Assembly: GCA_023700925.1 (NCBI GenBank)
Contig: JAMPXZ010000003.1
Location: 1 to 42,066 of the forward strand
Length of the DNA stretch: 42,066 bases
From: Oligoflexia bacterium
GTDB lineage: Bacteria; Bdellovibrionota; UBA1018
Direction of reading: 5' to 3'
The notes below the pieces were generated by a model that saw only the letters and a list, made by a program, of their open reading frames with translations, did no database searches and was not told the DNA's origin. A program made the position numbers and the translations under genes. The stretch's first letter is position 1. Every line of letters begins with the position of its first letter. Shown here piece by piece: positions 1-42,066 of the stretch.

Positions 1-2
1 CG

Positions 3-782
3 GTTCGCGCCCGGGTCATCGTCAAGTCCGAGGGCGTCTGGGCTGCCGACGGACTGCTTCAGGCGTTGGCTCGTCATCCCCTGGCCGAGCTCAATGATCA
101 GCGGATCACGGTCCGCTCCCGCGTCAAGGACGGGCAGCAGGTGAAACCGGGACAGGCAATTTGCGAATGGCTCGGGCCCGCCCAGGCCATCCTGGCTTTC
201 GAGCGTCCCTTCCTGAATCTCGCCTCCTATGCCGGCGGGATCGCGACGCTTACGCGCCGGTTCGTCGAGCTAGTGCGCGAGGCCTGTCCGGAACGCACTC
301 CGCGCGTGACCTCGACTCGCAAGACCCTGCCGGGGTATCGCGATATCGCGATTCGCGCGGTGCAGGCGGGCGGAGGGTTCAGCCATCGCATCAGCTTGTC
401 CGGCGGCGTCCTCATCAAGGAAAACCATATCGCCGCGGCCGGCGGGATCGCGCGGGCCATCGAGGGCGCGCGAGCGGTGGCGCCCCATGGCCTCAAAGTC
501 GAAATCGAGGTGCGCGACGAAAAAGAGCTCTCCCAGGCGCTCAAGGCCGGCGCCGATATCGTGATGCTCGACAACTTCACTCCCGAGGAGGTTCGCGCGG
601 CGCTTCGCCTCGTACAGCGATCCTCGCGCCCGCCTCTCATCGAGGTTTCCGGCGGTCTGACTCTTGAGACGATCGCCCGCTACGCGATCCCGGGCGTGGA
701 TGTCCTGTCCGTGGGCTCGCTCACGCACTCGGCGAAGGCGCTCGACCTGTCGCTTCTCCTCGGCAGCGCGCTGAAGGGCTAG
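3..782 (+). CDS. nadC: Nicotinate-nucleotide pyrophosphorylase (quinolinate phosphoribosyltransferase), 5'-truncated by the window
   Basis: Motifs TRKTLPG, HR, LIKENHI, EIEV, IVMLDNF, IEVSGG, SVGSLTH. The frame stays open from base 3 (VRARVIVKSEGVW...), so the true start is upstream of the window. Confidence 0.95.
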   Translation, partial: VRARVIVKSEGVWAADGLLQALARHPLAELNDQRITVRSRVKDGQQVKPGQAICEWLGPAQAILAFERPFLNLASYAGGIATLTRRFVELVREACPERTPRVTSTRKTLPGYRDIAIRAVQAGGGFSHRISLSGGVLIKENHIAAAGGIARAIEGARAVAPHGLKVEIEVRDEKELSQALKAGADIVMLDNFTPEEVRAALRLVQRSSRPPLIEVSGGLTLETIARYAIPGVDVLSVGSLTHSAKALDLSLLLGSALKG

Positions 783-786
783 CAGG

Positions 787-1575
787 GTGATGCGCGCGCC
801 CGGCCCGAACGTCGTCGTTGAGGCCTGCGGATCGACGAATGATCTGGCGCGCGAGCTGGGCCTGGGCGGGCACCCGCACGGAACCTGGGTCTCCGCGCGG
901 CGTCAGAGCGAGGGACGCGGACGCCTCGGGCGCGCCTGGGAATCGCACGAAGGCAATCTGTTTCTTTCCCTGGTGTTCCGTTCGAGCGAGAGGCGCCACT
1001 GGAGCTGGATCCCGCTCGCCGCCGCCGTCGGAGTCGCCGAGACGCTGGAGGCCATCGATCCCCGATATTCCGCGCGGGTAAAATGGCCGAACGATCTTTG
1101 CTTTTTCGCCGGCACCGGGCTCGCAAAGCTGGGAGGAATTCTCTGCGAGGCGGTCGGCACCGGTGAGCGCGCCTTTGTCATCGTCGGCATCGGTCTCAAC
1201 TGCGTGAGCGCTCCGAAAGGACTGAGTGTGCCAGCCGTGTCGCTGACGGAGCTGCGACTCGCGGGGAGTGCGGCCGCCGGAGCGGTGCTGGCGGACGAGG
1301 TGAGGGGACCGCTGGTCGAGGGTCTTCATCGTGTTTTCGCCGAGCTCATCGCGCGGGGTCCGGCTGGGATCCGGGCCCGTTACGAGCGCCGGGCGATCTT
1401 CGTAGCTGGCACCGAGATCGAGTGGGGGGAGTCCGCACAGGCCGGGATCGTGAAAGGGCTCGGCGAGGCGGGCGAGCTGCTCGTCGAGGTTCCGCAGCGC
1501 GCGGGTGAGCTCGTCAGGCTTTTTTCCGAGGAAATCAGGGCCGTTCGGAGAGCATCCGGCGGATCTCTTCCTTGA
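787..1575 (+). CDS. birA: Biotin--[acetyl-CoA-carboxylase] ligase (no N-terminal HTH)
   Basis: STND, Q-x-x-GRGRLGRAW, VKWPND, KLGGIL, VGIGLN motifs; 4 bp after nadC. Confidence 0.93.
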   Translation: MMRAPGPNVVVEACGSTNDLARELGLGGHPHGTWVSARRQSEGRGRLGRAWESHEGNLFLSLVFRSSERRHWSWIPLAAAVGVAETLEAIDPRYSARVKWPNDLCFFAGTGLAKLGGILCEAVGTGERAFVIVGIGLNCVSAPKGLSVPAVSLTELRLAGSAAAGAVLADEVRGPLVEGLHRVFAELIARGPAGIRARYERRAIFVAGTEIEWGESAQAGIVKGLGEAGELLVEVPQRAGELVRLFSEEIRAVRRASGGSLP

Positions 1576-2479
1576 GCAGCTTTTCGGCGAGCTCGGGAAG
1601 CATCTTCTGAATCTCGTTGCGGACCATCGCTTCGATGTCCTGGTTCGCGGGCGGCGCGGCGGGGCGGAGCGGAGTCGTGGCCGCTCTCATCGGGGGCGGC
1701 GCCGGAGCGATCGGAGGCGGCAGCTCGGCCGGCTCTTCAGGAGCTGCGTGATAAGCAGCCGCGGCGGGAGTGGGATTCTCGAGGGAGAAGTTCGAGGTGT
1801 CGGGCGTGAGCATCGCCGGAGGCGGCTTGAGCGATGGCTCCTGGACGCTCCATTCGAAGTCATCCAGGCCGGACATCCGGATCGTCGATTCGGTGAGCTG
1901 GCGAATGTCCGAATCGGGCGAGGTCTGCACCACGGGATCGTCCACGGAGGTGGGAGGCGTGAACGCGGGCTCGGCGAGCATATGATCGTCCGCCGCGGAA
2001 AAGACCGTCGCCGAAATTTTCGGTTCCTTGGTCGGCGCGGACGAGAGGAAATTCGGGCGGCTGATCGGCGCCGTGCGTTCACTCTTGAGCGCCTGCTGCT
2101 GTGACTCGATCTGGGAGAAGACCTTCGTCAGGACGTCGCGAAGATGCGCGGGATCGAAAGGCTTCGTAAGGCGGCCGTGAAACTCGACCTCCGTGACCTG
2201 GTCTTCATCGACCTTTTCGAACGCGCTGGACATGAGCACGAAGCGAACGTCCTGAAGATCGGGATGGTCGTTGGCTTCGCGTTTCAGCTCGAAAGCGGTT
2301 TTGCCGGGAAGGGAGACATCCACGAGAACAACATCCGGCTGAAAAAGCAGGATTTGCTGTATGGCGTCATTGCCGTCGGAGACCGCCTGAATCTCGTAGC
2401 CCTCGTTGGAGAGCGCGAGTCGAATAACTTTCTGGATAGTCAGGCTATCGTCCGCTACCAGGAGCTTTTTGCCAGCCAT
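1535..2479 (-). CDS. romR: RomR-like polarity response regulator (receiver, Pro-rich linker, acidic C-terminal helix)
   Basis: LLVADDSLTIQKVI receiver start, VDVSLPG phospho-Asp, TKPFD, long Pro/Ala linker and C-terminal PELAEKLLKEEIRR. Same architecture as myxobacterial and Bdellovibrio RomR. Confidence 0.8.
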   Translation of the reverse strand: MAGKKLLVADDSLTIQKVIRLALSNEGYEIQAVSDGNDAIQQILLFQPDVVLVDVSLPGKTAFELKREANDHPDLQDVRFVLMSSAFEKVDEDQVTEVEFHGRLTKPFDPAHLRDVLTKVFSQIESQQQALKSERTAPISRPNFLSSAPTKEPKISATVFSAADDHMLAEPAFTPPTSVDDPVVQTSPDSDIRQLTESTIRMSGLDDFEWSVQEPSLKPPPAMLTPDTSNFSLENPTPAAAAYHAAPEEPAELPPPIAPAPPPMRAATTPLRPAAPPANQDIEAMVRNEIQKMLPELAEKLLKEEIRRMLSERP

Positions 2480-2629
2480 AAGATAAAGTCAAGTGTGTCA
2501 TTTCCTTCTCGGCCTGTAAAGCTGGTGTGCAAAACACCGGTAATTTTTATGTCCATAAATCGAGATCTTGCGTGGCCGAGGATTTTGCGCGCCGGACCGA
2601 TGAGAGCCATTGCCGGCTGCGAGGATTTT

Positions 2630-2659
2630 TTCCATCGAGTTCGTGAATTCGGGTATACT
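2630..2659 (+). promoter_or_regulatory. Putative sigma70 promoter of the 6S RNA
   Basis: TTCCAT-N18-TATACT ending 6 nt before the first base of the 6S closing stem. Confidence 0.55.
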
Positions 2660-2665
2660 GAAAAT

Positions 2666-2828
2666 GCCTCAAGGGTCGGTGAAAATATAGTTGGACCCTA
2701 CAGTCAATGGCCCAGGGGGCTGTCCCTGGCGGTGGTGAGCATGCCTGGCTCGACCAGGAAGCCTAAAGCCGCTATACGGCGCCCACTTCAGATTCTGGGT
2801 TCCAATTGACATCACCGATTCTTGAGGC
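2666..2828 (+). ncRNA. ssrS: 6S RNA
   Basis: Long rod: GCCTCAAG/CTTGAGGC, GTCGGTGA/TCACCGAT and TTGGACCC/GGGTTCCAA pair around a central bubble. Internal GGTGAGCATGCC..GGAAGCCTAAAG..CCCACTT..GGTTC resembles deltaproteobacterial 6S RNAs. Preceded by TATACT, followed by a T run. Confidence 0.85.
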
Positions 2829-2863
2829 TTTTTTGCGCCCGCCATTCGAGCGGGCAGGAGGCC

Positions 2864-2888
2864 GAAAAAAGGCGCGAAGCGCCTTTTC
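2864..2888. terminator. Hairpin with A/T flanks (possible bidirectional terminator)
   Basis: AAAAGGCGC-GAA-GCGCCTTTT downstream of the 6S RNA. Confidence 0.45.
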
Positions 2889-2952
2889 GCCCGGCAGGAC
2901 AGGATGTCCGGCGCCGCTCCCCCTCTGAAGAAGTCCCGGCCAGTCTTCAAAT

Positions 2953-2982
2953 TTGACAATGGCGCTCGGATAGAAATAAACT
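2953..2982 (+). promoter_or_regulatory. Putative sigma70 promoter
   Basis: TTGACA-N18-TAAACT about 75 nt upstream of the 3058 ORF. Confidence 0.45.
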
Positions 2983-3057
2983 CTCAGCAGAGCGCGGGGT
3001 TGGGGCAAGTCCGCGCTGAAAGTGGGGTCGCGCGCTCGCGCGATGAAAAGGGGCAGT

Positions 3058-3708
3058 ATGGGGACTTTCAAGGATTTGATGCCGGCGCAAAACGGTTGGA
3101 TTCATGAGCTCGCCAGAGCGGAGATTCATCCGGAGGCGGAAAAGCTCCTGCAGCTGGGGCGGAGTTGGGATCCGCAGCAGCTTGTCGAGGAGAGCACCAT
3201 CGAGTTCCTGACGGAGCTTCGCGAGCAGTTCACGGAGTTCGCCCGCGTGTTCAACGGCTACGCTGAAAGCGGGACGCGCTTCCAGGAAGTCAAAGTCTAC
3301 AGCGTCGCGCAGACCGCGGCCGACTTCATGGTGTTTCGCAACCAGATCAAGCTCCTGGTGGCGAATACGGCGCACGGGGTGATCCAGATCTCTTTCGCGC
3401 AGCATGTGCGCGGCGCACTGGCGGTGGACGGCCAGATTCACGGCTACGGGCCGGTGCAGGGCCAGGTCGGCAGCCAGCCGGGCGCGCCGGCCGTGACGCA
3501 GTCGCAGGACCTGCTCGCGCAGGTCGGGCCGTTCCGCGACATCTTCTGGACGTTCCAGGGCGAAAAGGTGAAAGCCGAGCAGGTGGCGAAGTACTATTTC
3601 GCTGAGTTCGCGCGTCTTACCCGCGACACCCGCCGCTCAAAGGCGGGGAACCAGATTCTTCTCGATCAGATCAAAGCTCTCCTCCAGGAGAAGGGGCTTG
3701 ATCTTTAG
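3058..3708 (+). CDS. Hypothetical cytoplasmic protein
   Basis: Globular-looking sequence with host GC3-rich codons. Start uncertain (3043, 3058 or 3079). Confidence 0.8.
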   Translation: MGTFKDLMPAQNGWIHELARAEIHPEAEKLLQLGRSWDPQQLVEESTIEFLTELREQFTEFARVFNGYAESGTRFQEVKVYSVAQTAADFMVFRNQIKLLVANTAHGVIQISFAQHVRGALAVDGQIHGYGPVQGQVGSQPGAPAVTQSQDLLAQVGPFRDIFWTFQGEKVKAEQVAKYYFAEFARLTRDTRRSKAGNQILLDQIKALLQEKGLDL

Positions 3709-4548
3709 CATTCCGTAGCTCTGCGTGGAGTTGAGCGAGTAGTCGAGCTGGGGCAGCTCGTAGTTCGAGGCGGTGCCGCTGGTGAGCCGTTTCGCGGTGA
3801 TGAGTTCGGCCGGGTAGCCGAACCGCCGGGCGAAGAGCCGTGCCCACTCGTAGAGCGTCACCTTGGTCAGTCCGCCGTAGTGCAGGGTCTTGTTGCGGAT
3901 GCCGCTATCGAGAACGCGATCGATGACTTCGGCGAGGCCCTCGATCGGGGCGAAGGAATGCAGCTCGCTGTCGGAAGCCTCGATCCGCTCGCCGCGCGCC
4001 AGTTTCATGCGGAGGCGGTCGAGGAATGTGCGGCTGATGCCGTTGCCGCGCCCGAAGATGGGGCTGGAACGGATGATGACGTAGTTCAACGACTTGCCGC
4101 GGATGAAATTCTCGCCGCCCACCTTGGCTTTGCCAAGCGCGGTTGCGGGCAAGACGGTGTCGCCTTCATGGTAGTTGCCCCGGTTCCCGTCGAAGGTATA
4201 GCAGTTCGACAGGTACACGAACTTGGGCTGGAAGATCTCCGCGACGTTCGAGATCGAGGCCGCGCCCGAGGTGTGAGCCAGCTCCGACTCACGCGCATTC
4301 GCTTCGACCCAGTCGACGTCGTTCGATCCCGCGGCATAGATCACCGCCTCCGGGCGGATGGTGTAGACCATCCGCTTGATGAGGTTCCGGTTACCCAAAT
4401 TCATCGGGAGCAAGGTCACGCCCGGAATCCGCACGGGATGGTTACAGTAGGTCCCGAAGACCTTGTACCGGTCCCGCAGCCGGAGCGCGAGATGCGTACC
4501 GACGAAGCCGCTGCCGCCAACGATGAAGACAGCCTTGGTTTTAGTCAC
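3637..4548 (-). CDS. RmlD-like extended SDR (dTDP-4-dehydrorhamnose reductase family), atypical catalytic residues
   Basis: GGSGFVG Rossmann motif, NDVDWVE, YLSNCYTFDG, Y-x-E-x-D, LGKAKVGGE. Confidence 0.8.
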   Translation of the reverse strand: MTKTKAVFIVGGSGFVGTHLALRLRDRYKVFGTYCNHPVRIPGVTLLPMNLGNRNLIKRMVYTIRPEAVIYAAGSNDVDWVEANARESELAHTSGAASISNVAEIFQPKFVYLSNCYTFDGNRGNYHEGDTVLPATALGKAKVGGENFIRGKSLNYVIIRSSPIFGRGNGISRTFLDRLRMKLARGERIEASDSELHSFAPIEGLAEVIDRVLDSGIRNKTLHYGGLTKVTLYEWARLFARRFGYPAELITAKRLTSGTASNYELPQLDYSLNSTQSYGMLKIKPLLLEESFDLIEKNLVPRL

Positions 4549-4590
4549 TCCCTAAGAGTGTAGCTCAGGTCCTCCCTGTGGGAAACCGCT

Positions 4591-5424
4591 TTAGCCCAGC
4601 AGCTTGAGAGTCGCCTGATTGGTCGAGTTGGCCTGGCTCAGCACCGAGATACCCGCCTGCATCAGGATGTTGTTCTTGGTCATCTCCGAGACCTCGTTGG
4701 CGAAGTCAGCGTCGCGGATGCGGCTGTTCGCGGCCGAAAGGTTCTCGTCGCTGATCGAGAGGTTGTTCACCGTCGACTGGAGCCGGTTCTGCATGGCGCC
4801 CAGATCGGCGCGGATGCTGTTGACCCGGATCAGGGCGTCGTCGATAACCGAGAGGCTGAGCTGCGAGCCTTGCTTGGTGGCCACGCTTTCGCCGCCGAGC
4901 TTGAGGGCGTCGAGCGTCGCATCCGACCTTTCGCCGTTGTAGACGACGCGGTCGAGGATCGGATTGTTCTGGATGCCGACCTGGATCTCGAAGATCCCGG
5001 CCTTGCCGTTCAAGAGAGGGGTCCCGTTGAACGCGGTCACGTTCGCGATCCGGTCGATTTCCTGCTTGAGCGACTGGAACTCACGGTCCGTGAACTGGCG
5101 TTCGGTGTCCCCGATCGTGTCCGACGCGGCCTGGATCGCCAGCTCGCGCAGGCGGACCAGGATGTTTGAAATCTCATTCAGGCCACCTTCGGAAACCTGG
5201 ATCAGCGACATGCCGTCCGAGGCGTTCCGTTTCGCCTGTCTGATCCCGCGGACCGAAGCCCGAAGGTTCTCGGAAATCGCCAAGCCCGCGGCGTCGTCGC
5301 CCGCGTGATTGATCCGGCTGCCGCTGGCGAGTTTTTCCAGCGTGCGGTCGAGATTCTCCCGAGTGTTGGTCATCTGTCTTTGCGCGTTCAGCGCAGTCGT
5401 ATTGGTCGCGATTCGCAAACCCAT
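4591..5424 (-). CDS. fliC: Flagellin (277 aa, D0/D1 only)
   Basis: MGLRIATN, LASGSRINHAGDDAAGLAIS, RADLGAMQNRL, SRIRDADFA, SVLSQAN. Confidence 0.97.
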   Translation of the reverse strand: MGLRIATNTTALNAQRQMTNTRENLDRTLEKLASGSRINHAGDDAAGLAISENLRASVRGIRQAKRNASDGMSLIQVSEGGLNEISNILVRLRELAIQAASDTIGDTERQFTDREFQSLKQEIDRIANVTAFNGTPLLNGKAGIFEIQVGIQNNPILDRVVYNGERSDATLDALKLGGESVATKQGSQLSLSVIDDALIRVNSIRADLGAMQNRLQSTVNNLSISDENLSAANSRIRDADFANEVSEMTKNNILMQAGISVLSQANSTNQATLKLLG

Positions 5425-5498
5425 ACTAGCCTCCGTTCATAAGTACCATCCTCCGTGCGGCTCATCCCTTTCCCTAGGGATGACGAGCGTCCTTGCTC
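5425..5498 (-). promoter_or_regulatory. Flagellin leader copy 1 with four ANGGA (CsrA-type) sites
   Basis: Minus strand: GAGC-AAGGAC-GCTC and TCATCCCT-AGGGAA-AGGGATGA hairpins, then ACGGA twice, the last overlapping the SD. Confidence 0.7.
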
Positions 5499-5587
5499 TT
5501 GTGTTGTTCGGGCGGGCGCGAGGCCCGCCTCCTACCTTCCCGCGCGGGACCATCCCGCGGGGGAAACCTGTGTCAGTTCTTTCTCCG

Positions 5588-6421
5588 TCAGCCCAGCAGC
5601 TTCAACGCCGCCGAGTTCGTGTTGTTCGCCTGGCTCAGGACCGAGATACCGGCCTGCATCAGGATGTTGTTCTTGGTCATCTCCGAGACCTCCTCGGCCA
5701 TATCCGTATCCCGGATGCGGCTGTTCGCGGAGGAGAGGTTCTCGTCGCTGATCGAGAGGTTGTTCACCGTCGACTGGAGCCGGTTCTGCATGGCGCCCAG
5801 ATCGGCGCGGATGCTGTTGACCCGGATCAGGCCGTCGTCGATCACCGAAAGGCTGAGCTGTGAGCCTTGCTTGGTGGCCACGCTTTCGCCGCCGAGCTTG
5901 AGGGCGTCGAGCGTCGCATCCGACCTTTCGCCGTTGTAGACCACGCGGTCGAGGATCGGATTGTTCTGGATGCCGACCTGGATCTCGAAGACTCCCGCTT
6001 TGCCGTTCAGGAGCGGGATGCCGTTGAACTGGGTGACGTTGGCGATCCGGTCGACTTCCTGCTTCAGCGACTGGAACTCGCGGTCAGCGAACTGTCGCTC
6101 GGTATCCCCGATCGTGTCCGATGCGGCCTGGATGGCCAGCTCGCGGAGTCGGATGAGGATGTTCGAAATCTCGTTCAGGCCGCCTTCGGAAACCTGGATC
6201 AGGGAGACCCCGTCCATCGCGTTGCGCTTGGCTTGCCTGATGCCGCGCACGGAAGCCCGAAGGTTCTCGGAGATCGCCAGTCCCGCGGCGTCGTCGCCCG
6301 CGTGATTGATCCGGCTGCCGCTGGCAAGACGTTCCAACGTCTTGTCGAGATTCTGCCGGGTCTGGGTCATCTGTCTTTGCGCGTTGAGCGCGGTGGTATT
6401 GGTTGCAATTCGCAAACCCAT
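5588..6421 (-). CDS. fliC: Flagellin (277 aa), close paralogue of 4591-5424
   Basis: Same flagellin terminal motifs; aligns without gaps to copy 1 at an offset of 997 bp. Confidence 0.97.
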   Translation of the reverse strand: MGLRIATNTTALNAQRQMTQTRQNLDKTLERLASGSRINHAGDDAAGLAISENLRASVRGIRQAKRNAMDGVSLIQVSEGGLNEISNILIRLRELAIQAASDTIGDTERQFADREFQSLKQEVDRIANVTQFNGIPLLNGKAGVFEIQVGIQNNPILDRVVYNGERSDATLDALKLGGESVATKQGSQLSLSVIDDGLIRVNSIRADLGAMQNRLQSTVNNLSISDENLSSANSRIRDTDMAEEVSEMTKNNILMQAGISVLSQANNTNSAALKLLG

Positions 6422-6495
6422 ACTAGCCTCCGTTCATAAGCGCTGTCCTCCGTGTAGCTCATCCCTTTCCATAGGGATGACGAGCATCCATGCTC
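6422..6495 (-). promoter_or_regulatory. Flagellin leader copy 2 with four ANGGA (CsrA-type) sites
   Basis: GAGCA-TGGA-TGCTC and TCATCCCT-ATGGAA-AGGGATGA hairpins, then ACGGA twice. Direct repeat of 5425-5498. Confidence 0.7.
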
Positions 6496-6900
6496 AATTT
6501 TGGTGCGTGGCGAGCTCGGCTCTCCGACGCGGTTATGTACTCCTGCTTTTCCTGCCCACGACTTGGCATCTCACACGGTCTTGCGAAGTCCCGCGAATCC
6601 CTTCGCGGGAGCCCACATCTGTCGCTCACGGGCGGTGCCTGGAGTGGGGGAGTTCCCCCTCGATCCGGCTCCTGCTTCGTGAGTCCGAAGCGGCTGGCGC
6701 GCGTTGCTCGCTCGGCGGCCGGGCCGTTTCCGCGGGATTCCCTTTTCAGGGTCGCTGGATCGGCCCGCCCGTTCCGCCGTCTTGGCGGTGCGGGGCGGGC
6801 CTCTCCGGCAATCGGCCTTGTTCAGGCCTTATCCAGGAAACAGCTCAGGCAACGTGCCTTTGCTTCGGGTCAAACTTGGTTCATTCATTCCCCCATCTCA

Positions 6901-7749
6901 TCAACCTGCTCCTTGCCCCAGGAGACCCAGGGCGGCTTTGATCGTACTGTTCGCCTGGCTGAGTACCGACACGCCAGACTGCATCAGGATCTGATTCTTC
7001 GTCAGCTCGGTGGTCTCCTCGGCGATGTCCGCGTCGCGGATGCGGCTGTTGGCGGACGCGAGGTTCTCACGGCTGATCATGATGTTGTTGATCACGGACT
7101 GAAGCCGGTTCTGCATGGCGCCGAACTCGGCTCTCACGGCGGTCACCGAGCCCAGGGCCGTATCGATCGAGGCCAGCGAGTTCTGCGCGCTGAGCTTGTC
7201 GCCGACGCTCGAAAGGTTCAGTCCCAGCGCCACCACGTTGAGGTCGGCCGAGCTCGAGTCGAAGAGGCGGATGCGGTCGACGATCGGGTTGTTGCGGGTC
7301 CCGACCTGGATCTCGAAGGCGCTCGCCTTGCCGTTGAGCAGGGGAACCCGGTTGAATTCGGTGCTTTGCGCGATCCGGTCGATCTCCTCGATCAGCTGCT
7401 GGAACTCGACGTTCATGAACTGGCGTTCCTGCGGACCGACCGTGTCGGAGGCCGCCTGCACGCCCAGCTCGCGCATCCGGATGAGGATGTTGGAAATCTC
7501 GCCCATCGCGCTCTCGGCGACCTGGACGAGCGAGACGCCGTCCTGCGCGTTGCGCTCGGCCTGGCCGAGGCCGCGGATCTGGGAGCGAAGGCTTTCGGAG
7601 ATCGCCAATCCCGCGGCGTCGTCGCCGGCATGGTTGATCCGCGATCCCGAGCTCAATCTTTCGAGGGTTCTGTCGAGGGAGGAACGGGTGCCTCGCAAGT
7701 TTCGTTGCGCGACAAGGGAGGGTACGTTCGTATTGATCCGCAGTCCCAT
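6901..7749 (-). CDS. fliC: Flagellin (282 aa), more divergent paralogue
   Basis: MGLRINTN start at 7749 after GGAGGAAGG, LSSGSRINHAGDDAAGLAIS, SRIRDADIA. Confidence 0.96.
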   Translation of the reverse strand: MGLRINTNVPSLVAQRNLRGTRSSLDRTLERLSSGSRINHAGDDAAGLAISESLRSQIRGLGQAERNAQDGVSLVQVAESAMGEISNILIRMRELGVQAASDTVGPQERQFMNVEFQQLIEEIDRIAQSTEFNRVPLLNGKASAFEIQVGTRNNPIVDRIRLFDSSSADLNVVALGLNLSSVGDKLSAQNSLASIDTALGSVTAVRAEFGAMQNRLQSVINNIMISRENLASANSRIRDADIAEETTELTKNQILMQSGVSVLSQANSTIKAALGLLGQGAG

Positions 7750-7869
7750 ACCTTCCTCCATGAAGGTGTTATGGCCAATCCTAGGCCGTATGGGGAACAG
7801 TGCCGTTTTCGGTCCGCTTCCCGGTTCACCTTCTTGGTGATCTGGGTTGCTTCACTGCTTCCAAGTAAC

Positions 7870-7896
7870 GTTTCGGCCGCGCGGAAAATACCTTGA
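7870..7896 (-). promoter_or_regulatory. sigma28 (FliA) promoter of the flagellin cluster
   Basis: TCAA-N15-GCCGAAAC versus consensus TAAA-N15-GCCGATAA, about 120 nt upstream of the first-transcribed flagellin. Confidence 0.7.
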
Positions 7897-7908
7897 GAGT
7901 TTTTTTCG

Positions 7909-7960
7909 AAAAAAATAGCGCCCCGGAACAGCCCCCCTGTTCAGGGGGCGCTCCGGGGCG
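7909..7960 (-). terminator. Rho-independent terminator after the 7994-8287 gene
   Basis: CGCCCCGGA..GCCCCCTG..CAGGGGGGC..TCCGGGGCG stem followed by CTATTTTTTT on the minus strand. Confidence 0.7.
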
Positions 7961-7993
7961 AAACTGAGCGAATTTTCGCTGGATTATGGCTTC

Positions 7994-8287
7994 TTAGGCA
8001 GCCTCAGCGTAATCCTCCGCATGCCAGTGGTCATAAAGGGTCTTGTTTTTCTCGTCGCGCAGCCATTTGGCCGCATGATCCGGCGGCTCCTGGCCAAGGC
8101 ACTTGTGGGAGAAGGCATGGACGGTCATCGTCTCGCCGGCGACCGACACCTTGTACTCGCCGTTGGGCTGCTTGGCGATCTTGCAGGTCTTGTTCGGATC
8201 GCTTACGAAATAGAGCGTTTGGCCATCCTTCAGGTATCCTTCATGAACCAGCGCGGTCAGATCGAATTTGCTCTTCTTTTTGGACAC
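7994..8287 (-). CDS. Small protein resembling the RAMA (modified-DNA reader) / TDBD fold
   Basis: GGAGG SD with GTG start. Pattern L..L...G.L..GQ.L.F, G..K....G....VHAFS..C, W.....KTL is reminiscent of RAMA domains (by eye only). Confidence 0.6.
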   Translation of the reverse strand: MSKKKSKFDLTALVHEGYLKDGQTLYFVSDPNKTCKIAKQPNGEYKVSVAGETMTVHAFSHKCLGQEPPDHAAKWLRDEKNKTLYDHWHAEDYAEAA

Positions 8288-8323
8288 TCGGTTCCTCCTT
8301 CTTTGGGTTGATTGCCACTACTG

Positions 8324-8350
8324 ATATCGGCAAAATTTGCCGGGAATTAT
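8324..8350 (-). promoter_or_regulatory. Possible sigma28 promoter of the small RAMA-like gene
   Basis: Near-consensus -10 GCCGATAT; weak -35 (ATAA at N15); 36 nt from the GTG. Confidence 0.45.
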
Positions 8351-8375
8351 ATGCCGGGCGCGTCGAAACCGCCCG

Positions 8376-9248
8376 TCAGGCCGCCCGCTTGTCGCCTTCG
8401 CCCGGCGCGTCGACGGTTTCGGTGGCCTTGGGTTCCTCGAGCGCATTGGTGCTCGTTTCGTTCCAGAGAATTTCCAGGGAAGTCGAGAAACGGTTGACCA
8501 GGTTGTAATAGACGCCATCCGCCGAGAGCACCGTGTTGACGAGGCTCATGCAAACCGAGAGCGCGATCCCGACGATCGACTTGATCATGGCGAGCGAGAT
8601 CTTGACCAGGAAGAGGTCCATGACCTTCTTGCTTTCCTCGATGTTGCCGAGGTCCATGCCGCCGAGGTCGGGCAGGCCCTTGGAGATCCCGAGGAACGTG
8701 CCGAAGATGCCGCCGATAATGAAAAGGCTCGGCAGGATGTTGATCAGCTCGTTGAGCGGCCCGACCGGGAAGATCCCGATCACCTTGTTGAAGACGGGGT
8801 TGTTGTCGAAGCTGGATTTCGCGATGTCGAGCATGCGGGGCGGGAAGCCCTCGCGCTTGAGGTAGCGAATCTGGCGAAGGGTGTCGCGTACCGTGAAGGC
8901 GGCGCCGTCCTGGATCAGGAAAACGCGATCGGTCACCGACGCGACGGCATCGAAGTTACGCCGCTTGAACTTGGCGCGCATCTCGAAGGACTCGTAATAG
9001 GTCTTCTCGAGTAGCGCCTTCGTCATCAGGAAGAAGGACTCGAGGCGCTTGGAGTCCGGACTCCAGAAGAACTTGCGGACCCGCTTCTCGAACTCGAAGC
9101 AGAACTTCAGCTCCGCCTTTGCCGTATAGTAGATGAGAGCCCGGAACAGCACCCCGACGAAGAAGGTCGCGATCATCACCGGCATCAGGATGCCGGCGAT
9201 CCGGTCGATCAGGGTGTTCATGATAAAATGGCTGATAGGGTCTAGCAT
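8376..9248 (-). CDS. MotA/TolQ/ExbB/ZorA-like ion-channel subunit (3 TM)
   Basis: One N-terminal TM, a cytoplasmic region, then LPSLFIIGGIFGTFLGISKGL and KISLAMIKSIVGIALSV. The P..G..GT..G signature is characteristic of the family. Confidence 0.8.
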   Translation of the reverse strand: MLDPISHFIMNTLIDRIAGILMPVMIATFFVGVLFRALIYYTAKAELKFCFEFEKRVRKFFWSPDSKRLESFFLMTKALLEKTYYESFEMRAKFKRRNFDAVASVTDRVFLIQDGAAFTVRDTLRQIRYLKREGFPPRMLDIAKSSFDNNPVFNKVIGIFPVGPLNELINILPSLFIIGGIFGTFLGISKGLPDLGGMDLGNIEESKKVMDLFLVKISLAMIKSIVGIALSVCMSLVNTVLSADGVYYNLVNRFSTSLEILWNETSTNALEEPKATETVDAPGEGDKRAA

Positions 9249-9256
9249 GCTTGCTC

Positions 9257-10963
9257 CTATTCATCCCGCAGATTGAATTTGATGATGACGCGTTGGCCTT
9301 TTTTGCAGTCAAAGACCTTGCAATAGTTGCCGTCCCGCACCTGCGCCAGCTCGCGGCCCTTCAGGCGTTCGGTGGCCAGGTAGCTGCGGCCTGAGACCTT
9401 CACGAGCGGCAACAGGTCCTTCTGGTGCTGGAAGCTCATCTTCTTGGTGTCGAAGACGTGCTCGAAGATGGACTTGGCGCGCTGGTAGCTCAGATCCATG
9501 TTGAAGTTGACGGCGGCGCGGTCCGCGGGCGAGAGGCTGTCGGGATCGATGTATTTGTTCTGATAGGTGGGCGAGGCGAAGCCCACGATCTCCACCGAGC
9601 CGATCCGTCCGCTGATTTTCTGGTCCTGGAACAGGCTGTTGGCGTAGATCGGGATCATCCTCTCGAGCGTCGAGCGCATCCCCGTCTTGAGATCCGCGCG
9701 TCCCGTCTCGAAGTACTCGTTGGCGAAGTTGATGGTGACGTCCCCGGTCTTGATATCGACGTCCGCCTCGATCCCTGCCTTGGCGAAGTTGCGCTTGATG
9801 CCCTCGGCGAGGCGGCGCTGCTCGTTCAGCTTGTTCTGACTGGCGACCAGATTCCGCTGGAGGGTGTCGTTGGCCATCTTGAGGGAGTTGAGCGAGTTGT
9901 GGTACTGCCCCTCCATTGACCGGATATTGCCGCGGGTCTTCTCGAGCTCGCCGTTGAGGTTGGCGAGCTGGTCGTTGTATTCCTTGTTGCGCCGCTCGAC
10001 GTCGGCGCGATAGGCGCGCTCCTGGGCCAGCCTCGCTTCGGCGCTGAGCTGGGCCTTGGCGATGCCTTTTTCGAACGCCCCCTTCTCGCGGGCCATGGTT
10101 TCCTCATGCGCGCGCTTGAGCTCCGCGAGAGTGTCGCGATACTTGCCTTCCTTCTGGTTCAGCTCGCCGAGCAGGCGCTCGGTCTCGCGATTCTTCTGCT
10201 CGATCTCGCCCTGCGCCGTCTGGAGCTGGTTGGCGTAACGCGAGTTCTCCGAACGCAAGCCCTGGATCTGGCCCTCGCTCTCCTGACGGAGCTGGGAGAT
10301 GGCCTCCTGGAGCTTTTGCTCCGAATGTTGCTTGCTCTTGTAGACGCGTTTCACCTCGTCGATCTTCGTCGAGAGCTGCGACTCGATCTGCGCGATCGTC
10401 TGGTTGTTGCGCTCGATCTCGCCCTGTTTCTGGGCGATGCTGGCGTTGAGGGTGCCGAGTTCGCGTTCTTTGACCGCGATTTCGGCCTGTTTTTCCTCGA
10501 TCACGACGTCGCGCTTCTTCACGCGCGCCTGAGCGACGAGGTTCGCGCTGATGATATTCTTGACCAGCGCCTGATACTGGTTGAGGTCGCGCTCCTTCTG
10601 TGCCGCGTCCCGCGCTTGGCGCGAAAGATCCTTGCTCTTCTGCTTCGCCTCGTCCTCGAGCAGGTTCAGCTTGCCCATCAGCTCCTGATAGACCTGCACC
10701 TCATCCTCGGTCGCGCCTTCCTGAAGGTAACCGTCCCGAACGGCCTCGTAGGCCTGGATCTGCTTGCGAAGCGCGTCCGCCTCGACTTTGGCGTTCTTCA
10801 TCGCCGTGTGGGAAACGATCATCTGGGCGCCGCTTCGAAGATTCGCGATCACGTACAAGAGGAGGAAGACCACCGACAGCACCAGGAACAGGTCGCTGTA
10901 GGAGGTCCAATGGTTGCCCCCGTGCTCCACCTTGGCTCTGATTTTTTCGTAGTTAAGGTTCAA
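9257..10963 (-). CDS. MotB/ZorB-like protein: TM with conserved Asp, long coiled coil, C-terminal OmpA-like domain
   Basis: HWTSYSDLFLVLSVVFLLLYV; heptad-rich E/K/Q/L region; YFETGRADL, EIVGFAS, NMDLSYQRAKSI, VSGRSY, QRVIIKF. Likely TTG start at 10963 after GGAGA (the ORF track starts at 11044). Confidence 0.82.
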   Translation of the reverse strand: MNLNYEKIRAKVEHGGNHWTSYSDLFLVLSVVFLLLYVIANLRSGAQMIVSHTAMKNAKVEADALRKQIQAYEAVRDGYLQEGATEDEVQVYQELMGKLNLLEDEAKQKSKDLSRQARDAAQKERDLNQYQALVKNIISANLVAQARVKKRDVVIEEKQAEIAVKERELGTLNASIAQKQGEIERNNQTIAQIESQLSTKIDEVKRVYKSKQHSEQKLQEAISQLRQESEGQIQGLRSENSRYANQLQTAQGEIEQKNRETERLLGELNQKEGKYRDTLAELKRAHEETMAREKGAFEKGIAKAQLSAEARLAQERAYRADVERRNKEYNDQLANLNGELEKTRGNIRSMEGQYHNSLNSLKMANDTLQRNLVASQNKLNEQRRLAEGIKRNFAKAGIEADVDIKTGDVTINFANEYFETGRADLKTGMRSTLERMIPIYANSLFQDQKISGRIGSVEIVGFASPTYQNKYIDPDSLSPADRAAVNFNMDLSYQRAKSIFEHVFDTKKMSFQHQKDLLPLVKVSGRSYLATERLKGRELAQVRDGNYCKVFDCKKGQRVIIKFNLRDE

Positions 10964-10989
10964 GGCCGGTTCTCCGTGTCTCTCTGGCG

Positions 10990-11017
10990 GTATCGTCGGG
11001 TTTCGGGATCGGCTTGA
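10990..11017 (-). promoter_or_regulatory. Possible sigma28 promoter of the MotB/MotA-like operon
   Basis: TCAA-N16-GACGATAC, 26 nt upstream of the proposed TTG start; spacing is one base longer than consensus. Confidence 0.35.
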
Positions 11018-11085
11018 ATCTTTTTGGAAAAAGACATGACTCAATATGTCATTAAAGACCCGCGGCAGTTCAGCCGAAATAGGGA

Positions 11086-13167
11086 GTGATGAAATATCGA
11101 ATAAAGATCCGCGTGATCAAAGAGGGGATGCAACCGCAAAAGTTCTCCATGAACTTGGAGGAGGGCGCCACCTTCACGGTCGGTGACTCCGTGCCGGGCA
11201 TCCAGGGCGAAGTCTGCGTCTTCCGCGTGAGTGACGGATCACTACTGGTGACCAAAGCCGAAAAAGGCTCTGACATCGTCGTGAACGGCATCGAAGGACG
11301 CGAGTTCCGGGTCAAGGTCGGAGACCAGCTCAAGAGCGCGACGACCGCGGTCGAGTTTCTCGATGTTCCGTGGCGCCAGGAAACGCCGGCGGAAACCCAG
11401 TTCATCGACGTCGCCAAGGCGGGCTTGCTGCCGCAGAAGGCGGCGGCTGAGCATCCAGCCGCGCCGGTCGTGGAGAGCGCTGAGGCGCTTGTGCCCGCGG
11501 CGCCTGCGGTGCCCGAGGCGCCCGTGGTGCCCGTGGCCGCCGCGAGCGAAGCGCCGAGCGAAGTGGTGCTGACTCCCCCGGAGACGCCCGTGGCGGTGGA
11601 GCTCGATATTCCGGAAGCGCGGAGAGCCGAAATCCCCGCGCACCGTGGGCGCGAGCGGGGATGGGAAGCCACCGATAGCGGCGTGCCGCGCGATAAAAGT
11701 TGGAGCGATCTCGGAGTTCAGGGCCATTCCTCGATGACCGAGAGCACCCGGCTCTTCCTGAAGAAAACGGAAGATGCCGAGATGGCCCGCAAGGAGCTGT
11801 TCAGTCTCTGCGGTCTCATGTTCCTGGCGCTCGGAGTCGCCGGAGGGGCCGCGCAGATGGGCTCCCCGCTGCTCTGGGGTTCGGCAGGGGTGATGTTCGG
11901 CCTGCTCTTCTCGGCGATCCTGCCGAGGCTGGCGGGGTTTACCGGAAGCACGGCGAGCTTCAGCGCTTACCTCCGCTTCATGACTTACTTCTATTTCGCG
12001 TTGATCCCGTGGGGGTTCGCGTTCCGCCTGCATCCGATTGCCGCGATCGTGGCGTCGGTCTTCGCCTGCGCGGGTTTCACGGCGGCCTTCATGATCCGGT
12101 TCAAGATCAGTTTCGGTCGCTTTTCGGCGGTAGGTGGCGCGGTCTCGCTGTTACCCATCGCGCTCGCGGCAGTCTCCTTGACCGACGGGTTCACGAATCT
12201 GCCGTTCCAGTGGAAAGGCGACGTCGCCCAGGGCTCTTCGTCCGAGGAGCTGGCCGCGCGGCAGCCGGCCTCCGAGTCGGGCGCGGTCGTGCTCGATCCC
12301 GCGGCTCCGGCGCAGGTGCAACCTCAAGCGCAGGCCCCGGCTCCCGTGCAGCCGCAGGCTCAACCGCTGGTTCCGGCGCAAGCTCCGGTCGCTGCCCAGG
12401 CGCCTATCACGGCTGAAGCTCCGGCTCCGCTGAACGCTCAAGCCTCTGTCGCGCCTCCGGTCCAGGCGCCGCTCCAGCCCCAGGGCCAGCTCCTGGCGCA
12501 ACCGGCGTTTCCGCCTCCGGCGCAGCCCGTGGCCCAGGCCCCGGTCCCTGTCCAGCAGGTTCAGGCACCGGCGTATTACGAGCAGACCGCGCGCCGGGGG
12601 GGTGAGGACGTAGGGGATCCCCTGGCCACCGAGCAGTTCTTCAGTGCCGCCAAGAAGGGTAATGTCAGCGTCGTCAAGGCGCTCATCGCAAAGAAGGCGG
12701 TCGATCCGAATTTCACCCTCGACAAGGGCAATACCGTGCTGATGTATGCTGCCGCCAATGGCCATACCCGGCTGGTGAAGTACCTGCTCTCTCAAAGGGT
12801 CAACGTCAATGCCCGCGACCCCAACGGCACCACCGCGCTGATGTGGGCGGTTTACAAGGGCCACACGGAGGTCGTGAACATCCTGCTGAAATCCCGCGCG
12901 GATACTTTCATCCGCCGCGACGACGGTGACCGCGCCATCGATATCGCCAAACGGTGGAAGCGATGGGACATCGCGGACCTTCTCGAAGGAAAGCCGCTGC
13001 GGACGATTGCCAGCAAACCTGCTTCGAGCAAGAAGGCGCCGAGCAAGAGCGGCTACCGGAAGCCCTCGTCCACAAGCAAGGGCGCTGGCAAGACCGCTGG
13101 CAAGACCGTCACAAAGCCGAGATCCGGTGACCGCAAGCACCGCGAAACCTACCGGGCAATTCGCTGA
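11086..13167 (+). CDS. Multi-domain membrane protein: FHA-like N-terminus, ~5 TM, P/Q/A linker, ankyrin repeats, basic tail
   Basis: IVVNG..VKVGDQL..VEF beta pattern; hydrophobic block; AAKKGN, GNTVLMYAAANGH, GTTALMWAVYKGH, GDRAIDIA ankyrin repeats. Confidence 0.8.
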   Translation: MMKYRIKIRVIKEGMQPQKFSMNLEEGATFTVGDSVPGIQGEVCVFRVSDGSLLVTKAEKGSDIVVNGIEGREFRVKVGDQLKSATTAVEFLDVPWRQETPAETQFIDVAKAGLLPQKAAAEHPAAPVVESAEALVPAAPAVPEAPVVPVAAASEAPSEVVLTPPETPVAVELDIPEARRAEIPAHRGRERGWEATDSGVPRDKSWSDLGVQGHSSMTESTRLFLKKTEDAEMARKELFSLCGLMFLALGVAGGAAQMGSPLLWGSAGVMFGLLFSAILPRLAGFTGSTASFSAYLRFMTYFYFALIPWGFAFRLHPIAAIVASVFACAGFTAAFMIRFKISFGRFSAVGGAVSLLPIALAAVSLTDGFTNLPFQWKGDVAQGSSSEELAARQPASESGAVVLDPAAPAQVQPQAQAPAPVQPQAQPLVPAQAPVAAQAPITAEAPAPLNAQASVAPPVQAPLQPQGQLLAQPAFPPPAQPVAQAPVPVQQVQAPAYYEQTARRGGEDVGDPLATEQFFSAAKKGNVSVVKALIAKKAVDPNFTLDKGNTVLMYAAANGHTRLVKYLLSQRVNVNARDPNGTTALMWAVYKGHTEVVNILLKSRADTFIRRDDGDRAIDIAKRWKRWDIADLLEGKPLRTIASKPASSKKAPSKSGYRKPSSTSKGAGKTAGKTVTKPRSGDRKHRETYRAIR

Positions 13168-13189
13168 GGGTTCTGCTACTCTTTGAGGG

Positions 13190-14104
13190 ATGGATTCCCT
13201 CCACTTCGAGCCGATCAGCGGCAAAGAGGCGCACGCCGAGTTCGTCGCATTGCTGAACTCGTGTTTTCCCGTGCCCCGAGGGCATTCTTTTCTCGAGGAC
13301 TTTCCGGTCTGGGGAGTGCTGGAGCCGGATACGCATTTCTACATCGGGGGCTACTCGAGCGGGCGACTCGTCGCGGCTGCCGCGGCGCGGACGGCCGAGC
13401 TGATTACCGAAGGTGCACCGTTGCCGATCGGTTTGATCGGTGCCGTGGCGACGCATTCCAGCTGCCGGGGACGCGGCTTCGCCTCCCAGGCGACCGCTCA
13501 GGTGCTCGATTGGCTCGCGCGCAGGCGGGTCGCGCTCGCCGTGCTTTGGGGCTCCGAACATGAGCTCTATCGCCGGATGGGGTTTGAACTTTGCGGAATT
13601 CAGACGACGCTCCCCCTGTGGCAGCTGCAGCTGCCGTCGGATGCGCCGCGTCCCGGACGGGGCTGGGTTCCGGGACTGTGGGAGCGCTTGAAGCGCCGCG
13701 GCTCGGGACTGCAGTACGGCGAAAAAGACCGTTCCTGGTTGGAAGCTCATGCCAATGTCCAGTGGTACTGGCTTGGGGAGCCCTCGAAGCCCACGGCCTA
13801 TGCGGCGTTAGGCCGTGGAATTGACCTCGGAGGCCTGGTTCACGAGTGGGGAGGGGATCCCGAGGCGCTTCGCAGCCTGCTTAGCGCGGTGAGGGCGGAG
13901 GTCCCCGGGGCCGCCTTATTGGGGTCGCCCCGCTTGTTTGAGAAATTCCGTCTGGTCTGCTCTCCGGGGACGCCCGTCCCTGAGGAGCAGTTTCTCTGCA
14001 TGGCCCGCTTCATGGCTCTTTCCGAAGACCCCGAACGGGTTTATAGCTTGCTCGGTGAGAAGGGCGCCTCGCCTCTGTGGTTTTGGGGTCTCGACGGGGC
14101 CTGA
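13190..14104 (+). CDS. GNAT family N-acetyltransferase (Eis-like N-terminal domain)
   Basis: IGAVATHSSCRGRGFAS acetyl-CoA motif and LYRRMGF. Confidence 0.85.
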   Translation: MDSLHFEPISGKEAHAEFVALLNSCFPVPRGHSFLEDFPVWGVLEPDTHFYIGGYSSGRLVAAAAARTAELITEGAPLPIGLIGAVATHSSCRGRGFASQATAQVLDWLARRRVALAVLWGSEHELYRRMGFELCGIQTTLPLWQLQLPSDAPRPGRGWVPGLWERLKRRGSGLQYGEKDRSWLEAHANVQWYWLGEPSKPTAYAALGRGIDLGGLVHEWGGDPEALRSLLSAVRAEVPGAALLGSPRLFEKFRLVCSPGTPVPEEQFLCMARFMALSEDPERVYSLLGEKGASPLWFWGLDGA

Positions 14105-14154
14105 AATTTCTCTCTTTCAGTGCTCCGAATGACGATAGGCTAAGAGAAGGCCAC

Positions 14155-14976
14155 GTGAAAAGCTATACGTCCAAATTCCTCAAGTCAGTCGCGGTTTTCT
14201 ACCTCGGGTTTCCCGTGTTCTACATCTTCTTGTGCGCGCTGCTCTTCGATGTTCCCGCGAAGAATTGCCTCGGCATTCTCCTGGCGCCCGGCTTTTACAT
14301 CCTGTCGATCTTCGCGATCATCGTGGGATATGCCCTGTGGGAGATGCGCCGCTGGGCCTGGTACGGCTTCATCGTGGCGAACATCCTGATCGCCTACGAG
14401 AATGCCGTGGTCGTGAACGAGTTTGGCGAGACCCACCACAAGGCCCTGGCCTTTGTCGCTTCGGTGCTCCTGCTTTTGCTGGTGAGCCTGCGCGTGAGCA
14501 AGGAGATCCGGGTCCCCTATTTTTTTCCGAAGATCCGCTGGTGGGAAAGCAATCCGCGCTACCGCCTCGCCGCCCCCGCGAAGCTGGTGCGCAAGGACGG
14601 CGTGACCATCGAGGGCCAGATCCTCGATCTGTCGAATACCGGTTGTTTCATCAAGCTGCGGGGTGAGCTCCCGCAGGACGAGGTGGTCGGCCTGTCGTTC
14701 TCGATATTCGGCTGCTCGGTGGACTGCCAGGGCGTGGTCGTGTGGCAGACCCAGAGCACGGTGACCAACCCGAAGGGAATCGGCGTGAAGTTTCTCCCGC
14801 TTTTCAGGCCGCAGCGGCGCGCGCTCCGGCAGATCGTCGAACGCCTGCGCAAGATCGCCCGCCTTTACCGCCGTTCACGTTACCTGCTCAATCAGGACGA
14901 GTTCATGCGGCGGCTGCAGGAGATCGAAACCAAGGGCGCGGTGAAACGCACCCGCATGGGCCTCAAGATCGTATGA
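14155..14976 (+). CDS. 4-TM membrane protein with C-terminal PilZ domain
   Basis: Four hydrophobic segments, then NPRYRL, ILDLSNTGCFI, GVVVW, GIGVKF. GTG start at 14155 after GAGAAGG. Confidence 0.82.
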   Translation: MKSYTSKFLKSVAVFYLGFPVFYIFLCALLFDVPAKNCLGILLAPGFYILSIFAIIVGYALWEMRRWAWYGFIVANILIAYENAVVVNEFGETHHKALAFVASVLLLLLVSLRVSKEIRVPYFFPKIRWWESNPRYRLAAPAKLVRKDGVTIEGQILDLSNTGCFIKLRGELPQDEVVGLSFSIFGCSVDCQGVVVWQTQSTVTNPKGIGVKFLPLFRPQRRALRQIVERLRKIARLYRRSRYLLNQDEFMRRLQEIETKGAVKRTRMGLKIV

Positions 14977-15419
14977 AGAGCCCAGCCTGGATGCAGGAGG
15001 CGCTCGACCTCGCGCGAAAAGCCGCGGAGGAGGATGAGGTGCCGGTCGGAGCGATCGTCGTTCACGGCGATCGGATCGTCGGTCGTGGGTACAATCGCCG
15101 CGAGACCGATCACAATCCCGTCGCGCATGCCGAGATTCTCGCGATCCAGGAGGCCGCCCGCGCGCTGGGAAGCTGGAGGCTCGAGGGCTGCACGATCTAT
15201 GTGACGCTCGAACCGTGCCCGATGTGCCTGGCGGCGTGCATGCTGTCACGCGTGGAGAAGGTCGTGTACGGCGCGACGGACCCCAAGGGGGGCGCGCTCA
15301 GCCTGGATTACGCGCTGAATGCGGATCCCAGGCTGAATCACCGTTTTCCCGTCGAATATGCGCCGCTGGCGGAGTGCGGCCAGGTGCTGAGCGACTTTTT
15401 CCGCAAAAAACGGGGCTGA
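14973..15419 (+). CDS. tadA: tRNA adenosine(34) deaminase
   Basis: EVPVGA, AHAEILA, YVTLEPCPMC, LNHR, FFRKKR. ATGA overlap with the PilZ gene. Confidence 0.92.
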   Translation: MKSPAWMQEALDLARKAAEEDEVPVGAIVVHGDRIVGRGYNRRETDHNPVAHAEILAIQEAARALGSWRLEGCTIYVTLEPCPMCLAACMLSRVEKVVYGATDPKGGALSLDYALNADPRLNHRFPVEYAPLAECGQVLSDFFRKKRG

Positions 15420-15436
15420 TCGTGTAGGCTTCCGTC

Positions 15437-15889
15437 ATGGCACTGAAACTCCATTTCGCAAGCTTGTCCCTGGGCGCCTCGGTCGATCAGCAGACCGGAA
15501 GCCTGTCCGTCTTCGATGTCCTCGAGGAGATCCGCACGCCGCAGCTCCCGCTGCAGCTGCAGTCGCTCGTGATCTCGCTCTCCCTCGAGAAGACTGACAA
15601 CGAGGCCTTCTCCGGCAAGATGGTGATTCACATCCTCACCCCGGACGGCAAGCAGCAGGCGATCGGGAGCGGCGACATGGAGATACCCGCCGAGCAAAAG
15701 CGAATGAAAGCCGTTTTCCGTTACGGAGGTTTTCCGGTCGGCTTGTATGGCCGGCACCGGCTGGTGCTCTCCTGGCTGAACTCCGGCGGCGCGAAGGTGG
15801 GCGAGGCGCTCCTCGACTTCGACGTCGTGCAGGTGACCCAGGTGGCTCAAGGGGTTCCGCCGGCCGACAAGCCGCCGATGTCCCACTAG
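15437..15889 (+). CDS. Hypothetical beta-sandwich protein (DUF6941-like)
   Basis: D..TG.LS...V, I..PDG, G.H.L pattern; host codon usage. Confidence 0.65.
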   Translation: MALKLHFASLSLGASVDQQTGSLSVFDVLEEIRTPQLPLQLQSLVISLSLEKTDNEAFSGKMVIHILTPDGKQQAIGSGDMEIPAEQKRMKAVFRYGGFPVGLYGRHRLVLSWLNSGGAKVGEALLDFDVVQVTQVAQGVPPADKPPMSH

Positions 15890-16008
15890 TACCGCGGCAA
15901 CTAAGTTTTTTCCGTTTTTGCGGGCGGCTTTTTGGCTGCGTTGGCTTCCTTGTCTCGCTCAAAAATCCTGACAAAAAGTCGGAAAAAATTTAGTTGCCGC
16001 GGTACTGG
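15886..16008. mobile_element. 123-bp MITE-like element with ~33-bp terminal inverted repeats
   Basis: Left CTAGTACCGCGGCAACTAAGTTTTTTCCG-TTTTTG; reverse complement of right end CCAGTACCGCGGCAACTAAATTTTTTCCGACTTTTTG. AT-rich, non-coding, between convergent genes. Confidence 0.7.
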
Positions 16009-16016
16009 CCGCGCGT

Positions 16017-17396
16017 TCAACCGACGACCGAAACGTCCGTCAGCAGGGCGAAATCCGGGCCGTAGTACCCATCGCCCGTGGGGGCATCCGAAGAGAAGTG
16101 CGCGCGCTTGACCGGGCGGTTCGAAAGCCGCGCTCCGCGGAAGTTCTCGCGGAACGAGCCCGAGAGCGATCCGCCCTTGAGGTAGGTCACGCTTTTTTTC
16201 TCATTGTCGAACAGGCGCGCCAGGCGAATCTCGCTGCTGAAGGTGCCGCTGTTGGCGTCGACGAAAAGCCCGGAGAACTGCAGGATTTCGAGCACCTTCG
16301 GTGCCCGGCGGGTCAGCTCCTCGTAGCTCAGGGTTCCGGGGTCGACGACAATGCTGCCGCGAACCGTGGTGGGAACCGCGGAAAGGTAGTCGGCAAAGCG
16401 CTTGTCCGTGGCGGTGGCCACCACGCGGTTGCGATCCACGAGCTTGAACGGAGTCTGAATGAGGCCGTGCTCGGAGAGGGCCGCCGTGTCGGCGCCGTAG
16501 GGCAGCGAAGGATCCAGGGTGATGGTCAGCGGATCGCCCGAGGCGTTCGGCACGAGCTCGTCGCCCGGCTTCACGAAGGGCAGGCCGTGATAGGCGTTCA
16601 TCGAGGAGAGCTGGGTGAGCTGGCTCGAGAACAGCGCGGCCAGGACATCGGCATCCACGATCACGGGGTAGCGTCCCGTCTCGGGCTTGCGCACGTCCAG
16701 GGAGTGCTCGGCGCGGTCAGAGGTCTCATCAAAGAGCTCCTCGACCGGCAGATCGTCGAGGCTCACCGCCCAGCGCGTGTTGAGGTATTCATCTGAATGC
16801 GGCTTGCCGTCCGCGCCCGGGCGCGTGAACGAGTACGCCGCTTCGGAGTAGATCCGGCTCTGCGAGGAGCGGTGGACGAGGCCGTTGCTCAGGTGCAGCT
16901 CGTGGTCATGGATGGACAGGAAGAGCTCGGCGGAGCTGAAGGTCGTCGGACGCCGGCGCGCCACGGCGGCGCCCATCCGGCGGGTGAGCCCCGTCATCAC
17001 CCCCTCGAGATCCTCGGCCATCCGGGCATCGGCGGTCAAGACCTCGGGCAGCTCCTTGGGAATCGCGCCCGGCAGGCTCCAGGCCTGGTGATCGGTCTGG
17101 CGAGCCGCCGCGATCGCGGAGTCGAGCTGTGGCGTGAGCGGGAGCGCGGGAAAGAGCTTCTTGGAAATCTCGCCCTGGCGTCCCGCCTTCGGAAGCCCGA
17201 CGAAGATCTTCGCGCTGATGCTCTGCGATCGGACCTCGCGGTCCTGGTCGGTGATCAGGGCGCCGCCGTCGAGCATGAAGTAACGCTCGCGCCGGTGGAT
17301 ATGCTCCTGCGTGATGATCCAGCCCTTGACCTCCTTGCGGCGGTTGAGCTCGTTCTTGAGGGTGTCGAGGGTCCAGTTCTGCGTCGTGCGTTTCAT
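16017..17396 (-). CDS. TldE/PmbA-like partner of TldD
   Basis: G.YPVI, TITLDP..P.G, TTVRG, SGTFS motifs; no HExxxH; 11 bp downstream of tldD. Start taken as MKRTTQ. Confidence 0.8.
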   Translation of the reverse strand: MKRTTQNWTLDTLKNELNRRKEVKGWIITQEHIHRRERYFMLDGGALITDQDREVRSQSISAKIFVGLPKAGRQGEISKKLFPALPLTPQLDSAIAAARQTDHQAWSLPGAIPKELPEVLTADARMAEDLEGVMTGLTRRMGAAVARRRPTTFSSAELFLSIHDHELHLSNGLVHRSSQSRIYSEAAYSFTRPGADGKPHSDEYLNTRWAVSLDDLPVEELFDETSDRAEHSLDVRKPETGRYPVIVDADVLAALFSSQLTQLSSMNAYHGLPFVKPGDELVPNASGDPLTITLDPSLPYGADTAALSEHGLIQTPFKLVDRNRVVATATDKRFADYLSAVPTTVRGSIVVDPGTLSYEELTRRAPKVLEILQFSGLFVDANSGTFSSEIRLARLFDNEKKSVTYLKGGSLSGSFRENFRGARLSNRPVKRAHFSSDAPTGDGYYGPDFALLTDVSVVG

Positions 17397-17407
17397 CGTG
17401 TGCCTCG

Positions 17408-18988
17408 TTATCCGAGAATGACCTGATCCAGGAGCAGGTAGGGGCCGCCGCAACCGGCGAAGACGAACTCCTTGTGATACTTGCCGCAGCCCCCGGCGTC
17501 GTTGAACGGATGGCGTGAGCGATCCGGCGCGGAGGTCGTGGCGTCGATCTTGGATTTGGCGACGATCGAGTTCAGCACGTCGGGAGTATAGCCGGTGAGC
17601 TGGATATCGCCACCGGCGGGGCCTTTGAAGAGCCGCCCGGTCAGCTTGCCGTCCTTCACTTCTTCGAGAAAGGAGATCCCCACCTGAATCCCCATGCCTT
17701 TGGGGTCTTCCATCCCGCCGGCGGGATGCAGGGCGATGAAGCCGTTCTTCATGCGCGAGAGGAGCTGGTCGAGCGTCTGATCGCCCGGGCTGAAGTAGGT
17801 GTTCGTCTGCCGGGTATAGACGCCGCTTGCCCAGTTCTCACGCTTGCCGTTGGCGGTTCTCGGAACGCCGAGGCGAAGCGAAGACGTAAGGTTCGTCATC
17901 GGAGGGGTCAGGGCGCCGCGGTCGAGCAGCACCTGCTCCTGCGCGAGCCACCCTTCCTCGTCAAAGAAATAGCTGCCCCACGCGGCGTAGGGCTCGCCGG
18001 CCATCTCGTAGATCGCCGGATTATTCAGGATCGTCGCCTGTTCGTTGCCCACCCGTTCACCGGATTTGTGAAGCTCCCACGCTTTGCTCCGGCCGCGGGC
18101 GCAGGTATCGCCCTCCTGGGAGTGGCCGAACGCCTCGTGCGCGAGCACGCCGGTGAGCACGGGTCCGAAGATGACCGGATATTTTCCCGGTGCGAGCCTT
18201 TCGGCTTTCTTGAGGCCCTTGAGGTTCACCAGGAGCGTGCGCAGCTCCTCGGGTTTCACCTCGAGCGTCTCCAGCCCGCCGAGGCCGCCGAGCCTCAGGA
18301 AGGTACGGTCCGATCCCGACATCGTGATCAGGGTGAGCGCGACCCGATAGAGTGCCTGGGACATGTCCGTTTCGCGATCGATGAAGATCGACTGCTCATC
18401 CGAGAAGGACTCGCGCGCGGTAATGAAGGTCAGCTCTTCTTGGGGGAAACCCGCCTCGGCGGCAGTGGCCTTGATGCGGGCGATCAGCTCGTTGAGGCGC
18501 GCGAGCGTCTCGGCGGCGGTGGCGGCTTTCGGATATCTTTGAAAGCGGATTCCGAAATGCACCGGCGTCTCCGCGCTCGTTCCGTTCGGGATCTGAAGGA
18601 GCAGTTCGGGATCGAGCTTCGCGGAGGCGACGCGTTCGCTCCAGCTCACGGCCCGGTAGGGACGCTTGCGCGCGCCCTCGGGGGGGCGGGTGGCCGCGAC
18701 TCGCTCGGCAAAGGACTGGGCGAAAGATCTGAGCGAGGCGGGTTCGAGCTCGTCGGTCGCCTGTTCGAAGAGCGTGTAACCGTCATAAATCCGCAGGACC
18801 GCGCCCTGGCTCACCTGGTCGCTGACCTGGGTCTGCTTGAGGTTGGCCGAGTAGGTCTTGCTCGACTTGCGCTCGAAGTAGATCGATCCGTACCAGTCCG
18901 GTCCGTTTTCGAGGAGCGGGAGGAGCTGCTTGAGCGACTGGCGGAGGTCCCGGAGATCTGCGGAAAAAGGAGCTCTTTTGATTTCCAT
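17408..18988 (-). CDS. tldD: TldD-family metalloprotease
   Basis: LAHEAFGHSQEGD zinc motif, GSYFFDEEG, TANGKRE, RQTNTY, GGCGK, GCGGP. Confidence 0.88.
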   Translation of the reverse strand: MEIKRAPFSADLRDLRQSLKQLLPLLENGPDWYGSIYFERKSSKTYSANLKQTQVSDQVSQGAVLRIYDGYTLFEQATDELEPASLRSFAQSFAERVAATRPPEGARKRPYRAVSWSERVASAKLDPELLLQIPNGTSAETPVHFGIRFQRYPKAATAAETLARLNELIARIKATAAEAGFPQEELTFITARESFSDEQSIFIDRETDMSQALYRVALTLITMSGSDRTFLRLGGLGGLETLEVKPEELRTLLVNLKGLKKAERLAPGKYPVIFGPVLTGVLAHEAFGHSQEGDTCARGRSKAWELHKSGERVGNEQATILNNPAIYEMAGEPYAAWGSYFFDEEGWLAQEQVLLDRGALTPPMTNLTSSLRLGVPRTANGKRENWASGVYTRQTNTYFSPGDQTLDQLLSRMKNGFIALHPAGGMEDPKGMGIQVGISFLEEVKDGKLTGRLFKGPAGGDIQLTGYTPDVLNSIVAKSKIDATTSAPDRSRHPFNDAGGCGKYHKEFVFAGCGGPYLLLDQVILG

Positions 18989-19095
18989 TCCCACCTCTTA
19001 ACCGAACTTCCGCAAAACCGCAAAGGCCCTGGGCCAGCGCGCTCACTCCTGTCTTGAAGGTGTGCGCGGCGCGGTGCTTGTGCTAGTCTTTCGTC

Positions 19096-20373
19096 ATGAC
19101 GAACACCACGCAAAAGCCGACGATCCTCTCGGCCTTCGGAAACCGGCGGACCGCGGCGGTCCTGGCTCTGGGTTTTTCTTCCGGCGTCCCGCTCGCGTTG
19201 ACGGGGGCGACTCTGCAGGCGTGGATGAAGACCGAGAACGTCGATCTCACGGTGATCGGCCTTTTCTCGCTGGTCGGGATTCCCTACACCCTTAAGTTCC
19301 TGTGGGCGCCGCTCATGGACCGGTTCGTTCCGCCGTTTCTCGGCCGGCGACGGGGCTGGATGCTGATCAGTCAGCTTCTGCTCGTCCTCGGCGTGATCGC
19401 GCTCGCGTTCTCGGATCCCGCCCGCTTTCCGGCGCTGACGGCCACGATCTGCCTGGGCGTCGCGTTCTTCAGCTCGAGTCAGGACATCGTCATCGACGCC
19501 TACCGGACCGAGATCCTGGAAAAAGACGAAACCGGTCCGGGTGCCGCGCTCTACATCATGGGCTACCGGATCGCGGTGCTCGTGTCGGGCGCCGTCGCGC
19601 TCATTCTAGCGGATCACATGCCGTGGAAGCTGGTGTATCTCATCATGGCGTGCACGATGGGGGTCGGCATCCTGACCTCGTTCCTTGCGCCGGACCCGAA
19701 GGTGCCGGCCAAGCCGCCCAAGTCCATCGGCGATGCGGTGGTGCTGCCTTTCGTCGAGTTCTTCAAGCGGCGGGGCGCGGTGGAGATTCTGGCTTTCATC
19801 GTTCTCTACAAGCTGGATGTCGTGGTCGCCCAGGCGCTCATGACCCCATTCCTGATGGATCTTGGCTTCACCAAGACCGACATCGGTACCGTGACCAAGG
19901 GCTTCGGTCTTGTGGCGACCATCCTCGGAACGCTCTTCGGCGGCGCCATGCTGGTGAAGCTCGGGATGCTCCGCTCGCTCTGGTTCTTCGGCCTGCTGCA
20001 GGGATTGGCCGGCTTTTCGTTCATGACGTTGGCGCGCCTGGGGCATCACTATCCGATGATGGTGACCGCCATCGCCGTCGAGAACATCTGCAGCGGCATG
20101 GGGACGGCGGCCTTCGCGGCATTCATGATGAGCATCTGCGACAAACGCTACACAGCGACCCAGTATGCGCTTCTGACGAGTCTGATGGCGATCACCCGGG
20201 TCATGGGCTCGGCGCTGACCGGCTACATGGCCAAGGCCTGGGGCTGGGAGCTCTACTATCTCGCCTCGATTCTCGTTGCGATCCCGGGCCTGCTTCTGCT
20301 CCTGCGTTATTCGAAGTGGACCACGGTCGCCGCGGACGGCACCGCCGAGCCCGCGGTCGTCGGAGCGAAATAG
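19096..20373 (+). CDS. ampG: AmpG muropeptide MFS permease
   Basis: LGFSSGVPL, YTLKFLWAPLMDR, GRRRGW, SQDIVIDAYR, TATQYALLTS. Confidence 0.93.
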   Translation: MTNTTQKPTILSAFGNRRTAAVLALGFSSGVPLALTGATLQAWMKTENVDLTVIGLFSLVGIPYTLKFLWAPLMDRFVPPFLGRRRGWMLISQLLLVLGVIALAFSDPARFPALTATICLGVAFFSSSQDIVIDAYRTEILEKDETGPGAALYIMGYRIAVLVSGAVALILADHMPWKLVYLIMACTMGVGILTSFLAPDPKVPAKPPKSIGDAVVLPFVEFFKRRGAVEILAFIVLYKLDVVVAQALMTPFLMDLGFTKTDIGTVTKGFGLVATILGTLFGGAMLVKLGMLRSLWFFGLLQGLAGFSFMTLARLGHHYPMMVTAIAVENICSGMGTAAFAAFMMSICDKRYTATQYALLTSLMAITRVMGSALTGYMAKAWGWELYYLASILVAIPGLLLLLRYSKWTTVAADGTAEPAVVGAK

Positions 20374-20416
20374 CGTCGCGCGCGCGAACGGTGCGCGCTT
20401 GGCCGCGCCCGGTCGT

Positions 20417-21049
20417 TCAAAAGGGCGCGTTCGGAATCCCGTGCACCGCCAGCGCGCGATCATAGTGCCGGAACGTGCCCCTGGAATCATCGAGCAGGCG
20501 CCGGTCCGGGCAGAGGATCGGCTCATTCGCAAAGTTCAGCTCCTGCACCGGCGTTCCCGTGGGCGGTAGCGCGGTCGCGCGGCATTTCTCGTCGATCTCA
20601 CGCGAAAGCAGCTCGAACCAGCGCCGGTCTTTTTCTTCCGTCAGCTCCAGCTCCGCGACGCCTGCGGGAGCATAGCGATAGAAGCGCGGCACCTCGGCGG
20701 ACCAGAGCATGGGTGGGGAGTACGCCGCCCGCAGCTCGGGCCGGTCATGGGAGCGTTTGCGATGCGCGACGCTCGTATTGAGGTCGACGATTTCGCCGTG
20801 TTCGGTGGCGGCCCAGAAGTGGAAATTCTTCCCCCAGCAGCCCGCCCACAGGATTGAGTGATCTTCGAGAACCTCGATCCAGGCCGCGGGGCCATACATC
20901 ACTTGGGAGCCGATCCCGAGATTTCGGAGGGCGCGTGCGCTTCCCGCCGCCACGAGAAGCGGATAGTCGGCTCGATCACCGGTAAGCCGATCCACGGTCA
21001 GAGAGATGACCCGTGAAACCTGGGCGATGATCGACAGGGGTGTGCTCAT
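20417..21049 (-). CDS. Hypothetical protein, possibly a degenerate transglutaminase/papain-like fold
   Basis: AGGAGG SD; L..LGI..QV..G, FHFW, GEIVDL pattern. Fold call is tentative. Confidence 0.75.
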   Translation of the reverse strand: MSTPLSIIAQVSRVISLTVDRLTGDRADYPLLVAAGSARALRNLGIGSQVMYGPAAWIEVLEDHSILWAGCWGKNFHFWAATEHGEIVDLNTSVAHRKRSHDRPELRAAYSPPMLWSAEVPRFYRYAPAGVAELELTEEKDRRWFELLSREIDEKCRATALPPTGTPVQELNFANEPILCPDRRLLDDSRGTFRHYDRALAVHGIPNAPF

Positions 21050-21166
21050 GGGTTCCTCCTATCTCATCCCGGGGGAGGATGCTAGGCCGCCCGGGGGATG
21101 AGCCGTTAATGGCCCTAAGAAGTTAAAATTATAGGGCTAAATACAGGACTGAAATGGTCTATTAAT

Positions 21167-21198
21167 TTGACTCATTTGGTCTTTTGCAATATATTGCA
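21167..21198 (+). promoter_or_regulatory. sigma70 promoter with overlapping 14-bp palindrome
   Basis: TTGACT-N17-TATATT; perfect palindrome TGCAATATATTGCA (21185-21198) covers the -10. Confidence 0.6.
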
Positions 21199-21205
21199 CA
21201 GCGTT

Positions 21206-22405
21206 ATGGGCTCTCCTCTTCGCTGGTTATTGATGGCGGGATTTTCGATGGTGGTCGGCTTGCCGATCCTCTGTGCGGCAGATCCAAAGAGCATCACGGA
21301 AAGCCACCTGATCTCCATTGATCCGAACGAGCCGGGAGGCTGCGCGCGGATTCTGAAGCTCCTTGAGGAAAAGTCGCTCGGGATCTCCGACGGCGCGCGA
21401 AGCGCGATGCTCGAGCAGACCTGCGCGCCTGGGCGCGATCGTGATGCCAGGTTTTCGGTGATCCTGCTGAAGGAAAACGACGATGCCGTCGCGGTCCGTG
21501 AGGCGGAGACCGCGTTGTCCGAAGAGCAGCGCGGCAACATCCGTCGCCTGATGGAAGACGATGACTATCGCCGTGAGCTCATCCGGGACGCCGTTCTCGA
21601 TCGTCCACGAGACGTGAAGTCGACGGAGAGGCCGCTCGACTTCAATCGCGAGTATTTCTCGGGTTTTGTCCGGGATACTTACGGAATCGTCAAAGCGCCT
21701 GCCTCCTGGGACTCCAGGGACTGGGGCAGGGCCGCGCTCCTGCTCGTGGCGTCGGGCGGTATCTACGCCAATGATGAGCGTGTCCGGGACTGGGTCCAGC
21801 GCTCGCGAAACGAGCAGAGTGACCGAATCGCGGGGCTCGCCGAGCCGTTCGGAAAGGAGTTGATCCTGCCCGGTCTCGGCTTGATGTATGTCGCGGGCAA
21901 GTTGACTGACAACGTGCCCGCGGTTCGAACAGCGCTCCTGGGCCTCGAAAGCGCGGCGATCACAACGTTGTTCATAGGTGGCGTGAAGACGCTGGCCGCC
22001 CGGCATCGGCCCTATACCGGTGACGGCGCCGGGGCCTTTGGACGCGACTCCGGGAGCGTGGATTCGCACGCTTCTCTGCCGTCCGGGCACTCGGGCGCGG
22101 CTTTCGCGGTGGCGGCGGTGATGGCCTCGGAGCTGGGCGAGGAGGGCGGGCATGCGTGGGTCGCGCCTGTCGCTTACGGGATCGCAACTCTGACCGCCCT
22201 TTCCCGCATGAACGACGACGAGCACTGGGCATCGGACGTATTCATCGGAGCGGCGATCGGTTACTCGATCGGCAAATGGATCACCTCGCGGCATGCGTCG
22301 AGTCGCGGCGTTTCAGGTTCCGGCAGCAGGTCGGCGGGCTGGCAGGCGTATCCGGTGCTGGACCGCCGCGGAAGAATCAGCCTGATCCTGGAGTACCCGT
22401 TTTGA
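21206..22405 (+). CDS. PAP2 family phosphatase with N-terminal extension
   Basis: K....R.RP, SLPSGHS and SR....HWASDV motifs. Start uncertain (21206 or 21233). Confidence 0.85.
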   Translation: MGSPLRWLLMAGFSMVVGLPILCAADPKSITESHLISIDPNEPGGCARILKLLEEKSLGISDGARSAMLEQTCAPGRDRDARFSVILLKENDDAVAVREAETALSEEQRGNIRRLMEDDDYRRELIRDAVLDRPRDVKSTERPLDFNREYFSGFVRDTYGIVKAPASWDSRDWGRAALLLVASGGIYANDERVRDWVQRSRNEQSDRIAGLAEPFGKELILPGLGLMYVAGKLTDNVPAVRTALLGLESAAITTLFIGGVKTLAARHRPYTGDGAGAFGRDSGSVDSHASLPSGHSGAAFAVAAVMASELGEEGGHAWVAPVAYGIATLTALSRMNDDEHWASDVFIGAAIGYSIGKWITSRHASSRGVSGSGSRSAGWQAYPVLDRRGRISLILEYPF

Positions 22406-23823
22406 ATTCACCTCGTGTTTACCGCATTTTTGCGGGTGTTTTGGCGCTGAGTTCCGCGATTCCGGGGGCCGCGTGGGCGACCACCGAGGACTCGCATCTG
22501 CGCGAGCCGCGGCTGCCCTCCTTCGGGCGTTTCAGCTTTCAGGAACGCCGCCGGGGTCTGGAGCCGCGCGAGGCCTTTGAGCGGGCGCGAGCGATTCTGG
22601 AGCATTTTGGCGTCCCGCCCGAAGAGGATACCCAGGCCTCGCTCGCTGACCTCCAGGGAGCGCAGACTTCGTCGGGCCTGGCGCTGGCTTTGCCTTTCCT
22701 TGACCGGGACGGCGCTTTCGCGCGGTACTCGGCGGTGCAGGACGGTGCGCGGTTGTCCGTTTTCCAGGATCCCGGCTCAAGAACGTCTCCTGATTTCACG
22801 GTCACGCTCGCCTCCGAAGGCTCCGCGCCTCCGGTCTCCGTGTTCGTGGAGCGTCTTCGTCTTGCCGCCGCGAGCGCGACGGCCGAGCGCCCGCTGGCGG
22901 GCCTCCGCATCGCGATCGATCCGGGGCACATGGGCGGGGAGCCCTGGGATGAGCGCGCCGGCAAGTTCGTCAAGGATGGCAAAGGCAATCTTCTGAGCGA
23001 AGGCCTGCTCGTGCTTCAGCTCGGGTTGCTGCTCGAACAGGAGCTGACCGCGCTCGGCGCCGAGGTGATGCTCACGCGGCGAGGGCTTACGCCGGTCACG
23101 ACGTTGCCTTACGAGACCTTCGAGCTCAAGCCCTTTGCCGAGGTCGAGCTGCGCGAATCCGTCGATGACGAATGGTTCCAGTCCCTGCTGCCCACCGCGC
23201 AGGCGGGGCCCAGGCTTTTCAGGGCTTTTGCGGCCAACGCAAGCTTCCGCAAGATTTTCTCGGAGCAGATGCGGTGGAAGTACTTTTTCCTGGGTGAGGA
23301 TCTCGACGCGCGCGTCCGGGCCATCCGGGCGTTTGCGCCGGATATCACGCTCGCTCTTCACCTGGATGTCGGTCCGCGCGGCGTCAACGCCACGAAGGTC
23401 TACGTGCCGGGAGGGTTCTTCGCGGACGAGTTCGCGACGCGGGAGCAGCGCCGGGACTTCGCGTGGCATCTGCTCGACGGGCCGGCGTGGCAGGCGTCGG
23501 TGAGCCTGAGCCGGGCGATCGTGAGCCAGATGAGCTTACGCCTCGGCATCCCGATGGAAACAAGTGGCCTGGGTAACTCCGTTCCCGTTGAGCCCGGTGT
23601 TTTCGCGCGAAATCTCGCGGTCCAGCGAAGGATCACCGGCTCGGCGGTCGCGTACCTGGAATGCCTCCATTACTCCGATCCCGCCGAATTCTCGCGACTT
23701 CGCCAGTACACGCGTTCGATGGAGATCGAAGGCCGGCAGTACGGCTACTCCGAGCGTCTGGTTCAGCTCGCCGAAGCCGTGCGTGACGGCGTGGTGAGCT
23801 TCGCGGCGTCTGATCACCGCTGA
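22402..23823 (+). CDS. N-acetylmuramoyl-L-alanine amidase (Amidase_3), secreted
   Basis: LAGLRIAIDPGH, SEG, GAEVMLTR, LDARV, LALHLD, YLECLH. Probable TTG start overlapping the PAP2 stop, then a signal-like segment. Confidence 0.8.
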   Translation: MNSPRVYRIFAGVLALSSAIPGAAWATTEDSHLREPRLPSFGRFSFQERRRGLEPREAFERARAILEHFGVPPEEDTQASLADLQGAQTSSGLALALPFLDRDGAFARYSAVQDGARLSVFQDPGSRTSPDFTVTLASEGSAPPVSVFVERLRLAAASATAERPLAGLRIAIDPGHMGGEPWDERAGKFVKDGKGNLLSEGLLVLQLGLLLEQELTALGAEVMLTRRGLTPVTTLPYETFELKPFAEVELRESVDDEWFQSLLPTAQAGPRLFRAFAANASFRKIFSEQMRWKYFFLGEDLDARVRAIRAFAPDITLALHLDVGPRGVNATKVYVPGGFFADEFATREQRRDFAWHLLDGPAWQASVSLSRAIVSQMSLRLGIPMETSGLGNSVPVEPGVFARNLAVQRRITGSAVAYLECLHYSDPAEFSRLRQYTRSMEIEGRQYGYSERLVQLAEAVRDGVVSFAASDHR

Positions 23824-24147
23824 GGTTAGCATCTCCAACTGTCGGAAACTGTCTCCCGTGGTTTGCTGGCCCGGCGCCGGTCCTCTTTCCAGTTGTCGGA
23901 AGGCGTAGCCTCAAGTTTTCCCAGCCGTGGCTGCACTTAGCCCAGGGCTTCCTGATGGTGGATCATTGACTCGACGACAGAGTGCGTGTCGTGCAGTCCA
24001 AATTCCACGGAAGTTTGTTCACGCTGTGTCGCGCCCAGGAAAACTGGCCGGTTACGGGCATCTTGAACCGTACGGAAACTGAAACGGAAACCCCAAACTC
24101 ACACGGTGGCGGCTCCGACGGCCAGCCTGGTGCTCGTACCGGACAAG

Positions 24148-24714
24148 TCAGCTCGAGGGCTTGTCGCCTTCGGAGGGAGCGCTGGAAGGGGCCTGGGAAA
24201 CGGGCGTAATCCTGGGCTTCGGGCCGCCGGAAGAGGGCTGGGGAGCGCGTGCTTCGCGGCGCTGTCCATCGCGATCGCCACGACGGTCGTCGCGACGTCC
24301 ACCGCCGCGCTCACCGCGGTCTCCGCGTCCTCCTTTGCCACGCTTCTTGCCATCGCGGCTTTTGCCGTCCCGTCCTTTGCCGTGACCGGGCTCGGCGCGG
24401 CCACCGGCCCCTTTCTGATGCAGCGGGGGGAAGTATTCGGCGACGTAGAACTTGTCGTCCTTCTGGAAGGCCCTGGGAGGCGCTGTTTCGCCTTCGTTGA
24501 GCGCGAAGACGATGACCCGCTTGAGGTCGTTGAGTTTGGTGCCGACCGCATCGAGGGCCGCCAGCAGGAAGGCGAGCTTGTCGCCTTCGAGTTTGAGGGC
24601 TTCGCCCAAAGCCTGGGGCAGCTCCTCGGGCGTCTTGCCCGCGGCCAGGAGCTCCTGGCGCGTCTGTGTGGCATTCTTGAGGGTAAGGGCGGCAAATTCG
24701 GTGAGGGTTTTCAT
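24148..24714 (-). CDS. Hypothetical protein with R/G/D-rich disordered tail
   Basis: MKTLTEF start, globular ~110 aa, then a GRDGK/RGG low-complexity tail; GC3-rich frame. Confidence 0.7.
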   Translation of the reverse strand: MKTLTEFAALTLKNATQTRQELLAAGKTPEELPQALGEALKLEGDKLAFLLAALDAVGTKLNDLKRVIVFALNEGETAPPRAFQKDDKFYVAEYFPPLHQKGAGGRAEPGHGKGRDGKSRDGKKRGKGGRGDRGERGGGRRDDRRGDRDGQRREARAPQPSSGGPKPRITPVSQAPSSAPSEGDKPSS

Positions 24715-24881
24715 GAGGGGACTGTTAGCACAGGGGGCGCGCACCAGAAATCAAAAAGCCGGGGGTTTCTCGCGTAGCAAATGAAGAAGCTCGGACGGCT
24801 CGAGCACCATGCTGGGGCCCCTTTGGGGTGCGAGCGAGTCAAGCGAGGCCGCAGGCCGAGCGGAGAGCGAGCATTAAAATG

Positions 24882-24916
24882 AAAAAAAAGCCCGGCTGGC
24901 TTTCGCCAACCGGGCT
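24882..24916 (-). terminator. Rho-independent terminator of the OMP gene
   Basis: AGCCCGGTTGGC-GAAA-GCCAGCCGGGCT followed by a T run on the minus strand. Confidence 0.85.
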
Positions 24917-24941
24917 CCTGAAGACCTGCGAAAGCAGCCGA

Positions 24942-25784
24942 TCAGAGCAGCTTCGCGCCGACGACGACACTCAGCTGAGCGGCGTCGGCATTGACCGTAT
25001 TGTTCGGATAGATCGTGATGCCTGGGGCGACGTTCACGGTCGGAGTGACGTCAAAGCCCATGCTGAAGTTCACGTCCATGGGATTCCGGTAGCCCCAGCC
25101 TTTGGTGAGGGCATAGCGGCCGTCCAGCTCATAGAGCAGGGTGGCCGACGTCGTCGGATTGAGCTGATAGCTCACGCTCGGCGAGAAGTAGAGGCGCAGC
25201 TTCGAGCGGTCCGCCTTCGCGCCGTTGGCGTACATGTAGAAGGTCTCGAAGGTCGTCGCCGTCAGGGTGAAGCGGCTTTCTGGGATCTTGTAGTCCAGCG
25301 ACTGCGTCGAGCGCAGAGCCGTGAGGATGTGCGCCTTGGAGGAGCCGTTCGAAACGGGTACGTAAGCGCGAAGATCACCGACGAGCGAGGCGTTCTCGGT
25401 TTTGAACAGGCTGTTGTGCGACACGCGCAGCGCGGGATCGTTGATGGTGTAATCCTGTCCACGAACGGGCGAGTAGTCGAAGTTCAGCTGAACGCCGACT
25501 GACGTCGTGCCTGTTGCCTTATAGTTGAGACCGACCTGGTTGATCAGGGTGAGCGGCGACGTGGGATCGGGGGCGCCATCAGCCGTGGGCTGCAGGGAGC
25601 TGGTGGGATGCGCGAGCGAGGGGCCGGCGAGAATGCCGAGGTAGCTCGCGGAGATCCGTTCGCGAAGCGAGGGAGCCACGGCCTTCGCGGTCGCGGTCGT
25701 GGTACTGTTGGTCGGCGTGGTTTCGGCAAAAGCCGAGCCCGCCAACACGGCCGACATCAGAATCAAGGCCTGCAGGTTTTTCAT
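24942..25784 (-). CDS. Outer-membrane beta-barrel protein
   Basis: Sec signal MKNLQALILMSAVLAGSAFA; alternating amphipathic strands rich in Y/T/S/G; GAGG SD; own terminator. Confidence 0.78.
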   Translation of the reverse strand: MKNLQALILMSAVLAGSAFAETTPTNSTTTATAKAVAPSLRERISASYLGILAGPSLAHPTSSLQPTADGAPDPTSPLTLINQVGLNYKATGTTSVGVQLNFDYSPVRGQDYTINDPALRVSHNSLFKTENASLVGDLRAYVPVSNGSSKAHILTALRSTQSLDYKIPESRFTLTATTFETFYMYANGAKADRSKLRLYFSPSVSYQLNPTTSATLLYELDGRYALTKGWGYRNPMDVNFSMGFDVTPTVNVAPGITIYPNNTVNADAAQLSVVVGAKLL

Positions 25785-25863
25785 TTCCAAAATCTCCTCG
25801 TTTAGTTTGAGCCCGATCGAGCAAGCCCGTTCGCACCAGATACACAAATGGCAGAGCGCTTCT

Positions 25864-25880
25864 AGCAAGGGACTTGCCAG
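25864..25880 (-). promoter_or_regulatory. sigma54 promoter of the OMP gene
   Basis: CTGGCA-AGTCCC-TTGCT fits TGGCA-N6-TTGC with exact GG-N10-GC spacing, 80 nt from the ATG. Confidence 0.6.
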
Positions 25881-26010
25881 TATTTTTCATCCTAAGCCGC
25901 TTGAATTTTGTCAATGACTTCCACGGTTAACTATTTGATAAATCAATAGGTATGTAAAAATTCCCTGTCCAAGTCGTGGTCTCTGTCGAAACTTTTGACA
26001 CCGGAGTCGT

Positions 26011-27843
26011 GTGAATTTTTCCAAGCTCAAACGGGTTCTCCTCGGGCAGCCGCTCTCCAGTCACCTCGCGAGCCATGAGCGCATTCCGAAGTGGAAAGCG
26101 CTCGCCGTGCTTTCGTCGGATGCGCTGTCGTCAGTGGCCTATGCGACCGAGGAAATCCTCATTCCTCTCGCAATCGTAGGCCTGGCCGCGCTGGCGTACT
26201 CCCTCCCGGTTTCCCTGGCGATCGTGGCGTTGATCATTATCGTTACGATCTCTTACCGGCAGACGATTGATGCCTATCCGGGCGGTAGCGGCGCGTATTT
26301 CGTCGTGAAGGAGAACCTTGGGGTCCGGGCGGGCCTGGTGGCCGGGGCTTCGCTCATGATTGACTACACCCTCACGGTTGCCGTCTCGGTAGCCGCCGGA
26401 GTGGAGAACATCGCGTCGGCGGTTCCGTTCTTTCAGGGCCATAAAGAGGTCCTCGGGGCGGCGGTGATCGTGGTGATCATGCTCTTTAATCTTCGGGGGA
26501 CCAAGGAGTCGGCCTCCCTCTTCGCGCTGCCGACCTACCTGTTCCTACTGTCGTTCCTTATCCTCATCGGCGCGGGTGCCTGGAAGCTGCTCGCTGGCGA
26601 GATCCCGCCCGCCGCGCCGCTGATCCATGAGACTTACCCCGCGATTCCGCTCTTTCTCCTGCTTCGGGCTTTTTCCTCGGGCTGCACGGCGCTCACGGGA
26701 ATCGAGGCGATCTCCGATGGCGTCTCGCTCTTTCAGCATCCGGCGCACAAGAACGCCAAGACGACGCTCGTGTGGATGAGCGTGATCCTAGTCGCGCTCT
26801 TTCTCGGGATCACGACGCTCGCCCACGTCTATGGCGTCGTGCCGGCCGAGCAGGAGACCGCCGTCTCGGTCCTCGCGCGCAAGGTCTTCGGTGATACCTT
26901 CCTCTATTACGCCCTTCAGGGCTCGACCGCGTTGATTCTGCTTCTGGCGGCCAATACCGCGTACTCGGATTTTCCGAGGCTGTCGTCGTTTCTGGCGAAG
27001 GATCGCTTCCTGCCCCGCCAGCTCGCGAGTCTTGGCGACCGGCTGGTTTTTTCCAACGGCATCCTCGGCCTCAGCTTGACGGCGATCTTCCTGCTCTTCG
27101 TCTTCCAGGGCGATACGCATCGGTTGATCCCGCTCTATGCGATCGGCGTTTTCCTCTCGTTCACGCTCTCGCAGGCCGGAATGGTCCGCCACCACCTGCG
27201 CAGGCGCGGCCCGCGGTGGCTCGGCTCGTTCTTCTTCAATTTTCTAGGCGCGTTCACGACGCTGGTCGTGCTGGTCGTCGTCGCGACGACCAAGTTCCTG
27301 GCCGGCGCGTGGATCGTGATCCTGCTGATCCCGCTCTGCGTATTCGTGTTTTTGCGGATTCGGGAGCATTACGAGCAGGTCGGGCGCGAGCTGACCTTGA
27401 GCGAGCGCAAGCCGCCGCCGCGGCTCGAAGCGGTCAGGCACGCGGTGATCGTCCCGATCTCCGGCCTGCATCGCGGGGTGATCGATGCGCTTCGCTACGC
27501 GCTCTCGATCTCCCACGACGTGCGCGCGTGCTACGTGGAGCTGGACCCCGAGGCGACGGAACGGGTGAGGGGGCAGTGGAGACTCTGGGCGCCCCAGGTT
27601 CCCTTCATCGTTCTTCCATCGCCTTACCGTTCGGTGATCGAGCCGCTGCTCGAGTACATCGACGATGTGGAAAAAACCACGCCCGGCGAGATGCTTACGG
27701 TCGTGATTCCCGAGTTCGTGACGGCCAAGTGGTGGCAGCAGATGCTGCACAACCAGACCGCGTTCCTGATCCGCGCGGCGCTGATGTTCCGGCGCCGCCG
27801 GGTCGTGACGAGCGTGCGCTACCACCTCAAGGGCGATTGCTGA
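26011..27843 (+). CDS. kimA: APC-family transporter, KimA/YdaO-like K+ importer
   Basis: KRVLLGQPL, LAVLSSDALSSVAYATE, YPGGSGAY, GCTALTGIEAISDGV, C-terminal SPYRS, PEF, LHNQTA. Confidence 0.82.
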   Translation: MNFSKLKRVLLGQPLSSHLASHERIPKWKALAVLSSDALSSVAYATEEILIPLAIVGLAALAYSLPVSLAIVALIIIVTISYRQTIDAYPGGSGAYFVVKENLGVRAGLVAGASLMIDYTLTVAVSVAAGVENIASAVPFFQGHKEVLGAAVIVVIMLFNLRGTKESASLFALPTYLFLLSFLILIGAGAWKLLAGEIPPAAPLIHETYPAIPLFLLLRAFSSGCTALTGIEAISDGVSLFQHPAHKNAKTTLVWMSVILVALFLGITTLAHVYGVVPAEQETAVSVLARKVFGDTFLYYALQGSTALILLLAANTAYSDFPRLSSFLAKDRFLPRQLASLGDRLVFSNGILGLSLTAIFLLFVFQGDTHRLIPLYAIGVFLSFTLSQAGMVRHHLRRRGPRWLGSFFFNFLGAFTTLVVLVVVATTKFLAGAWIVILLIPLCVFVFLRIREHYEQVGRELTLSERKPPPRLEAVRHAVIVPISGLHRGVIDALRYALSISHDVRACYVELDPEATERVRGQWRLWAPQVPFIVLPSPYRSVIEPLLEYIDDVEKTTPGEMLTVVIPEFVTAKWWQQMLHNQTAFLIRAALMFRRRRVVTSVRYHLKGDC

Positions 27844-27852
27844 CGCCGCTGA

Positions 27853-28374
27853 TTAGAAGGAGCACTCCTGCCGGAGGATCGTCATCAGGCCCGGGACTGA
27901 CGGGCTTGAGTTCAGGTTGTCCTGCAGCTCGCTTTCCTTGGTGAGGAGGGGGACCTGGGTGGTCTTGCCCTGCTCGTCGCGGGCGTAGCCCATGATGATC
28001 AGATCAGTCATCGAATCGCGCATCCCGACGACGAGACGCGTGGGATACCGGCGAGCCTCGGAGAGCTGCTGCCCGATGAAGCGAAACGCTTCGGGAGCGA
28101 GGCGGGAGTCGCGTTCGCGCGTCGTCCACGGAACGACCGGAATGCCGATGATCGCGCCCACGCCCTTGGCGACCCCATGGCCGAACTCGATGGTCCCGTC
28201 GGAAAGGAGCCGGCAGAGGCTCGAAGCCACGAGGTGATCGCCTTCCAGGGCCCCGGAGACCAGGCGCTGCTCGAAGCGCTCGAGAATCGGATAGCGCTCC
28301 GCCGGAGCATCAGCTCCGAACGCGGGGGGGGAGACCAAGGCGGAAATGAACAACAGGGGGAGTATGAACTTCAT
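27853..28374 (-). CDS. Hypothetical secreted protein
   Basis: Signal peptide MKFILPLLFISALVSPPAFG; two Cys. Confidence 0.65.
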   Translation of the reverse strand: MKFILPLLFISALVSPPAFGADAPAERYPILERFEQRLVSGALEGDHLVASSLCRLLSDGTIEFGHGVAKGVGAIIGIPVVPWTTRERDSRLAPEAFRFIGQQLSEARRYPTRLVVGMRDSMTDLIIMGYARDEQGKTTQVPLLTKESELQDNLNSSPSVPGLMTILRQECSF

Positions 28375-28483
28375 GGGTGCACCGTATATTCGCATTTAAA
28401 TCACGCGTCAAACCACGGGGCCGTGGATCTCAAAGGAGCCGGAATCCGGAACCACTGCGGGCGGACGGGCATACTTCCTCGGA

Positions 28484-29386
28484 TCAGTTCAGAAGCGAGA
28501 TCCGGGTGACGGCAAAGAGCAGGAGGGCGGCGGCGACCGCCTGGATGGGGTCCAGGGGCGTCTGCAGGACGACCGTGTTCACGATCACGGCCGTGATGGG
28601 ATAGAGCAGCTCCACGAAGGTGGCGATGCTCGCGGTGGCGCGGGAGAGCCCTCCGTAGTAGCAGACCATGGCGAGAAGACCGGAGATGAAGCTCAGATAA
28701 GCGAAGCTGAGGACCATGCCTTCGGATTGGACGACCGCGAGGGGAATGCCCTGGCCCGACCGGACCATGAGGACCGCGAGGGTGGCGAGTCCGAAGGTGT
28801 ACCGCCAGAACGTCAGGACGGGCGCGTGACTGCGGTTGAGCAGCGCCTTGCCGGCGACGGTGGACGAGGCCCAGATGGCCGCTGCCCCGAGCGCGAAGAC
28901 GACCCCGCGCGAATGGACATCAAGACCTTTGCGGATGAAGGAGAAATCCAGGGTCGGGAAGCTCAGCACCGTCCCGGCTCCGAGCGCGAGCACTGCCCAG
29001 CCGTAGAAGCCGGCCTTGGGGCGCTCACCGAGGAAGAGCAGCGCGAGCAGCATGACCAGGACCGGCTGGAGCTTCTGAAGCAGGATCGCCACCGACGGAT
29101 TGACGTAACGGAAACTCGCCGTGAACAGCAACGTCGCGCCCGCCGAGGCCCCCGCGCCGATCAGCACGAGGCCGAGCCAGCCGCGGGCCGAAAATTTGAA
29201 GAGTCCCCGGGGCCGTTTGACCCAGGCCCAGAGGAGCAGCGCGATCGTCGCGAAAACGTGCTCGAGAAAGACGATCGAGACGGTGTCGAGCTTCTGGAGC
29301 ATCGGATAGCGGAAAGGGGCGTCCGTCGCCCAGAGGACCGCGGCAAAAGCGATGAGGCCGGGACCGAGAAGCGGATTGGCGCGCAT
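28484..29386 (-). CDS. DMT/EamA family transporter
   Basis: About 10 TM; LLQKLQP, LFLGE, ELLYP motifs; 1 bp after trmFO. Confidence 0.88.
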   Translation of the reverse strand: MRANPLLGPGLIAFAAVLWATDAPFRYPMLQKLDTVSIVFLEHVFATIALLLWAWVKRPRGLFKFSARGWLGLVLIGAGASAGATLLFTASFRYVNPSVAILLQKLQPVLVMLLALLFLGERPKAGFYGWAVLALGAGTVLSFPTLDFSFIRKGLDVHSRGVVFALGAAAIWASSTVAGKALLNRSHAPVLTFWRYTFGLATLAVLMVRSGQGIPLAVVQSEGMVLSFAYLSFISGLLAMVCYYGGLSRATASIATFVELLYPITAVIVNTVVLQTPLDPIQAVAAALLLFAVTRISLLN

Positions 29387-29387
29387 G

Positions 29388-30797
29388 TCAGAGCCCTTCG
29401 CTCGCGGAGGATTCCGCAGCCGGCGCCGCGGTAACCCGGGCGCCCGCGGCCTCCTGCCACCAGCGGTTGAAGGTCTCCGCCGCCTGTTGGGCCATGGCCT
29501 CGCGGGCCGCTTCGCGCTTCATCCCGGCGACGTCATCGAAGAGCGCGGGATCGAAGAGGCCGAAGTGCATGTTGCCGGGCTGGTAGTTCTTGGGCTCCGA
29601 GGCGGTCACGTGCCGGAGCAGGGCGCCGAGCGCGGTGTTCGCGGGGGGCGCCTCATGCGGCAGCCCGGCGAGGCGCTGCGAGACGAAGAGCGCCGCGAGC
29701 AGGCCACCCGCCGCTGACTCGACGTAGCCCTCGACGCCGGTGAGCTGGCCCGCGACGTAGACCGTCGGATGCCCTTTGAGCGAGAGGTCCGAGCGCAGGG
29801 CTTTCGGGCCGCAAAGATAGGTGTTGCGATGGATGGAGCCCAGGCGGAGGAACTCCGCGTTGCGCAGGGCGGGGATCAGGCGAAGCACCCGCGACTGCTC
29901 GCCGAACTTCAGCTTCGTCTGGAAGCCCACGAGATTGTACGCGGTGCGGGCGCGGTTCTCGGGCCTGAGCTGCACGACCGCGTGGGGCCGCGCTCCGGTC
30001 CGCGGATCGGTGAGTCCCACGGGCTTCATCGGGCCGAAGCGCAGGCTTTCTCGGCCCGTAGCGACGATCGCCTCGATGGGCTGGCAGCCCTGGAAGAACT
30101 TCTCCTTCTCGAAGGCGCGGGCGGGTACCTTCTCGGCCGTGAGGAGCGCATCGATGAAGGCGTTGTACTCCGGCTCGCTCATCGGGCAGTTGAGGTAGGC
30201 CTTCTCCTCGCCTTTGTCGTAGCGGTTGGCGAGAAAGGCGTGGCTCTGATCGATGCTCGAGGCGTCGACGATGGGGGCGATGGCGTCGTAGAAGTAAAGG
30301 TCGTCGCTGCCGGTGGCCCTGGCGAGCCACTGGCTCAGGGGTTCGGAGGTGAGCGGGCCCGTGGCGAGGACGGTGATCGCGCCGGCAGGCGGTGCCACGA
30401 TCTCCTCGTTCTGAAGGGTGATGTTCGGATGCGTGCGCAGGGTGCGGGTCACGTGTTCGGCAAAAAGCTCGCGGTCCACCGCCAGCGCCTCTCCGCCGGG
30501 CACGGAGTGGGCTCCCGCCGCGCGGAGCACGAGCGAGCCCATCCGGGTCATCTCGGTTTTGAGCATGCCGGGAGCGGAAACCGGCGAGCGCGACTTGAGC
30601 GAGTTGCTGCAAACGAGCTCGGCGCAGCGATCGGTGGAATGCGCCGGCGTCATCTTCGTCGGGCGCATCTCATGAAGGATGATCCGGACGCCGCGCTCGG
30701 CGAGGAAGTAAGCGGCCTCACTGCCAGCCAGACCGGCGCCGACCACATGAACGGATGGGGCGTCAGTGAGGGTGCGCGAGCTCCGCTGGTTTGACAT
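29388..30797 (-). CDS. trmFO: FAD/folate-dependent tRNA m5U54 methyltransferase
   Basis: GAGLAGSEAA, ELVCSNS, FYDAIAP, FGPMKPVGL, VGFQT, HRNTY, GQLTGVEGY. Confidence 0.96.
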   Translation of the reverse strand: MSNQRSSRTLTDAPSVHVVGAGLAGSEAAYFLAERGVRIILHEMRPTKMTPAHSTDRCAELVCSNSLKSRSPVSAPGMLKTEMTRMGSLVLRAAGAHSVPGGEALAVDRELFAEHVTRTLRTHPNITLQNEEIVAPPAGAITVLATGPLTSEPLSQWLARATGSDDLYFYDAIAPIVDASSIDQSHAFLANRYDKGEEKAYLNCPMSEPEYNAFIDALLTAEKVPARAFEKEKFFQGCQPIEAIVATGRESLRFGPMKPVGLTDPRTGARPHAVVQLRPENRARTAYNLVGFQTKLKFGEQSRVLRLIPALRNAEFLRLGSIHRNTYLCGPKALRSDLSLKGHPTVYVAGQLTGVEGYVESAAGGLLAALFVSQRLAGLPHEAPPANTALGALLRHVTASEPKNYQPGNMHFGLFDPALFDDVAGMKREAAREAMAQQAAETFNRWWQEAAGARVTAAPAAESSASEGL

Positions 30798-30844
30798 GCT
30801 GCCCCTTTATCATAGTAATCCGGTTCGTTACACTCAAAGAACGT

Positions 30845-31768
30845 ATGTTGCTTGAAGAGGCGATCGGAACCTTCCTTCACCATTTGGCGACCCAACGGTC
30901 CGCAAGCGTGCATACGGTGCGGGCCTATCAGTCCGATCTCGAACACTGGGCGTCCCATCTCAAGGCGCAAGCCGGCATCACCGAGCTGGGTCAGCTCGAA
31001 GAGCGGCTGGAACCGCGCGAGGTCCGCGCTTACCTTGCCGGGCTTCATGATGATCACGAGCGGACGTCGATCTGCCGGCGCCTTTCGGCGATCCGGTCGT
31101 TCCTGAGGTTCGCGCGCGGGCGGGAATGGTTGAGCCGGGACATCGGACGCCTCGTGCCCTCGCCCAAGGCGAAACGGACGTTGCCGCGTTTTCTCAAGGT
31201 CGAGGAGGCGCTGGAGCTGGTGACGGCGCCGGATCTGGCGACCCGGCTCGGGCGCAGGGATCGGGCGCTTTTTGAGGTGCTTTACGGCTGCGGGCTGCGC
31301 GTGAGCGAGGCGGTCGGCCTGAACGTTGCCGATGTGCAGCTCGAGCAGGGGTGGGTGCGGGTGATCGGCAAAGGCGACAAGGAGCGTGCCGTGCCGTTCG
31401 GCTCCCCGGCGCGGGCGGCGCTGGAGGCTTATCTCGCGGATCTCAGCGGGAAGCCCGAGGCCACTGCGCCACTTTTCGTGAATTTTCGCGGAACCCGGCT
31501 CAGCTCCCGGAGCGTGGCCCGGATTCTGGTCAAGCATCTGGTCCGGATCGCCGCGTCCAAGACGCTCTCGCCCCATGGGCTGCGGCACAGCTTCGCGACC
31601 CACCTGCTGGCCGCTGGAGCGGATCTTCGGACGATTCAGGAGCTGCTGGGGCACTCGCGACTCTCCACGACCCAGCGCTACACGCATGTGGACCTCGGGG
31701 CGCTGATGGATGAGTATCGGACCGCTCATCCCTTGAATGGTTCGCAAAAACGCGGGACAAAAGGGTAG
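30845..31768 (+). CDS. xerC: Tyrosine recombinase XerC
   Basis: RDRA, YGCGLRVSE, GKGDKER, HGLRHSFATHLL, LLGH, TTQRYTHV; adjacent to trmFO. Confidence 0.9.
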   Translation: MLLEEAIGTFLHHLATQRSASVHTVRAYQSDLEHWASHLKAQAGITELGQLEERLEPREVRAYLAGLHDDHERTSICRRLSAIRSFLRFARGREWLSRDIGRLVPSPKAKRTLPRFLKVEEALELVTAPDLATRLGRRDRALFEVLYGCGLRVSEAVGLNVADVQLEQGWVRVIGKGDKERAVPFGSPARAALEAYLADLSGKPEATAPLFVNFRGTRLSSRSVARILVKHLVRIAASKTLSPHGLRHSFATHLLAAGADLRTIQELLGHSRLSTTQRYTHVDLGALMDEYRTAHPLNGSQKRGTKG

Positions 31769-31832
31769 GATAGGACTGCGAAAATAGTTCGTGCGCGGCA
31801 TGCCGCCGGGCTGTTAAGGGTATTCATCAAGC

Positions 31833-32465
31833 ATGGAAAAGCTCGTCGACTTTCTCCTGAACTTCTACGGACCCACGCCGTACTTCGTCATCTTCGGCAT
31901 CCTGCTGGCCTGCGGGCTCGGCCTGCCGATACCGGAGGACATCACGCTTTTCGCGGCGGGCCTGCTTTCGTATTACGGGCTCACCGACGTCTGGACGATG
32001 ATCATCGTCTGCCTGGTCGGCGTCATGGTGGGCGACAGCCTGATCTTCATGCTGGGCGCGGTTTACGGGCGCAAGCTGACCAAGAAGTGGTTTTTCCACA
32101 AGCTCCTGCCCGATGACCGGCTCGAGCTCGTCAAGAAGCAGTTTCACGATCGCGGAACGAAGCTGATCTTTTTCGCGCGGTTCATGCCGGGCCTGCGGGC
32201 ACCGATCTTCTTTTCGGCGGGGACGCTGCATCTGCCGTATCGGGTCTTTTTCTTTTATGACGGCGGCGCCGCGCTCCTCAGTGTTCCGGCGATCGTCGGG
32301 GCGGTCTACTACTTCGGCGACCAGCTCGATCGGGTCGTGAAGATCATTCAACGGGTGGAGCACGGGATCGTGCTGGTGGTGATCGCTGTCGTGCTGGCGG
32401 TCGCCGCTAAATGGTATCTGGGGCACCGAAAATCAGCTAAGCTGAGGAATGCCGGCTCAGGTTGA
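31833..32465 (+). CDS. dedA: DedA family membrane protein
   Basis: GLPIPED, GD...F..G, ARFMPGLR motifs. Confidence 0.9.
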   Translation: MEKLVDFLLNFYGPTPYFVIFGILLACGLGLPIPEDITLFAAGLLSYYGLTDVWTMIIVCLVGVMVGDSLIFMLGAVYGRKLTKKWFFHKLLPDDRLELVKKQFHDRGTKLIFFARFMPGLRAPIFFSAGTLHLPYRVFFFYDGGAALLSVPAIVGAVYYFGDQLDRVVKIIQRVEHGIVLVVIAVVLAVAAKWYLGHRKSAKLRNAGSG

Positions 32466-32479
32466 GCGGGCTTACCGAT

Positions 32480-33511
32480 ATGAGAGCGGGCGTCTTTTTC
32501 CTTTTCTGCAGCTTGTTCCTGGTCTCGCCGGCGGGAGCCGAATCCGCGCCGGGCAACCTTCTACGAGAGCCTCCCTTGATCGAGATGCCGGAGCTGAGCT
32601 CCGAGCGCTCCCAGGAGCTCGAGGGGAAATGGTGCCAGGAAATGATCGGCGCCGTCAGGCGCATCGGCTGGAAGATCGATCCCTGCAAGGACGTGAAGTG
32701 GCAGGTGGGGGGCTTTTCGGTCCGGGGCAGGCCGCTCGTCTACGCCGAGTTCGGCGATCCCGAGGCCGAGAATACCACGCTGGTCATCTCGGGAGTGCAC
32801 GGGGATGAGCTCACCCCGCAGTACGTCGGCTTCAAGCTCGTGGAGTGGCTGATCCAGAACCGTTCGGATCTCGGAAAGACCCGCGTCGTCGTCGCGCCCA
32901 TGGTGAATCCCGATGGCTTCCTCGCGAGGCGCCGGACCCGGGTCAACGCCAACGGGGTCGACGTCAACCGCAACTTCGATACGAAGGACTGGAGAGATCG
33001 CGCGCTGAAATCCTGGAAGCGGCGTTATCGCTCCGATCCGCGGCGCTTCCCGGGCTTCAAGCCGGGTTCGGAGCCCGAGACCATTTTTCAGGAGCGGCTG
33101 GTCCAGGCGACCCGTCCGCAGAAGATCCTCTCGATCCATTCTCCGCTGAACTTTCTTGATTACGACGGCCCGACGACGTTGTCGCTGGCGAAGTTCCCGA
33201 AGGAGTACGTCCACGAGTGCCTGCGCCTTCGTTCGCGCCTGAAGGCGATTTCCGGCGGATTTTATCCCGGCTCTCTCGGCAACTTCGCCGGGCAGGAGCT
33301 GGGGATCCCGACGCTGACCTTGGAGCTTCCGACGGCTGATCCGCGCAAGGCCGAGCTGTACTGGAAGCGCTTCAGCCAGGGGATCCGGATCATGATCGAG
33401 TTCTCGATGCCGAAGTATTCGGCGATCCCGCTCGACCCCGCTGAGCGGCGCGCGCCGGCGGTGAAGGCGGCCGAGGGCGTCGGCCCGAGCGGCACGCCCG
33501 GCAGCGGATGA
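32480..33511 (+). CDS. M14 zinc carboxypeptidase, murein tripeptide amidase MpaA-like, with signal peptide
   Basis: GVHGDE, NPDG, R.NANGVDVNRNF, SEPET, SIHSPL, PGSLG, TLELP. Confidence 0.85.
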   Translation: MRAGVFFLFCSLFLVSPAGAESAPGNLLREPPLIEMPELSSERSQELEGKWCQEMIGAVRRIGWKIDPCKDVKWQVGGFSVRGRPLVYAEFGDPEAENTTLVISGVHGDELTPQYVGFKLVEWLIQNRSDLGKTRVVVAPMVNPDGFLARRRTRVNANGVDVNRNFDTKDWRDRALKSWKRRYRSDPRRFPGFKPGSEPETIFQERLVQATRPQKILSIHSPLNFLDYDGPTTLSLAKFPKEYVHECLRLRSRLKAISGGFYPGSLGNFAGQELGIPTLTLELPTADPRKAELYWKRFSQGIRIMIEFSMPKYSAIPLDPAERRAPAVKAAEGVGPSGTPGSG

Positions 33512-34653
33512 GCGAAGCGGTTCCCGTCCTCGAGCCCGGCTGCGTGGCCGACTGTCCGGGGTGCAAGTTCCGCGCGCTTAACGCCGGCGAAAGCGATGCA
33601 CGCAAGCAGGACTGGCTCTTGAATCGCCTGGCTCCCTGGGCGGATCGCGTCGGAGCGCTGCGGGCGTCGCCTATCCGATGGGGCTATCGCGAACGCGCCA
33701 CCCTGCGAGCGGAGTGGGCCGGCGACTCCTGGAAGCTCGGGCTGCGGGTGACCAGCCGCGAGGATCCCAAGGGGACGGTGATCGCGATTCCCGAGTGTCC
33801 GGTTCATTCGCCGCGGATTCGCGCGCTGATGGAGCTTCTTTCGCGGAGCCTGCCCGGGCCGGAGCGGCTGCCGCTCGTCTTTGTTTCGGTTTCGGGTTCG
33901 CTCCTGACCCTGGTGGTGAAAGCCAGGGAGGCAGAGCTTGATTTGGCCGCGCTGGGCTTTGGCGAGGCCGGCGCGACGGGCTTGGCAAAGCTGGGCGTTA
34001 CCGGCGTCTTCGTGAACTTCAGCCCCGCGGCGGGGCAACGCGTGTTCTCCAGCCGCGGTTGGCGGCAGCTTTGGGGTGAGCCGCGAGGGCGTCTTGAGCT
34101 CGGCGCCTTGGGCGCGTTTGAGTACGGGCCGGACAGCTTTCAGCAGCTGATTCCGTCCCTTTTCCTGCGGGCAATGGAGGAAGCGCGGGCGTTTCTCGCG
34201 CCGGCTCCGACGGATGCGGTGATCGACCTTTGCTCGGGTCTCGGGGTGTCGCTTCGCCTGTGGAAGCAAAGCGGCGCGCGGACCTTGGGCGTGGAGCTGG
34301 GCGGAGAGGCCGCGGGGCTTGCCGAGCGCAATGCGGGAGCGGGAAGCTGCTTGCGCGGGCGCTGCTCGGAGCGGCTTCCGCAGCTGGACCAGTGGCTGCA
34401 GGAGCGAGAAGGGGCGGGCCGGGTCCTGCTCTTTGCCAACCCGCCGAGGCTCGGGCTCGAGCCCGAGGTGAGGCGCTGGATCGCCGAGCGGGCGAGGCCC
34501 GCGCGGCTTGCCTACCTCTCGTGCAGCGCCGGAACGCTGAGCCGGGATCTATCGGATCTCGAAAAGGCGGGATATGCTGTGCGCAGGATCACCCCGTATG
34601 ACTTCTTTCCTCAGACCCATCATGTCGAAACTCTCGCGCTCCTGGAGCATTAA
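33508..34653 (+). CDS. RlmD/TrmA-family RNA m5U methyltransferase (no TRAM domain)
   Basis: CxxxCPGC plus ECP Fe-S cysteines, SFQQ, DLCSGLG, NPPRLG, YLSC, DFFPQTHHVE. Confidence 0.85.
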   Translation: MSEAVPVLEPGCVADCPGCKFRALNAGESDARKQDWLLNRLAPWADRVGALRASPIRWGYRERATLRAEWAGDSWKLGLRVTSREDPKGTVIAIPECPVHSPRIRALMELLSRSLPGPERLPLVFVSVSGSLLTLVVKAREAELDLAALGFGEAGATGLAKLGVTGVFVNFSPAAGQRVFSSRGWRQLWGEPRGRLELGALGAFEYGPDSFQQLIPSLFLRAMEEARAFLAPAPTDAVIDLCSGLGVSLRLWKQSGARTLGVELGGEAAGLAERNAGAGSCLRGRCSERLPQLDQWLQEREGAGRVLLFANPPRLGLEPEVRRWIAERARPARLAYLSCSAGTLSRDLSDLEKAGYAVRRITPYDFFPQTHHVETLALLEH

Positions 34654-36142
34654 TCCGATCTGGGCCATGCCCGCGGTTTTTCTCGCGGTTCTTCTCCTGC
34701 ACGGCGGGCTGATCGGCCTGACCGACGACGAAGCGTACTACTGGGTTCTCGCCCAGAACCCCTCGCTCGGCTATGCGTACCATCCGCCCGGCGTGGCCTG
34801 GCTCATCGCCGCTTCAGAGGCGCTCCTCGGCTGGGCGTTCGGCGCGCACTCCGAGGCGCTCGTGCGGTTGCCGGGGCTCCTTTGCATGGCGCTGACGCTC
34901 GGGCTCGGGATGAAATGGATGGAGCTGGCGGGCGCCCCGCGGGAGCGCTTGGGCCGTGGCGCCTGGGTTTGCCTCTCTTTCGCCGGGGTTTTCGCGCTTT
35001 CGTGGATGATGGTGCCGGACCTTCCGCTTTTTCTCGGCTGGACCGCGCTTTTCGTCTCGGTTTGGTATTTTTCCTTCGTTCGTGCCGCCGGCTGGCTCGG
35101 GCCCCTGATGGCGCTCGCGATGGCGCTCACGGTGCTGTCGAAGTATTCGGGCGTGCTGGCGTGGGCGTCGGCGGTGGCCTGTCTTTTCGCCTGGGCCCCC
35201 AAGGCGCGGCGCTGGCGGGCGATCGGGTGGGTGAGCGCGGGGCTTCTCGTAGGAGTGCTGCCCACGCTGATCTGGAATGCTCGGCACGAGTGGAGCTCGA
35301 TTCTCTGGCAGCTCCGCGATCGCCACGGGCACGCGGAGCTCTCGTGGGGTCGCTACGCGCGCTTCTGGTCGGTTGAGCTTTTCGCCACGGGACCTGCCGC
35401 CGTGGTGTTCGCGGGCGCGCTGCTCTACCGGGCGTTTCGAAAGGGCGCGGAAGGCCGGGTCTATCGTTTCGTGGCGCTGTGGATGCTCCCGGCCGCGGCG
35501 GTCTTCTGCGTGCAGCCGCTTTGGGCCGAGTTCAAGCCGCACTGGGCGTTCATCGTGTGGTGGCCCGCCGTGCTGGTTCTCGGGTGGGAGTGGGCCTCGG
35601 GCGCTCGCGGCGCCTCGCGCTGGGCGCTGGGTCAGGCGATCTATGGGACGGTTCTCGGCGCGGTGGTCCTCGTGAGCTGCCATCTGCCGCTCGGCAGCTG
35701 GGCGCTGGAACGGTTCGTGGGGCGCGAGTTCGATCCGCGTATGGACGTGACCAACGATCTGTATGGCTGGGACGAGCTCGAGGGTTTCATCGCGGAACGC
35801 TTCGGGGCGGCGACTCTGGCAATGCCGGTGGTCGGCGCGCGCTACCAGACGGCCTCGCAGGCGGCGTTCGCGCTGCGTTCGCATCGCCGCGCCACGCTTC
35901 TTCCCTTGGATCTCAAGGCGCGCGATGAGTGGCCGGACCTGGGCGTGTCGGCCGGACTGGGGCCCGATTGGCCGAAGCTCACGCGGCCGGTGCTTTTCGT
36001 GACGGACAATCGTTATGATGGCGCGCCGGGATTCCCCGAGGCGGCATGCCAGAAGCTCGGGCGTCTGGAAAAGAGGAGGCTCCGCTATCCGGCTAAGTGG
36101 ATCGAGGTCTGGAAGTGCGAGCCTGCAGCCGCGCAGCCTTGA
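34622..36142 (+). CDS. GT39/ArnT-like lipid-linked glycosyltransferase
   Basis: DDEAYYW, YAYHPP, PDLP, LSKY, WNARH and many TM segments. Start uncertain. Confidence 0.85.
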   Translation: MSKLSRSWSINPIWAMPAVFLAVLLLHGGLIGLTDDEAYYWVLAQNPSLGYAYHPPGVAWLIAASEALLGWAFGAHSEALVRLPGLLCMALTLGLGMKWMELAGAPRERLGRGAWVCLSFAGVFALSWMMVPDLPLFLGWTALFVSVWYFSFVRAAGWLGPLMALAMALTVLSKYSGVLAWASAVACLFAWAPKARRWRAIGWVSAGLLVGVLPTLIWNARHEWSSILWQLRDRHGHAELSWGRYARFWSVELFATGPAAVVFAGALLYRAFRKGAEGRVYRFVALWMLPAAAVFCVQPLWAEFKPHWAFIVWWPAVLVLGWEWASGARGASRWALGQAIYGTVLGAVVLVSCHLPLGSWALERFVGREFDPRMDVTNDLYGWDELEGFIAERFGAATLAMPVVGARYQTASQAAFALRSHRRATLLPLDLKARDEWPDLGVSAGLGPDWPKLTRPVLFVTDNRYDGAPGFPEAACQKLGRLEKRRLRYPAKWIEVWKCEPAAAQP

Positions 36143-36494
36143 GCCAGCCGAGGAACTCCTCGTCGAGCTCGCTCGCGCTCGCGATGAGCACCCGGTGCGT
36201 GATCCATTTCGGGCTGCCGGTGACGGGGCGAAGCCTTTCGGATTTGGCGAACGCTTTTGCAAGGCCGAGGCGGATTTCCAGGCCTTTTTGAGTGATTCGG
36301 ATCGCCCCCATGGTCGCTCGGGCTCCGTCCGGATAGCCGATGGCGATCGCGCCTTTGACGGGGAAGAAGTCCACGCCGGGAACGGCGCTCGAGCGCGCCA
36401 GCAGGCGACGGTACAAGGTGAGCCATTTCGCTTTTCTTCCGGAGAAGAGCGCGGCGAGAGCGTTCGTTTGCGAGGCGGTCAGTAGCTTACTCAC
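36093..36494 (-). CDS. Hypothetical protein (DUF5655-like)
   Basis: I.LGL, RL, THRV.I, ELD.E...WL..A pattern. Confidence 0.65.
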   Translation of the reverse strand: MSKLLTASQTNALAALFSGRKAKWLTLYRRLLARSSAVPGVDFFPVKGAIAIGYPDGARATMGAIRITQKGLEIRLGLAKAFAKSERLRPVTGSPKWITHRVLIASASELDEEFLGWLKAARLQARTSRPRST

Positions 36495-36539
36495 GGTTGC
36501 GTTCCGCGTTCCATTTTAGCACCCACAGCCCCGAGCGTG

Positions 36540-37580
36540 TCACGGATAATTCGGAAGTCGCTCTTCGGTCTTGGCGGGTACGACCTGAACCAGGTCCGTC
36601 CGGACCCAGGCGGTCTTCGAGTCGGCGATGACCTTGAACCAGCGGTCGTTCCAGTCGGCGACGATCAGCCGCTGCCCGGGCTCCGCATAACCGATGGTGG
36701 GGTAGAGGGAGCCTGGTCCGGAATGCATGTCCACGCTTTTGCCTTTGCTTTGGACGACGAGAAGCGAGGGCAGGGCGTCGTTCGCGGACTGCGTGGGTGC
36801 TTCGCCCTGTTTCTGTGACGGCGCTGCGGCCGGGTCCCCGGCGGCGGGCTCACGCATCGGCGCCATGGCGTTGTGCCGGACCTGGTCGCTCATCTCGGAG
36901 GCGAGCGACGGGGCGGCGACCACCTCGCTCAGGCGCGAGGAGGCGGGGCGGATGTTGGATTCTGCCGGGGCGATCGCGTTCGCGGCGACCGAGGTCGCGC
37001 GATCCCAGAGGGCGCGGCCCTGGAGGTACAGGTAGATGCCCGAGGCGATCGTGGCTACCGCGGCAAGACTGATCGCGACCGAAAGCGTCTTCGCCCGCAC
37101 GGAGCGGGCGGGTGTTACCGGAAGCTCGGGCAGCGGCGACGGCAAAGGCGGCACGGCCTGCTGCGAGCCGGGCAGAGGCAGGTGGGGCGCGGTCATCTGG
37201 GGCGGCAGCGGGGGCATCGCGAGGTTGGGCATCGCGAGGTTGGGCATCGCGAGGTTGGGCATCGCGAGGTTGGGCGAATGCGCGGGGTTCTGCGTTGTCG
37301 TCGCTGGGCGGATCACGGGCCTTTGCTGGGCGTTCTGGCGAAGTCGCGCGAGATTCTGCGCGGCATCCTCGCTGAGCATCGAGACGGGATCTTCCGTCCC
37401 TTCGGGCAGAATGATGTGTTCACCCGCGGGCGCGCGATCCACCTTCACGAGGTTGACCTCCGCTCGGCGGATGAGCGCGAAACCCCCGCATTTGTAACAG
37501 CGGGAGAAGGACCATCCGGCCCCGAGTTTATCGTCCGAAACAGCAAGGCTAATGCCGCAATGAGGACAGTTCCAGCGCAT
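36540..37580 (-). CDS. Zinc-ribbon / Pro-rich / TM / SH3b protein
   Basis: CPHC and CYKC N-terminal finger, Pro-rich linker, one TM, C-terminal HSGPG..YP.IG, WFKV, AWV SH3b pattern; GGAG SD. Confidence 0.82.
   Translation of the reverse strand: MRWNCPHCGISLAVSDDKLGAGWSFSRCYKCGGFALIRRAEVNLVKVDRAPAGEHIILPEGTEDPVSMLSEDAAQNLARLRQNAQQRPVIRPATTTQNPAHSPNLAMPNLAMPNLAMPNLAMPPLPPQMTAPHLPLPGSQQAVPPLPSPLPELPVTPARSVRAKTLSVAISLAAVATIASGIYLYLQGRALWDRATSVAANAIAPAESNIRPASSRLSEVVAAPSLASEMSDQVRHNAMAPMREPAAGDPAAAPSQKQGEAPTQSANDALPSLLVVQSKGKSVDMHSGPGSLYPTIGYAEPGQRLIVADWNDRWFKVIADSKTAWVRTDLVQVVPAKTEERLPNYP
37212..37275. repeat. 15-bp perfect tandem repeat, 4 copies plus partial, encoding (PNLAM)4
   Basis: GGGCATCGCGAGGTT x4 followed by GGGC. 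Confidence 0.95.
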
Positions 37581-37743
37581 GGTACAGGTCTCCTATGATC
37601 AGGTTCACAAGCGCGGGGGGCGCCGTCAATGGGCAGGAATTGCTGGGCTTTGCTGGGCAGGATGTGCCGGTTGAAATGGAGGCCGGTTGCCAGTAGCCTA
37701 TTCCATGAGTCTTACAGTCATAACCTTGTCTAAGGAGCTGGCG

Positions 37744-38505
37744 ATGAAATCGATACTGGGCATTTTCCTGTCTCTCTCAATGGCGGCCTTTGCTCAGGCG
37801 GCCGAAGCCGAGAAGCCGCAGATCATCGATGTGCAGGCAAAATCAGGACAAGTCGTGGAGCTGCACCGGGGCAAGCCCTTCGTGCTCAAGTTTCCGAAGC
37901 AATTCGCCAACCAGCTCGTTGACGTCAAGGCCAGCAGCTACCCGGTCATGATCCTGCGCTCCGAGATTCCCAAGGATGCCTTTCTTCCCAATTATTTTTC
38001 CTGCATCGGTTACCAGGCGGCGATCGATCCCAAGGATCCCGAAATCGTCATTTCCAATGGAAATCCTGCCGATGACAGCGGCATCAGCTTTTCCTGGCAT
38101 CAGCTGGATCGCAAGGGGCAGGTGAAGACGAAACTCGTTCCACGAGGCATCGACTCCGCCAGTGAGACGGAGCTCTACCTTACGGTCTCGTTGCAGAAGA
38201 AGTCGAAACAGATTCGTTACGATCTTTACGAATCCATGAGGAAGGACGAGCGCCGAGCCCAAATCGGCTGGCGTTCGGATATCAAGATCCATGAAGGCGG
38301 AAAGAGCCGGGAAAACGACATGCGTTGCACGGTTCCCGAATTTTCCGTGCGGGTGAGACTCGTGGACGCCGAGAGCGTTCGCGCCGCCGGAGACAGCGCG
38401 GTCACTCAGGCGCGGGAAAAGACGCTGCCGCCCGCGGAGGGTGTCCGGGAGAGTGTCCCGGCAACGGGTTCTGTCGGGGAGCCTGCTGTCGGCGCGGCTC
38501 AGTGA
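37744..38505 (+). CDS. Hypothetical secreted protein
   Basis: AAGGAG SD; signal MKSILGIFLSLSMAAFAQA; lower GC than the flanking core genes. Confidence 0.75.
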   Translation: MKSILGIFLSLSMAAFAQAAEAEKPQIIDVQAKSGQVVELHRGKPFVLKFPKQFANQLVDVKASSYPVMILRSEIPKDAFLPNYFSCIGYQAAIDPKDPEIVISNGNPADDSGISFSWHQLDRKGQVKTKLVPRGIDSASETELYLTVSLQKKSKQIRYDLYESMRKDERRAQIGWRSDIKIHEGGKSRENDMRCTVPEFSVRVRLVDAESVRAAGDSAVTQAREKTLPPAEGVRESVPATGSVGEPAVGAAQ

Positions 38506-39062
38506 GGGCGGTCGGATATTTCGGAGCGCTCGTGGTCGGCGCTTCTGACTTGAAACTTTTCGCCTAAGCAGGTGGCATCCTGCCATTTGGGCCAGTAACC
38601 GTATTGCCCGCAGGACGACAGAAGTCCGTCAGGCGAAAACGCAAAGCAGTAGTATTGGTGTGACGCCGGTTCCGAAATGGAACTCAGCTCCAAGCACTTT
38701 TGGGTCAATTCCTCGAATGGGTCTCCGGACTCCGGCTTCCTGACACTCTTGTGTTGCTTGCTGTCGACCCACTCCTCCGAGGAGATCAGTTTTCCCCGCT
38801 GATACAAGTGCGCGCTTCCATGAGCGGCGCCTTCCAAAGGATGATAGGAGGACTCAAGGATGAAGCTCTTGCTGCTCGACTTCAGGTAACGCCAAACGGA
38901 GGTTGAGTCCTGGATTCTCCTCTGCGCGATCTTCAAGCAAGAGCTTGTTTTGCAATGCAATGACGTCGGTTCGATCCTCTCCGGGTTCCTTAGGTCATGA
39001 TAAAGGGCGCACCCAGGCAAGAGGATCAATGAAAAGAGAGATGCGATCTTTGCCGGCTTCAT
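38499..39062 (-). CDS. Hypothetical Cys-rich lipoprotein
   Basis: MKPAKIASLFSLILLPGC lipobox; six further Cys; atypical lower-GC codons. Confidence 0.6.
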   Translation of the reverse strand: MKPAKIASLFSLILLPGCALYHDLRNPERIEPTSLHCKTSSCLKIAQRRIQDSTSVWRYLKSSSKSFILESSYHPLEGAAHGSAHLYQRGKLISSEEWVDSKQHKSVRKPESGDPFEELTQKCLELSSISEPASHQYYCFAFSPDGLLSSCGQYGYWPKWQDATCLGEKFQVRSADHERSEISDRPH

Positions 39063-39131
39063 GAGCCTTAGCCTGCCAGCGGGAGCGACCCGTGTCCACT
39101 ACGCACTTATCCCGGATGCTATCTTCAGTAA

Positions 39132-39542
39132 TCAGGGCTCTTCAGTACAGTCGCGACCGCCGGTCGTCGTGGCCGAGCTGTTGTCGCAGATCATGAAATC
39201 AGTGGCCAGAGTCTTTCGATCTTTACGGTCTCGAATCGTGAGCTCCTGCACGAAGCTGAGCTGGGTGATCTCGCGGCAGGAGTTTTCGGTGAAAAGGTGA
39301 AGGACTTTTCGCTCGCCAGCGGAGATGACCTCCACCTGCGCGGAATCGCCTGCCGAATCCCAGAGCTCCAGGTCGGCAAGCCTGATGAGTGAGGAATATT
39401 CCTTGCCATGGACGGAGGCGACCCGTCCCCCTGCCTTGATTCGGATGGTTCCTGCCGCGTTGGAGCAGTCAAAGGAATAACTGCCGGCCAGCGCCGCGGA
39501 AGAGATTAAGAGAATGGCTCCAGATAGTGCCGCGATTTTCAT
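39132..39542 (-). CDS. Hypothetical small secreted protein
   Basis: Signal MKIAALSGAILLISSAALA; four Cys. Confidence 0.6.
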   Translation of the reverse strand: MKIAALSGAILLISSAALAGSYSFDCSNAAGTIRIKAGGRVASVHGKEYSSLIRLADLELWDSAGDSAQVEVISAGERKVLHLFTENSCREITQLSFVQELTIRDRKDRKTLATDFMICDNSSATTTGGRDCTEEP

Positions 39543-39577
39543 GCGGCGGGCATTTGCAGGGAGCGTGCCCGGTCGTT

Positions 39578-40010
39578 TCAATGAGGAATCTGTCTCGGAG
39601 TGACGGGCGACGCTGTAAAACTTTTTGACAGTCGTAGGAAGTCTAGTGCGAGTTTTGTGTTAGCGCGAGGGCGGTGTCGCCTTGCCTTGGCCCACGTCAA
39701 TAAGGTCATAGGCGTTCCAGTTTTGATGAAGCCGACTTCCAGCAGGTCTTTGAGGAGCGTGACTCGGACTTGAAGCCTAATCGTGGCATCGGGGGAGAGC
39801 GTTCCGGCGCTGATCCAGCAAAACGCTAGACGTCGAATTTCATGCCTTTCCTTGAACTGCGCGCCAGCGGAATCGAGTAGCCATTTTGCGTTCACCGAGT
39901 AAGGCAGATCGATCAGAAGAGCTTGGAGCACTTGCTGCGTGGCTTTGGGCGTTTCTGGATATGGCAGGCCGGCCCCGGGCAGACCCTTCGTGGCTGATCG
40001 CCTCGGGCCC
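39578..40010 (-). pseudogene. Possible gene fragment abutting the IS30 remnant
   Basis: Open frame from about 40010 to 39578 without a convincing start or SD; lower GC; no recognisable motif. Confidence 0.25.
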
Positions 40011-40013
40011 TAA

Positions 40014-40208
40014 GCCCTGGTTCGCCACTTCCTTCCAAAGAAAACCAGCTTCTCCAGTCTCTCTCAGTCACGCCTGAACAGGATCGAAGACCTGCTCAAT
40101 CATCGCCCAAGAAAATGTCTCGGATATTTGACTCCTTGGGAGGTTCATTTTAAGAAGCCTCCCAAGATCTCCAATATCTCAGCGTTGCACTTGTCATCTA
40201 AATCCGCC
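40014..40208 (+). mobile_element. IS30-family remnant (transposase C-terminus and right end)
   Basis: Translates to ALVRHFLPKKTSFSSLSQSRLNRIEDLLNHRPRKCLGYLTPWEVHF, the IS30 LN.RPRK.LG..TP.E signature, and ends in GTTGCACTTG..AATCCGCC like IS30-family right ends. Not in the ORF track. Confidence 0.85.
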
Positions 40209-40256
40209 CTTAATAATATGCTTGTAATACCATTGCCCCGATGATATTCGAAGAAC

Positions 40257-40871
40257 GTGAGCCGCAAAAGACAAGAACATCAACTCACGCTTCCCGGACT
40301 GACAAAACGAACGCGTATCCTCGCGCACGGGGGCGACCTCACTCAGGGCAAGCGCAAAACGGCGCGCCCCTTTGACCGCAAGCAGGCGCTTCACGTGGTG
40401 CTGCGCTCGAGCAAGGCCCGCGGCGAGCGCTCATTGCTGCATCCCCGGCACTGCAATCACGTCCGCGCGCTCACTGAGCGGCTTGCGAAACGCTGGGGAA
40501 TCGCGGTGTATCGCTACGCGAACGTGGGGAATCACCTGCACCTGCTTGTCCGCGCGCGGTCCCGCGCCGCCTGGCAGGGCTTTATCCGTGAGCTCTCCGG
40601 CGGAATCGCGATGCTCGTGACGGGCGCACGCAAAGGCCAGGGGCTGCCGCGTGAAAAGGCGGAGCTGCCGCGCGGGTTCTGGGATCATCTGGTTTTCAGC
40701 CGAATCGTGTCGTACGGTCGCGATTTCGCGGGCGTCGCCAGGTATGTTTGCACGAACCTTTGGGAAGGCGCGGGGGTTCCGGTGAGAAAATACCTCGCGC
40801 GTGGGTACCGGGTTCTGGAGATCTCGGAAGATGGAGCGTTTCTGCTTGAGCAGCGCGCGGGGCCGGCTTAG
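40257..40871 (+). CDS. RAYT-like HUH (Y1) transposase
   Basis: HVVLRS, NVGNHLHLLV (HUH), FW...FSRIV, RYV..N (catalytic Tyr). Confidence 0.85.
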   Translation: MSRKRQEHQLTLPGLTKRTRILAHGGDLTQGKRKTARPFDRKQALHVVLRSSKARGERSLLHPRHCNHVRALTERLAKRWGIAVYRYANVGNHLHLLVRARSRAAWQGFIRELSGGIAMLVTGARKGQGLPREKAELPRGFWDHLVFSRIVSYGRDFAGVARYVCTNLWEGAGVPVRKYLARGYRVLEISEDGAFLLEQRAGPA

Positions 40872-41944
40872 CCGTCACTTTTCATTGGCTGCAAAGGAGC
40901 GGGGACGGAGATACGGGGTGCCGCAGCGGGTGGTGTCTTGGCAGGAACGGCTGAAGAGGAGGCCGCGGCGACGGGCGCAGGAGCGGCCGGGATAGAAGCC
41001 GTTGGCGGGGCTTGAGTCGCGACTGTGGAAGCAGGCGCGGTAGCGGCGGCGGCAGTCTCAGTAGTGGCGGCGGGAGCAGTAGGCGTAGCAGCACCGCTGG
41101 CGGCAGCCGTAGCAGAACCTGCGGCAGGCGGACTAGCACTAAGCGGACTAGCACCACCAGCCTCAGCGGCAGGCGCGCGGTGCGCGGCGTTGTCGGGGAA
41201 GGGGATGAAATCCACTTGCGGCTCCAGGATGCGGATGACGACGCGGCGGTTCTGGGCGAGGGCGTACTCGTCGAGCGTGCCGGCGGGCGTGCGATTCTGG
41301 ACGAGGGGACGCGTGTCACCGTAGCCGATCGCGGTGAGGCGGTCGGAGTGGAAGTTCTTGGCGAGGAACATTCGCACCACCCGCGCCGCGCGGGCGCCGG
41401 AGAGCTCCCAGTTTGAGGGGAAGGTGCCACCGAGGATGGGTCGACTGTCGGTGTGGCCTTCGACGACGATGCGGTACGCCTTCTTCTCGGCGGTCTGGCG
41501 GCTGAAGATCGAATCGATCAGGCGCTCGAGGACCACGCGCCCCTGGGGCCGGACGTCAGCGCTCAGGGTGTCGAAGAAGACTGTCGATTGAAATGCGACG
41601 GTGACGCCGAGGGCGTCCGAGAGCACGGTGGCTTCCTTGTCGATGCCGTTCTCGTTGAGCACGGCGGTGAGGAACTTGCCGAGCTCGGTCGTCGCGGGAC
41701 CGTTGTACTCGATGCCGAAGGACTTGGCCATCGCCTCCTTGACCTTCTCGAACTTGTTGTCGTCGAGCTTGGCCATGCTGAAGAGCATGATGAAAAAGCC
41801 GCAAAGCAGCGTCATCATGTCAGCATAGGAGATTAGCCAGTTCCCCTCGTCATGCGCCTCGGGGCCGTGCTTGGGCTCCTCCTTGGAGCGCCGGTGCTGC
41901 TCCTCGATGCGCTTCGCTTCTTTGAGGAACTTCCTTACGGACAT
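40868..41944 (-). CDS. motB: Flagellar stator protein MotB with Ala/Pro/Thr tail
   Basis: WLISYADMMTLL, VEGHTDS, FPSNWELSGARAARV, IGYGDTRP, NRRVVI. Confidence 0.93.
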   Translation of the reverse strand: MSVRKFLKEAKRIEEQHRRSKEEPKHGPEAHDEGNWLISYADMMTLLCGFFIMLFSMAKLDDNKFEKVKEAMAKSFGIEYNGPATTELGKFLTAVLNENGIDKEATVLSDALGVTVAFQSTVFFDTLSADVRPQGRVVLERLIDSIFSRQTAEKKAYRIVVEGHTDSRPILGGTFPSNWELSGARAARVVRMFLAKNFHSDRLTAIGYGDTRPLVQNRTPAGTLDEYALAQNRRVVIRILEPQVDFIPFPDNAAHRAPAAEAGGASPLSASPPAAGSATAAASGAATPTAPAATTETAAAATAPASTVATQAPPTASIPAAPAPVAAASSSAVPAKTPPAAAPRISVPAPLQPMKSDG

Positions 41945-41956
41945 CCCGGGTTACCT

Positions 41957-42066
41957 CTAGGCGGCCTTGTTCTTGACGACGCGATCCTTCGGCAAGAGAT
42001 ACGAGTTCAGTCCCTCGCGCAGCGAGATCGGGTTCACCTGTGACTTGAGCATGATGGCGCCCTCGA
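41957..42066 (-). CDS. motA: Flagellar stator protein MotA, C-terminal fragment
   Basis: EGAIMLKSQVNPISLREGLNSYLLPKDRVVKNKAA*, typical of the MotA/PomA C-terminus, 12 bp upstream of motB. Confidence 0.8.
   Translation of the reverse strand, partial: EGAIMLKSQVNPISLREGLNSYLLPKDRVVKNKAA

Follow-up and report, generated by a model that had tools for sequence, protein, structure and literature searches.

What kind of machine is encoded by two adjacent genes that look like the subunits of an ion-driven motor but lie apart from the flagellar motor genes and in reversed order? 5:2 ion-driven motors fall into five functional families (flagellar stators, Ton, Tol, gliding/type 9 secretion motors and Zorya), and each of these showed a new conversion of membrane potential into work or signal. 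In the stretch of Oligoflexia DNA analysed here (42,066 nucleotides; hereafter the window), a preliminary description had pointed to a stator-type pair of ZorB/ZorA-like genes, led by B and separate from the flagellar motB, a description that profile, fold and gene layout support. On balance, and with only slight confidence, we think that the pair forms a ZorAB-type motor core driven by ions and coupled to a cytoplasm-facing partner, with a likely role in signalling between envelope and cytoplasm. The features of the locus are listed in Table 1.

Table 1. Positions of the motor pair, its neighbours and the separate flagellar gene in the window
Feature	Position	Strand	Remarks
B subunit gene	9257..10963	minus	568 aa; start from homologue alignment
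A subunit gene	8376..9248	minus	290 aa; ORF
ANK, candidate third component	11086..13167	plus	693 aa; divergent from B
Intergenic region B/ANK	10964..11085		122 bp; presumed site of both promoters
Flagellin genes (three)	4591-7761	same as A	within 620 bp of the end of A
motB	40868-41944		separate canonical flagellar gene, confirmed

The ORF coordinates confirmed a two-gene pair with B upstream and A downstream, separated by a spacer of 8 bp (9249-9256) as first described. While the longest ORF for B spans 9257..11044, alignment with 31 homologues placed its start at a TTG codon at 10963 (MNLNYEK...), which is preceded by GGAGAA. Searches at E<=1e-3 returned 400 homologues of A (among 1.84 billion representative proteins) and 558 of B, so that both can be regarded as real genes. 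Because a sigma-70 consensus scan of 7700-11300 detected no promoter-like sites, the promoters between B and ANK are deduced from the layout alone; terminator-like sites in the same interval occurred at chance level. Sequencing runs listed as containing 8300-13200 were DNA runs and included no RNA sequencing, and a literature search found no publications on the pair. Of the canonical motAB previously placed at 40.9-42 kb, motB is present, whereas motA is truncated by the contig end and only its last 35 codons remain.

From a short cytoplasmic N-terminus, the B protein crosses the membrane with one transmembrane (TM) helix, continues as ~350 periplasmic aa that are helical throughout and closes with an OmpA/ZorB-like domain at the C-terminus. 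Its sole strongly hydrophobic stretch covers aa 24-50 (overlapping windows 24-42 and 32-50), and in the WTSYSDLF motif at aa 19-26 the residues W19, Y22 and D24 are invariant in 32/32 aligned sequences. The C-terminal domain, modelled by AF2 as an alpha/beta domain (aa 409-565), matched ZorB, PA0833, OmpA, MotB and MotS domains in Foldseek at E 1e-6 to 1e-3, with ZorB chains as the best hits (8vvn_B, 9.6e-7; 8qyd_F, 4.6e-5) and the OmpA, MotB and MotS domains next. Residues N488, L491, S492, R495, A496 and I499 are likewise invariant in 32/32 sequences and fit the pattern N-x-x-L-S-x-x-R-A-x-x-V/I, which we take to be the peptidoglycan-binding motif of OmpA-like domains (PF00691). The Pfam model PF00691 gave no match to the window's B at E<=1, and it matches one close B homologue (precomputed) as well as the B paralogue (7.4e-6). 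By fold match and motif, this is an OmpA-like domain with a cell-wall-binding motif, predicted to bind the cell wall. It also contains the only two cysteines of B, Cys548 and Cys553, a probable periplasmic disulfide pair.

The A protein has three hydrophobic helices (aa 17-35, 168-186 and 219-237) and ends ~50 residues past TM3, in agreement with the three TM helices and lack of a long tail noted earlier; its final 17 residues, with the tail ...KRAA, are disordered in the AF2 model (pLDDT 83.7, pTM 0.72). The loop between TM1 and TM2 is a cytoplasmic domain of ~130 aa, with 25 Lys/Arg in aa 36-167. TM2 contains the motif GGIFGTFLG, and within aa 173-187 (PSLFIIGGIFGTFLG) the residues P173, G180, I181, G183, T184, F185 and G187 are invariant in 32/32 sequences. 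Matches to PADLOC ZorA1 (1.1e-5) and NCBIfam ZorA_2 (9.9e-6; 24.8 bits, cut-off 100) both cover TM2-TM3 only, and the match to Pfam MotA_ExbB (PF01618) had an E-value of 0.015 (15.5 bits, cut-off 22.9). ZorA was also matched among PDB profiles (8qyh, 3.1e-5) and in Foldseek (2.7e-3 across 270 columns), and Pfam PF28082 (ZorA-like_t1, Pfam 38.1) is precomputed on 34/120 A homologues among the matches listed. Over ~205 residues, VIA-align gave tied Z-scores for ZorA (11.8), ExbB (11.2) and TolQ (10.9), values (11-12) within the range that the method rates as ambiguous for helical bundles. Taking all tests together, of which no single one passes a curated threshold, we accept A as a predicted member of the MotA/TolQ/ExbB superfamily.

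Profile comparisons of B gave stronger matches to the Zorya motor: ZorB1 and ZorB2 in PADLOC (1.6e-23 and 1.8e-15) and ZorB of 8vvi (3.3e-7) and 8qyd (2.3e-5) among PDB profiles. NCBIfam ZorB2 scored 28.6 bits (cut-off 400) and Pfam MotB_plug 14.5 bits (E 0.026, cut-off 24), and none of the curated family cut-offs of Pfam and NCBIfam was reached by A or B. By profile and predicted fold, ZorB and ZorA appear to be the nearest known relatives, with ZorA tied with ExbB/TolQ by fold. In the PDB profile alignment, D24 of B aligns with the WISYADL stretch of ZorB, the site of Asp26, which PMC11946911 places in a motor of composition ZorA5B2. The corresponding PDB tables list five ZorA chains per entry and eight ZorB chains in four entries.

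Between TM helix and anchor, B has an unusually long helical stalk. Proline is absent from aa 45-437, and in the AF2 model aa 18-395 form a helix with breaks at 83-85, 211-214 and 304-307, although the shape of the stalk cannot be read from a model with a pTM of 0.38. A clean 3.5-residue periodicity was found only at ~aa 153-275 and 307-375, while aa 45-150 are conserved, yet without this periodicity. Hence the motif, the ~350 helical residues and the OmpA-like domain of the preliminary description stand, but its ~350-aa coiled coil shrinks to heptads over ~190 of the 350 residues, and its extended length of ~50 nm becomes an upper bound rather than a finding, given the helix breaks and low pTM. 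Full-length B homologues measure 468 to 766 aa (110 of 120 among the matches listed) and B paralogues 653 to 991 aa, and large insertions at ~aa 150, 250 and 350 do not occur together in the same sequences of the B alignment, a pattern that speaks neither for nor against a stalk folded back as a hairpin with paired insertions. Such widely varying lengths argue against a stalk fitted to a fixed periplasmic width. They also weigh against a straight rod of ~50 nm that pierces the predator's own envelope and lets the motor act on prey at a distance, a very improbable reading even with a helical, proline-free stalk and a family confined to a predator-rich phylum. B has at its tip a domain for cell-wall binding whose cysteines probably form a periplasmic disulfide, and nothing points to a crossing of the outer membrane; the helix breaks and the limited heptads speak against a straight rod as well. 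Moreover, the family occurs too in records labelled Oligoflexia and Silvanigrellaceae, groups that are not known as obligate predators.

A was matched in 171 of the 401 genomes searched in the phylum, strongly so in 137 (E<=1e-60), and the best 80 of 236 confirmed loci in named genomes are all labelled as Bdellovibrionota-type or as vague MAG. So far, the family is restricted to records labelled as Bdellovibrionota-type groups. This bears out the expectation that homologues exist as unannotated Bdellovibrionota genes; the Bdellovibrio bacteriovorus orthologues are annotated as 'hypothetical' and 'microtubule-binding protein' only. B precedes A in 33/33 loci (21/21, 8/8 and 4/4), and there is usually one chromosomal copy per genome, in the same operon across the phylum. 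The family splits into two deep subclades, the commoner of which carries an additional gene, here termed gene C. In the A tree (45 rows) this split was supported 100/100, and the B tree (26 rows) showed the same two clades with a support of 0.999, from which A and B are judged to co-evolve, with each subclade having its own third partner. Both subclades were found within the window's own taxonomic family. Whether the pair is core or patchy, a check proposed at the outset, received a split answer: 45/53 genomes of the family including B. bacteriovorus carry A, yet only 21/57 of the window's family. Such patchiness would be explicable by loss or transfer, and would also be the pattern expected of an accessory or defence system.

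This distribution in the window's family, with two subclades inside it, together with the kinship to ZorA and ZorB, could suggest a Zorya-derived defence against phages (or invaders) in which a new effector arm replaced ZorC/D/E. In addition, the ankyrin part of ANK weakly matches the PADLOC candidate PDC-M72A (4.6e-18, repeats only). We nevertheless regard this origin as improbable. PADLOC analysis of the pair and 12 neighbouring ORFs detected neither zorC/D/E, in line with the reported absence of zorCD and zorE, nor other defence genes, and Pfam searches of 39 window ORFs revealed no nuclease or helicase beside the pair; operon and flanks carry no other effector gene. The neighbours are instead flagellins, an acetyltransferase, a PilZ protein and tadA, a set that is kept in the same-genus genome. 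The usually single chromosomal copy in a phylum-wide operon also argues against a defence system, as does the grouping of labels within the clades of the A tree, which required 14 label changes compared to 25.6 in shuffles (0/200 shuffles as low). Finally, A is missing the long cytoplasmic tail that comprises residues 223-729 of E. coli ZorA and whose need in Zorya defence was evident from every truncation in PMC11946911. The Zorya-related defence considered in the preliminary description is unlikely.

The flagellin genes next to A, which lie on its strand and are arranged alike at the same-genus locus, raise the further idea of an accessory or alternative flagellar stator. Among 21 clustered loci, however, only two, those of the window and of its same-genus relative, have flagellin genes adjacent, and A, of the 3-TM ExbB/ZorA type, is without the large torque-generating domain that MotA has in the cytoplasm. 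Flagellin is found in 57/57 genomes of the window's family compared to 21/57 for A, and the complete genome G105 contains A, B and gene C but no flagellin. These last two observations largely refute an identity as a flagellar part, and we consider a stator role exceedingly unlikely.

The early view of a two-gene operon proved incomplete: the B-A pair holds, but a third component had been missed. Most relatives have an FHA-bearing membrane protein in this role, and the window has an FHA-like/ankyrin membrane protein next door. Gene C encodes an FHA domain, a coiled coil, a TM helix and a periplasmic domain; it follows A in 15/21 loci and is present in 120/401 genomes. In the window's genome, searches for gene C returned unrelated FHA-domain matches only (contigs C76 and C105), and none with the C-terminal profile. 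As this genome is 88.6% complete, absence of gene C is likely but unproven; it is also missing from a same-genus genome that is 94% complete. ANK starts with an FHA-like domain (~110 aa). Four hydrophobic helices at aa 238-366 come next, then a linker rich in Pro/Ala/Gln, ankyrin repeats at aa 516-625 (1e-22 to Pfam ankyrin families) and a basic tail. Its N-terminus aligned with the FHA domains of gene C in hhalign (probability 80.8%, E 1.3e-5, 75 columns) and had FHA-domain clusters as its Atlas lead (0.86), with no Pfam match to FHA (PF00498) at E<=1. ANK does not retain the G-R...S-R-x-H pattern that is near-invariant among the gene C FHA domains, and its FHA-like domain is without the phospho-threonine-binding motif. 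The arrangement of its helices suggests that both termini of ANK probably lie on the same side of the membrane, with no predicted periplasmic domain.

An ANK homologue was found upstream of B in 9/9 loci of the window's taxonomic family that are devoid of gene C, and strong ANK matches occurred in exactly the 10 such genomes among the 401 searched. Synteny and co-occurrence in these genomes, which comprise one taxonomic family and one outlier and are kin instead of independent cases, make ANK the probable third component in the window's lineage. In a third branch of the window's subclade (clade I; three loci of another family), the DNA fetched revealed no third partner. The paralogous pair is followed by a gene for a cNMP-binding protein in 4/4 loci, an assignment that Pfam confirmed in 3/3 tested.

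A three-part set of this kind could also belong to an energiser of the Tol/Ton or Agl/Glt type, whose mechanical work would be done on the envelope: it might tether the outer membrane during division or prey entry, or move a structure in the periplasm or on the surface. Force would then be transduced by the third protein or by the long stalk of B, in the manner of TolA, TonB, GltG or GldM. In line with this, A is structurally as close to TolQ/ExbB as to ZorA, gene C of the relatives combines FHA, TM and periplasmic domains with an N-terminus matching GltG (2.3e-9, far below the 650-bit cut-off of that model), and the B. bacteriovorus family keeps the pair as it would a housekeeping machine. 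In contrast, no outer-membrane or surface component is conserved beside the operon, and ANK, the partner in the window's subclade, has four TM helices and no predicted periplasmic domain. With its cell-wall-binding domain, the far end of the stalk is built as an anchor and not for binding cargo, and stalk length varies, as does that of the whole B protein. We therefore judge mechanical work of this type, including a transducer role of stalk or third protein, to be rather unlikely.

For the motor core coupled to a cytoplasm-facing partner, homology suggests the following mechanism. Five A subunits would ring a dimer of B TM helices, and protons passing Asp24 of B would turn the A ring relative to B. 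The OmpA-like domain may tether B to the cell wall at the tip of a helical stalk of ~350 residues, unlike the direct tether of ZorB. On its other face, the motor would be coupled to a signalling or scaffold partner, namely the FHA-like/4-TM/ankyrin protein here, an FHA/coiled-coil/TM protein in most relatives and a cNMP-binding protein in the paralogous module. Because the partner faces the cytoplasm, the module would most likely either inform the cytoplasm of envelope conditions (cell wall, periplasm) or be switched by cytoplasmic signals; that it drives a flagellum or triggers a nuclease is unlikely.

A more far-reaching reading, which we offer tentatively and think less probable than its opposite, is that of a distinct, Bdellovibrionota-specific class of 5:2 motor with the long element on the periplasmic B subunit, and not on a cytoplasmic A tail, and with a swappable signalling adaptor (FHA/coiled coil, FHA-like/ankyrin or cNMP-binding) as its cytoplasmic face. 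Such a proton-powered device for transmembrane signalling or mechanosensing would link the state of cell wall and periplasm to phospho-threonine or cyclic-nucleotide signalling in the cytoplasm, for example during prey contact and entry. On this reading, the docking peptide for the adaptor could be the ...K-A-A terminus of A, which is conserved and sits on a flexible linker.

The family appears to be the nearest relative of Zorya but is built inversely: the periplasmic stalk is long, the cytoplasmic face is short and the partner has a gene of its own. Many predatory bacteria have retained the family, among them the culturable and genetically tractable Bdellovibrio bacteriovorus, and it offers a direct route to the roles of ZorAB-type motors that preceded phage defence or are independent of it. 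An unrecognised envelope machine in bacterial predation may be indicated as well.

Compared to ZorA-ZorB (8QYD, 8VVN, 8VVI), the pair shares a 3-TM A subunit whose cytoplasmic domain separates TM1 from TM2, the Asp in the TM helix of B within a W-x-S-Y-x-D-L context, and a C-terminal OmpA-like cell-wall-binding domain with Cys residues. The gene order, A then B in Zorya, is reversed here. While E. coli ZorA has 729 aa including its long cytoplasmic tail, A has 290 aa and no such tail, and while the ZorB domain is joined to the TM helix without a linker, as described in PMC11946911, B has ~350 helical residues (aa 45-395) in between. Zorya carries zorC/D/E and is scattered in defence islands, whereas the pair lacks these genes and its family is conserved within one phylum.

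TolQ and ExbB resemble A in their 3-TM fold (Z 10.6-11.2), and TolQ-TolR-TolA and ExbB-ExbD-TonB follow the same three-part logic of a motor pair plus a third membrane protein. Unlike B, TolR and ExbD are without an OmpA-like domain or long stalk, and the Tol/Ton gene order is A then B. Moreover, the third Tol/Ton protein spans the periplasm, whereas the FHA-like and ankyrin domains of the partner described here point to the cytoplasm. The AglRQS-GltG/GltJ system of Myxococcus gliding combines a TolQR-type motor with an FHA-bearing membrane partner, to which gene C of the relatives bears its weak GltG match. In the GldL-GldM pair of Bacteroidota, GldM belongs to the B type and carries a long extension in the periplasm. 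Glt or Gld components are not found near the pair, however, and B ends in a cell-wall anchor while ANK has no periplasmic domain.

The statement that known systems are all encoded A then B does not quite hold, since siiA precedes siiB, as the gene names suggest. In Salmonella SPI-4, SiiA is a MotB-like, cell-wall-binding and proton-conducting subunit of 210 aa with a disordered linker and SiiB is MotA-like, according to bioRxiv 10.1101/641415. SiiAB would thus provide a precedent for a B-like gene in first position. In contrast to SiiA, B has a long helical stalk, and the type 1 secretion system for adhesins that SiiAB serve is absent here. MotA has four TM helices and a torque domain, whereas A has three and no MotA torque domain, and MotAB/PomAB serve flagella, whereas the module described here is independent of them. 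With MotB/PomB, B shares the TM Asp, a weak plug-like match and the OmpA-like anchor, and with MotAB/PomAB the module shares the logic of an ion-driven motor tethered to the cell wall.

The window is one entire contig of a metagenome-assembled genome (3.35 Mb, 262 contigs, 88.6% complete), and its minus strand carries the gene of a periplasmic-stalk subunit (B) followed by that of a three-helix membrane subunit (A). The TTG start of B is preceded by GGAGAA, and its N-terminus (MNLNYEK...) aligns with the N-termini of 31 homologues. This start, the alignment and the positions of both open reading frames show that the coordinates, motifs and B-then-A layout of the preliminary description were correct.

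Features of the window discussed in the text
Feature	Position	Strand	Remarks
Three tandem flagellins	4591-5424, 5588-6421, 6901-7761	minus	277, 277, 286 aa
97-aa ORF	7994-8287	minus	between A and the flagellins
C-terminus of A	8376-8400		ends in a conserved pair of small residues; preceding linker variable and disordered
A	9248..8376	minus	290 aa; starts 8 bases after B
B	10963 (TTG start) to stop 9257-9259	minus	568 aa; upstream of A
ANK (FHA-like/4-TM/ankyrin gene)	11086-13167		divergent from B
Membrane protein with C-terminal PilZ domain	14077-14976	plus	4.2e-15
Two adjoining TldD/PmbA-type metallopeptidase genes	16017-17453, 17408-18994	minus	
IS200-type (Y1) transposase-like ORF	40257-40871	plus	4.4e-5; abuts the 3' end of canonical motB
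Cut ORF, probably end of flagellar motA	41957-42064	minus	just upstream of canonical motB; ends ...NKAA

Residues 19-26 of B read WTSYSDLF, with W19, Y22 and D24 invariant in 32/32 aligned sequences, and residues 24-50 form its sole strongly hydrophobic stretch. The AlphaFold2 model built on this 32-row alignment (mean pLDDT 70, pTM 0.38) has a helix over residues 18-395, broken at 83-85, 211-214 and 304-307, and after the helical region an alpha/beta domain at residues 409-565. Foldseek searches of the PDB placed ZorB chains on top (8vvn_B, 9.6e-7; 8vvi; 8qyd_F, 4.6e-5), ahead of the cell-wall-binding domains of OmpA, MotB and MotS. The B family profile likewise matched ZorB among PDB sequences (8vvi_A, 3.3e-7; 8qyd_F, 2.3e-5), and the PADLOC ZorB1 model matched B at 1.6e-23. 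Among Pfam models none reached its curated threshold; MotB_plug stayed under it at E 0.026, and OmpA was absent from the matches listed for B. Residues N488, L491, S492, R495, A496 and I499, which we take to constitute the OmpA-type motif, are invariant in the aligned B family. Both of the only two cysteines of B (548 and 553) lie inside the C-terminal alpha/beta domain, and disulfides are also present in the domain of ZorB, according to PMC11946911.

The preliminary description had proposed a stalk of about 50 nm. With a rise of 0.15 nm for each residue, a helix of 350 residues would span ~52 nm, which is an upper bound and does not establish a straight rod. The model has three breaks and a low pTM, and heptad periodicity is clear only at residues 153-275 and 307-375. 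Residues 45-437 are free of proline. For E. coli, PMC11946911 puts the distance from inner membrane to wall at ~9 nm. Total B length ranges from 468 to 766 aa (median 576) in the 110 full-length homologues among the 120 listed, and reaches 991 aa in a paralogue; so variable a length makes it unlikely that the stalk serves as a perpendicular spacer. Folding, a position parallel to the membrane, a role as long leash or torsion element, or bundling with other stalks may each apply instead. That it extends beyond the cell, which would allow the action at a distance suggested earlier, we consider very improbable.

Three hydrophobic helices were found in A (residues 17-35, 168-186 and 219-237), and its TM1-TM2 loop is rich in Lys/Arg (25 per 132 residues), which fits an ExbB/ZorA topology with a predicted outward N-terminus and with loop and C-terminus inside. 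The model of A was good (pLDDT 83.7, pTM 0.72). Foldseek returned four ZorA entries as best matches (E 2.7e-3 to 4.7e-3, ~270 columns), with TolQ and ExbB next, and VIA-align gave Z-scores of 11.8 for ZorA (rmsd 4.0, 206 residues), 11.2 for ExbB and 10.9 for TolQ; on modelled structure these scores amount to a tie, in a Z range that the tool itself regards as ambiguous for helical proteins. Within the A family T184 and several Gly residues of TM2 (G180, G183, G187) are invariant. Judged by sequence, ZorA is the closest relative of A: the A family profile matched 8qyh_A (ZorA) among PDB sequences at 3.1e-5, with ExbB, TolQ and MotA all unmatched at E<=10. Matches to NCBIfam and PADLOC models were to ZorA only, covered only TM2-TM3 and remained far under the cut-offs, and 34 of 120 listed A homologues carry a precomputed match to Pfam PF28082, named ZorA-like_t1 in Atlas output.

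The conserved C-terminal dipeptide of A is AA in 74/120 and [A/V][A/S/G] in 107/120 listed homologues, in which a linker of 4-174 aa follows a WNET motif. An AA ending is rare in the window's genome (57/2439 long ORFs) and occurs in none of its 7 canonical MotA/ExbB paralogues. This ending might serve for docking or mark the protein for degradation.

B precedes A by a few bases in 21/21 loci (20 fetched plus the window), and the same order was found in 8/8 further loci and in 4/4 loci of a paralogous pair. A third gene, C, follows A on the same strand in 15/21 loci; at a sixteenth (G214) its frame is present with one in-frame stop. The product of C (650-1270 aa) carries at its N-terminus an FHA domain (Pfam 1e-9 to 1e-17, 4/4 tested), then a long coiled coil and one TM helix near the C-terminus, after which lies a conserved ~200-aa domain; the C-terminal profile matched in 120/401 genomes, mostly directly beside A. 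Gene C was found neither in the window's genome (88.6% complete) nor in a same-genus genome. In both, the conserved gene is instead ANK, which encodes a ~110-aa domain, four TM segments and ankyrin repeats. A homologue of ANK lies directly upstream of B in 9/9 C-less loci of the window's family, and the N-terminal domain of ANK matched strongly (E<=1e-22) in precisely those 10 genomes of the family that have a C-less pair; one genome from a different family has a weaker match, also next to the pair. This domain aligned with the FHA domains of C in hhalign (probability 80.8%, E 1.3e-5, 75 columns), and a language-model search for it gave FHA proteins at 0.86 as a lead only; the conserved G-R...S-R-x-H pattern of C's FHA domains is lost in ANK. 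The paralogous module occurs in four genomes (L053-L056) from a different family of the phylum. There, a B-like protein (653-991 aa) bearing the WTSYSDL helix and an OmpA domain is followed by an A-like protein of ~305 aa and, in all four loci, by a ~155-aa gene whose product has a PF00027 cNMP-binding domain (1e-18 to 1e-22 in three tested, the fourth being near-identical to one). This module explains weak matches (E 1e-31 to 1e-41) in the 401-genome A search.

In a maximum-likelihood analysis, 45 A proteins fell into two clades (split support 100/100). Clade I comprises 14 rows, all without gene C: the window, nine members of its family, one genome from a second family and three from a third. 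Clade II comprises 31 rows, seven of them from the window's family, and all its loci examined carry C. A FastTree of 26 B proteins, from which a length and motif filter left out three loci, gave the same split (0.999 and 0.945), and the concordance indicates that A and B evolve as a pair. The window belongs to the less common, ankyrin-partnered subclade. In three clade I genomes of another family (L063, L064, L045), B is longer (648-814 aa), as are the A tails (313-447 aa), and neither ANK nor C was seen in the DNA fetched there.

By homology, the pair would form a motor of A5B2 type that is driven by protons and anchored to the cell wall by the stalk of its B dimer. The regular presence of a signalling-type partner that faces the cytoplasm and differs by subclade (FHA/coil, FHA-like/ankyrin or cNMP-binding) suggests that cytoplasmic signalling either reads the state of the motor or sets it. 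We lean, by a modest degree, towards an envelope-to-cytoplasm transducer; a mechanical role of the Tol/Glt type appears unlikely.

The membrane protein with a PilZ domain, possibly a c-di-GMP receptor, is conserved close to the module at the same-genus locus, and one locus of the other subclade, L033, has it too. The 97-aa ORF has a counterpart (84% identity) only in the same-genus genome; it has a weak RAMA domain match (E 0.0017, below cut-off) and ends ...AEAA. The third flagellin is ~63% identical to the other two, and the genome holds 6 flagellin-type matches. A flagellar part was considered and rejected: flagellin is present in 57/57 genomes of the window's family versus 21/57 for A, the presence of three flagellin genes downstream (4591-7761) is a local trait that the same-genus genome alone shares, and one complete genome has A, B and C without flagellin. 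A flagellar role is accordingly rated as extremely improbable.

Searches of a 5.8-billion-protein collection at E<=1e-3 returned 400 homologues of A and 558 of B, annotated as 'hypothetical protein', 'myosin heavy subunit', 'chromosome segregation ATPase' and similar. Against 1.84 billion representatives, the A profile matched only 400 proteins at E<=1e-3, 125 of them at E<=1e-30; the family is small and isolated. The best 80 of 236 confirmed loci in named genomes all bear Bdellovibrionota-type labels (Bacteriovoracaceae, Bdellovibrionales, Oligoflexia, Pseudobdellovibrionaceae, Halobacteriovoraceae, Silvanigrellaceae), save a few vague or odd MAG labels, and the labelled carriers of the pair include cultured Bacteriovorax and Peredibacter. 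Within the phylum, A matched in 171/401 genomes (152/336 among high-quality ones); by row count 137 of the 171 lie at E<=1e-60, and the other 34 are weaker and paralogous only. The family holding complete B. bacteriovorus-type genomes has A in 45/53. B. bacteriovorus itself carries the subclade with gene C, and its orthologues (WP_253696905 and WP_063209059) bear the annotations 'hypothetical protein' and 'microtubule-binding protein'.

Literature searches on Bdellovibrio, on ZorB and on reviews of 5:2 motors turned up no account of this family. A 2025 survey of MotAB relatives left ZorAB out of its trees, and in its data B is the downstream gene of the two (PMC12505986). No zorC, zorD or zorE was found beside the pair, the pair did not reach curated family cut-offs, and its neighbours are housekeeping genes; a role in defence seems decidedly unlikely. 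PADLOC, profile and model checks bore out the earlier claims that zorC/D/E and a ZorA-type tail are missing, and assignment to Zorya was rejected on these defining features: ZorA of Zorya has a long tail, whereas A does not, and the TM helix of ZorB is fused directly to its anchor, whereas in B some 350 helical residues lie between the two.
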